64,000 bases of DNA, from assembly GCA_043228905.1 (NCBI GenBank), contig JBHGNT010000020.1:9238001-9302000 (forward strand), read 5' to 3'. A program made the translations under genes and the position numbers. Shown here piece by piece: positions 1 to 64,000 of this stretch. Position 1 is the stretch's first letter; every line of letters starts with the position of its first letter. The notes under the pieces are model-generated. The model saw only the letters and a list, made by a program, of their open reading frames with translations, was not told the origin of the DNA and did no database searches. The stretch comes from Azolla caroliniana (lineage: Eukaryota > Plantae > Polypodiophyta).

Positions 1-812
1 TGTTGGCTCACCCGATATCGTTCTAGTCGGATTTGAACCCGAGTCGGTTCGGCTTCGGATATATGTATTGTTGAACTTGCTCGAATTGACTACGGTAACC
101 TGAGGGACAGAACCGACTGGTCTTCCCGAATGTCGCCGAGTCGGAGTGAGCCCGGTTCGCTTCGGATATATATGCCGAATACCGATTATTGAAACCGATT
201 ATCTGGACCGATTCGGCTTCGGGTGACTGCAGCGACGAGAGAGACGGATCCGACTGATCCTCCCGAATGTCGATCAGCCAGATGAAGCACGAATTTGGGT
301 TGTTGTCAAAGTTGCACAAGGGGATTTCACCTCGAGCGGTTACGATCACAAGGGACAGAGTACAACCTGCTGGCTTACTCCAAGCAAGGGGATCTAATGC
401 GATGAGGTGCAAACCTCGTTTTTGTTCTTCTTCTCTCTTTCTTCGAATGACGCAGGAAACCGAGTGCAGAGACGACGGCCGACAGCGGATTGAAGGACCG
501 ACTACTGTGCAGGCTCTGATACCAGATGTTGGAAGCAATGTCGTCAGTGCGGAAGATCTTGAAGCACTCGATTCCTGTTTATTCCCTGTGTATGACAGAA
601 TGTAGGTCGTTGCACAGAGAGAGAGAGAGAGAGAGAGAGACACAAAAGACTCTTTATTTCACAAAGCAATAATACAACAACCAACCTCACAAAGAGGTTA
701 CAAGGTCACTATATATAGTGACCGACTTAGGGCAACTACCCTTTATGCTAATTACATAAATGGTCTAAAACGGGATGGTGTGAATACGTCCATTATACAC
801 ATGTATTCGACA
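1..812 (-). mobile_element. 5' end (LTR 527-812, tRNA-iMet PBS 513-524, 5' UTR) of a Copia copy inserted into the RT of Copia A; runs off the left edge
   Basis: 1-812 matches 9879-10690 with no difference seen. LTR has TG...CA ends. GCTCTGATACCA is the reverse complement of the PBS TGGTATCAGAGC. The host RT frame breaks at ATRPDI exactly at the LTR edge. Confidence 0.9.
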
Positions 813-2068
813 GATGTCAGGCCGTGTCGCGACCATCAGGTACATAAGGGAGCCGACTGCCGGTGCATACGGTACCGACTTCATATCTTCCCCCTCCGAA
901 CCGGATGTCGGGCAGTCTCGCTGAGAGAGCCGAAGATTCATAGGGAGTGGGGTTGAAGCAGATTTGGCTGATTGCATGTTGAAGCGTTCCAAGACACGTC
1001 CGATATAGTCGGTCTGAGACAAAAAAAGATGTCGTTTATCGCGATGCCGACTAATCTTCATGCCAAGGATGTGTCGTGCCGGACCGAGGTCCTTCATGGC
1101 AAACTTCAACCGCAGTTGCCGAACGAGATCGGCAAGTTCGCCCGCGTGGCGTCCAGAAATTAGCATGTCGTCCACGTAAATGATGAGGAAGATGGGTGAT
1201 CCATCTCGAGCTGTGTTGGTGAAGAGACAATGGTCCTCATCGCTTTTGGAGAAGCCGATTGATTGGATGAAGTCGTCGAACTTCTTGTACCATTGTCGCG
1301 GTGCCTGTTTGAGGCCGTATAGACTCTTCCTGAGTCGGCAGACTAGATGTTCTTGGCCAGTTGCCACGAAGCCTTTTGGCTGCTCCATATAAATTTCCTC
1401 CTCGAGATCACCATGGAGGAAGGCTGTTTTGACATCTAGCTGAATCAGCTCCAAGTTGTCAGCTGCCACGACGCCGAGCAGAAGACGAAGGGTTGTCATT
1501 TTCACCACTGGTGAAAAAATCTCGTCGAAGTCGACGCCATATTCTTGTCGGAAGCCCTTCGCAACTAATCTGGCCTTGTACTTTGGGGTGGTCGAATCAG
1601 ACGTCTCTTTTAGTCGATAAACCCACTTGCAAGGAAGAGCACGTCGGTTCCTAGGTAATTCGACCAGATCCCAAGTCTTGTTTGCCCGGATGGAGTGCAT
1701 TTCCGACTCCATCGCCAGATGCCAGGTGGCCGAATCGACAGATGTCGATGCTTCTTCGTAAGACGTCGGTTCGCCGGCGTCGGTGAAGAAAATTCCAGGA
1801 GAATACCTCTCCGGAGGTTGCGACAGTCTCTCGGATCGTCGAGGTATGATTGGACTGGTCGCATCGGGTATCGAGGTCGGATGGTCCGAAACCGAATCAT
1901 TCGGCTGTGCCGAGTCAGAGTTGTCCGAGTCGGTAGTATAAGGTTCAGCTACCCGTGAAGCTGACCGTGTGTTGAGAGCGGGGCCTTCTTGAAGGGTCGG
2001 CACATCGGAGAATGTTACCCTTCGGACTTCGATCGGTTTTTCGACTGATGGATTCATAGCCGACTCGT
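813..2068 (-). CDS. Copia A reverse transcriptase (continuation of the polyprotein)
   Basis: Resumes in frame as ESAMNPS after removing 2069-7669 and one TSD copy. Motifs KARLVAKG, QLDVKTAFLHG, YGLKQAPRQW, YVDDML. Confidence 0.95.
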
Positions 2069-2761
2069 TGTCGTGAAGATTTTCGTCCATAGGCGGAAAC
2101 CCGAGCGGAGCAAGCAAACCCGCGATGTGCAACGTTGCACATCACCATGTTGTATTTCTATTTATCGATAGTGATAAGTATGGTGCTAGAAATGCACCTT
2201 AGGATTTGTAAAGTGTAAAGGTGATGTGCTTTTGCGCGCACATCCACGTGAGAGAGAGAGAGATAGGTACATAGTAGTTCGTGTAGAGATGGGAGTTAAG
2301 ACCCATCCTTCCCACCTCCCCTAAAATCAAGGGAAATATCCCCATTGATTGAAAGGGGATATTTTGTAGCACCTTTGTGTAACGGTCTTCCCTCCTTGTG
2401 CTATAAAGGGAGAGGAAGAGCACCATTGTGGGGGTTGCCTTATTTTGAGTGTGAGTGAGGTATACCATTTCGTTTTAGGGTTTCGTTTAGGGTTCCTTAG
2501 TTAGGGTTTCTTTTCTTCTTCGTCGGATTAGGGTTTCGGGTTTATCTTAGTCGTTTGGTGCGGCCTACGCGGCCGCCATTTTGTAATGGGGTTTCGGTTC
2601 TAATATATCTTGTTGAGCATTTGGCCTCCATCTTCCTCTTGTTCATTCTTTCTCTTCTTGTGCTAAGCTCCATTCCGAAGTCCTATTCCTTCTCCCCTTC
2701 TCCTTAGTCCAAGACCCCCGTGGTCCCGCCCTTCTCCACGCACGCGCGTAACAACGCGACA
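2069..2761 (+). repeat. 5' LTR of the Gag-only element
   Basis: Direct repeat of 6977-7669. TATA-like CTATAAA at 2401-2407; TTAGGGTT(T) motifs at 2475-2536. Confidence 0.95.
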
Positions 2762-2765
2762 TCTT

Positions 2766-2783
2766 TGGTGAACCCGACGTGAA
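2766..2783 (+). promoter_or_regulatory. Primer-binding site complementary to tRNA-Trp
   Basis: TGGTGAACCCGACGTGAA is the reverse complement of the plant cytosolic tRNA-Trp 3' end (TTCACGTCGGGTTCA-CCA, recalled from memory); it lies 4 nt after the LTR. Confidence 0.88.
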
Positions 2784-2803
2784 AGGCGGCAAGGGAGAAA
2801 GAG

Positions 2804-5800
2804 ATGGAGGAAGGCTTCGACTTCGAGGAAATGATGACAAAGATCTTGATGGACGCCGGACGGAAGAGGGCGAGGCGAGAGGCGGCTCAACAAGCGGTCG
2901 AAAGGGTGGTCCGTCTAGTCGGCCGGTTCGATGGGAAGGAGGTCCCAAAATTTTTGAGAGCCTACGATGCGGAAATGACGAGGATGGGCGTGGACGAGGC
3001 GACGAGGCTAGAGTTCTTTCGTCGAGCGGCGGCCGCATCAAAGTACGAGGAGGTCAAGGAGCTCCAAGAAGCTCACGAATCGTGGGAGTCCTTTGAAGGG
3101 GCTCTAATGGAGGCATACGGGTGCGCGGAATCGGAGGTAAGAGGTCGGCGAGAGTTCGATCGGTGGGTGGCGTCGGCGAGGCGCCATCGGAGCGCAATAG
3201 AGGCATTCCGAGAGTTCGAGCGTCGTTTCTCTCAACTCTCGGAGTGGGAACGAAGATCGGTGGGGGCGGACAAAGTCCTCCTATTTTTGGAGACGGTCCA
3301 TCATGAGGAAAGGACGGACATCATGTTCGAGCTTCAAGACGATTATGGGGCGCATGGTCTCACCGAGGAGTGGCCCGAAGTGGAATGGGTGTGTCGGCAA
3401 CATGAGGCGAGGCGGTCGGACACAACACGGCCCGCGAGCGGGGGAGAAGAGAGAGCGACGACCGACTACGCCATGCCGCCGGACGAGAGCTCATCGCGAA
3501 CCGGTTTGGAGGGGCTCGACCTACAAGCGCTAATACGGGAGGCGTGCGGGCTCGTAATGGCGAAAATCGAAGCCGAAGAATGGCTTATTGCGGGGTCGGG
3601 CCCGAGCGGATCGGAGGACGCGGAGGAAGGAGCTTCCTCACACATGGAGGACGGGGCCTATGCGGAGGCCGAAAGAGAATGGTACATCGGTACCACGGGA
3701 GAGGGTGCGGAGCGAACCGCCCTCTCGACATGGGGGAAAAGAACGACCGGGGACGAGGTCGGGGACGGTGAGGCGGCGATCGCCTATTCGAGCGGACATG
3801 GCGGATTCGGGACACGGTGGCCCGAATCATCGAGTACGGAGGAGACAAGCGGCGGTACCGCAACCTTCCACGCACCGGTTCAAGAGACCACGGCGGCCGG
3901 CCCGAGCGCCCGCGTGAGACCGAGGGAGAAGAACGGTGGTGGCGGCAAGGCGGGCAACCGAGACAACGGTAAGGAGACCGCGGAAGAGGTGGCGGCAAGC
4001 ATAACCGATGCTTGCATATACGGAGGCGGGGTAGCCACGGACAACGACGTCCGAGCGGAGGTGGCTACGGACATTACATCGACGAGCGGCGGTCCCGCGA
4101 CCTTACACGCGTCATTCCTAGAGATCACGGCGGCCGGCCCGAGTGCCCGCGTAAGACCTATGGTGAAAGGCGGTGGCGGTGGCAAGGCGGGCGACCACGG
4201 CGTCGACACGAGAGAAGGTGCGGAGCAAGCGACCCTCTCATCTCGGGGAAAAAGAGCGGCCATGGACGAGGCCGATATCTACGGAGCGATGGACGCCACT
4301 TCGAGAGTGGGCGGAAGTTTCGGGACGCGGTTGCACGAAACGTTCTACGAGGATTTCGCGAGCATACTCGAGGCTTGCGAAATGGAGGAGGAAGAGGAGA
4401 CGAGCGTCGGTGTCGCGACCTTCCACACACCGGCCCTAGAGGCTTCGGCGGTCGGCCCGAGTGCCGGCACGAGACCTAGAGCTACGGACGGTGGCGGCGG
4501 CAAGGCGGACAACCGAAATGAGGACGAGACCGGCGAAGAAGAGGCGGCGGCAAGCATACTCGATGCTTGCGAAACCGAAGACGGGGTAGCCACGGACGAC
4601 GATGTCCGAATGGAGGTGGCTACGGACGAGAGGAGTGGTGGTGTCGCGACCTTCCACACACCGGTCCTAGAGACTCCGGCACCCGGCCCGAGAGCCGGCG
4701 AAAGGCCTAGAGTGACGGACGGTGGCGGCGGCAAGGGGGGCAACCTAAACGACGACGACATGGGAGAGGGTGCGGAGCGAGCAACCCTCTCGTCTTGCGG
4801 CGAATGGACGGCCAAGGATGAGGCCGGTGACTACAAAGCGGAGAGCGCCACTTCGAAAGTGGGCGGAAGATTCGGGGCACGGCGGCCCAAAACATCGAGC
4901 GGAGAGGAGGCGAGCGGTGGTGCCGCGACCTTCCACACACCGGCCCTAGAGGCTTCGGCGGTCGGCCCGAGTGCCGGCACGAGACCTAGAACGACGGGCG
5001 GTGGTGGCGGCAAGGCGGGCAAACAAAATGACGCGGAGAACGGCGAAGAAGAGGTGGTGGCAAGCATACTAGAGGCTTACGGAATCGGAGATGGGGGAGC
5101 CGCGGACAACGACGTCCGAACGAAAGCGGCTACGGAGACAACAAGCGGCGGTGCCGGGTCCTTACCCACACCAATCCTAGAGGCTCCAATGGCCGGACCG
5201 AGTGCCGGCATAAGGCTTAGTGCGACGGGAGGTGACGGCGGCAAGGCGGGCAACGGAAACGAGAAGGAAGATTGGAGCGGACGGAGGCAAGACCCCTTGA
5301 CACCGGGGCCGGAGACTTCGGCGGTTGCGCTCGAATGCCAACGTGAGACCGGAGAGATGGGCGGTGACCGTGAGAAGGTGAGGCCCGGAGAGAGCGCATA
5401 CGAAGACGAGTATGCGGGGCCCGGAATGGGCGTATACGGTGGGTCCGACGGAGAGGACCGGAGCGGAAACGAGGAGAGAGTCGGGAACCGACCCGACCGG
5501 AATACGGCACGGAAGAGGAAGAGAGTAAGGGCCGGCGAACCGGGCCCAAACCGAAGGAAGCCGGCTAGACCGATTGGCCGGTTACGGTTGCGGTTACGGT
5601 TACGATGGGAGCCGGTAAGCGCGAGATGGAGGCTAACCGGGCACGACGACCATGGTTCGGGGGAAAAACGGAAACAAACGAGACCCTCCATACCCACTCT
5701 AGAGACTACGGCGGTTGCGGATCAACATAAGACCGGAGAGACGGCGGGTGGCGGCGAGGAGTCGGAGGCCGGAGCGTACGAGGTTACCGGAACGGATATC

Positions 5801-7000
5801 CGGTACGAGATGGTGGACGGGTGGGTCCAAGACGGCGAGCCCGTGTCGGAACGGGCTACGGCGACAAAGGAGGAGAAGACCGACACGGAGGTCGGATCTA
5901 CGGCGGAAGAGCGAGACGAGATGCATGCAATACGGCCGATGGAGGGCCAAGAGACAAGCATGCCTACGAAGGAGCCACATCGAGCGACCGAAGATGACGG
6001 TCGGATCACGCCTTCGAGAGGCGAATACGAGGAGGAAGGCGGCGACGACAAGACCTGGCACGATGCTAGGGAAGATTGGTGGGAAGAGGTGGCCTACGGA
6101 GAGGCTAAGACCGGCGGCCACGAAGATAAGGCCCGAGAGGGATCCTCCACACCGGCTATAGAGACTCCGGCGGTCGGCGCGAGTGCCGACGTGAGACCAA
6201 GAGTGGCGGACGGTGGCGGCGAGGGGACGAAGGCCACAACGGATGAAGGCACCGAGAGAGGCATACGGGAGGTCGCGGAGAACGAAGATGTATGCGCCCA
6301 AAAGAACGAACACGACATCACGAAGGATGTGTGCGGTCGAGCGGACCAAGAGGGCCAAGAGGGTGTTCCTCCGAGCGAAACGGAGGTCGGGGAAGAAAGG
6401 TACCTTTCCGAAAGGGTACGCGAAGAGGAGCGGAATGCGAAACGTGCAATGCGGCCGCATGAGGGCCAAGCAACGAGCACGGGAACGATGGTATGCTCTA
6501 CGGCGAGAGAGCACGGCAAGCACGGGAAAGGCGGAATCCGGCGTGCAACCGGAGAGATCGGGAGAGCATCCGGAGGCTATACGAGGCGGACAAAAGAAGA
6601 GCAACCGGGTCGGCAACGGCGTTCGGGAGGACCGATCGGGGAAGAAGGCGCGGGCATCGGAAACGGCGGTCCGGATGTAGACGGTGGTTCAAAGAATCAC
6701 GATGGACGTGGCGGATCGGGTGGAGGCAACGACTCGGCGAACGTTGTCAAGTGTGGCGGATCGGATGGAGCCGACGGTTCGAGACCATTCGGTGGAGATG
6801 GTGGGCCGGAAGGCGACGGTGGTTCGTGTGGACGGGGTGGACTTGCTCGAAGTGGAAGACAAAGCCGGGCAAGCCCACGAGGTTGTCAAGGGCTCGGTTG
6901 GCCGCCTTGGCCGAAAATCTCGCGTTTTGTCCCCTTTTGGCACATACCGGTGGATGTGCGGTTAGGTGGGGGCGGATGTCGTGAAGATTTTCGTCCATAG
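2804..7000 (+). CDS. 1398-aa protein: N-terminal Gag/capsid-like domain plus long acidic G/A/E/T-rich repetitive tail
   Basis: Uninterrupted ORF from just after the PBS into the 3' LTR. N-terminal ~200 aa look helical and Gag-like (GRFDGKEVPKFLRAYDAEM...WESFEGALMEAYG). No protease, RT, RNase H, integrase or CCHC motif visible. Confidence 0.8.
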   Translation: MEEGFDFEEMMTKILMDAGRKRARREAAQQAVERVVRLVGRFDGKEVPKFLRAYDAEMTRMGVDEATRLEFFRRAAAASKYEEVKELQEAHESWESFEGALMEAYGCAESEVRGRREFDRWVASARRHRSAIEAFREFERRFSQLSEWERRSVGADKVLLFLETVHHEERTDIMFELQDDYGAHGLTEEWPEVEWVCRQHEARRSDTTRPASGGEERATTDYAMPPDESSSRTGLEGLDLQALIREACGLVMAKIEAEEWLIAGSGPSGSEDAEEGASSHMEDGAYAEAEREWYIGTTGEGAERTALSTWGKRTTGDEVGDGEAAIAYSSGHGGFGTRWPESSSTEETSGGTATFHAPVQETTAAGPSARVRPREKNGGGGKAGNRDNGKETAEEVAASITDACIYGGGVATDNDVRAEVATDITSTSGGPATLHASFLEITAAGPSARVRPMVKGGGGGKAGDHGVDTREGAEQATLSSRGKRAAMDEADIYGAMDATSRVGGSFGTRLHETFYEDFASILEACEMEEEEETSVGVATFHTPALEASAVGPSAGTRPRATDGGGGKADNRNEDETGEEEAAASILDACETEDGVATDDDVRMEVATDERSGGVATFHTPVLETPAPGPRAGERPRVTDGGGGKGGNLNDDDMGEGAERATLSSCGEWTAKDEAGDYKAESATSKVGGRFGARRPKTSSGEEASGGAATFHTPALEASAVGPSAGTRPRTTGGGGGKAGKQNDAENGEEEVVASILEAYGIGDGGAADNDVRTKAATETTSGGAGSLPTPILEAPMAGPSAGIRLSATGGDGGKAGNGNEKEDWSGRRQDPLTPGPETSAVALECQRETGEMGGDREKVRPGESAYEDEYAGPGMGVYGGSDGEDRSGNEERVGNRPDRNTARKRKRVRAGEPGPNRRKPARPIGRLRLRLRLRWEPVSARWRLTGHDDHGSGEKRKQTRPSIPTLETTAVADQHKTGETAGGGEESEAGAYEVTGTDIRYEMVDGWVQDGEPVSERATATKEEKTDTEVGSTAEERDEMHAIRPMEGQETSMPTKEPHRATEDDGRITPSRGEYEEEGGDDKTWHDAREDWWEEVAYGEAKTGGHEDKAREGSSTPAIETPAVGASADVRPRVADGGGEGTKATTDEGTERGIREVAENEDVCAQKNEHDITKDVCGRADQEGQEGVPPSETEVGEERYLSERVREEERNAKRAMRPHEGQATSTGTMVCSTAREHGKHGKGGIRRATGEIGRASGGYTRRTKEEQPGRQRRSGGPIGEEGAGIGNGGPDVDGGSKNHDGRGGSGGGNDSANVVKCGGSDGADGSRPFGGDGGPEGDGGSCGRGGLARSGRQSRASPRGCQGLGWPPWPKISRFVPFWHIPVDVRLGGGGCREDFRP
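3698..5255 (+). repeat. In-frame higher-order tandem repeat inside the 1398-aa ORF
   Basis: Three ~510-550-bp units starting near 3698, 4211 and 4763. Each carries two copies of ATFHTPxLExxAxGPSAxxRPxxxxGGGGKA separated by alternating spacers. Confidence 0.85.
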
Positions 7001-7669
7001 GCGGAAACCCGAGCGGAGCAAGCAAACCCGCGATGTGCAACGTTGCACATCACCATGTTGTATTTCTATTTATCGATAGTGATAAGTATGGTGCTAGAAA
7101 TGCACCTTAGGATTTGTAAAGTGTAAAGGTGATGTGCTTTTGCGCGCACATCCACGTGAGAGAGAGAGAGATAGGTACATAGTAGTTCGTGTAGAGATGG
7201 GAGTTAAGACCCATCCTTCCCACCTCCCCTAAAATCAAGGGAAATATCCCCATTGATTGAAAGGGGATATTTTGTAGCACCTTTGTGTAACGGTCTTCCC
7301 TCCTTGTGCTATAAAGGGAGAGGAAGAGCACCATTGTGGGGGTTGCCTTATTTTGAGTGTGAGTGAGGTATACCATTTCGTTTTAGGGTTTCGTTTAGGG
7401 TTCCTTAGTTAGGGTTTCTTTTCTTCTTCGTCGGATTAGGGTTTCGGGTTTATCTTAGTCGTTTGGTGCGGCCTACGCGGCCGCCATTTTGTAATGGGGT
7501 TTCGGTTCTAATATATCTTGTTGAGCATTTGGCCTCCATCTTCCTCTTGTTCATTCTTTCTCTTCTTGTGCTAAGCTCCATTCCGAAGTCCTATTCCTTC
7601 TCCCCTTCTCCTTAGTCCAAGACCCCCGTGGTCCCGCCCTTCTCCACGCACGCGCGTAACAACGCGACA
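6977..7669 (+). repeat. 3' LTR of the Gag-only element
   Basis: Direct repeat of 2069-2761 with no difference seen by eye. Confidence 0.95.
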
Positions 7670-7673
7670 TCGT

Positions 7674-9816
7674 TGAACACAACGTCCGAACTTCGAACGA
7701 TTTGTCTGCGTTCGGGGTCCCAGAGTCGGTATCCCATTTCGCCGTCTGATCCATATCCAAGGAAAATGCATTTCCTGGACCGAGGTGCAAGTTTTCGGCG
7801 ATCATCTTTCGGAATGAGGGCGTACGCCTCGCATCCGAAGATCCTCAGCTTGTCGTAATTCGGCTTACTGCCGATCCATAGTTCCTGAGGAATTTGAAGT
7901 CCTAGAGGTCTACTTGGCGACATATTGATTATGTGTACTGCCGTGAGTAGAGCCTCTGCCCAGAAGCCATCCGACAGTCCGGAGTGTTGGAGCATGGAAA
8001 CTATCCTTTCTTGGATTGTCCGATTCATTCGTTCGGCAATCCCGTTTTGCTCCGGACTGTGTGGTGCCGTAAATTCACGTCGGATGCCGCGTTGTCGGCA
8101 GAATTTGACGAATTCATCGGATTTGAACTCTCCCCCATTGTCTGTCCGAAGGCATTTCAGCTTTCGGTCGGTTTGATTTTCTACCATAGCGAGCCAATCG
8201 GTGAAGATCGAGAAGACACGATCTTTGGTGCGAATTGGATAAGCCCACACCTTTCGAGTCGAATCGTCAATAAAACTGACGAAGTAAGAGGCACCGCCTA
8301 GAGACTGATGCGGCATTGGGCCACAGACGTCCGAATGGACTAAATCGAGAGGTCTCGTTTCTCTTGGTGCTGATGTCGGGTGTGATGCGGCTACTTGTTT
8401 GCCATACTGGCAATGCTCGCAGAATTGATGGTCCGAGAAGGAGAGTTTGGGGATGTATCCGGCGCTAGATAGGTGCGTGATGCCGGCCTTGCTGAGGTGT
8501 CCTAATCTTCGGTGCCATAATGATGACACAGGAATATCCACCAAAAACAGGTTACCCTCTCTGAGCGTAACATGTAACGGATACAGTGAGTGTATCTTGG
8601 GTCCTCTAGCAAGCAGGAGGTTCCCCCTGTGGAGTGTCCACCCTCCCGAAGAAAAACCGGCACGAATGCCGTCTTCATCTAGTTGTCCGACTGAGATCAA
8701 TGGCCTTGTGAGCTCGGGTACATGTCGGACATTGTGGAGTACAAGTGTAGAGCCCCCTGCAAGGTTGAGCTCTACTGTGCCGATTCCGACGATGTCACAG
8801 TGTTGTGAGTTGCCGACTCGAACTGAGTCGGAGTGACGGATCGTATATTGCCGAAATTGGGATCGATGAGGAGTCACGTGAAATGACGCGCCCGAATCCA
8901 AGAGCCATGTGCTCGATTCTTCAGTCGTGAGTAGAACTTCTGATCCGACTGGATTTTCTATTGATAGTATATTCGGGTCGTCCGGTAGTACATCAGCTGA
9001 GAAGCTGACGTAATTGATCTCCTCATGCCGGCCACTCTTCTTGTTGTTCTTGTTCTTGAGTGCGCGGCAGTCGGTTTTGATGTGTCCGGGTTTCTTGCAA
9101 TAGTTGCAGATTCGGTTATCCCGTGACTGGCTCCGTCTTCGCTGATTGTTCGGCGGCCGTGAGGAATCTCGTCCTCGTATGTTCGATCGGTCTGTCGAAC
9201 CTTGTACTACGTAGGCGTCGTCTGTTGAGTCTTTGGCGAAAGACTTTCTCCGAGCTGCTTCGGTCAGGATTGCGCTCGTGACTTCGGAGTATTTAACAGC
9301 CGTGGTTGACGCGTTGCACACGGTTGTGACGAAAGTTTCCCATGATGGGGGAAGGCTGCTCATGAGTATCATTGCTCTGAGTTCATCCTCGATTGCCGTC
9401 CCCTGTGACGAGATTTGGGAGCTTATGCTTTCGTACTCATTGAGGTGTGCTTGGACCGAGTCGGATTCTTTCATCCGCAAGTTGTAGAGGCGCCGGATCA
9501 GAAACATCTTCGTTGCGGCGACCTTCTTTTCGTAAGTGTCCGACAGTGTTTTCCACAGTTCGAATGCTGTCGTACACGATTGCACCGTGAAGTATACCGA
9601 TTCCGATAGGTGCATCCGAATCGTGGCGCGGACGATTCTGTCCAGCTTCTGCCACTCAATTGGTTTGTATCCTTCTGGAGGTTCTTCATTTTCGATGGGA
9701 TCGATTTGCCCCTTGACTATGAGATAGTCCTGCATTTGCTCCTTCCAGAAGTTAAAGTTCGATCCATCGAACTTTCGTAGACTCATTTCTGACGAGCCGG
9801 ATGTTGATGCCATCAA
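7674..9816 (-). CDS. Copia A gag-protease-integrase (5' part of polyprotein)
   Basis: Zinc knuckle CNYCKKPGHIKTDC, protease LLDSGAS, WHRRLGH..CEHC, integrase HSDVCGP/DNGGEF/AERMNRT. No stop codons up to the insertion at ...SDVVFN. Confidence 0.95.
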
Positions 9817-11449
9817 ATTTGGTTTCGGTTGACGAAGCTCGGTTCGGAGTTGACTACGAATCTTGTTGGAGTGCAGCCTGTTGGCTCACCCGATATCGTT
9901 CTAGTCGGATTTGAACCCGAGTCGGTTCGGCTTCGGATATATGTATTGTTGAACTTGCTCGAATTGACTACGGTAACCTGAGGGACAGAACCGACTGGTC
10001 TTCCCGAATGTCGCCGAGTCGGAGTGAGCCCGGTTCGCTTCGGATATATATGCCGAATACCGATTATTGAAACCGATTATCTGGACCGATTCGGCTTCGG
10101 GTGACTGCAGCGACGAGAGAGACGGATCCGACTGATCCTCCCGAATGTCGATCAGCCAGATGAAGCACGAATTTGGGTTGTTGTCAAAGTTGCACAAGGG
10201 GATTTCACCTCGAGCGGTTACGATCACAAGGGACAGAGTACAACCTGCTGGCTTACTCCAAGCAAGGGGATCTAATGCGATGAGGTGCAAACCTCGTTTT
10301 TGTTCTTCTTCTCTCTTTCTTCGAATGACGCAGGAAACCGAGTGCAGAGACGACGGCCGACAGCGGATTGAAGGACCGACTACTGTGCAGGCTCTGATAC
10401 CAGATGTTGGAAGCAATGTCGTCAGTGCGGAAGATCTTGAAGCACTCGATTCCTGTTTATTCCCTGTGTATGACAGAATGTAGGTCGTTGCACAGAGAGA
10501 GAGAGAGAGAGAGAGAGACACAAAAGACTCTTTATTTCACAAAGCAATAATACAACAACCAACCTCACAAAGAGGTTACAAGGTCACTATATATAGTGAC
10601 CGACTTAGGGCAACTACCCTTTATGCTAATTACATAAATGGTCTAAAACGGGATGGTGTGAATACGTCCATTATACACATGTATTCGACACTTTGCGCCA
10701 ACCTTCTGCGGTTGTGAGTGTTTTTCTGACTCGCCACATGGCACGCTCTCCACAGCGCGGTCCGTTGGCGAAAATCGCGTGGATGTTCACCCATTCACGT
10801 GGTTAGGGTGTCTGTGTTCTTATGCTAGTGTCATGTTGATCATGGATGGCCAGTGGGTGTTGGCATATTGTTTGGTTGGGCAACGCTATGCCTTGGGGGT
10901 CATCGAGGTCAGCGGGGTGTGATTCGAGTGTCGTTGCAATGAGGTCCTTGGACGTCATTCCATTTCCCGTTTGGAAGGAGACGATGTGCTTGTTGGGCGA
11001 TAGGTGTCATGAATAGTACTGAGATAGAGAAGGAATTAGTACTAAACGAAGGATTAGTACTATGAGAGGTGTGGAACTTCTTCGAGAGAAGGAAGAAGTG
11101 AGCGAGACAGAGAGAAAGAGAGAGATTGAGAAAGAGAGAAAGAGAGTGATGATAAGAAAGATATGTATTATATGAAGAGAATATACAATGGTGGCTAAAA
11201 GGCTTAAGACTGGCGTTGAACCAATTTGGTTCAACATAATGCCTAGTGCCCTCTTTTATAGTGTTTTCAAGAGTAATCCTGAAGCTTCTAGAATGTTCCA
11301 GAGAAATCTAGAATCTACACTAATTTCCTATAATAAAATGTAAATGAAAATAATGTCCTACGTATTACAATAGATGATCTAATGGTCAAGAGCTCGACCC
11401 ATATAACCTAAGGTCTTGGGTTCGAGTCTTGCCATATCATGACACTATC

Positions 11450-14400
11450 CCCCCTTTAAAACGACGAGTGTCACGAGTCGTCTTGGATTGAGGACCTGGT
11501 TTGTGTGGATATTGACGATGGAAGTCTTCAAGAAGAGCACGAGCATTGGTCACATTCTCGATCGGTTCCCAAGTACGTTCGCTAGGGCTATAGCCTAGCC
11601 AATCGACTAGATAGTAGAGCTTGTTGCGAACAATCTTGGAATCAAGGATGGCGGCAACCTCGTACTCCGGCCCATCTTCAAGCTCGATTGGGGGTGGAGG
11701 TTGGATAAGACGTCATGGGATGGTGCTCTCGTGGTAGGGTTCGAGGAGGGAACTATGAAACACTGGATGTATCCGAAGTTGAGGAGGTAGATCGAGACGA
11801 AAAGCGACATCATTAATCTGTCCAATAATACGGAAAGGACCTAATCGCCGATAATCTAACTTCTCACATGGACGAGTAGTCTTGATGTGTCGTCGTAGCA
11901 GCCACACCCGATCTCCAATATTAAAACTGGATGGAAGTCGATGACGATCCGCGTAGACCTTGTGTGTTTGTTGAGCTTGTTGGAGATGAGTAGATAAATC
12001 CGCTTGTATCTTGCGTAACTGCTCCAGACGATCCTCCGCGCACGGATTTGTGGACACCTCTGGGGTTTCAAGTACACTCCACCAGGGGTGACATCCCATA
12101 TAAGCATAAAATGGCGTAACTTTAGTGGATGCGTGGATAGAGTTGTTATAGGCAAATTCGTCGAAGTGGAGAATATCTGCCCAGTCATCTTGATGATAGC
12201 TGAGAAAGCACCGCAGATACTACTCCAACGTTTGATTTGTTCATTCAGCTTGGCCGTCAATTTGTGGGTGGTAGCCGGAGGAGAGGTTACAAGTGACCTT
12301 GAGCATGTTAAAAAGGTGCTTCCAGAATTTTGACACGAACTGGGGTCCACGGTCGCTGATGATACTATCAGGAAGTCCATGATGCCGACATACTTCACGC
12401 ATGACAATTTCGGCAGTGTCTTCACTAGAGATCTCCTTAGTACATGGCAAGAAATGAGCCATCTTCGTATATCGATCGACCACCGTTAGAATCGCATTGA
12501 ACCCCTTAGAGACTGGAAGATCTGTGATGAAGTCTAGAGCAATGGATTGCCACGGCTTGCTTGGAATTGGTAATGGTTCTAATAAACCATATGGATGATG
12601 CCTTGGCATTTTCGCTCTGCAACATGTATCACAAGTCCGAACAAAATCGTCGACAAATTGTCGCATACAGGGCCACTAGAATGTTCGTTGTACTAAATGT
12701 AATGTTTTAGTACTACCAAAATGCCCAGCTATATATGTGTCATGACAGTTTTGTACTACTCGAAGGCGGCAAGAACCATTAGGAACATACAAAAGTTCTT
12801 TAAAGAAGAGTAATCCATCATGGTATTTGAATTGCCGATAGTCCGTACCTGGTGGTTGCGACTGTGAACACGACGCTCGAGAGGGATCAATTTGTGCTAG
12901 TATAGCTTGGGCGAACGCATCTGTCTTCAAGTCTTCACGTATGGTATCGATAGCGCGGGAATCCATAGGCATGTCAAAGATATGTGTTGCTTGTAGTCGT
13001 GCCGGTCCCAAGATGACTTGTTTTTGGTTATCGAAAGCTGGCTCGCCGGGACGGGGTGCTAGATACGAACGCCGTGATAATGCATTTGCCTTCCCTTGGT
13101 GCCTCCCCGGACGATATGTAATTTTGAAGTCGAAACGCGTGAGGAAGTGGGCCCACCGAGCTTAACGTCGATTCAACACACGAGCATCCTAAAAGTAGGC
13201 AAGATTCTTGTGGTCACTAAATACGGTGACTGGATGAGAGGATCCCTCCAGAAAATGCCTCCATTGCATAAAAGAATCCAGTATTGCCAATAGCTCCTTA
13301 TCATGAATTTCGTAGTTGATTTCGGCGGCGTCAAACTTGCGTGAGTGAAAAGCCACAGGATGTAGCTTCTCATCATTCCCCTGTTGTGACAGAATGCTCC
13401 CCAATGCAAAATCTGATGCGTCAGCTTCGATAATGAATAGTTTTTCCGGATCGACATGAGCTAGAATTGGAGCCGATGTAAATGCCTTTTTAAGACTCTC
13501 GAAAGCCATGTCTGTTTCTTCAGACCAGATGAACGGTTGTCCCTTCCTGGTAAGTTGTGTGAGAGGTAGAACGATCTTTGAGTAATCTTGTATGAACTTC
13601 CGGTAAAAATTGGCAAAGCCTAAGAAGCATTGCACATCCCGCACCGAACGCGGAGTTTGCCATTCTACCACCGTTTTGACCTTAGCTGGGTCCATGGAGA
13701 TGCCTTCTGACGAAATGATGTAGCCGAGAAATTCCACTTGGTTGCACCCGAAACTACATTTTTCCAGCTTTGCATAAAGACCATGTTCTCGAAGTCGTTT
13801 TAGTACTAATAGTACATGAGAATCATGTTCTTCTTGGGTCTTTGAATAAACCAGTAGATCATCCAAATAGATGATCAAACAATCATCCAATAGATCTCGG
13901 AATATATCATTAGCCATGTGCTGGAAGACTGCCGGCGCATTAGTGAGGCCGAACGGCATGACCGTATACTCGAAGTGCCTATGTCTGGTGCGAAACGCGG
14001 TCTTCCATTCGTCTCCTAGTCGGATCCATATGAGGTTATATGCTCCCCGTAAGTCGATCTTCGTGAAGAACCTGACACCATTGATCCGTTCTAAAAGACT
14101 TGAGATAAGGGGAAGACCATACCTATTCCTGATTGTAACCTTATTCAAGCCACGGTAATCTACAACGAGACGAAGCGATCCATCTTTTTTTTTTACAAAG
14201 AAAATGGGCGCGCCGGCTGGAGATTTCGAATGCTGAATGAAACCATTTTCCAAATTCTCCTCTATATAGGCCCGAAGGACTTCCAGCTCGGTTGGTGACA
14301 AATTGTTGATCGGTCCCCATGGCGGCTCTTTTCCCGGTTGTAAATCGATGGGGCAATCGTACGGTCGATGATGAGGAAGTGTGTTGGCTTGTACTTTATC

Positions 14401-15033
14401 GAACACATCAGCGTAATGACGATACTTCTCGAGAAGTTGAATGGTGGATTCTTCTTTAGTGGTGCTGGAGGGGTTTACTGATATTGCAAAGAGGAACATT
14501 TCCTCCTTGCGCCCTTCTTTACGCAACTGACGTAGCGAAATGGTTGCCATCTTCTGAGTTGACCCTTGGGTTTGTCGACACTAGATTTCTCTTGTTCTCC
14601 AATCTATGTCTGGGTTATGTAACTCGAACCACGGTAATCCTAAAACTATAGGATGTTCTGGGATACTAATAATATTAAATGATACTACACATGCTAAGTT
14701 ATCTAGGACAATATTAATGGGCTCTGACTCTTCTATGATATTTCCGGAAGCAATGGGACGTCCATCAATGACTACTTCAGAGGCTGGACACTGGAGTTTT
14801 CTTAGGGATATCTTATGAGCTTAAGCAAATTTCTTATCCATAAAGCAAGAGTTAGCTCCGGAATCTAGGAGTGCTAGGACATGTACTGGAGGGGTACTTT
14901 TAGTACTAACTATTACTTGGGCTACGAACACATCACTAACTTGCTTAGAGGGAATGGAACCACTAATGGGCTGCACAGATCTAGGGTTGTCCAACCAAAC
15001 GGCTCCTATTTTGGTTGGACTTAGTTGTTTAAC
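11450..15033 (-). pseudogene. Tcn1-like pol (PR-RT-RH-INT-chromodomain) in the -1 frame relative to gag; several nonsense/frameshift lesions
   Basis: ALLDSGANSCFMD, YLDDLL, EADASDFALG, IALDFITDLP, LGPFRII..IHPVFH, chromodomain GPEYEVAAILD..YYLVDWLGY..RTWEP. Confidence 0.9.
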
Positions 15034-16178
15034 TCTTCTTCTAACTGACTAAGGACATCAAATTTGTTTGCTAGATTTGGGATATTAGTACTATTAGTAC
15101 TATTAGGACTATCAGATATCCCTACTGAAATAGGCTCGGATTTAGTACAATTAGAACTAGCGACTATTTGGTTTACCTGTCTTCTTGGCCTATGGGGGCA
15201 ATTTATTGCTATATGTCCTGGTCCACCGCAGTAAAGACATAGTCTATTTGTACGGCGTCGCTGCTTTTCTTCTTCGGATAATGGCCCTCGACGACGTGTA
15301 GTCTCAATCTCCATCGGAGTCGGAGTATTCGCTGGAGGCGCATTATATGACTCCCTCGGAAAAGTTCTTGCTACCACTGAGGCGTAGGTGTGCTCTGATC
15401 TTGCCCTCAGCATCTATAGTTGTCGTTCCGAACGTCGCTCAAAGAGGCGGTTGTCACATCTCACCGCGCGACTGATTGCTTCTGTTAAGGACTTTGGCTC
15501 TTCGGGGAAGGTCAATAGTAAATCCTTGACGTCGTTGCATAAACCATAACGGAATTGCTCCATCAATGCTTGATCATCCCAAGGGATATCGGCGGCGAGT
15601 AGGCGAAAATCTGTAGAGTATGCGGAGGCTGGACTGTCACCTTGGTGTAATCGCCGGATTTTGTTGATTGCGGTCCTGATGCTGTCAGTATCTCCGAAAC
15701 ATGCTTTAAACTCACCTAGAAACTCTTCAAAATTGTTGAGTAACGGAGATTCCTTTTCTAATAGTGGAGCGAACCATGACAACGCTGAGCCACTTAACAA
15801 AGTGCCTACTAAACCCACTCGTGATGCATCGGTCGGATATCGGGAAGGATGCATTTGAATAACTAATCGTACCTGGTTAAGGAACCCTCTAAACTGCGAT
15901 CGCATTCCATCGAACTTCGTGGGAATGCCAATCTTGGGTTCCTTATGAATCCCTTGTGTTCCGGGCCCTTGTTGTTGCATCGCTACGATGGTTGCTTCGA
16001 GTTGTTGCACGCGTAACGCAAGTTCCCCATGTTGTTGCGTTTGCTGCTTTTCTAAGGAGATTTGCTGAAGATCCCCCAACAACCGTTGGTTTTCTTGTTC
16101 CAAAGCATGGAACTTCTCCTTCAAGCATTGAAATTCCGAGAAAACAGATTGATATTCTTCAGCGCTAACAGTGGCCAT
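15021..16178 (-). pseudogene. Tcn1-like gag (one in-frame TAG at 15414-15416)
   Basis: KFDGMRSQFRGFLNQ, LSGSALSWF, knuckle CLYCGGPGHIAINC. Confidence 0.88.
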
Positions 16179-16691
16179 GGGATGAAAGAAAAGAGGAATA
16201 AAATATTGATGGAAATGAGAGGGACAGAAGGTAGGGAAAATTGGTTCAAACTGTCATGAACAATACTGAGACAGAGAAGGAATTAGTACTAAACGAAGGA
16301 TTAGTACTATGAGAGGTGTGGAACTTCTTCGAGAGAAGGAAGAAGTGAGCGAGACAGAGAGAAAGAGAGAGATTGAGAAAGAGAGAAAGAGAGTGATGAT
16401 AAGAAAGATATGTATTATATGAAGAGAATATACAATGGTGGCTAAAAGGCTTAAGACTGGCGTTGAACCAATTTGGTTCAACATAATGCCTAGTGCCCTC
16501 TTTTATAGTGTTTTCAAGAGTAATCCTGAAGCTTCTAGAATGTTCCAAAGAAATCTGGAATATACACTAATTTCCTATAATAAAATGTAAATGAAAATAA
16601 TATCCTACGTATTACAATAGATGATCTAATGGTCAAGAGCTCGACCCATATAACCTAAGGTCATGGGTTCGAGTCTTGCCATATCATGACA

Positions 16692-16980
16692 ATAGGAGAC
16701 ATTCACTTATGTGACACCAATCTAGACCGAGGAGGCATTGTGTGTTCATCACTTTGGGTGGGAGTACGCGAACTTGGATTGAGTGGGCGTTGTATTCTGT
16801 CTTGATGTTACACACGAAGGTTCCCAGGCAACGTGATGTGGAACCATCAAAGCCACGGAAGTTGTCATTGCACACTTCGAGGTTTCGGCAACCTAGACGT
16901 CCCCATGTTTCAAAGGAGAAAAGGGTTAGTGATGCTCCTGTGTCAATTACCATCATCAAAGGCATGTCGTCGACACAACA
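16692..16980 (-). pseudogene. Second retropepsin-like aspartic protease domain downstream of the integrase; frame continues at 10999 downward
   Basis: MVIDTGASLTLFS...GFDGS...CLLGLDWC. After removing the Tcn1 insertion and one ATAGG the frame reads ..ECLL-SPNKHIVSFQ. Confidence 0.75.
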
Positions 16981-19900
16981 CTATAGTTGTATTGCTCCTT
17001 CATTCGAGTTGACCACCTTAGCCATGGCTACCGGATGGGTGTGCCCTTGTCGCTTCAATTTCACTTGCGTATTGTGAAGGTCGGTTTCGAGCCGAGCCAT
17101 TCGGTTTTCGGAGGCCTTAAGTTTGGCTTCTACTTCTTGTTGTCGAGCCGTGAGTAGAGCCTCGAGGGTGAGGGGTCCGTAGTAATGCTTGAGCTTGCTC
17201 TCATTGATGAATTCGGAGATATCGAGGCCTTCGAGCGTGCGTAGGCGACATGCTCCTATCTTGGTAATCTACGAGACTACATATGGACCCTCACCACGTA
17301 ACTTACACTTCTTCTTGTGTCGTTGAGAGGCGAATTTGAGGGCCACGTCTCCTTCAGCGAGATCTTTGTTCCTTACTTTATTGTCGTGCCACATCTTTCT
17401 ATTGGCCTTCTCTGCCAAGAGTGCCTGGAAGGCGAGAAGGCGAGTTTCGGTCAGCCGTTCTAGGTTCTCTAGACGTGACAAGAGGTGGTCCCCGTCCCAT
17501 CGTTCTTGTATGGCTATCCTGAGGCTGGGGACCAGGAACTCAATGGGTAATACTGCTTCTTGTCCATACACTAGTTTGAATGGTGTGTAGCGAGTTGCAA
17601 CTTTGTAGGAAGTACGGAAAGCCCATAATGCCGCTTGGAGTTTGATGCTCCAATCAGACCGTGAGGCGGCGATTATCTTTGTGAGCACTGCACATAATAC
17701 CTTATTCGCGCTTTCCGCTTGTCCATTGCATCGAGGGTAATAAGGAGAACTCTTGCGGTGTGTCACCATAAATTAGCCTAGTAGATGTCCTATCACTTCG
17801 TTGAGGAAGTGGGAGCCTTGGTCACTAATGATTTCAAGCGGACATCCAAACCGTACTATGACATTTTCATATTGGAATTTTGGTGGTGCTACACGCGTTG
17901 GCATTAACGCAAGCTTTAGCTTCTACCCACTTGGTAGCGTAGTCAGTGGCAGTTATTATGTATCGATTGAGGTTGGAAGCTAGGCTAATTGGGCTGATAA
18001 AGTCGATACCCCATTTCTCGAATGGTTGCCATGCCACCACCGGGTTTAACGTATTGAAATCCGCTTTTAGTGGGTGTTTGAAACGTTGGCACTCGTCACA
18101 ACAGCATACATACTCGTATGTGTCTTTGAAGAGTGTTGACCACCATAGGCCGAACTGGAGGATCTTGCACGCGGTGACCTCGTGATTGAAATGACCACTT
18201 CCGCTTCCGTAATGAGCTTGTTCGAGGGTGGCGACAACGTTGTGGTCTGTGACACACCTCCGCAATAGATCGTCGTTACCACGTCAGTACAAGTTGCCTC
18301 TGAGAATCATGAAGGGGCCACATTTCTTTAACAAGATACACATGTGTGCCCGAGGTAGTTGTTTGAGGAAGGACGCTCCTTCAGTTAGGACTCGAACAAT
18401 ATCTAATGCCCATGTTGGTACGGTGTCGATCGTGAATAATGCTGCATCTAGTGTTTCATCATCGACCCCAATGGCTTCTTCTCCATTTGGTATCCGGGAG
18501 AAATTATCAGCGAGTACATGGTCTTTTCCTTTTCTCACCACTACCTTGAAGTCGAACTTGAGTAACGTTACGATCCATCATGAGATTCGTCCGGTGGCGT
18601 GAGTTTTATTTACCAGGTAGAGTAGGGCCTGATGATCTACAAAACACGAGAATCGTGACGCTAAGAGGTAGTGGAGGAAATTTTTTACGCTGTAAACCAT
18701 GGCCAAAGCTTCCCGTTCCGTCGTGGAGTAATTTTGTTCCGCGGCGTTTAGTTGGCGACTAGCGAAGGTGACCGGTAGGTCGAGTGCCCCTTCGCCCAGT
18801 TGAGCTAGCAGTGCACCAATCGCAAAGGCGGAAGCGTCGGTGTGAACGTGGAATTCTTTGGTCCAATATGGGGGCTGGAGGATGGGGGCCTTTGTTAGGC
18901 ACTCTTTCAAGAGCTTGAAGGAGTGTGTGCATTCTTCTATCTAAGCAAACTACTTTAGTAGGGCGTAGAGCGGTCTGGCCTTGTCTGCGAACATCTTAAT
19001 GAAGCGTCTATAGCAACCTACGTATCCCATGAACCCTTGTAGTTGTTTCTCGTTCGTGGGAGGTGTCATGTTGAGGATGAGTTTTACTTTTGCCTCATCG
19101 GTCGAGATCCCATGGTGGGACACAACGTGCCCTAATATTAATCCGTGCTTGACCCAGAACTGACACTTGAGTGGGTTGAGAGAGAGTTGATAGGTTTGGC
19201 ATTTTTTGAACGTCAAGCGGAGTAGCGCCAAGTGGTCATGCCACTTCGAATGGCAACATAAGTCGTCAACATAAGACTCCACCCCTTGTCGTAACCTTGC
19301 TGCGAAGATATGGTATGCCGCTCTTTGGTAGGTGCTCAAGGCACTTGTGAGTCCGAAAGGCATCTGCTTATATGCGAACGTACCAAATTCGGTGGCGAAG
19401 GATGTTTTGTGTTGATCCTCAAGTACCACCGAGATTTGGTTGTACCCCAAGAACCTGTCGATGAAGCTATAAGCTTCGGCTCCCACGATTCTCTCAAGTA
19501 GATGCTCGATGTAGGGCACCGGGTAGTTGTCCTTGATGGTGGCTTCGTTGACTTGGCGGTAGTCGACACATATGCGTATTTGGCCATTTTTCTTCGGGAC
19601 AACTACAATCGGGGAGACCCAAGTAGTTCATTTGATCGGGTAGATGATGCCTGCGGCCAACATTTTGTTGATTTCGGCTTTTACTTGTTGGGCATAGTTA
19701 GGATTCATTGGGTGCAGCCTTTGCCGGATTGGGCAGGTGTCGGCTCGCATGGGGATACTATGAGTGACGACCTCGGCTGGGACCCCCTTCATATCGACGT
19801 ACGACCATGTGAACACATCGCTAAATTCTGTGAGGAGGTGATCAAAGACGTCTCCTCGTCCGACTGGAGATCTGCGGCTATGAACACTGGTTTGGAGTTC

Positions 19901-22900
19901 GTCCCTTTCCCGAGGTTGATTTCTTTCGCCCTTGCCAGTCCATCATAGACTTCTCCTAGGCCTTGGGGGGTGCGTTGTGGTCTCTTACAAGCCACTGCCC
20001 GATTCTCTTGTTCATAAAGTTTGAAATGCTCTGGGAAGTCCACTTCCGTCGAGGTCTTCTGAGTGGTCGTGGCGTCACCTGGACGTGTGACTCGTTGGAC
20101 CAGGTCTTCCTCCCTTACGTCTACTTGTTTTCGCTGGGATCTAAGGGTGGTGACGTTGAAGCAAGAGATTGTGTCTTCGTCCTCATCACAACACTTTGTA
20201 CCTATAGGGTACATTGCGTCGGTTGTGGCGAGAGTGTGTACCCAATTCATCTTTGACGTCTCAGAAGCGACGGATTGGTCATCTCTCTCACATATGTTCC
20301 CCTCTTTGGAATTGGCGGGTTTTTGGGGGAACAATTGGCCTTTGGCCAAGAGTTGAACTGTCTTTGTGGGGTTGCACGCTAGGAGGTTGGTCTCGAACTC
20401 GGTGGTTTCTGACCAATCCTCTACGAGAGGGTTGCCTTCTTGTTCATGCACTTTTTGTGTGTATGCTTTGATGCGGAAGGTTTTATTGTCTTTACGCATA
20501 TAGATTATATCGTTCCCAAAATCCATTACCAGGCGGCTTATACGTAGGAATGGTCTTCCCAGTAAGCACTCGTAGGCCACATGGTTGGATGATCTTATGA
20601 CGACGAAGGTGAGATTGAACTCCACTCTGTGGATAGTGAAGTGATGCGCAGGGATCATGCCTTCCGGCCTTTGGATGGACCCATCTGCCATTCGTACTTT
20701 GACATCTGAAGGAAGCATTTTTGGGCTCCCCCACTTCGTAGTTGACGATACTTACCCCTACTCCGGTGTGAATGATTGTGTCACACGTCTTACCATTGAT
20801 GCAGACTGGTAGAGTGAAACTAGTATCGTCGCTCTCGAAGTGAGCTTCGTGTATATCAACTGGTGATCCTTCGGGTTGCTTGAGGATTGTGGACGTATGA
20901 GGGGTGTGGGTGTGTATCCTTTCGCCATAGCCTGCTGATAGGCTACCACTGAGGCATCGGAGGACGTCGTGCCACGGTTGAATGTCGAGTTTGAGTAGTT
21001 CTTCAAGCGTAAACTCTATCTCCTTGGCGAGTAGAGGTCATAGTAGGGGATTGTCGGCTACGAAGGTGCTAGTGTAGCTCTGCACTTCGCGTAATGTGAG
21101 TCGTAATCTTAAATTTAAGATTTGTTGGAGTAGGGTTGTGTTGACCTCTTTGATCGGGGTAGGATGGCAGGTGGGGGTGTCGGTTGGTGTGACGACGGGG
21201 GGAGGTGAGGGGTTTACCCATTCTTCTAGTTGGTCGAAGTTTAAGCTTGGGAGACTAAGTGATTTTTTGAACTGTTCGTGGTGTATGAGTTTAATGTATT
21301 CTTCAACCTTTTGTTTCTCAGCTACTGGGTTTGGGTATGCCACTAGGTGTGCCGGTAGCTCTTGGTTAGGATTGACGGGTAATGTTTCTATGTCTCCCTC
21401 CGGATCTCGATCTTGTTTTGAGGCTTGCGTGCATGTATTTTTTCTAGATTTTCGTCTCTTACGCGTGGCCACGGGGAGACCTTGATCTTGGTATTTTAAA
21501 TTGTGAGCTACTCGCTGGGCTTGTGTGATGACATTGGCGCCAATTGTGGATGGTACAATGGACAACAGATTTGTGCCAAACCTTTTCTTTTTTTCCGGGT
21601 AATCAGGTACTAAGTGTTCCTCACCGCACCTTGTGCATGATGCTTCTCTTTGGAACCATTCGATAAGATCCTGCGACTGTTGGGTGAGACCTTGCGCTAG
21701 TGGTTATGAGGGTGTGTCGAGTGGGGGGTGTCGTGGTTGTTGTGCCATCCGGTTGTAGTATTCATGTTTGGTTGGGCACTCGCTAACCATATGTGGGCCT
21801 TGGCAGTTGAAACATTTCAATTCTGACCTCCTTAGATCATTGTTGCTGCGATATCCCATTGGGGGCCCACGTTGTTCCCCTCTCAGGACGTACACTGGTA
21901 TTTGGTCACCTTCGAAGTCCACGAAGTGGGACAGCACCTCTTCTTCAACACCATACTCTCGGTACGAGTCTTCATATTCAAGGGCGCTCGCCCCGACCTG
22001 GGTTTGGTTATCCGTGGTATATTCTAATTCGGCGAGGCGGGCGTCGATGCGTGGTAGTGGGGGTTGTTAGGGGAGTATCACTAGTAGTTGTGGGCGGCTA
22101 AGCGGTGGAGGTGAGCGTGGGTGCTCCACCATTGGTGTTTGGTCGTACCTTCCAGTGGGGGCTTGCCAGCAGTTCTCTTGAGGATGCATCACGAAAGCTT
22201 TGCACCACTTACAGTATTGCGGCCATCGTTGATGGAGGAGGGGACACTCATGTCTTGTGTGCTGGCCGTGGCATACCGTGCACCTTACATTTTCTCTTTG
22301 GGCGTATGCTTGGGGTCTTTCTATATGGGGTGGTCGCGGTGGTGTGGGTAGAGTAGGGGTGAGGTCCAAGGATTTCTTGCAGTTGTTCGTGGGTGCTTGA
22401 GTGGGTATCTGTAACCCCCTCATTGAATCTTCAAAGGTCATCACTATTGTTCAAGATTCAGCGAACGACCGACACATCTTGGCAATCAGGAAATTTTGGA
22501 GTGTCGGATCGAACAACCCATTAATGAAACGGCTCATCAATTTGTCGTCTGACATCTTGTCGCTCAGACTACAACGATGGTGCAGGCTTTTCATGCGACG
22601 TATGTAGTCCATGACCGTTTCGTTCACTTCTTGCTTGAGGGCGAAAAGTTGGTCAATCGGGTTCCATTTATTCTCTCGACTAGCGAAGTTTATCAAGAAA
22701 TCTTCGATGACATACTCGAAATCCGCGATGATGTCTTCATTCAAGGTTCGAAACCAAATTCCAGCTTGGTCATCAAGTGTAAGCCCAAATGCGGCTACCT
22801 TGGTGATCTCTGTGAGGGGTTCATAAGCGCGACAAATCTGTTTGAACCTCTCGACATGATCATAGGCATCACCGAAACCGAGAAAATGGGGTACTAGTTT

Positions 22901-23624
22901 AGAAATGGAAGCACTCTTCCCGCTGTCATTTGTGAGGTTTCTCGGATGGTCTATGGGTGCGCGCTCTTTTTCCATCAATGCTATGAGAGTTTGGATGGAT
23001 TGTAGCACTAGTGCGAGTTCGGCGTTTGACGGTGTAGGGGTAGCTTGGTCGGGAGTAGGGGTTGTGCCCATGCGTGGTGGTGTCGGGTGTCGTTGTGTGT
23101 GGGCTTCGTTTGGACTGTCGCTCGTTGTGCTCGAATGCAGTACAGGGTTGTGCTCATGACCTCGGCGATGCATGTGCAACGATGTTTCGAGGAGGTGAAG
23201 TTTTTGTTGCACTCGTGCAAATCTATCTTTCCTTTTCGCCAAAGCGGCTTCGATATCTCGAGTGATGCTTTCTAGTTGTCCTCATTTCGCGAGTTGTACC
23301 GTCCATAGATTGATTTCATGTTCTATCACCCGTAACTCCTACGCGGCGTCTCATATGTGTCGCTCTATGCTAAGTGGGTCTGCCATTGGGCTCTCCTATA
23401 GTGGGGGCGTGTTGAGAGGTGCTTTAGTTCCTAGGCTCGATGGGAGGTTCATGTTTGGTAGCGTCCCTGGAGTTAGCCACCCTCTGTGGTACCAAGTCGG
23501 GTTAGGTGGGACAGCATCGTGTGTTTGGTTGGTTTGGGTGAACTCCTCCTGGCGTGTGGGTCGGGTTTTGAACATCTCTGTCCATGAGGATTCGGCCATG
23601 TTTTCTTGTCAAGCTTTTGTAGGT

Positions 23625-23820
23625 TCGTCGAATGATGAGGGTTCGTCGAAGGATGCGGGTTCGTCGAAGGATGAACATTCGTTGAATGATGAGGGTTCGT
23701 CGAAGGATGATCTTTCATCGAATGATGAGGGTTCGTCGAATGATGAGGGTTTGTCGAAGGATGCGGGTTCGTCGAATGATGAGGGTTCATCGAAAGATGA
23801 TCTTTTGTCGAAGGATGCTT
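23625..23820. repeat. 18-bp minisatellite (GATGAGGGTTCGTCGAAK-like) in the Gypsy 5' region
   Basis: About ten degenerate tandem copies visible. Confidence 0.85.
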
Positions 23821-24046
23821 CCCTTATCGAACTCTGTTCTTTTGACGAACTTTGCGTGGGAAATTTGAATTATTTTTTTTGGCGCCAACGGTCATTTCGT
23901 GTCCCATGGGATGATCGTAATCCGCGAGAATCGCGGTGGTTATGCTTGCCCTATAACAGCTCAATCTCCACAATGTTTAGCGTTACCCGAACAAATAGCT
24001 TGTTAATGTCCGAGCGATTAAGGGAGGGTAGTTCAAAATTTCTTTT

Positions 24047-24232
24047 AAAAACAGAAAATCAACTTAATTACACTATGAAATAGTGAGGGAAAAACAGAAA
24101 ATCAACTTAATTAAACCATGAAATAGTGAGAGAAAAACAGAAAATCAACTTAATTAAACTATGAAATAGTGAGGGAAAAACAGAAAATCAACTTAATTAA
24201 ACTATGAAATAGTGAGAGAAAAACAGAAAATA
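24047..24232. repeat. ~40-bp tandem repeat (AAAACAGAAAATCAACTTAATTAAACTATGAAATAGTGAG)
   Basis: Four full copies plus a partial fifth. Confidence 0.9.
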
Positions 24233-24477
24233 GTGGTTCCCTTTAGATTTCTTCCTTCGTTAAGAGGGTTGCCTACGAGTTTTCGGCTACTCGAAATAGG
24301 CTTCAAGCATCGGTCATATCCCCGGCAACAGCGCAAAATAGATGTGTAGCATCTATGTATCGATGGAGTAAGCTCCTGGATGTCGTTGCGGGATTCGGAC
24401 CGGCGTATACCCTTTTGATGGCGAATCGGGCGGAGATGGTTTTCGGACACCTCCGAGCCTCACACTCACTTAACAAC

Positions 24478-26962
24478 TGTAAAAAGTAACATGCGGAAGC
24501 AAGTATGAAGACCGAACAGAAGGAAGAAAACTCAGGTTTAATGGAGAGCTTGAGCTTATGCAGTATACGCAGGAGAGACAGAGAGAGAGAAAACACAAGA
24601 ACTATATTCAACAAAAGTACTCAATCTCTATTCACCATTCTATACATATGTGTGTTCAATGAACACTTTTATACAAGTCCTAGAAGGACTGACAGAAGTA
24701 CTGATAGTACTTCAATGCTCATTAAGAGCTCCTACACTAACTCCCAAATATATTCCTCACGGAATATCTTTCCTAACGGCCTCCCGGTTTACGCACCGAT
24801 CCGGCCCTACCTACACACCGGTCTGCGTACCGGTTTACGCATTCAGCCTAACCGATCGGTCCCAACCGATCCGATCCTCGGCTTCTTCAGCTGATCCGGC
24901 TGATGTTGAGCTTGTCTCTCAACACTCCCCCTCAAGCTCAACTTGAGGCTCTTCGGGATCTTCGGGCTCACAGCTCCGGTTCCTCCTGGCTTCACGCCTT
25001 GCTCGCGCTCCTCGACCTGTTCGACTCCACGCGCTTCGACCCTTCCGGTCGGCTTGTCTGCTCATGTGGCCCTTATCAGCTCTTCTATTGTTGCGGTGTT
25101 GACACTTCTCCTGCTGCCTTTTCTTCCGCTTGGGCCTCGGTTGATTCAGCATATATGAATCAAACATCCGAACCGACTCGGCTACCTCCGATCGGTTTTC
25201 GCTCTCGTCCGAGTTGGCTGTCTCCAAATTGTCTTCGGTCTTCTCGCCCTCGATGGTGTCATCTTCCCCACGCGTGGTTGGCTTCGGCTCTCTCCTTCGG
25301 CTGCTCCCCTTCTGTCTGCTTTCAGACTTTACCGCGGGTTCGCCCTCGGCTTCTTCAGCCGATCCGAAGTCGAACTCAACAACCGAGTCAACCGACTCGG
25401 TGAAGTCGAATTCGACAACCGAGTCAACCGACTCGGTGTCGCGGTCTCCGCTCCTTTCCTGCTGCCTTGCTTGGTCGTTCGGGACTATTCTCCCCCTCAA
25501 GTTTGGCACGTCGAGGTGACGCAATCCGAGCGCACCTGAGAATTGCCGCAACTTGTCCAGACCAAGAGGCTTGGTGAAGATGTCGGCAGTCTGCCGATCC
25601 GTCGGAACGTACTAAAGTTCGACTTCACCGGAAAGGACACGCTCACGGACGAAATGGTAGTTTACCTCAATGTGCTTGGTCCGTGCGTGAAAAACGGGGT
25701 TTTTCACGAGCTGGATGTTGCTGAGGTTGTCGCAGTAGATCGTCGTCGGATCTGACACCTCCTCTTGCAGGTCCTTAAGTAGCCGCTTCAACCATATGGC
25801 TTCGCATGTCGCGACAGCCGCTCCTCGGTACTCAGCTTCGGTGCTCGACAGTGCAACTGTCGACTGCTTCTTACTGCTCCACGCGATCGCGGCACTCCCG
25901 AGGGAGAACGCGTATCCGGACGTGGATCGGCGATCGGCGGCGTTGCCAGCCCAATCAGCATCGGTGTAGCCGACTAACTGCGCGGCTGCACCGGTCCGAT
26001 ATAGCAGTCCCCGGTCCTTAGTACCGTTGACATACCGAAGTATGCGTTGCGCGCACTGAAGGTGCTCCTCGGTAGGTCGCGCCATGAACTGACTGATCAC
26101 TCCGACCAGATAACTGAGGTCGGGTTGGGTGATGGTCAAGTATATGAGGCTTCCGACAATTTGTCGGAACCTCGTCGGGTCACATACCTTTCCCGTATCG
26201 GGACGAAGCTTGACGGTTCTATCCAGAGGAGTCGAGACAGACTTACAGTCGGCCATCCCGAATTTGAAGAGCATACTCAGCACATAATGACGTTGGCTGA
26301 TCAATATGCCTTCAGGGGTATGGATCACTTCGATCCCGAGGAAGAAATGAAGGTCCCCCAGATCCTTCATGTCGAACGATGCCGCAAGCTGGAGCTTCAC
26401 ACGGTCGATTTCACCTAGGTCGGCGCAGGTGATGACCAAGTCATCAACATATAGTAAAATACTAACCGGTCTGAGTCGACCTTTCCGGATGAACAGGGAA
26501 GAGACCAATTTTGACGTGACGAAGCCCATCCGACGCAGTTGTTGCGTGATCTTCGCGTTCCAGGCACGCGGGGCTTGCTTCAGTCTGTAAAGGGACTTCT
26601 TCAGTCGGCATACTGCCGAGGAGTTCGTTCCAGAGTGAAATCCGAGGGGTTGTACCATGTACACCTGTTCCTCAAGGTCACCTTGCAGGAACGCATTCTT
26701 TACATCCATCTGATGTAAGTGCCACCCCTTCACCGTAGCTACTGCGAGCAAAACACGAACGGTCGTCATTTTCGCGACCGGCGCAAACGTCTCATCGTAG
26801 TCGATGTCGTGTTTCTGCGCGTAGCCCTTTGCCACTAGTCGAGCCTTGTACCGGTTTATCGAGCCATCGGTGTTGTACTTGACCTTGTACACCCACCTAC
26901 ACCCGATCGGTTTTACCCCTCTTGGTGCGTCAACCAGGTCCCAGGTCTCGTTCTCCGCCAAG
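24478..26962 (-). mobile_element. 5'-truncated Ty1/Copia element B (RT-RNase H, 3' extension, PPT, 3' LTR 24478-24924)
   Basis: RT motifs QMDVKNAFL and YVDDL; RNase H YTDADWAG and RTKHIEV; PPT AGGGGGAG at 24925-24932 next to the LTR start TGTTG. Confidence 0.88.
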
Positions 26963-29660
26963 TGAAGATGGGCACTTACATCCAGTCGCGTTTCACTCAA
27001 GAAAGTTTAATGTTGCGGAGATCAACTACGAGGTGCATGACAAAGAGTTACTAGTTGTGGTCGAATCTTTTGCACAATGGCGACATTTCCTGGAATGTTC
27101 GCCTCATCAAATCATCATTTATAGTGACCACAAAAATCTTAAATAGTTTCAGACGGCTCGAGTGCTAAATAGGCGACAAGCTCGATGGGCGCAATTTTTA
27201 ACTCGTTTTGATTTCAAGATCATTTTCCGCCCAGGGAACCAACAAGGGCAAGCAGATGCTCTATCTCGACGCTCATATTTGGCACTTCGCCCTGGAGATC
27301 CAGCTTTCAACAATCAAAAGCAAGTTCTCCTTGGTCCAACAAAGCTACAAGCAACCACAGTTTGTGCCACGCCATTGGATTCAAGTCTTCTTGATACTAT
27401 TCGACAACAACTTAACTCTGATGATTTTGCTAAGGATATCTTCACCCACCTTGGTCCAAATCATGCATTTTGCTCCACATTGCCAAGGACATCTCGACGT
27501 TATAAGGAGTTCAAGTGGCAAGATAACTTACTTTTCTACAAGAATCTACTTTATGTCCCTGATGGATCACCACACCTTCAAGTGTTGGAGCATTGTCATG
27601 ATGCCCGTATGGCCGGACACTTTGGTATTGCCAAGACCATGGAGCTAGTGAAGCGATCATTTTGGTGGCCTCATTTACAACAATTCGTTGAAGATTATGT
27701 TCGCACATGTGACACATGTTGTCGAGCTAAAATGCCTAGGCATCATCCTTATGGGTTGTTACAACCATTGCCGACTCCTGGTAGTCAATTACTATGGATT
27801 TCATTAAAAATCTGCAACCTTCACAAGGTTTTGATGCTATTTTAACCGTAGCGAATCAGTTTACCAAGATGGCACATTTTCTACCCTGCATAAAAAGCAT
27901 CAGTAGTCAAGAAACAGCAGATATCATTATGCATGAAGTATTTTGCCATCATGTTCTTCCAAACGACATAATTAGTTATCGTGGACCGCAATTTATCTCT
28001 CACTTTTGGAAGCACCTATGTGCAGGCTCCGAATCTCTTGCAAACTCTCTTCAACATATCATCCCGAAACTGATGGCCAAATAGAGCGCACAAATCAAAC
28101 ACTTGAGCAGTATCTTCAATGTTTCATCAGTTATCAACAAGATGATTGGAGTCATATATTGCATCTTGCAGAGTTTTCATACAATAACACCATACACTCT
28201 TCTACCAAGGTCACACCTTTCTATGCCTATACTGCAACCATCCTCGATGGTGTCTCTTGGACATTCCAGTGATCTCACCAAACCCTAGTGCAAAGCAACA
28301 CCTCCACCGACTACAACACCTTCAGTCTGAGTTGTCTTCACATCTTCAGAAAGCTCAAGCCCAACATAAGGCCCATGCATATCGACATCATCTTCCGTCT
28401 CCATTCAAGGTTGGTGATCGGGTACGGTTGTTACGTCGTCACATAAAGACTACTCGACCGTGTGATAAACTAGATTATAATCGCTTGGGTCCTTTTGTCA
28501 TCACGAAGCGGATTAATGATGCAAAATTCCGTCTTGATCTTCCTGCAAGTTTGCGGCTTCATCCAGTCTTTCACAACTCTCTTTTGGAACCTTACCACAC
28601 CAGCTTGATTCCTAATCGTGTTGTGCCGCCACCACCTCCTCTCCAACTTGTTGATGGCCCAGAGTATGAGGTAGTCTCCATTCTTGATTCAAAGATTGTG
28701 CGCAATAAGTTGTATTATCTAGTTGATTGGCTAGGCTATACTCCGCGCGATTGCACATGGGAACCCGTCGATAATGTTTGTATGGTCGCTCACACCCGTT
28801 GGTGTTTGTGTTCCCCATGAGGACCGTAGATGGTCGCTCACGTTGTTCATATTCCAGTTCCTGGTGAGGACCACATGGTTGCTCACGCCCGTTCATGTTT
28901 TCGATGAGGGCTGCACATGGTCGCTCACATCTGTCGGTGTTCTAGTCTTCAGTGAGGACCACACATGGTCGCTCACACCCGTCGGTGTTCCAATCTCCGG
29001 TGAGGACCACACATGGTCGCTCACACCCGTCGGTGTTCCAATCTCCGGTGAGGACCACACATGGTCGCTCACATCCGTTGGTGTTCCAATCTCCAGTGAG
29101 GACAACATATGGTTCCTCACGCCCGTCGATGCTCCAATTCTCGTCCACCCCTACACCACGCTTTTAAAAAGGCAATCGTAAAGGTACGTAGTTGGTGAGG
29201 ATTGAACCTACAACCTCACACCTACAAGAAATCATACTCAACCATTTAGATACGAGCATGTATTTGTATATAATAGTTTAGTGTTGTTATTCTAGGATAT
29301 AATACATTCCAGAATATTCTAGAGCCTTTAGTATATTCTAGAAATATTCTATGGTGTATTCTAGACGGGTATATTCTAGAGATATTTGTCGGGTATATTC
29401 TAGAGATATTTCTTGAGTATATTCTAGAGATATTCAATCTCAAAACTTGTATAAATATTTGTAACCTCCTTGGTCCCTTTCAAGGGATTCAACACCAGTC
29501 ATTGACAAATCAATATAGTATTCTCATTTCTCCCCATCTTGTCTCCTTGATCTTTATCTCTATCTTCATGCTCTTGTTTCATTCCCAGCTTCTTAAGTTC
29601 CATGCTCATAGCCCCGTTATCCATGATCCGTCCGAGTCCGTAGTTGGTGTGTTTGTGACA
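26961..29660 (+). mobile_element. 5'-truncated, degenerate Tcn1-like chromovirus (RNase H-INT-chromodomain plus 3' LTR ~29177-29660)
   Basis: [61 protein letters not shown] organisation parallels 11005-11444 and ends TGTGACA. Confidence 0.85.
28779..29140 (+). repeat. 48-bp tandem repeat (ATGGTCGCTCACACCCGTCGGTGTTCCAATCTCCGGTGAGGACCACAC)
   Basis: About eight copies, most conserved in the middle; begins right after chromodomain WEPVDNV. Confidence 0.9.
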
Positions 29661-29983
29661 GCCCAATCGGCTAAAGGCCAAAAGGTCGAGTTAGCCGAAG
29701 AAGCCGAAAGCCGGATCGGCTAAGGAAGCTGAAATCTGGAAGCCGACAAGCCGTTAGACGCCTACATTCCTATTTTAGTAATAGGAATATTGTAGGCAAT
29801 TAGTGTAGAGCTCATAAGTGAGTGTCAAGTATTGGTTAGTACTTGTCTCAAGCCACTGTCAAGGGCTTGTATAAAATGTGTTTGATGAGCACATTGTAAG
29901 TACATAGTCATTTTGTAATAGAATTGTTTTGTTTGCGGGCTGAGTGAGCTACCTGCGTAAGCTTCCATGCATAAACTTTTTCA
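29661..29983 (+). repeat. Partial Copia LTR related to element B LTR
   Basis: Shares blocks with the reverse complement of 24478-24924 (GAAGAAGCCGA, TTAGTGTAG..CTC, CTTGTATAAAA, GCTTCC..ACTTTTT.CA end); no PBS follows. Confidence 0.6.
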
Positions 29984-31934
29984 CTACCCAATGCACCACT
30001 CCACATAAAGAAAGGTGGGACACGCCATCACCCATCTCTTAGGGATGTGTGTGTTAGCCTTGTACTTAAGCATAAAGGATACCTTAAAGAAAATATTTAA
30101 GCCACATGTGGTTACACCCCCTAAACCGATAGATGAGACTCTAATGTAACTCTTTTCTAGAAGTTCCATAGAAGGGCGCCTTTTAATCAATGACACTTTA
30201 ACCATCTCGAGGTTCTAGTATGACTTAACTTACACCACGTTCAATTGTCACTTGATGGATTCATGATTTTGATAAAATGTTTGTACATGTATCCACACGC
30301 TTCTTATCACTTAAGCATTATCGCTCATCTTTTTCCCCTTTGTTACATGTACATCATTGAACCCTTGACCTTTTTGTTCAGATGATTAGCCTTTTGAATT
30401 TGAGTTATAGTTTGTTATTGACTTAAATCTTCATCTTTTACTTTGCTTCTAGTGACCACTTCAACCAAAGTCCTGACCTTATATTGTGAAAGTTGACTTT
30501 TCAGCTCTTTTCTCCTTCGTGTACACCACATCATGACATTAGCGAGTAGAGAGGTAATAAGAGTGAAGCTCTACTCTAATGATAGGTCGACTAAGAAGAT
30601 TTAGGGAGTTACTACTCTGGCAGCTATTTTGGGAAGTGTCTAATCGCTCTCTTTTATAGAAAGTTAGGAAGGGATAATTGTACTAATCACACCATTTGTG
30701 TGTATGCATTGACGCTTAGTTGAAAACCACATCATGTTCTGCTTTCATGTCTTTCAAATGCTTGGACAACTTTATAGCTATAAGCAATTGGTTGTACATT
30801 TATAGTGACTATTTATTATTACGACCTATTGGATGGCCTACATGCTACAACATTCATTTTGTTTACCTACTTCCTTGAATATTCCAATAACTATAAAGTA
30901 GCTTCTAGCGCAATTTTATTTTAACTATTATCTTCTTTATAAGGGCATTGAATGGGGAGGAAGAAGAAGAGAAAAGCATCTAAAACATCTTCATTATGAG
31001 GTTGAAAGTTCACACCTACTTAGACGCTTACTAAAGTATAAAATTTTCCTTTACAAGGCCATATAAAATTGTGAGTAACTTGTGAGAAAACATTTTAAAA
31101 AGTGCACATCATGAGGTCGTGACCCAATTTGAGCATTTCACATACCTAAAGGTGGAATAACATTGTTTATATTGCGAGACAAATGGCTCCAAAAAGTTCT
31201 CATAGTGAGCCTAAGGATTCAAGCTCCCCATAAATATCCCTAAAGTATGGCAACAATAGTCACTTGACAAGATGATCTTGAAGAACGTAGAATTGTGAAG
31301 ACAATGTAATATAGAAGAGACTTATAAAGTTCCTACTTTTGCAAAAAGCCTCAAGTCCTTATCATGAGGTGCAATGTTCTAATCCTCATGCCTCAACTCC
31401 AAATATTATACCGATTTTGGTGATGGCTCTTGGATGGTTTTGAAGGACATAAAATTAGCAAGTGAAAAGCATTTATTAAAGTTTTTGTCATGAGTTGGAG
31501 GGTTAGGCCCCACATGGATATTCAAAAAACTATAAAAAGAGTGATACCACCAATGCTCGTGTCATCCTCAAAAAGCTTAGAATCATGTTCATTAAGTACA
31601 TGCACTTATAAGTGATGAAATTGCATAGAAGTGGCGAAGAGGGACACCTTACAAGGACATCCATACTCATGAAAGTTGTCACACAACGTTAGGGGTCCGT
31701 GTGCAGCATGACTTTTCGCGATGTAGTGATAACACAACAAAGTGGTCTTGTTTTTTACAAATAAGGGCAAAGAATCATGAAGCATGATCGAGATTCGAGA
31801 CTAAGAGGTTGGCCACACATCCCAAGTAAGAATGAAGGCGCATTGTGTGGGGGTGAAGGCCACACATGAGGTTGTGCGAGGAGCAGAAACATGACGAATA
31901 AATCATGCATTGACGTGGAAAACGCATGCACACA

Positions 31935-31995
31935 AAAACACGTGTACACACCCATACACATACACCCATACACACAGAAACACGTGTACACACCC

Positions 31996-32044
<49 letters not shown>

Positions 32045-32045
32045 A
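31935..32045. repeat. (CATACA)n microsatellite
   Basis: Direct inspection. Confidence 0.9.
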
Positions 32046-32324
32046 GAGAGTCGGCAATCAATACATGCAAAAGAAGCATAGAATGTGATGGTGATATCAT
32101 TGACGAGAGGAGGATTCGCAGAGAGTAGTTAGTAAGTAGCAAGAGAAATGGTGAATGGAGGAGAAGATGAAGAAGAAGGCATTGCTAAGCTCAATCAATT
32201 CTTTCCTCTCTTCCCTTCAATTCAAAAGCTCTTTGTGTAAAAGGACAAAAATGCAAAATACAGTAAAATATAAAATACTTCAGATGTTTTGAAGATCTGA
32301 GAAGGAAAGCGAAACAAAGCAAAA

Positions 32325-32420
32325 CAGAGACAGAGACAGAGACAGAGACAGAGACAGAGAGACAGAGAGAGACGCACAGAGAAAACAGAGGCGGAGGCGG
32401 AGACAGAGACAGAGACAGAT
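32325..32420. repeat. (GAGACA)n microsatellite upstream of the EF-hand gene
   Basis: Direct inspection. Confidence 0.9.
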
Positions 32421-33112
32421 ACAATGAACAGCATAGGATGAAAAGTGAGAGGCCATTGTTAGACCTCCCCGCTCTCCTTCACTGCATTCTCCCCGCTTGC
32501 TTCACATCGGCCCATCCATCTAGGTATTGACCTCAGATCACTCTTGCTTCGACCCACAACTTGATAACAATTTTCCGAATCTTAGCTAGAAATCTGAGGG
32601 TCGGTTGATCCTTTCTCTGGTTTTCCTTCTCTCCTTCTTTCCTTTCGGTTGTGGCGTTTCGGCTTTTTTGGTGAGAATCTCAAGAGCTTCCAACACAGAT
32701 TTGGAGAAATGCATTATCTGTACATTATCATCAGAGATTTTTGAGATTCTGGAGCTCAGAGAAATCGCAAGGAAAAGCTTTCTGGAGACGTAATACTAGC
32801 TCGGGTTTAGAATAGCAAGATCTGTTCAATTCGTTGAACTCACGAGGAGATCCACAAGGAAGGGAAGGCCGAAGTTTTGTCAAACCAAAAGAAAATTATA
32901 AAACAGAAAGGAATAGTTAGGGTCTTTATACACTTCATTAGCAATTTTTGGTAGAAAGACACACATGAATTAGGGGACCTGATAACCAAGATCTGTGAAA
33001 TCTTTGAAGGAAATCTACAGGGAAGGAAAAGACCTAGGGTTTGGAAGGCACTGTATCCACAAAGAGCCAATTAGATTAAGAACTTGAAACAAAAAAAATA
33101 AAACTGAACATT

Positions 33113-35531
33113 ATGAAGGCTGCCATTGTATATGTTCTTGTTTGCGTTGGTTTCATTGGGCTTGTTATTTTTTCCAATCAGCCTGAGAGGCTCAAATCAA
33201 AAGGCCATGGGAGCCTTCAACATGGGCGCCGCCTTGTTGTAAGAAAACTGCATCCATCATCATCAAAGCAAGCCTCGAAACATGAGAATGTAGCATTTGA
33301 TCCCATCATTGCCAATCTGGAACGAAAGAGAGAAGATCGAACTTGGGAAAAGGAGTATATGCAACACCAATATAAGCAATGGGCTGATGATTCTTCAAAA
33401 CAATCTTCTCATGATTCAGCTCCTCATGCAGAATCTCAACCCGACCCTGAATCTGAGGATTGGGATTATTCGGATACCGAGGCTTACTTGAACGATGAAG
33501 AGCAGTTTAATATATCATCTCGGATTATTACTCTATTCCCATTGATTGATAACCATCCTTCAGATGGAATCATTAGCTTTCAGGAACTAGTGGACTGGCA
33601 TTATCATGCTTCCTTGAGTGAAGCTGAACATCGTGCCTCTCGTGAGTTGGAGATGTATGACAAGAATCATGATGGAATGGTTAGCTTATTGGAGTATTTA
33701 CCACAATCAGCTTCCTCCTCCAACTCGAGTATGTGATTGCTATACTTCTGAAGACCATTGGTTTTTTAGATGAACCTTATAACCTTCATTCATGTGTATA
33801 TGCTAGTGAATGATTCCATGGAGCATGGTGGAGCTGGATGGTGGAAAGAACAATTTGATGCTGCTGATGAGGATGGAGATTCTCTTCTAAATGCCACTGA
33901 ATTCAACAAGTCAGTGTTTAGTCATTGACATCTTGCTTTGATAGTGCAGACAACCTAGCCATGCTTAGCATTTCATTGATTTTTGATGTTTTATTTGCAG
34001 CTTTTTGCATCCTCAGGACAGCCATAATGAGAAACTACATCAATGGCTTCGAAGGCAACAGATACAGTAAGACCATGTGAATGTAGGGTAATTGAGGATT
34101 TAATTACTGTTGAATTAAGATTATAATAACTCCTCATGTTATAATATCAGATTTGAAGGCTAATGCATCAATTACACACATGGTTGTTGGAAAGATTATT
34201 CAGGCAAATGAACTCCACTGTTTTATGTTTGGACTAAGAATAGACCAGCTAAGTTAATTAGATTGGCCAAGATTAGTGATATGGAAAATCAGTATACTGT
34301 GCAACTAATTTGAGAAATTGACTTCTTGAGATCTTAATGTAAAAGACCAAACAAATAAGGATACACACTTAACATTATGGTGAAAATATGTGTTATAAAA
34401 TGTCGGGCAAAGATCATGGAATTGTACCAAATGAAAGATTGCATCAATCGATTATCAAGTTCAGATATATTGGTAGCTCCATGGATGATGATATATACAT
34501 GGAGATATAAATACATACATGGTGTTTGGGTTTTTGACTTGTAGAATTCCCTTTTATTCAGATTAGAGGATGCCTATATATGAACCTTGTCTGCTAAGTC
34601 TCAAATCAGAATTGGAAGGGAGGCACAAGCCTGTGGGTCCTTGCATGCATATGTGCCCATTTGTTTATTTTGAAAAAACTTCATTGCCTCTGAATTAAAA
34701 TAGTTAACTATAAAAGTCGCGTCTTAACCACATCTTTCATCTTAGCATAGGAGACAAATGGGGAAGATACACAGGGAACTCTGACTTTTTGATTAAAACA
34801 TGCTTCATTAATTTTGAAATTTGTTTTCTTGTATTCTATTTCAGAGAACGTGACCACGATAAAGATGGCAAGTTAAACTTTGCCGAGTTTGAACATGAGT
34901 TTTATGATTTGATACGATTATATGATGAAGAAAGCTTGCATAAAGATGCTAATCTGGATAGCAGCGCAAGAAGAGAATCTGATGCCAAGAGTAAATTCTC
35001 AGAGTTGGATAAAAACAAGGACGGGCAAGTTTTGTGTTATTTCTTTCCCTTGTCTTTGCTATACAAATTTCGAAGTAAGATTGGTATTATGTAGGCAAAT
35101 TAAGGTATCTGCATAGTTACAAAAACAATAATTATTCTGAGCCGGAGATCTCTGTGTTAATTGTTCTGATTTCTACATGAGTTTGAGGCTCCAAGAATTA
35201 AAAGTAATATAATTCCTACTGATTTTTCAGGTTTCTAACTGAAGATGAGCTTACACCTGTTATGGATGCATTAAACCCAGGAGAGATTTATTTTGCCAAG
35301 CAGCAAGCAGAATACTTAATGTCACAGGTGGCTTAAACTTACTTACAGTTCTGGCTGCGTAACTACTTTTTAGAGTTAAACTTATTAGATGCTATTTTTT
35401 TGTCATTGCAGGCTGATAAAAACAAAGATGGGCATTTAACGATTGAGGAAATGCTGGAAAACCCTTATGTGTTTTATAGCACAGCCTATGCATATGAGGA
35501 TTATGAAGAACATTATCATGATGAATTTTAA
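33113..35531 (+). CDS. Calumenin/reticulocalbin-like (CREC family) secretory-pathway EF-hand Ca2+-binding protein; exons 33113-33728, 33807-33909, 34001-34066, 34845-35024, 35231-35327, 35412-35531
   Basis: N-terminal hydrophobic signal/anchor. EF-hand loops DKNHDGMVSLLE, DEDGDSLLNATE, DHDKDGKLNFAE, DKNKDGFLTEDE, DKNKDGHLTIEE; FLHPQD motif; C-terminal HDEF. Exon phases join consistently. Confidence 0.9.
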
Positions 35532-38399
35532 GGTATGCTTATGTATGAATGGTAATATTTGTTTATTGCTGAGTCTTAATATACCAATTATGAGAACTGA
35601 TAGTGGAAATACAGTTAATAGCTTATAGTAGTAATACATTCTTGACACCTAATAACATTAGATAATTAACTAATTACATTGGGGCTATGTATCATTCGAG
35701 ATAAAGTAATTTCTGTATTGATCAAGATTGAATACTCACTGTAAATAAAGAAGCTGTATCTTTTCTAGTGCCTTTGCTATATTTAGGCTGTTAATTATAT
35801 AAGGATGTTCTCACATAAAAAGGCCATCCTTGAATCCTGACTTTCCTGGCCAGTGTTCCATTTCTCCCGCAAGGTGTATTTTGATTGGTGAACGCCCACC
35901 TGTGTTTTAGCTCTCTAGATCTTTACTACGCCACGTGCTTGTTTTTATTTCAGAGGCAGTTAATTGAGTTAAAGAAAAAAAAGGCAATGATTCGTCTTGT
36001 GTCCTTGTATTTATCTTCCTCTCCTACATTCATTGAATTGTATTGAATCGTCTCTTTTTAGTTCATAAGATTGCAATTCTGTTACGGTTTCTTAGATTCC
36101 ATGCTGTGTGCGTGCAATTATGTTTCTGCCTTGGTTTCTGAGTCATTATATTGCTATCATTGCCATTTCTCAACATGTGTCAATTCTTCTAATCTCTGGT
36201 TTTGAGGAATGGAGGTGCCCGAATCAGTTTTCTTGCATTTAATATTTTATCAGTCATCTACATTGCATATGTATATTTAAAAAAATTCCTTCGTGAGACA
36301 GAAGTTGAGATTTAAATCTTTCAAACATTTTGGGACTGCACTGCATATTGATGCACTTCTTTGATTTCTTTAGCAAAGCGGAAACCATTACAAAGGTAGC
36401 ATTAACAATCCAAGGTTACATGGTTCAGTCTACAGAAGAATGCCTTAAAGGAGGAGGTTCCTGTGCAGATATCGTCTTGCCCAACTGTGTCACAGTATCC
36501 TCTTGTATCAGTTTGTAACACAATGCATGTATTTCTTATTGGACAAGTGAGGTCCACCTGAAACTAATACAAGTTCTCAGAAAAGGAACCAACATATTTG
36601 TTTGGGAGAAAGCTTCCCTATTTTTTATGACATTTTATTTTCTTCAAAATTGATGCATTATGGATAAGCAGTTTTTCAAAAAATCTTATTGCACTGTCCC
36701 TTCTGAAAATGAACACCTACCTATGTAATGCATTGACCTAAGCATCAAAGATAATCTGCGAGTCAAGAGAAGGTTAAGAATCCTCCTCCACTGGAGATGG
36801 TAACCTTTCCTGTAAAGGATCAATTCAACTTGACCATTCATTCCTCAGAATTGCACCTGTCTGAAAATAGTTGCCTATATCTATATGGGTGTTATTCTTG
36901 ATTTATTGCTTTATTAAAGTATAACCACAGAGCTCCAAGTAATTGGTTTATCTATGGTATATGTCATGGGGCCTCGCAATATCAAGGTTATGAAAAATAC
37001 AGCAATCTGGTGGTTGTGAAGCACAAGTTTGTTTATCCTCCAAGATGATTGATTATTTTTTCATACTTGGTAGTATAATCAAAGAGGTTAAATTCATTGG
37101 TTTTAAGAAATAGGAATTTCAGCATGTTGAAGTCAACGTGTAATCCATGTTGATACACCAGTATCCTCATGTTTGTGATTATCAAATGAAAGATTGCAAG
37201 TAAAGTGGAGATAATTAACCGAGTTGTTTGGAACATAATCTGAGTTCAAATATAATGCGGTGTGAAACGAAAAGTTGGAGCAGGTGTTTGAACATTATGT
37301 ACATGCTAGTATGATCATGCACTTAAGAAACAAATGTACATCACCTACAAAAAAAGTGTCGTTAAATACGTGTTATGATGTATTGTGTTTCTATAAATAA
37401 ATGCCTTCCTTGTTCAAGGACTTCATACATTTACTCTGATTGATAGGAGTCTTGAGGTGAATGCTTTGCTAAGGAGATTGACAAGTTCCGTTTCTGTTTT
37501 TAGCATTACCTAGAAGCTAGAATATGATTGATATCATCATTTTCTTGGATGATGCTTGCGATACTCTCTCCCACACTCACACACATACTTCTTGGATGAT
37601 GCTTGAGATTATATTACATGTGGGCAACCTCAAGTTAAGGTGAAACCCACAATGAATGGATACAAGAAAGGGATCTAGAGCTGTCTTGTTTGTGTAAACT
37701 ATAAACAATTCAAAGAAAAGAGCTTAGAGATACTCTCCATGAGAAATATACACAAGGAAAGACAACTATGGATCATCGTGTGAGTTTAGATAGCTTGATA
37801 GATACGTCAATGGATCTTCCAATGTTCTTCATCCTTTTAGAAAAGTCAAGGCATTTCCATCACAATTGGGTTACGGGTACATCTTCATTACAGCATATAC
37901 CCTCTTTGTGAAAAGAAGTGAACTTTTATTGGATAAGACATTGCTAGTGCTTCTAGGAAGATTAAATTGTAGCGTATGCTTTGCAATTGGTACAATTGAA
38001 CAAAATGGCCTTAATGATTTTTGTATCTTCATGTGAATTCTTGTCGGATATTTATCAATAAGTTTGGTTAGTTAGAAGATGGATCTACACTTGATAATCT
38101 CTAATATCCATACAACTTGTGCTTTTCGTTGAAGTTTTCCATGCTAAAGGATAGTCAACATGTGTGACCATTCATTTGGATGTACTATCTATATTAACCA
38201 ACAAAGAGTATGCAATTCTTCAATTTCTTTGTAATGGGTGAAGTTCTGAAATTGATCATCGGTCCCTTTGCCAAAGCAAATAACTTCCAAGGTTTTAGTG
38301 GTTCTTCATAAAATCAAGAAGCAAATGCGCTCTCTTTATCTCTTGCAAATAGTAATGTAATAGTTATGAAAGTTTAATTACAATTAACCGATGGATTAT

Positions 38400-39900
38400 C
38401 ATATCCTATTGGCTCTCTACAAAATCAATGAGGATTCTCATGACATCCCTCATCTCTATCTAGGTACATCCATCATTAATGGGGCTATATAGTCCCATGT
38501 GGTAAGGCCAATGCAAATAACGGCCACGATGCCTTACCAGCCTACAATCCCTAATTCCTTCTATGACAACCTCCTAGAAGTTTCCAATAAGGAAAATTGC
38601 CATACTAGTATGCCTTTTAGTCATCAAATGTGTTGTTGAACCTCATATTGATCATAAAAAACAAAGCCATTTTGTGTCTGCCAATTATATTATAATCCCT
38701 AATACCTTAGATACTAAAAGAGTAAGTCAAAATGTGGAGAAGGTATTCTCAAATGCACATGACTGACACCCATTGAAATAGAGATTTCGATACTCCACTT
38801 ATAAAAGCCCACATTATAGATATAAATTTCAAGATTGCCCTTGCCGTTGGACAAGTGATAAAGTGATATCAACCATGTTTCCTCTAAAATCAGGCAAAAT
38901 AAAAACATCCTAGAATCAATACTTCGCCTTCACATAGCAACTCCTAACATCCTAGAATCAATACTTTGCCTTCACATAGCAACTCCTAGAGGTAATCCAC
39001 CTACCATGACCCTCCAAGTAAATACCTTAGCTTTGAAATGAAGACAAGATTGCCAACCCATTTGTACATCTTGATATTCCCCATTCTTTATTAACTTGTT
39101 CTACTATCCATGCATACCTATGAATTAGTTTATGATATAATCATTTGCTTTTACTTTGATAAGGCTTTTATGACTTACTAATTGCTAATCTACTTTAGGT
39201 GTAACCATATAGTCAAATTGGGAATTGGATATTGCAAAGTTGGCATTTTGTGCAACTAAAATCATATAGCATGATAATTTCGGGGATAAGAAATCTTGTT
39301 CAAGTTGACTAAAAAGCCATTATGTTTCTTTGACTTCCTAACATAGCATTTTGGACATAAACCAAGCCCAAGTGTGCCATGTAGTTAAAAGTGGGGTAGA
39401 CAAGAGTGCTTCATCCTCCCATACCAAAAGACAAGATGTTGCCAAAACCTCAAATTGCAATGAATTTGTATTTTTCCTTTCATGCGATGGTTGCCACTCT
39501 TAAAAATCTAAAACACTCTATAAACAAGGCAATAGATGTTGACTTCTCAATGACATTTAATTTGTATTAGAAGGTGAATTCAATATATTATTGCTTTGGC
39601 TAAAATCTCAATACAAATAACCCATTGATGAAATCAATTTTCATTGCCTATGAGAAATAGGTGAGAAAGGATCTCTTCTTTTCCGTATATAGTGATGTAT
39701 TAACTATGAAAGTTGAATTGTATAGTCGATGGGGTAGACTATCCTATTAAATCGCCCCAACCGCATGTGGTAAAGGCTAAAGCAAAAGACAAACATAATG
39801 CCTTGCCAACTTAAAAATCCCTAATTCCTTTTGTCAACCTCCCTAAAGTCTCCAACAAGGAGAACTCCCATACCAATACATACATTCCATACATGCCAAT
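38400..39900 (-). mobile_element. Highly decayed L1-type LINE ORF2 C-terminal remnants
   Basis: KVFTWRVMVGGLPLG (~38985-39030) resembles the zf-RVT region; two homologous ~110-bp blocks at ~38500 and ~39770. Confidence 0.4.
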
Positions 39901-40575
39901 TATACCATAATCCCCAAAATGCTTTCTTTTAGAACAAGCAAAATGCCTACTAATCAAGACTTTTGCCAATGTTTTTGAGCTTTGAACTGCTTTCTATGTT
40001 TTTGAACAAGACTTTTTTTTGTGCTGTTTTTACCTCTTTCTGCCAGTAAAAATACATACACGTTCAGTCTTTCTGATCCATTCTTACCTATGGACAAGTT
40101 TGGTTGGCTGGAAAAACACAAATAAAAATGATCAAGTATTCAATGTAACAATGTTATGAGTTAACTCTTATGGAGTGTTGCAATATGCCAACGCTATCCA
40201 AGACTTTTGACAAGTTTGGTTGGCTGAAAAAACACAAATAAACCTGGCCAAGTATTTCATGTTATGAGTTCACTCTTATGGAGTGTTGAAATATGGAATG
40301 CTATCCAAGGACTTCCAAGGGTAATTAGGCTTGTTATCCCATCATACAGCATTCAGGGTTGAAACAAATTATATCCTATTTGACAAGGCTCTTGAGCTTG
40401 TCTCCCACAAAGAATTAATGCAGCTGCAATATGATATTTGGAATTCTACTGGATCAATCAATATACCCTGCTTTACAACAGTTTCAGATCAAGATCTCCC
40501 TTACATTTCAAGTTTTATCACGAATGCTTTTGGCATAGTGAGCAGACATTCATGCCTGTCGTACCTTCATATTAC

Positions 40576-43426
40576 TCATCCAGTAAATTCCTCAAGGAGT
40601 CCCTGTATTTCAAGGAAAATTCTAGTTTAAATCAGAAAATATTTGCATTTACAAGATGACCAGTAGGTCAATATATCTATCTATGAGCTTGCAACTATTA
40701 CACTAAGTTGTGACAACAGTTCCTACTATATCACTAACCTGGGATACAAGGGATTCTGCTTCAGTTCGCTTCATTAGATGGATAGAATTACGAAGTAAAG
40801 ATGTTGACTGATCATCGAGAAGAACTTCCCCGACATCATCCATTACTCTCACTTGGATGTATGGGTCTTTTGGTGGTGTTGTGTCCTGTTTACAATGTCC
40901 CACCCTCATGTATGTAAGATCACATTATCAAATAGTACTGTAACTTATCAAATAGTATTGTAACCGCAAATGAAAGTGTGAATTAGATCTATACGGATCA
41001 TATATGACCTTACATAGTGAAACAATGCATGTGAAACGAATATACGTGTTGATTCTAAATATATATATATATATATATATCAGTCGTATATGCCCTGCTT
41101 ACAAAAGGAAGGTTAGGCTTCTTATAGAAAGTGTATCCATACCAATGATGGTATGCACCACTTGATGGTATACAAGTGTTGATTCCTTTTGCTTGTATTC
41201 TTTTATTATGATGGTCATGTATGATGTTATATAAAGAACTAGTACAAGTAAAAGGAAGATGTATTCCTGATTAAGATGTGTGCATACCACTGTTAAATCT
41301 AGATCGATACTGGTCATATATGATCCAAGAAGGTCCGAATAACTCTTGAAAAACTCCCTTTCAGAGAAATTCAGCTTCTCCTGTATGTCAGCTAAAAGCA
41401 CAGCCCCAAGCTGCCATCGTAAGCGTTGTATCTTCAGGCTTCGGTTATACCTGAAGAAATTGACAAAATCATACACAAACATTGCAGAAAAATCTTCCAA
41501 AACCATACTGAAAATATCACTTTAAATGATAGAAGCATTATACGATAAACATACACATAAGATAAACGACATCACTTATCTCGAACCAAATTAATATCAT
41601 ATACATCACTTATCACTTTAAAATCATACATATACATTGCAGAAAATCCTTCCAAAACCATACTGACATATCACTTTAAATGATAGGATAAACGTACACA
41701 TAAGATAGAAGACATCGCTTATCTCGAACTAAACTAAGGTGGTGAATTAAAGCACCGAAATAGTCGCGATTCTGAGCTGTCTCGATGTCTAGACCTTCTT
41801 GTTGCATTTTTCTGCATAGGTACAAACAACGATAAAGGTAAATTACTCACATTTGGGTTCAACATTGGCACATTTATATGATCAATCAGAGGCACACTCA
41901 CACCATTCGTGTCTCGAGTTGATGATAATGTTCACTTGCTTCTTCCACAACTTGATCAAATAGATCATTCTGATTACACACCAGAAGTTTAACGTTAGAA
42001 GGCTTCTTGTTAGGATTGTTTGTCTAATAATTTATTCTTCCACCATCCTAACTTAATCACATGATATTCATTGTGCTAAGCAGTTTTTTGGGTTATTGAC
42101 AATTTCCTTTCTCTAATTTATTCCAAAATGTTAGTTCACCACATATGTTTCCATTGCGCTTTGCATTTAACTTTACATAAGCAGAGGAGCATGTGGTTTA
42201 ATTCTATACAATACAAAAAACCTTACCAGCCCTTTACATATGAACCAGTGCGGTTGTCCTCACAGGGATGAAATGAAAACTAATAAAGGTACTGCATGGG
42301 TGTAGTCACTAAGCGTCATTATACGTTTTTGCTTATAACTCTTATAGCCAGAAAAACTCTCATTTTGTGTTGCTAAGAGAATCAATTCACCATTCACCCT
42401 CGGCACACAGGAATATGCATTCATGGGTAGATACGGATGAAGTGGCTCACTTACAACTAGCTCTCTTGCCATGTTTTGTTTCACATCGAATTTGTATCCA
42501 TTTGTTTATACTGAAAATGACCAGACATGTCATTCTGAACCAAAAACAGAAGGTTCCAAGGGCGAAAGCTTTTTATTTCACTTAAAATCGAATACTCGTT
42601 TGCTCTAGCCATAACATGATCAAACAGATCATTATGACCATTTATCAGAAATTTTGAAGTCACAACGAATCTTGTTTGACATTATACATAAAAGCTAACA
42701 TTCATCTTACACGATGTAATAAAGCAGGCATAAATCAGAAATTTGAAGTTGTGCTTCTTGTTGCACTTAAAAGCTAACTTTCATTTTCTTTATCCATCAC
42801 ATGACCAAATAGGTAAATTTAATCACAGATCAGAAGCTTTGAAGTCAGAAGGCTGCTTCTTTCACGCAAAGAGTGATGTTCGTTTGTGTCTTCCACAACA
42901 TGATCATCAATCATTCAAAATCAGGTCTCTTGTTTTTCACCAAACCATACAGAAATGGTACGAAAATCCATGCAAAACACTGCAGCTAAAACATGTCATT
43001 ACTAATTTTAGGATCCAGATAAACAAATAATCAATGTTACCGAAAAACATAGACATACCCGAATTTGAATATTATTTGTTAAAATGATCCATCCACTTAT
43101 GAGGATTGAAAAGTGAAGCTAGAGGATTAAGATATAAATCCATGGGAAAATGACGTAGAGGGCATCTTATTTAGATGATTTTGGCATGAAGTTCTGGAAC
43201 CATTCTGACGTGAAGAATTCCATTAATCTCGACTATAACTTCGATCACGCAATGGAATGGGAAAGAACCCTAATTTGGAAGATGAGGAAACAGAACAGAA
43301 GAAGAAGAAGAAGAAGAAGAAGAAGAAGAAGCGGTGTGTGTGTGTACTTACATCGAATCGGTGAAGACGATCATCTTCGCTTTGAGCGAGTTCTGAACAG
43401 AGCTGAGCTCCCCTCCTACCGAACAT
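40576..43426 (-). CDS. PSF1: DNA replication complex GINS subunit 1 (PSF1); exons 43426-43352, 41969-41902, 41811-41698, 41450-41288, 40885-40739, 40602-40576 (197 aa)
   Basis: Spliced product MFGRRGAQL...NDLFDQVVEE...HHLSLVRDKRCLLSYVYNR...EREFFKSYS...DLTVDTTPPKDPYIQVRV...LVSQGLLEEFTG*. All introns GT-AG with matching phases. Confidence 0.93.
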
Positions 43427-43663
43427 GGCCTTACTCTCGCGCTATCTCTGTGTGTAGGGTCTGGTGTAGACTCTAGAGTCCGATCTGAACTGCTCTGTGT
43501 CTACCGCCTGGTTTTTGGAGGGAAGGAGGCGAGAAGCTCTTAATTCTAGCGACTAAAAGAGTAAACGCATGCAATGGGGAGGAAGATATACATACATAAT
43601 ATGTATGTAATGTACATACATATACATACATACATTATTGTATGTATGTATGTATGTATGTAT

Positions 43664-46062
43664 GGCTCGTGACTAACTACTACCAAATATTTAAGAGGGC
43701 AAGTGAAGGAATCACGGAGAGGGACGGTGTAGGTCGCACCGCTGATGGCGCGTTCGACCTTCACCGTCCAAGATGGATAAAAAGTTGACAGCCTCTAAGA
43801 AAAGGAGCCTGACTCTGTGTAAAGGAGCCCGGCTCTCTGACATCCTCTGTGAAAAGGAGCTCGACTCTGTGTAAAGGAGCCCAACTCTCTAACAACCTCT
43901 GTGAAAAGGAGCCCAACTCTGTTAGAAGGAGCCCCGTTGTCTGACAGCATCAGCAAGAAGGAGTCTGACTCTATCAAAAGGAACCACGTTGTTTGACAAC
44001 CTTTGTCATCAAGAGCTCGACCGACTCAGGGAAGGAGCCCGTCTTAAAAACAAACATCAAAAACTCCAAAAAATGGTAAGTGTACAACAATTTTTTGCCA
44101 TGAAAATGATCATAAAATTTCTCAAAAAAGCTTAAAGATTCAAATAACAAGTCTTACATAAAATGTTAAAACGTCAAATGTTGACAAACCTAAAATGAAA
44201 TATGAATATACACGTTACATATTAAGATTATGGCTCATGTCGGGATGATTGCAAGATGCAACCACAATTTTTACAACATGTAACATTCAAGTCCCTTGAA
44301 GTCAAGCCATCGCAACGCAAACACCAAACCTTCTCATGGTCACCTATTGGCAATCGCCTCCTAGCCCGACTTGCACCTCTTTGTAGTTTTCCAGAGTGGG
44401 ATTTGGAAGTATTTGGGGAGCTACCAACATTTGTGTCTATATCTGTATCCTTATCAATATCCGTGTCTATATATGTATATGTGCATATAAATGATGGGCA
44501 TAGGCATTTCACTTTTATGAAATTGTCTGCAATTACAATACACACTTTCCATATCTATGTTTTCATGAAAGAACAAAGAACAGACACAAATAGTTTCATG
44601 AGTGTTTCTAGGTGAACCTCGTCTCCTTTTCCCACAATCTTAAATCAATACATATGTACAACTTGCACATGTTGTTAGTCACATGAAAATGCAAAAAGGA
44701 TGGAAAGCATCCACGTAGTGGTCATCATAAAGTAGCAAATGTATATCTACACCAGATAACATATCTTTAGTTACAATTAAAGAGAAAATGGAGGGAAAGT
44801 ATCCATATGCATGGTGATCATAAAACAATATATGTATATATACACACAATCTGCATATATTTTAAATTACATTGAAAGGCCAAAAAGATGGATTGTATCA
44901 ACTTGCATGGTTACTTTGTCTTTGTTAGTTGGGTTCAAGGCTAGTTATCGAAATTCAGAAACTTGCTAACAAAAACAGAGAATGAATCAAGATATACTTT
45001 TCCCCATGGTTACTTTGTCTTCGTTAGTTGGGTTCAAGGCTAGTTATCGAAATTCAGAAACTTGTTAATAGAAATAGAGAATGAATCAAGATATACTTTT
45101 CCCTATCTTTTCTATATCTTGACTTGCCTACCCATAACTGTGTGAGACTACAAGAAGGGTGTGATGATATTTATGCCTGATTCAATTTCTTTGGCTAGGT
45201 AAAATTCCAACTAAAATATGTTTATTATCATTTGTAAAGCTAGTTCATGATCTTGTTGTAATGATATATAATTTTTTACACATTTTAACAAAAAGAAAAA
45301 GCTAGTGTTTCATATCGTTTCCTTAACCCATATTTAATTATGGCCATGAATATTGAACACATGGCTTCAAAATGGAAGAAATAGTGCATACCCTTCATCA
45401 AAAAGAGCACAAAAAGTGTGCATCAAGCCAGAAACAATGCAAATCATTATTTCCATCATAATAGAACCAAAACTTGTAGGATATTTAACAGACTAACACT
45501 CAGGTTCTCTCATCATTTTTCAAAACTGAGAGAGATATTGGAGAGGAAACTCCAATTTTTGGACCTATACAGTTAGGGCCTATCCAATTTTATGTGTCAA
45601 ATTTTTGAGCTTTCACAAATTGAACACACAAATATTAAGCAATTCATAAATAGACAAGAAATATGATACATACCTCTGGACAACATGTAAGCAGGTGCTC
45701 GCGGACAGCAAGATAGCAAGTGGTGCGCCTCACTGAAGATGCCCCCAACAGGTGCTCGCGGACAGCAGGTGGTGCACCTCGCTCTTAAACCCTAAATCCT
45801 AAACCTCTGTCTACCTATTTGTAAACAGGCAAAAATGATAGGTATGGGTTTTTATAGTCAATCCCATTCATATAGTTGGGCTCCCTTTCACAGAGACGGG
45901 CTCCCCTAAAATTGGACTTTTGGTGGCACGCTTTTTCGCGCCTTTCTTCATCCAGATTGGACGGTGCAGATCGCATGCGCCCACATGTAGCGAGCTGCAC
46001 CATCCCTCTCCGTGATTCCCTCACTTGCCCTCATAAATATTTGGTGGTAGTTAGACACCATG
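43664..46062. mobile_element. Non-autonomous DNA transposon with ~120-bp imperfect terminal inverted repeats (MULE-like?)
   Basis: ~43669-43785 (..CTAACTACTACCAAATATTTAAGAGGGCAAGTGAAGGAATCACGGAGAGGGA..) is the inverse of ~45943-46058. Both ends are embedded in TATG/TAGG microsatellite. No transposase ORF seen. Confidence 0.72.
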
Positions 46063-46191
46063 ATATGTATGTATATATGTAGGTAGGTAGGTAGGTAGGT
46101 AGGTACGTTACATATGTATGTATGTATGTAGGTACGTACGTACGTATGTAGGTATACGGAAAGCTCTATGTGGAAGTAGGAATGTGTAGAT

Positions 46192-49100
46192 TGTCGAATA
46201 CGAGAGTGTATAATGGCCGTATTCACACTGTCCCTTTGGACAACCCAAGTTTGGGCTATTTCTGTAAATAGCATAAAGGTCAGTTGCCCTAGGACAATCA
46301 CTATATAAAGCGACTTTGTAACCTTTAGAAAAGGCTAGTTGTCATTCTTTGTAAACTGTTGCTATTGGAATATAACGTTTTTCTTTGTGCCTCTCTCTCT
46401 CTCTCTATGTGTCTATCTTGCATATGTGCATACACAGGTTCTTCTTCATCACGAATGTTGCTTGCACTTCTGCATTGACGACCTTGTCCCCAACATTTGG
46501 TATCAGAGCGTTGGAGGTTCTTCAATCCGCTGTCGGCCGTCATAGTACACCACACAACATTCCGTTTTCGTTTTCTTTGAAGAACAGAGAAGGGAGAAGA
46601 AAAACAAAAAGCTCGCATCTCACTGTGTTAAATCACAAATTGGAGTAAGCCAGTCGGTTGTACTCTGTTCCTGTGATTGTAACCGCTTGAGGGGAGCTCC
46701 TTGAGCAACAACCGACCCAATTGTGCTTCATTCAGTTAAACAACATCCGAATAGGTCACCGGATGCTATTCACCCGCTTGTTGTAACCACCCACTACAAA
46801 TTGGTCTTTAGGCAACAACCAAATTTGTGCTTCACTTGGCTGATCGACATTCGGGAGAATCAGTTGGATCTGTCCCTCTCATCGCTACAGTCATTCAAAG
46901 CAGAATCGGCCCAAACAATCAGTTTCGTGTAATCGGTATTCGACATACGATTGGAAGCTAACCGGGCTCACTTTGACTCAGCAACATTCGGGAAGAACAA
47001 CCGGTTCTGTCCCTCAAGTTACTGGAGTCATTCAGAGCAAGTTCAACAAACAAATATCCGAAACCAAATAGACTCAGGTTCAAAACCGACTAGAACGATA
47101 TCGAGTGAGCTGACCGGATGCACCTCACTAAGGTTCGTAGTCAACTCCGAACCGGATCTTCCCAACCAAAACCGAATTAGATGGCATCAACATCCGGCTC
47201 ATCAGAGATGAGTCTAAGGAGGTTTGACAACTCGAACTTCAACTTCTGGAAGGAACAAATGCAAGACTATCTCATAGTCAAGGGTCAGATAGACCCGATT
47301 GAGAATGAAAATCCTCCAGAATCATACAAGGCAAACGAGTAACTAAAGCTGGACAGAATTGTCTGCACCATGATTCAGATGCACTTGTCGGAGTTAGTGT
47401 ACTTCACAGTGCAATCATGCACAACAGCTTTTGAACTATGGAAAACACTATCGGAAATGTATGAAAAGAAGGTCACGACAACGAAGATGTATTTGATTCG
47501 ACGCCTCTACAACTTGCGGATGAAAGAATCCGATTCGGTTCAGGCACACCTCAATGAGTACAAAAGCATAAGCTCCCAAATCTCGTCTCAAGGGACGACA
47601 ATCGAGGATGAACTTAGAGCAATGATACTCATGAGTAGTCTCCCCTCTTCATGGGAAACTTTCATTACAACCGTGTGCAATGCTTCAACAGTTGCCGTTA
47701 AGTACTCCCAAGTCACAAGCGCAATCCTGACTAAAGCGACTCGGAGAAAGTCTTTCGCCAATAACTCGGCAGATGAAGCTTATGTAGTACAAGGTTCGAC
47801 CGACTGGGGAAGAAGTTCTTCCCGACCGCCGAACAATTAGCGAAGTCGGAGCAAGTCCCAGGACAATTGAATTTGCAACTACTGCAAGAAACCGGAACAC
47901 ATCAAAGCCGGCTGTCGGGCACTCAAAGCAAAAACCGACAAAGCTCAGAGAGCGGATTAGAAGAGTAGCCGGCATGAAGAGGTAAACTACGTCGGCTCTT
48001 CAGCCAAAATTTTGACGACCGACCCGAACATACTGTCCATAGAGAACCCAGTCGAATCAGAAGTTCTGCTTACGACTGAGGAATCGAGCACATGGCTCTT
48101 GGACTCGGGCGCATCGTATCATGTGACACCTCACCGATCTTAGTTTCGGCAATACTCGGACCGGCACTCCGACTCAGTTCGAGTTAGAAACTCGCAACAC
48201 TGTGCTATAATCGGAATTGGCACCGTAGAGCTCAACCTTCCGGGCGGCTCTACACTCATACTACACAACGTCTGATAGGTTCCTGAGCTCTCAAGACCCT
48301 TGATCTTAGTCAGACAGCTTGACGAAGCCGGCATCCGTGCCAGATTCTCATAAGGAGGGTGGACACTCCACAAAGGGAACCTCCTGCTTGCTCGAGGACC
48401 AAAGGTACATTCCTTGTATCCTTTATATGTCACACTCAAAGAGGGTGACTTATTTTTGGTTGATATCCCCGTGTCATCGTTATGGCACAAACGACTTGGA
48501 CACCTCAGCAAGGCCGACATAACGCACCTATCTAGAACCGGTTACATCCCCAAACTCTCCTTCTCGGATCAGCAATTCTGCGAGCATTGCCATTACAGAA
48601 AATAGGTTGCCACATCACACTCGACATTAGCACCAAGGGAATCGAGTCCCCTCGATTTGGTCCACTCGGACGTCTGTGGCCCGATGCCACATCAATCTCT
48701 CGGCGGTGCCTCGTACTTCGTCAGTTTCATTGACGACTCGACTCGGAAGGTGTGGGCTTACCCCATCAGAACCAAAGATCGGGTGTTCTCGATCTTCTTC
48801 GAATGACTTGCAATAGTCGAAAATCAGACTGGTCAGAAACTGAAATGTCTCTGACCCGACAATGGAGGAGAATTCAAGTCTGAAGAATTCGTCAAATTTT
48901 GCTGGGAACGCGGCATTCAACGTGAATATATGGCACCCTATAGTCCGGAGCAGAATGGAATTGCTGAACGCATGAATCAGACGATTCAAGAACGCGTAGT
49001 ATCCATGCTCCAACACTCTGGACTGTCAGATGGCTTTTGGGCGGAGGCTCTACTTACGGCAGTACACATAATAAATATGTCGCCAAGTAGACCTCCAGGA

Positions 49101-51697
49101 CTTCAAATACCTCAGGAAATATGGACCGACAGTAAGCTGAATTATTACAAGCTGAGGATCTTCGGTTGCGAGGCATATGCCCTCATACCGAAAGACGATC
49201 GCCGGAAACTCGAACCAAGATCAAGGAAATGTGTTTTCCTTGGGTATGGACCCAACGGCGAGATCGGATACCGACTCTGGGACCCTGAGCACAAACAAAT
49301 CGTCCGAAGTTCGGACGTCATGTTCAATGAGTCGGTTATGCATGAAACGGCCGAAATGCCTATTGAAGTCCGAAGGGTAATATTTTCCGAAGTGCCAACC
49401 CTTCATGACAGCCCAACCCACAACACGAGATTGGTTTCACAGGTAACCGACAACTCTCGCACCAACTCCACCGATTCGGCACAACCGAATGTCTTGGCTC
49501 CCGACCATCCGACATCGACACCTGGTGTGACTAGTCCAGTCATACCTTGCAAATCCGAGAGACTGTCGCAACCTCCAAAGAGATATTCTCTTAGATTTTT
49601 TTTTACCGATGCCAGCGAATCGATGTCTTACGAAGAAGCATCGGCATCTGCCGATTTAGCCACATGGCATCTAGGGATGGAGTCGGAAATGCACTCCATT
49701 CGGGCAAACAAGACTTGGGACCTGGTTGAATTACCGGAGAATCGACGTGCTCTTCCATGTAAGTGGGTCTATCGACTAAAAGAGACGTCTGACTCGACCA
49801 ACCCAAAGTATAAGGCTAGATTAGTTGCGAAGGGCTTTACACAAGAATATGGCATCGACTTCGACGAAATCTTTTCACCAGTGGTGAAAATGACGACCCT
49901 TTGTTTCATGCTCGGCGTCGTGGCCGCCGACAACTTGGAGCTAATTCAGCTAGATGTAAAAACGACATTCCTCCATGGTTACCTACAGGAGGAAATCTAT
50001 ATGGAGCAGCCAAAAGGCTTTGTGGCATCTGGCTAGGAACATCTAGTCTGCCAACTCAGGAAGAGTCTCTACGGTATGAAATAGGCACCCCGACAATGGT
50101 ACAAGAAGTTCGACGACTTCATCCAATTGGTTGGCATCTCAAAGAGCGATGAGGACCACTGTCTCTTCACCAAAACAGCTCAAGACAGGTCTCCTGTCTT
50201 CCTCATCATCTACGTGGACGACATGCTACTCTCCGGTCGGCATGTCGGAGAGCTCACCGAACTCATTCGGACACTGCGGTTGAAGTTTGCCATGAAGGAC
50301 CTCGGTCCGGCAAGACACATACTTGGTATGAAGATTAGTCGGCATCGCGATAAACGACAACTTTTCTTTTCTCAAACCGACTACATGGGACGTGTCTTGG
50401 AACGCTTCAACATGCACTCGGCCAAGTCTGCTTCAACCCCACTCCCCATTAACCTTCGACTGTCTTAGAGAGATTGCCCGACATCCGGTTCGGAGGGAGA
50501 AGATATGAAGTCGGTACCGTATGCACCGACAGTCGGCTCCCTTATGTACGCGATGGTTGCGACACAACCTGATATTTCTCACGTTGTAGGAATCGTTAGC
50601 AGATTCATGCACAACCCCGATCGATCGCATTGGAACGCAGTCAAGCATGTGTTCAGATATCTCGTTGGCACAAAAGACCATGACATTCTTTTTGACCCGA
50701 ACTCAACCTCAGGTGTAGTCGGTTACACCGACTCGGACTTCGCCGGCTGTGTGGACAGTCGGAAATCAACAACCGGATACTGTTTCAAATTTGGCAATGG
50801 CGCAATCTTGTGGAAGTCGAAACTTCAAGAGTGCACAACCACCTCAACGACCGAAGCAGAATATGTAGTTGCGTCCGACGCGGCAAAAGAAGCTTTATGG
50901 CTCGGTCGGCTGGCGCACACGTTTTGACAGGCCGACTCCGACTTGGCCCCAGTTGTCTATAGCGACAGTCAAGGTGCTGTTGCTTTGTCAAAAAATCCGG
51001 TTCACCACAACGCCTCCAAGCATATCGACGTTCGATATCACTTCATTCGGGACTGCGTCATTTCAGGGAAAATCAGTCTAGAGAAGATATCCACAACCGA
51101 TAATGTCGCAGATGGAATGACCAAGTGTCTTTCGGCGGATCGTTTCTGGTCTCTTCGGCACCAAATGGGCGTAACAAAAAATCGGTCCGGTTAAAGTCGG
51201 ACACACAACATAGGATGGTTTCGGACCACCAACATCGGTTCTTTGAGGATCGGCTTCAGCTCTTCCGACTTGACCGGTTCGGTCTTTTGTCTTCGGATCT
51301 TGCCGACTCTAACAAAACCGATCTGTCCGATAAACCTTGTATATATCTGTAATTTTTTAGATAACCCATGTATACGCCCATTATGGGGGAGTGTCAAATA
51401 CGAGTGTATAATGGTTGTATTCACACTGTCCCTTTGGACAACCCAAGTTTGGGCTATTTCTGTAAATAGCATAAAGGGCAGTTGCCCTAGGATAGTCACT
51501 ATATAAAGTGACTTTGTAACCTTTAGAAAAGGCTGGTTGTCATTCTTTGTAAACTGTTGCTATTGGAATATAACGTTTTTCTTTGTGCCTCTCTCTCTCT
51601 CTCTCTCTATGTGTCTATCTTGCATATGCGCATACACAAGTTCTTCTTCATCACGAATGTTGCTTGCACTTCCGCATTGACGACCTTGTCCCCAACA
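46192..51697 (+). mobile_element. Full-length decayed Copia of the same family as element A
   Basis: LTRs 46192-46495 and 51392-51697, TSD TAGAT (46187-46191 / 51698-51702), PBS TGGTATCAGAGC 46498-46509, PPT ATGGGGGAG. gag-pol from ~47180 to 51194 has many premature stops; about a dozen LTR mismatches by eye. Confidence 0.95.
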
Positions 51698-51700
51698 TAG

Positions 51701-52075
51701 ATCACCTCCCAGAATTTGGTTGTAGTTTGCAAACCCAACCAAGTCACGAACCACGATTTTGATCCATTTGTTAGAGGTCGAGAGAAAACTCGAGAAGAGC
51801 TTATGAGATGAATGGCATTCTTACGTTCGGTTGGACTGGACCAGATGATTGATTAGATCATGGACTTGGGTGATCGTCTGTGTGACATCTCATGGACTGT
51901 GAGAAAACTCGACGAAATCACCTCCTGAAGTTTGGTTGTAGTATGCAAACCCAACCAAAGTCACGAGTTGTGATTTGATCTGTTTGTTAAGAGGCTGAAG
52001 GAAAACTCATAAAGAGCTTATGAGATGAATGGCATTGACTAGAGGACTAACTAGATCATGGACTTGGGAGATCAC
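51701..52075. repeat. Imperfect ~215-bp tandem duplication
   Basis: ATCACCTCC..TTTGGTTGTAGT..GCAAACCCAACCAA..GAGCTTATGAGATGAATGGCATT occurs at ~51701 and ~51917. Confidence 0.75.
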
Positions 52076-52752
52076 TGATGTTCTATTCTTGTAGGTGGCG
52101 TGCCATGGGACAAAACTAAGCAAACAATCTTTTAATGAAAGAGAGCAAGTTGAGTGTCATTGAACGCATGGATAGCGTGATATGAAAACATCGGGTGTTA
52201 GATACCTAACACTTAGGCTCGTTCTAAGGTCACCGATCATTGAACCCCGACGACCTTGTATTCATCGCCTAACCACTTGCCAACAAGATAAGCCCACATT
52301 TTAGCTGATGCAAACCAAATATACGATAAAGAACAAGGGGAAGAAACAGAGACTACTTTTTCTGGTGGTCGTCTCATGAACCGTGAGAAAAGGGGTACAT
52401 ATAAGCCATATGGTAAACTTTCCGAAATATTCCCTCGCTTCAGATTGGCTTCATGGAGCGATTGTTGTTAGACTACATACCATACCATCTCTCTATTACT
52501 TATTCCATACATATTCTTTTCATTTACGAGATGCCAATTTGGAATGTAGGGGTTTGAAAACATTACTTTCTGATCTTCATGGAAGAACCTTACCAACTGA
52601 GCTACATCCATCTCGCAAAACAAAATTTTTAAATATGTCTATGTTAGGTTGAGTAGCATGGGGGGGCTAAATTCAGGAATTTCATGAAAACAGAGCGCTA
52701 TTTTCTTCAATTTCACTCAAGCGTTAGAGAAGTAATAAAAGAAAGCCCTATT

Positions 52753-52795
52753 CCTAACCCTAACCCTAACCCTAACCCTGACCCTGACCCTGACC
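52753..52795. repeat. (CCCTAA)4(CCCTGA)3 telomere-like hexamer run
   Basis: Direct inspection. Confidence 0.85.
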
Positions 52796-53807
52796 ATAAT
52801 CAAATGTTCCTGTGAGAATCTGTGCTTTGTTCCTTTCCTGAAATGGGAGGTTCAATATGGTGGTGCATGATAGCAGGAAATGGATGGATCTGCTTTGGAA
52901 GGATTTCTTCAATGATCCTTCTCTATGGTTCTTCAACCTTAGCTCCAAGGTAGGTGATTATTCCTGTATGTACACAGAGAGAGATTAGACGTTTCAGTGA
53001 TTAGTAATGTTGCATAAATCAAACGGTTTCCAGAGATGTAAACTGTAGGAAAACCTTGATAATCAAGGTAGGATCAAACACAGATTTAGAAGCAATCAAC
53101 TAAAAATTTAGTACACGAGATATTCCTAATATATCACAATTCAAACAGCTCAACTAAGCTTAAATCAAAATAATCACAGTAATGCAACCAATCTCAATCA
53201 CAGGTTTTGCAATAGACAAAAAAATTAATATCTCGGTGAGGTTTAAGACGCAAATAAAAAAGTGAGAACTCGCTTAGAGAATCCAGTTGATTCAAGTGTA
53301 ACCAAAAGAAATTATCACAGGGCACAAGTGAACTTGCCCTAGCCATCAAACTAATCTTAAAAAAAAGGAGCACCACCCCAAAGATCACCATAGACCTGAA
53401 AAGGTAGAGCTACAAAACAGGTCTTACATTTCTGATATTAGACAGTGCAGAAACTAAGGTGTGATTGTGTGCATGTAACTTGGCTGATTAATAGAAAACC
53501 ATTGGCTGTTAAGGTCCGAATGTGGTCTATTTTGAATTTTATGTTTGATAGAATTAGAATATCCAATATCTGATGAATGAAACAAGTTGTCATAATCCAA
53601 ACAAGGCTTTGTTTAGTATTGGTCCTAGTCTCAATTGTAAATCATTGCAATTTCTAATTGAACAGTTAACCCAAGCCATATCAAACCATTTTCCAAATGA
53701 TCATCCTTGTAAACTTTATTGGCTTTTTTTCCATGCACACACAGTGATTACATCTTAAAATGTTCTCATCTTTGAGGGCAAGCCAGAATTTAAATATAAC
53801 TAAAAAT

Positions 53808-54375
53808 ATGGTACTACAAGAATATAGTTACCTAAGCACTTAAGATTCTAAACCTAGATTATAGTGAAACTTCTGCTGTTGAAAGATCTTCAACATGAAC
53901 TGCTTCATGGATCTAAACAATCTAGCTATCTAAGAACTTAAGATTCTAAACTTAGATACAGTGAAACTTCTGCTGTTGAAAGATCTCCAACATGAACCAC
54001 TCCATGGTACTAAAGAATCTAGTTATCTAAACACTTAATATTCTAAACTTAGATACAGTGAAATTCATCGAAAGATCTCCAACATGAACCACTCCATGGT
54101 ACTAATGAATCTAGTTATCTAAACACTTAATATTCTAAACTTAGATATAGTGAAATTTCACCATCGAAAGATCTCCAACATGAACCACCCCATGGTACTA
54201 AAGAATCTAGTTATCTAGACACTTAATATTCTAAACTTAGATATAGTGAAATTTCACCATCGAAAGATCTCCAACATGAACCACCCCATGGTACTAAAGA
54301 ATCTAGTTATCTAGACACTTAATATTCTAAACTTAGATATAGTGAAATTTCACCATCGAAATATCTCTAACATAA
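53808..54375. repeat. ~79-bp tandem satellite, about seven copies
   Basis: Unit ATGGTACTAAAGAATCTAGTTATCTAAACACTTAATATTCTAAACTTAGATATAGTGAAA...AAAGATCTCCAACATGAACCAC. Confidence 0.9.
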
Positions 54376-54889
54376 ACCCTAAATCCAAAGCAAGGGAGGC
54401 ACTTTCTGTACCGTTTCATAATGGCTTTTATCTTTCAGTGATGGAGCCAGGGTTCAGATGATCGTGGCCTCCCTACTATTACCTGATCTATTGTAATCCC
54501 TTTTGAGTGTTCTTGTTGAGACCCCTACTTGTGAAGCACTTAATTGACTCGTGGTAGGAGGAGTGATGGAGTTATGGTTCTATGTTGAACATCTCTTGTG
54601 GTTGTATTGTTATCCATCAATAACTTTTCTCTTTTCTCTTTATCTCTCAAGCTCTAGCGAGAATTGTCCTTAGCGCCATTGCATATTCCATTACCTTGGG
54701 TTGTGGGCCAAAACCTTATTGAAGAGGCGGTGGTCTCTCTTATTTCATAAAAAATGACATAGTAGTTAACATGTTTTTCTAATTCTACCCTCAAATGGCA
54801 CAACTTGGTAGGGAACCAATGGTTTCCTCATTAGAGAGGGAAGGAGGGAAAGTGGGAGAGAGGAACTGAGAGATTTCTGTGTATTTTAG

Positions 54890-57220
54890 TTGCAGTATAA
54901 TTCTGTATCTCCAGATTTTAGGCACAAAACCAAAAACCAGTGCCTACGGATAGATGATAGATGCCATAATCCTTCTTGGATCCATGAAAAACGAGCATTT
55001 CTGCTATCATTACAAGAAGAAAATCAGGTTAGAAACAAGAATCGTAAAACAGAATTTGATTTTGTGGCTTTACTCAAGGACTGTACGAAGAAGAAAGATC
55101 TATACAGAGGTATTAAAATCTATACATATACTCACGAAATTGACTTACTTGGAAAAAGCCCTCACATTGCTAGTTGTTTGATTCATATGTTCACAAAATG
55201 TGGAGATTTTGTAATGGCAAAAGAAGTGCTTGCAAACTTTTCCTTTTCTAATGTAGTTCCTTGGAATACCCTGATTTCAGGATATGTTCACAATGGCCAA
55301 GCTCAAGAAGCATTAGAATGTTACGAAAGAATGCAAAGCAGGGGAATCTCTTCAAATGCAATCACTTTTACTTGCATTTTGAAAGCTTGTGGGGGAATAG
55401 GGGCTATAAACAAGGGAAAACAAATACACTATAGGGTTTTGTGTGAAAGATTATTGGAAAAAGATGTTGTGGTTGGAAGTGCATTGGTGGATATGTATGT
55501 AAAATGTGGTGTGCTTGCAAAAGCAGAAGAAGTACTTGAGGAGCTTCCCATTCGAAATGTCGTGTCTTGGTCTTCTCTAATAACAGGATATGTTCTAGAT
55601 GGGCAAGGTCAAGAAGCTCTCAACTGTTTAGAGAAATTGCGAAGTGAGGGTCTCTCGCCAGATGCAACTACTTTCACTTGTGTCTTACAGGTTTGTGGGA
55701 ACATGGGAAATACTCACAAGGGCAAACAAATTCATGAAGAAATCGTGAGTAGGCAGTTATTGGAGAAGGATATTATTCTAGGGAATGCTTTGGTGGATAT
55801 GTATGCTAAGTGTGGTATGCTCCCTGCTGCAGAAAATGTGCTTGAAGAGCTTATAGTTAGAAATGTAATAACTTGGAATGCATTAATTTCAGGTTACGTC
55901 CAACAAGGACAAGGTCATGAAGCACTGAATTGTTTTGAACGGATGCAAAGCGAAAATCTCTCTCCAAACACAGTAACCTTCATTTGCATCTTGAAGGCTT
56001 GTGGTATTGTATGTGCTGTAAAGAAAGGATTGTATATCCATGATTTAATTGTGGGTAGAGGTTTGTTGGATAATGATATCTTGCTTAATAATGCTTTGTT
56101 GGATATGTATACCAAGTGTGGGTTGCTCACAAAAGCGGAGCTAATGTTTGAAGAGCTCCCTATTCGAGACATAGTCTCTTGGAACGCATTAATTGCAGGG
56201 TATGTCCAACAAGGGTTTAGTAAAGAAGCATTAAGCCGGTTTGAGAGGTTGCAAAACGATGTCATGTCTCCGAATACAATCACCTTCATTTGCCTCTTGA
56301 ATGCCTGTGGCAACACAAGAAGTATAGAAAAGGGAAAGCAACTTCACAGCATGATTATGAATATGGATCTTCTGGACAAGGATATTGTGCTGGGGAATGC
56401 ATTGTTGGATATGTACTGCAAATGTGGGCTTCTTGAAAACGCACAAAAGGTGTTTCATGACCTTCCAAATCCAAATATAGTAACTTGGAATGCTCTAATC
56501 GCAGGATATGCTCGGATGGAGCAAGGCCGTGAAGGATTAAAGTGTTTTAAACAGATGCAAAGAGAGGGTCTCAATCCTAGTCTAGTCACCTTCATTTGTA
56601 TCTTGAAGTCTTGCATTAGTGTAGGAGCTATAGGCAAAGGGGAACAGATTCATGAGATGATCAAGAATTGGAGTTTACAAGAGAGAGATATCATACTCGG
56701 CAATGCATTAGTTAATATGTATGCCAAATGTGGCTTGCTTCCAAAAGCACAAGACGTGCTTGAAGAACTCAATATTCGAGATGTAGTCTCTTGGAATACA
56801 TTAATTGTTGGGTATGCACAACAAGGGCAGGGCCAAGAAGCATTGAACTGTTTTGGATTAATGCAACATGAGGGCATTTCTCCAAATAAAGTCACATTTA
56901 CATGTATTCTAAAATCCTGTGGTCATTCAGGGCTGTTGGAGGAGGCTCAAGTTCTTTTTGAGCATGTGAAAAGAGGAATTGGTGTTTCTTTAGACTTACA
57001 GCACTATACATGTATGGTGGTTGTTTATAGCTCTTTAGGGCACTTTGACAAGGCAATGTCGGTGATGAAAATGATTCCATCGTGTGATTATTCTGCTGTT
57101 TGGTTTGTACTCTTGGATTCTTGTAGAAAATGGGGAAATATGAAACTTGGGAGTTGGGCTTTTGAACAGGCATTACAAGTAAATATTGATTGTGTGCAAC
57201 CGTATGTGCTTACAACATGA
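54890..57220 (+). CDS. PLS-class pentatricopeptide repeat protein with partial E domain, no DYW (organellar RNA-editing-factor type); true start probably in an upstream exon
   Basis: Repeated P-L-S triplets (VVSWNALIxGY / TFICILKACG / LGNALVDMYAKCG), then SCGHSGL, QHYTCMV and E-domain WFVLLDSCRKWGNMKLG. The ORF-track start codon is TTG inside an acceptor-like context. Confidence 0.9.
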   Translation: MQYNSVSPDFRHKTKNQCLRIDDRCHNPSWIHEKRAFLLSLQEENQVRNKNRKTEFDFVALLKDCTKKKDLYRGIKIYTYTHEIDLLGKSPHIASCLIHMFTKCGDFVMAKEVLANFSFSNVVPWNTLISGYVHNGQAQEALECYERMQSRGISSNAITFTCILKACGGIGAINKGKQIHYRVLCERLLEKDVVVGSALVDMYVKCGVLAKAEEVLEELPIRNVVSWSSLITGYVLDGQGQEALNCLEKLRSEGLSPDATTFTCVLQVCGNMGNTHKGKQIHEEIVSRQLLEKDIILGNALVDMYAKCGMLPAAENVLEELIVRNVITWNALISGYVQQGQGHEALNCFERMQSENLSPNTVTFICILKACGIVCAVKKGLYIHDLIVGRGLLDNDILLNNALLDMYTKCGLLTKAELMFEELPIRDIVSWNALIAGYVQQGFSKEALSRFERLQNDVMSPNTITFICLLNACGNTRSIEKGKQLHSMIMNMDLLDKDIVLGNALLDMYCKCGLLENAQKVFHDLPNPNIVTWNALIAGYARMEQGREGLKCFKQMQREGLNPSLVTFICILKSCISVGAIGKGEQIHEMIKNWSLQERDIILGNALVNMYAKCGLLPKAQDVLEELNIRDVVSWNTLIVGYAQQGQGQEALNCFGLMQHEGISPNKVTFTCILKSCGHSGLLEEAQVLFEHVKRGIGVSLDLQHYTCMVVVYSSLGHFDKAMSVMKMIPSCDYSAVWFVLLDSCRKWGNMKLGSWAFEQALQVNIDCVQPYVLTT

Positions 57221-58181
57221 TCCATGGAACTCACTCCCATGTAGGTGGGGGATTCTAAAGTGGTAGAACAAAAATCAATGCAAAAGTTGAAATGAAAACT
57301 AAGCTAGTTTCCAAATTCCAACATTTTGACCTTCCATGAGATTGATACTGTGATCAAGCAAGCAAACACCTAGCGTCTTTGATGATGGTTAATGTTACTA
57401 TAATATTTTTCTCAAACTTGATAGATGCTAGTTTGTTGCCAGTTTGTGTGAGGGTTTCCAATGTGCCTTTGTAGAACATCAATTTGTGTTCCCCTTCCCC
57501 TTTCTTTTTTTTCTAAACACACATTTAAATATTCTTCGATGTGCCATCTTGCAAGCAATTTCTCGAAGTCTTGGGCATAAATGGGTGGGAGAATTTTTGT
57601 AATGCGTCTATATTTTGTTGTAAGCATTCAAATTCCCATGTGGTGTTCAGCAAGTGATTTTAAGACATTGTCCTTATTTCCAAATTATAACTTTTGTAAA
57701 CTATTGAAGGGCATAAAACAATGTTGGCCTTCTTTTCATATGCCAACTCAATCCTCATGAAACCTAGTTGTGACTGTAATCTCTAAATGGCAGCGTATAA
57801 ATTTATTTTGTATTTCTCAATTACATCCCATGAGCTTGTTGAAATATTGCGATCTCAATCCTCATGACACTAGGTTGACAATGACATAGTAAAGTTGTGT
57901 AATAGTGTGTATGGACTAGTAAAAACATGGGTTACTACTATGGTACAACCTAGAGATTGAGTAAGTGCAACAAACATTGGTGGTCAAACTATGGATTGAG
58001 TACCATTATGTCTTCTGTTTGTCGTAACATTAAGTACTCAACAATATGGCACCAAATATTGATATTTGTAACACTGGAACTTAAGTGTATTCTACAATTG
58101 TATTGGCAATTGAGAGAGTAACCTCATGCAGAAACCAATGGTCTGGGAGCCTAAAAATGCGTTTGAGTTGTACATCATTAC

Positions 58182-58220
58182 ATAAGAATATAAGAATATA
58201 AGAATATAAGAATATAAGAA
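58182..58220. repeat. (ATAAGA)n microsatellite
   Basis: Direct inspection. Confidence 0.85.
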
Positions 58221-58979
58221 ACACTATCATTTGTACAAATATTTGTAAGTCATTCATTGTCTCACTACTTTAGGGCATTCATCTTAGAAGTTAATTTGTT
58301 TTATGCATATCTAAAATGTGAACCTAACAAAGATACTCGTTTAGAGGACAACTACCCTAGTTGTTAGCCCAAGTTGTTATACATTCTAAACTTGGGTTCA
58401 AGTCCTATAATTCATTTGATGACTTACAAAGCTCTTCTCTGCTTTCTCTCACTTGAAGGGTGGGGTCATGCAAGGTGATGCTACAAGATTGTGAGGGCTA
58501 CAATGAGGTAAGATTGGAAAGTAAGGAAGAGGCCCATAAAGAGGAGAGACGACATGATCATCGTGATTGTGGTTCCCAATGAGATGTTGATAATTTCTCA
58601 ATGTCAACATTAAAATAAATCATCATGGTGTTACACTTGCATGTCTCAAAATTTCACTTTCAATCACATTATTCATCTTTAGGGCATAAAGTTGGTCTTA
58701 GGAGTTGAAGGTGTCAAGGTTCGCCATAACTATTGGATTAATAAAATTTGAATGTGAGAATGATGTGTTAATGCAAAATTGAAGCTTTGCAAGTTCAATG
58801 AAAGTTGTGAGAATCTCTCACAAGTAAAGGTTCCATTTTGTCAAATCTCGTTAGTAGGGATTTTGCGATACAAGTTGAAATTAGTACTTCTAGATGTCAT
58901 GGAGTCCTTGCCTCTAGATTTAGGCTCGCCAACTCTTGCTTCATGGAATGAAAATCTGCCTTGATATAGAAAACCCTCT

Positions 58980-61900
58980 AATCTCACCTCTTTTGGGGGG
59001 GTTTGAATGGAGCCAAATACTTCACAAACCTCAATCTTTGCGGAGCTTATAATTTGGTTTGGATTTGTTAGGGTGATGATTGGAAGACTGTTTCAACATA
59101 TGGACGACAATATTTTTCAAGACTTCTTGGACATATTAACCATCATTTATTTGGATGACATATTGATCTTTTTTGGGACTCGAGAGGAACACGATTTGGG
59201 TGTTCACTTCTACAAGAATTATGAGAATAAGGTCCACCAAGCTCAATAAGTGTAGTTTTGATTGCAATAAAGTGGAGTTTCTAGGAGACATAGAAAGTAT
59301 CTCTATTGATTGAAAATAAAAATAAAAATAATTCTAGATTGGCAACACCACGATTCATTTATGATGTCCAATGTTTCTTAGGGTCTACAAATTTTCACCA
59401 TAAATTCACTACGAATTACTAGAACGTTTTGCTTGTTTATGTAGAAGAACCAACCATTTGCATAGACTTCATGTTTGCTTGCATTTACATTTGCACCTAT
59501 TTTGATTCACACAAACAAGTCAAGCCCTTTATCCTAGAAGCTAATGGGATGGATTTTGCAATAGGAAATGTCTTGTCACAAACAAAGACAAAGGGCAATT
59601 GTATCCTATCGCTTTCAATTCATAGGAATTTAAAGTTGTGAAAATGAATTACAAGATTCACGATAAGGAGTTCTTGGCCATCGTGGATATTATAGATCTA
59701 AGTACTAAAGTAAGCTTAAGATAAGGATAAAGTAATGATAGATAGAAAGGAGAAAGAGAAAGAAGGGTGCCGATCCACCCAACCACCCCCGAGCGAAGGG
59801 ATCGAGACGGACTCGAGCCTTGATCGGCGTCCCATACCACCGCCGTGGCGTCGAGTCGTACCTGGTGCTGGCGCGCTCGCTACAAGAGTTGACCCACCAC
59901 AAGAGTAGAGTCTCGATGTAGTCAAAAGATGATCAAATGAGGGTAGCTAGGCCTCTTATTTATAGCGATACCCAAGGCCCCCAGGCAAGTTCACACTTGA
60001 CCTAATGGGTTGTCTCAATCCCGAGGATTAAAAGTAATCCTCCCCTTCTTTACACTCTCGTTTAACCCTCACACTTATCCACGTGTATAGAATACTACGG
60101 TAAATTCTCACCACGGGATATTATATGGTCATGCCCGTAACATACTCCCCCTCTTGAAAACATTGCACTCTTGCAATGGAAAGTTAGGGAAGTTAGTTCT
60201 AAGAGTATTTTCGCGTTCCCATGTGGCATCTTTTATTGATTTATCCATCCATTTTATTTTAAATTCTCGGATTTCTTTAGTACGTAATTTTTTTGTTTTA
60301 ACATCGAGAATTCTTTCTGGTACATGTGGTTTAGAAGATAATTCTTTAGAAGTAACCAGAGTTTCAGTCGTAACTGTATTGTCGCCAGAACCTAGAAGTT
60401 CTTTTAGACGACTCACATGAAAGACTGGATGAATTCCGACACCATCGGGAAGAGCGAGACGATAGGCTGATGACCCAATGCGTTTGAGGACTATAAAAGG
60501 TCCACAAAACCGTGGGGCTAACTTAGCGCACTTACCTGTAGACAATGTCTTATGGCTCAAAATGAGACTCCCATCGTCCCAGCCATGTGCAGATTGCTTC
60601 TTCGGTTCTTTCCTTTTTGTCTCCCGTAAATGGCTTAACGACAAATGATGGTTCACCTTGTCGCTCATCAGGTCTATTAGTCTCACGTTGTAGACTAATG
60701 ACACGTGCCTCGAGAACACTTTGAGATTGCCGAAGTTCGGTCATCTGTTGAGCGGTGAAACTAAGGTATTGGGTTATTTGTGCCAAATACATCTCAGTGG
60801 ACATTTGTCCAGGAGGATTCCCTTGAGTTCCTTCCGCTTGAGCGGATGACATCGGGTCGTTAATTTGAGCCATTAAAGATTATTTCTGGAAAAGAAATAG
60901 GATAAGGTCAGAGAGATAGTCATAACATCATGTCGTGATGTAAACATATCATGGGCGAGCATTAATCGATATCATTATCTCACGTCAATACCCCTCTAGA
61001 CGTATGAGATGAGGTTCAAGATCAGGTTACTATGGTAACACAAAGGTGTTTTAAAAACCATGGGGGTGACAAATAAATGTCTTTCCCTGATCTCTATATC
61101 GATTTTTTTCATGGTGGCTCCCCGAGGCTCAACCATGTATGTTCGCGTCATGAATAGTTTATACATGAAAAAAATGTTAACAATAAACTATGTTTCGGTG
61201 CCCACATATGTGGTTTCGGCTCTTTAAGTCCTATTACGAGGACCCCAAGGTGCACTTAGACCTTAAGTCTAAACATGTGTTATAGTCATATGTATCAAGG
61301 ATGTTGTATGGTCTTGGTCATATTTGAACTCGAGACCTCGAGAACAAATACATTAAACACTTAAGCCAACCAAGTAAGTTGCTCTTCTTGAATGCTTAAT
61401 GTTTGATGCATATAAGAGATATGCGAGATCATATATGTTTTTTCTAAAAGAACATATATGTCAAGGGTCCTTATTTCGCCCTCATTTACCAAAACTATGT
61501 TGGTACGTTACCTAACCTCAAGTCTCGTAATTACGATGGCATACGCCAAAGTGCAACCTAATGGTCAAGCCAAATGAGCCCTTGTTTTGTAGTAGGCTCA
61601 CGTGGGCCATCACATGGTCACGTCATTACGAATGCCTCTCGTAAGAACGAGCTCATGGTGGCATCATATCCATGTAACGAGGGAGGGATGTTGGATACGT
61701 GCGTCATTGGAGCGACCTCACTTGAAGTGGGTCAAGCCCTACGTACTCAACATCATTATGGCTATTGGCGTTTCTTTACGTAATGAAATTGAGGTCATCA
61801 ACGGGGTTGTCAACAATAAAAAATTGTTGAAAAAGGGATGGTGACAACGCCATTCTCACAAAAATGTGAGGACGGTCACCAACATCCTTTTCCCGACAAG

Positions 61901-63360
61901 GAAAACTTTCGATATAATCACGTAATAACGAATATACACATATGTTTACTTATCACATATATACGATCAAATACGTATATACGTGACCACATATGCCTAT
62001 ATTTTCCATAAAAAATATGCTCCATTGGTATTAAAATTAACAATGCCAAAGGCAATCTACAAATTGTACATAATAGTTTCCACTCCATAAGTATATATTA
62101 AACATATCGTTATATTAAATAGCCACAAATGATGTGATCGAGATACGTAATCGAGGTATATACCTCTACGCACACGAAACATCCACAAATAAGAGATCAT
62201 CGTAATACGCAATTGAGGTATTGACCTCTTACGCATACGAGACCAACCGCATATCGTTTACAACAAATCAACAACTCATACACAAACGTAACATATGTTC
62301 GTGAACGTAATACGTAATTGAGGTATTAACCTCGTACGCATACGACACTCATCACATATTATTAATATGTCAAACGAGGTATTGACCTCGTGCACATATG
62401 TAAACGTTTTAGATAATCAATTAAAGATCACTACAACATCATTGACTTAATGAAAAAAAATAACATATAAACTAAACACATGATTAGATGGGAGAAGAGA
62501 GAATAGAAAAAAAATAAAATTATGGAAAGAGTTATCGAAGTTCTTTGTTGATCGTTGTCTGGATCAAGGCCGACCGCACAACGATCGATCAACATCAATC
62601 AAAAGACAAATGAAAAACAAAGAAACATTAGTACATAAATCTGATACCAAATATTATAGATCTAAGTACTAAAGTAAGCTTAAGATAAGGATAAAGTAAT
62701 GATAGATAGAAAGGAGAAAGAGAAAGAAGGGTGCCGATCCACCCGACCACCCCCGAGCGAAGGGATCGAGACGGACTCGAGCCTCGATCGGCGTCCCATA
62801 CCACCGCCGTGGCGTCGAGTCATACCTGGTGCTAGCGCGCTCGCTACAAGAGTTGACCCACCACAAGAGCAGAGTTTCGATGTAGTCAAAAGATGATCAA
62901 ATGAGGGTAGCTAGGCCTCTTATTTATAGCGATACCCAAGGCCCCCAGGCAAGTTCACACTTGACCTAATGGGTTGTCTCAATCCCGAGGATTAAAAGTA
63001 ATCCTCCCCTTCTTTACACTCTCGTTTAACCCTCACACTTATCCACGTGTATAGAATACTACGGTAAATTCTCACCACGGGATATTATATGGTCATGCCC
63101 GTAACAGTGGATTATTTTGAACATTTATGTGTACCTCCTAGAAGTTTCTCCCCATCAAATCATTATAACAATATGTTACATAATATTGGAGTTATGAGAC
63201 AACAACAAGATTATTAGACACAGTTTCAATGATCACAAGAACCTAACAATATTTCTAGAATATTGAAGTCTGGAGTGAACAACAAGATCATTGGGTATGG
63301 TTCTTATGAATTTTGATTTCATGATCGTGTATCGGCCAAGAAGACAATAAGGAAAACCTG
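58980..63360 (+). mobile_element. Heavily decayed Tcn1-like pol remnant (RT-RNase H), split at 59687/63107
   Basis: FQHMDDNIFQDFLDILTIIYLDDILIF, KPFILEAN..FAIGNVLSQ, NYKIHDKEFLAIVD continuing as YFEH after the insertion. Confidence 0.75.
59688..63106 (-). mobile_element. Non-autonomous, internally deleted chromovirus-derived LTR element
   Basis: 455-bp LTRs at 59688-60142 and 62652-63106, TSD GTGGA (59683-59687 / 63107-63111), PBS TGGTATCAGA (62640-62649), PPT 60143-60155. Gag N-terminus (60550-60873) abuts the integrase tail LAPRFCGPF..IHPVFHVSRLK and chromodomain EFKIKW..DATWE. Confidence 0.9.
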
Positions 63361-63944
63361 TAAAGAATTGAGTGTGATTGTATGCATCGGAATAAATTAA
63401 GGATGTGTGTTATGTGTGTATGTGGAAGAGGAGAGAAGACAGACACAATATAGATAGATAGGAAAATGAAGTACTCAAGATGGATGTATGTATTAACAAG
63501 AAGTGGACAACAATTACAACGATATGAGCATTAGAAAGGAGATTAATTGACCCTTTACAAAGTAGGAGGAGGGTGCTTTATATGTATAAGGTCACCCTCT
63601 CCCTATACTCTCTCACTAAAACGCCCACTCTCTCTCTAGAACCTTGGGGAATGTGGAGACTCATTAGCTATGGGAAATATGAAACTCATTAGTTATGTGT
63701 CATAGAATATGATTCTATGGTCCACATAGTTACTGTGTAGAAAGTAGTGGGGACATTTGACCTTTGAGTGCTCATAGATTCTCAAAAGGTGTGTTGTATT
63801 GCCTTTGGGCGCATGATGCAAGGCAATACAACACGTGACTCGCCTTGCAACTCATAGATTCTCAAAAGGTGAGTCACGTGTTGTATTGCCTTGTATCATG
63901 CGTTCATGATCACATGCTCGGCTACATTCAAGAGGCCAAAACGC

Positions 63945-64000
63945 TGTCGTGAAAATCCGTCACTATGTGCGGATCGCGAGGCGGAACCGCCGGGGTTCTG
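63945..64000 (+). mobile_element. Possible start of another LTR related to the Gag-only element
   Basis: Begins TGTCGTGAA like 2069/6977, with an abrupt GC rise; only 56 bp visible. Confidence 0.4.

What the first reader, a model, noticed from the sequence alone, without database searches (positions are those of the whole stretch)
2069..7669. Recently mobile pol-less LTR element encoding one intact 1398-aa Gag + disordered-repeat protein
Seen: apparently identical 693-bp LTRs, a clean TSD, PBS and PPT, and a single stop-free 4.2-kb ORF spanning the whole interior and ending inside the 3' LTR. It has no PR, RT, RH, INT or zinc-knuckle motif. The first ~200 aa look Gag/capsid-like; ~1200 aa are acidic low-complexity sequence with a basic patch (RKRKRVR..RRKP..RLRLRLRLRW). 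Known: Gag-only non-autonomous elements (TR-GAG) exist, but I know of none with pol replaced by a long in-frame repeat tail. Inference: a satellite retroelement that borrows Pol in trans while keeping its own modified capsid protein, e.g. for cis-preferential packaging, condensate formation or interference with the helper.
Basis: partly seen in the sequence, partly recalled or inferred. Interest (0 to 1): 0.85.

Follow-up and report, generated by a model that had tools for sequence, protein, structure and literature searches.

The report
Capsid-plus-tail satellite retrotransposon family
This is a freshly inserted plant jumping gene with no copying enzymes, from an old, diverse family whose single gene joins a capsid domain to a long acidic tail and a tryptophan/arginine end motif; the family likely borrows enzymes from a Phygy-type partner and packages its own RNA, and this copy has shifted the end motif out of frame.

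Summary
The anatomy is real: identical 693-bp LTRs, a 4-bp TSD (TCGT), PBS, PPT and one 1398-codon ORF with no pol match in any frame, inserted into a young Copia. Residues 1-210 fold as a two-lobe retrotransposon capsid. The NCGN TSD, a likely tRNA-Trp PBS and Gag relatives in moss, liverwort and fern point to the Phygy lineage.

One correction: read-through into the 3' LTR is peculiar to this copy. Sister ORFs (1419 aa) stop at the PPT and end in a Trp/Arg motif; here a deletion near 6533-6567 shifts the last ~158 codons into another frame.

It is not a one-off. Capsid + acidic repeat tail + terminal Trp/Arg motif recurs in many subfamilies with capsids as little as 26% identical, which fall on one side of a tree branch away from Gag-protease elements. 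Gag is under purifying selection (dN/dS 0.40); the tail drifts (0.75-0.88) but stays open.

The helper, copy number and expression were not shown. Gag-only (TR-GAG) and Gag-plus-unknown-domain (Quinta) elements are published, so this is a new variant. The scan's earlier notes hold nothing like it.

The parts
2065..2068 (+). Target-site duplication, left copy (TCGT, fits NCGN)
   Evidence: paralogous Copia continuous across the site
2069..2761 (+). 5' LTR, 693 bp, TG...CA; TATA-like hexamer at 2402; three TAGGGTTT telo-box-like motifs at 2476, 2502, 2529
2766..2783 (+). Primer-binding site, 4 bases after the LTR; likely tRNA-Trp (match recalled, not tested); same core in L001 and L002
2804..7000 (+). 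Single ORF, 1398 codons; the last ~158 codons are in a non-family frame and run into the 3' LTR
2804..3433 (+). Capsid (CA) domain, residues 1-210, two helical lobes of Arc/Ty3/Copia type
   Evidence: AlphaFold mean pLDDT 93.8; top 28 of 50 listed VIA rows are retroelement-type capsids, best Z 10.7; dN/dS 0.40 against L002
3839..5294 (+). Six diverged in-frame copies of a ~160-nt unit in the acidic tail (a seventh partial copy at 6148-6221); all spacings are multiples of three
5504..5653 (+). Basic patch, residues 901-950 (net charge +13)
6533..6567 (+). Junction where this copy is a net 109 bases shorter than sister L001; the frame shifts here
   Evidence: loose ends at 6520 and 6533 in run X19
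6703..6858 (+). Family Trp/Arg terminal motif (duplicated WRIGW, then W-x-x-x-W...SKWK), out of frame in this copy
6964..6976 (+). Polypurine tract; the sister 1419-aa ORFs stop at the position matching 6963-6965
6977..7669 (+). 3' LTR, identical to the 5' LTR
7670..7673 (+). Target-site duplication, right copy
1..10690 (-). Host Ty1/Copia element with identical 812-bp LTRs, interrupted between its integrase and RT regions by this insertion

Best explanation
This is a recently inserted, pol-less Ty3/gypsy element of an old family that encodes a capsid domain fused to an acidic repeat tail and a terminal Trp/Arg motif; the family likely borrows RT, RNase H and integrase from an autonomous Phygy-type partner and likely uses its own fusion protein to package its RNA. 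Shown: the LTR anatomy, the capsid fold, purifying selection on Gag, absence of pol and of the zinc knuckle, the conserved three-part layout across subfamilies, and the frameshift in this copy. Inferred: (1) the 5' LTR drives one RNA that is both message and genome; (2) the partner's enzymes recognise the shared LTR ends, PBS and PPT, and the NCGN scar is the partner integrase's signature; (3) the capsid domain assembles particles, alone or mixed with partner Gag; (4) the basic Trp/Arg end replaces the lost zinc knuckle as RNA binder or Pol tether; (5) the acidic tail is a flexible spacer selected for an open frame and at least one repeat core, not for exact sequence or length. This copy would make a protein with a Gly-rich end instead of the motif and would depend on intact sisters.
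For: Partner type: REXdb gives Phygy a 4-bp NCGN TSD (100%) and tRNA-Trp PBS (81%), the only lineage listed with NCGN (PMC6317226, passages and supplement file 3). The TSD here is TCGT, and a second insertion (L002) is preceded by GCGT. Named Gag relatives are from Physcomitrium, Riccia and Adiantum; 13 tree rows carry a Cys/His knuckle or protease motif that no tail-bearing protein has. Capsid. Gag dN/dS 0.40 against L002, p=0.0003. Family: 19 further clusters of 342-719 aa with no Pfam match above cut-off. Of 69 motif hits, 21 of the 23 that are 450 aa or longer carry a whole or partial capsid, the motif lies within 60 residues of the end in 63 of 69, and none has a pol-like motif. 38 of 43 listed cluster members of 500 aa or more carry both ends. 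All 15 tail-bearing capsids in the tree lie on one side of one branch (SH-aLRT 95); capsid identity among 12 full-length members falls to 26%. 14 of 69 motif proteins match the pre-PPT stretch near their end, so no pol follows there. The motif averages 63% identity where aligned, against 48% for capsid and 39% for tail.
Against: No autonomous partner was found: no genome is held, the window has no second copy of the LTR ends or PBS and no other Phygy-type Gag, and two pattern scans were blank. TatI also has 4-bp TSDs and tRNA-Trp. Tail dN/dS is 0.75 against L001 (p=0.25) and 0.88 among repeat copies, and a shifted control frame gives 0.78. Trp has one codon, so a conserved RNA signal would give the same protein motif; with gaps counted as mismatches the motif scores 42%, no higher than capsid windows or the repeat core. 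A copy lacking the motif in frame was still inserted recently. Protein searches favour long open frames; broken relatives exist (L003), and 7 of 24 non-window tail proteins end without the motif. The tree is the quick version, midpoint-rooted, with 38 unlabelled rows. Foldseek gave no hit at E<=0.001. Expression and translation are untested.
Confidence: 0.6

Rival explanations
1. Only the capsid matters as protein. The tail is coding filler that keeps ribosomes on the RNA down to the PPT, which would avoid decay of a message with a very long 3' untranslated region, and the Trp/Arg motif is the translation of a conserved G-rich RNA signal near the 3' end.
For: Near-neutral tail dN/dS with no stops; tail length varies from about 400 to 1200 residues. 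This copy changed frame but stayed open to the LTR. The stretch just before the PPT is read in all three frames among relatives, showing nucleotide-level conservation nearby. Stops in the other frames would by themselves punish upstream frameshifts, so a shared frame does not prove a protein role. Decay triggered by long 3' UTRs in plants is recalled knowledge.
Against: Much shorter Gag-only elements exist without filler (TR-GAG, PMC4350172). Many family ORFs stop right after the motif, short of the PPT. Residues between the conserved tryptophans vary at first and second codon positions. A repeat core is kept at 38-51% identity across subfamilies, near capsid levels.
Confidence: 0.25
2. The tail acts on the host or the partner and not in packaging: the terminal GW dipeptides would bind Argonaute as a silencing decoy, or the bulky tail would poison partner capsids and free its Pol.
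For: 1-3 GW/WG dipeptides fall in the terminal motif of each of 8 proteins counted; the tail is predicted disordered; a truncated Ty1 Gag restriction factor appears among the fold matches. GW motifs as Argonaute hooks are recalled knowledge.
Against: The GW count is low and the context is aromatic and basic, unlike typical hooks (recalled). No listed paper title concerns a retrotransposon-encoded hook (6 papers, listing only). There are no binding data.
Confidence: 0.1
3. A one-off deletion derivative whose interior is open only because of its purine-rich composition.
For: The last ~158 codons of this copy are indeed open in a non-family frame; at the window-L001 distance an open tail is expected 55% of the time without selection.
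Against: Random sequences of the same composition reach at most 690 codons; at 5% divergence an unselected tail stays open 0.6% of the time; many diverged subfamilies keep the layout; Gag is under purifying selection.
Confidence: 0.03

Closest known systems
TR-GAG elements (Chaparro et al. 2015, PMC4350172; abstract in listing, part 2 of 6 of the text, and passages read)
   Same: LTRs, PBS, PPT, TSD, one ORF with a Gag domain, no RT, signs of recent activity.
   Different: TR-GAGs are defined as under 4 kb with 5-bp TSDs, and TR-GAG1 has a 433-aa Gag with a zinc finger. This element is 5.6 kb, has a 4-bp TSD, no knuckle, a capsid that Pfam misses, and 400-1200 extra in-frame residues ending in a conserved motif.
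RLG_Quinta, partner of RLG_Cereba (PMC11302176; passages read)
   Same: Pol-less gypsy element with one ORF of Gag plus a domain of unknown function; an old lineage (28-35 My) with diverged Gag sublineages; proposed to supply Gag while borrowing RT and integrase.
   Different: CRM lineage of grasses with an identified partner. The passages read describe no acidic repeat array or Trp/Arg motif. Homology of its unknown domain to this tail was not tested.
RLG_Sabrina and RLG_WHAM 'semi-autonomous' elements (PMC9744471; passages read)
   Same: High-copy gypsy families lacking RT and integrase, keeping Gag, with variants carrying unrelated short ORFs.
   Different: They keep Gag-protease or replace it; here the protease is absent and the new sequence is fused to the capsid.
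Phygy non-chromovirus lineage (Neumann et al. 2019, PMC6317226; passages and supplement file 3 read)
   Same: 4-bp NCGN TSD, likely tRNA-Trp PBS, Gag related at about 30% to a Physcomitrium protein.
   Different: Phygy elements are 7.7-10 kb with a full polyprotein; this family has no pol, and its capsids form a separate branch.

Membership tests
TR-GAG | LTRs, PBS, PPT and TSD | tested here: met
TR-GAG | Single ORF encoding a Gag capsid domain | tested here: met
   fold; Atlas Retrotrans_gag clusters at 0.93; a direct Pfam scan has no hit
TR-GAG | No RT or other pol domains | tested here: met
   no Pfam match in six frames
TR-GAG | Length under 4 kb | tested here: not met
   5601 bp; the paper's HMM screen kept 1-6 kb; total length of the shorter subfamilies was not measured
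TR-GAG | 5-bp TSD | tested here: not met
   4-bp TCGT against 5 bp
TR-GAG | Two or more copies in the genome | not testable with these tools
   no genome held; indirect support from L001, L002 and thousands of diverged contigs
Phygy lineage | RT/RH/INT phylogeny | not testable with these tools
   the element has no pol
Phygy lineage | 4-bp TSD of form NCGN | tested here: met
   TCGT; L002 left flank GCGT, one side only; definition
Phygy lineage | PBS complementary to tRNA-Trp | tested here: inconclusive
   PBS present and conserved; tRNA identity recalled; no tRNA in the window and no paper hit
Phygy lineage | Full polyprotein, 7.7-10 kb | tested here: not met
   so a Phygy-type satellite, not a Phygy member proper
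Quinta-type autonomous/non-autonomous pair | Gag plus an extra domain in one intact ORF, no RT/INT | tested here: met
   for the family; this copy is frameshifted near its end
Quinta-type autonomous/non-autonomous pair | Identical PBS and LTR termini shared with an identified autonomous family | not testable with these tools
   no genome; none in the window; scans blank

The most novel reading that the evidence does not exclude
An ancient satellite retrotransposon lineage has built its own packaging protein: a capsid with the zinc knuckle replaced by an expandable acidic repeat spacer and a Trp/Arg terminal helix. The protein selects satellite RNA and captures the partner's Pol into satellite particles, the retrotransposon counterpart of phage satellites that remodel their helper's capsid.
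Probability: 0.3. Interest if true: 0.78.

Novelty: new variant of a known kind. Interest (0 to 1): 0.57.

Why it matters
How non-autonomous LTR elements get their RNA and the partner's enzymes into one particle, and why some keep gag, is an open question. This family offers a natural series: the same three-part protein at 600-1400 residues, capsids down to 26% identity, repeat number from one to six, no zinc knuckle, and natural variants that lack the end motif or half the capsid. The proteins are invisible to Pfam, so domain-based TE annotation would leave the family unclassified. If the Trp/Arg end binds RNA or Pol, it would be a new nucleocapsid substitute; if it is an RNA signal, it marks a candidate packaging element.

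Tried and rejected
Whole-genome copy count and partner search: no genome held. Protein scan of viral contigs and PBS pattern scans of viral contigs and genome contigs: no hits. Sequence searches of solved structures with the N-terminus, its profile and the motif profile: no hits. Atlas search with the motif region: no usable hit. Expression: no RNA holder listed; two runs guessed to be RNA tile the element, but one also covers the Copia flank, contigs cannot show expression, and no silent-region or single-copy control was obtained, so expression and copy number stay open. High contig depth at the LTR end/PBS and before the PPT was not used, since other subfamilies or a partner could both cause it. 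The one-base length difference near 6929 seen in all four runs was first read as a lesion of this copy, but P0239 ends in the same way as the window's motif frame, so it is a family variant. Frame sharing of the motif (16 of 24 non-window tail proteins by pattern, none in the window's Gly frame) was rejected as proof of a protein role, because off-frame stops alone would give it. The frame census was not used, as those hits were selected by the motif. P0071 (a repeat protein) was a spurious hit. The bacterial promoter scan is not relevant. No complex was predicted, as no true partner protein was in hand. Literature searches for this layout (listings only unless cited as read) showed no description of it; subscription journals and repeat databases such as Repbase were not searchable.
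Full report
Observation. The element spans 2069-7669 on the + strand. Its LTRs are identical over 693 bp, run TG...CA and are flanked by TCGT on both sides. It interrupts a minus-strand Copia between its integrase and RT regions. That Copia's own LTRs are identical over 812 bp, so both insertions are very recent. The PBS starts at 2766 and a purine tract abuts the 3' LTR. One ORF of 1398 codons fills the interior, while the other frames hold 20-37 stops. In 500 dinucleotide-matched random sequences the longest open frame was at most 690 codons. No Pfam family matches the ORF or the five other frames.

Capsid. An alignment of 65 sequences gave an all-helical model of residues 1-210 with mean pLDDT 93.8. 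The top 28 of 50 listed rows of the wide structural search are retroelement-type capsids: dArc1 Z 10.7, Arc N-lobe Z 8.9 at 1.9 A over 69 residues, Arc C-lobe Z 8.5 at 3.1 A over 81, Copia capsid Z 8.7. Foldseek ranks the Ty3 capsid first but only at E 0.26. The Atlas returns Retrotrans_gag clusters at 0.92-0.93. The domain is under purifying selection: dN/dS 0.40 against L002 (p=0.0003) and 0.22 against L001 (p=0.05).

Lineage. A search of 1.84 billion representatives found 305 relatives at E<=0.001, of which 150 were listed. The distant ones, about 30% identical, include Gag or Gag-protease ORFs; 8 of the 35 proteins scanned matched DUF4100, 3 of them above its cut-off. Four of ten looked up are named from Physcomitrium, Riccia (two) and Adiantum. 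REXdb lists Phygy with a 4-bp NCGN TSD and tRNA-Trp PBS; TatI shares the 4-bp/Trp pair but has no NCGN note (PMC6317226). The TSD here fits NCGN, and so do the four bases before the LTR of a second, diverged insertion, L002. I recall the PBS as the complement of the plant tRNA-Trp 3' end; no call confirmed it. The host is a land plant (PPR gene), probably seed-free by inference from the Gag relatives.

This copy against its sisters. Five proteins of 1419 aa match the window protein almost exactly to residue ~1240 and then diverge. L001 is 98.4% identical over 4094 bases, but the window is a net 109 bases shorter at 6533-6567. The family C-terminus continues in another frame of the window, 92% identical to P0239 over 150 residues. 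Sister ORFs stop at the PPT. The Gly-rich last ~158 residues and the read-through into the LTR are therefore peculiar to this copy among the sequences seen. Whether the junction is shared by other insertions or is an assembly fault could not be told.

The family. Searching with a distant member (P0014, 618 aa) gave 22 proteins, 19 of them new, with no Pfam match above cut-off among 20 scanned. They share the layout capsid, acidic repeat tail, basic stretch, terminal Trp/Arg motif. A motif profile found 69 clusters, all from ENA assemblies and none from a named plant genome. Of the 23 that are 450 aa or longer, 21 carry a whole or partial capsid; the motif is within 60 residues of the end in 63 of 69; none has a pol-like motif. 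Among 75 listed cluster members, 38 of the 43 of 500 aa or more carry both ends; these may be the same copies assembled from several samples. Fourteen of the 69 match the stretch before the PPT near their end, so pol does not follow. Capsid identity among 12 full-length members ranges from 26% to 99.5%. In a quick tree of 66 rows, all 15 tail-bearing capsids lie on one side of one branch (SH-aLRT 95), apart from 13 knuckle- or protease-bearing ones; 38 rows were unlabelled, 11 near-duplicate ids were on the skip list, and the careful search did not finish. Two DNA runs hold 7072 and 6682 contigs that lie on the element, mostly under 99% alike, which fits many diverged copies.

The tail. Six ~160-nt repeats at 64-89% identity lie in one frame with spacings that are all multiples of three. 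Their dN/dS is 0.88 pooled, and the tail against L001 gives 0.75 (p=0.25), so exact sequence is barely constrained in this subfamily. The frame is constrained: an unselected tail stays open 0.6% of the time at 5% divergence, although 55% of the time at the window-L001 distance, and the repeats alone give only 4-8%. A model of the 624-aa member P0173 has an ordered capsid, pLDDT under 50 over nearly all of 210-624, and one low-confidence helix at 585-602 over the motif; the 22-row alignment makes this weak evidence of disorder. Across 11 subfamily representatives the motif averages 63% identity where aligned, against 48% for capsid and 39% for tail. With gaps counted as mismatches it is 42%, similar to the repeat core (38-51%) and above the linkers (8-29%).

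Mechanism. Most likely the family is a long-lived satellite of a Phygy-type autonomous element. The LTR ends, PBS and PPT would let the partner's RT and integrase copy and insert it, while it makes its own capsid fusion. Autonomous relatives have a Cys/His knuckle after the capsid; the tail-bearing proteins have none. A basic, aromatic terminal motif is the natural candidate to replace it as RNA binder or Pol tether, with the acidic tail as an expandable spacer (0.6). The main rival is that only the capsid is functional, the tail keeps the RNA translated to the PPT, and the motif mirrors an RNA signal (0.25); single-codon Trp and the three-frame reading of the pre-PPT stretch keep this alive. 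An Argonaute decoy or partner poison is possible but unsupported (0.1). No partner, transcript or protein product was shown.

Comparison with what is known. TR-GAG elements are Gag-only, under 4 kb, with 5-bp TSDs (PMC4350172); this element fails both of those criteria but works like one. RLG_Quinta encodes Gag plus an unknown domain and is an old partner of RLG_Cereba (PMC11302176). Sabrina and WHAM keep Gag-protease only (PMC9744471). A 2026 sugar-beet survey lists 28-29 GAG/PROT-only families that exceed the TR-GAG size range (PMC13570524, passages). Searches showed no description of a Phygy-type satellite or of this capsid-repeat-Trp/Arg layout; the library lacks most subscription papers and repeat databases. 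The scan's own notes gave no look-alike.

Verdict. Real, recently mobile and part of a sizeable family that I did not find described; a new variant of a known kind. Interest 0.57.

Noticed in passing
window 2474-2536 and 7382-7444: Each LTR carries three TAGGGTTT telo-box-like motifs; 6 of the 11 in the whole window lie in these two LTRs. The role of telo-boxes as plant promoter elements is recalled.
   Followed up: no
proteins P0213, P0223: Subfamilies that keep only the N-terminal capsid lobe yet retain the tail and the Trp/Arg motif in frame; P0185, P0177, P0179 and P0004 begin at the C-terminal lobe.
   Followed up: no
protein P0208: The terminal motif sits on a 466-aa Asp/Glu-rich protein with no capsid match, suggesting the 3' module can join other ORFs.
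   Followed up: no
window 6940-6976: The stretch before and including the PPT is conserved across subfamilies and read in all three frames at ORF ends, so it is probably a nucleotide-level signal.
   Followed up: partly
window 2804-6997: Interior CpG observed/expected is 1.29 against 0.88 for the window, with GC about 62-64%, so there is little methylation-driven decay.
   Followed up: no
window 1-10690: Host Copia with identical 812-bp LTRs, split by this insertion; an 81-87% identical Copia lies inverted at about 46189-51698.
   Followed up: partly
window 11005-16694, 17270-23280, 59687-63106: Further LTR elements: a gypsy with 98% LTRs, a second gypsy with gag, RT and integrase fragments, and a 3.4-kb element with 98.7% LTRs and only a short pol-like fragment.
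   Followed up: no
window 55187-57220: A 677-aa PPR protein ORF, the only clear host gene seen in the window.
   Followed up: no
protein P0003: A 1518-aa relative with a near-exact internal duplication of about 630 residues, possibly an assembly artefact.
   Followed up: no
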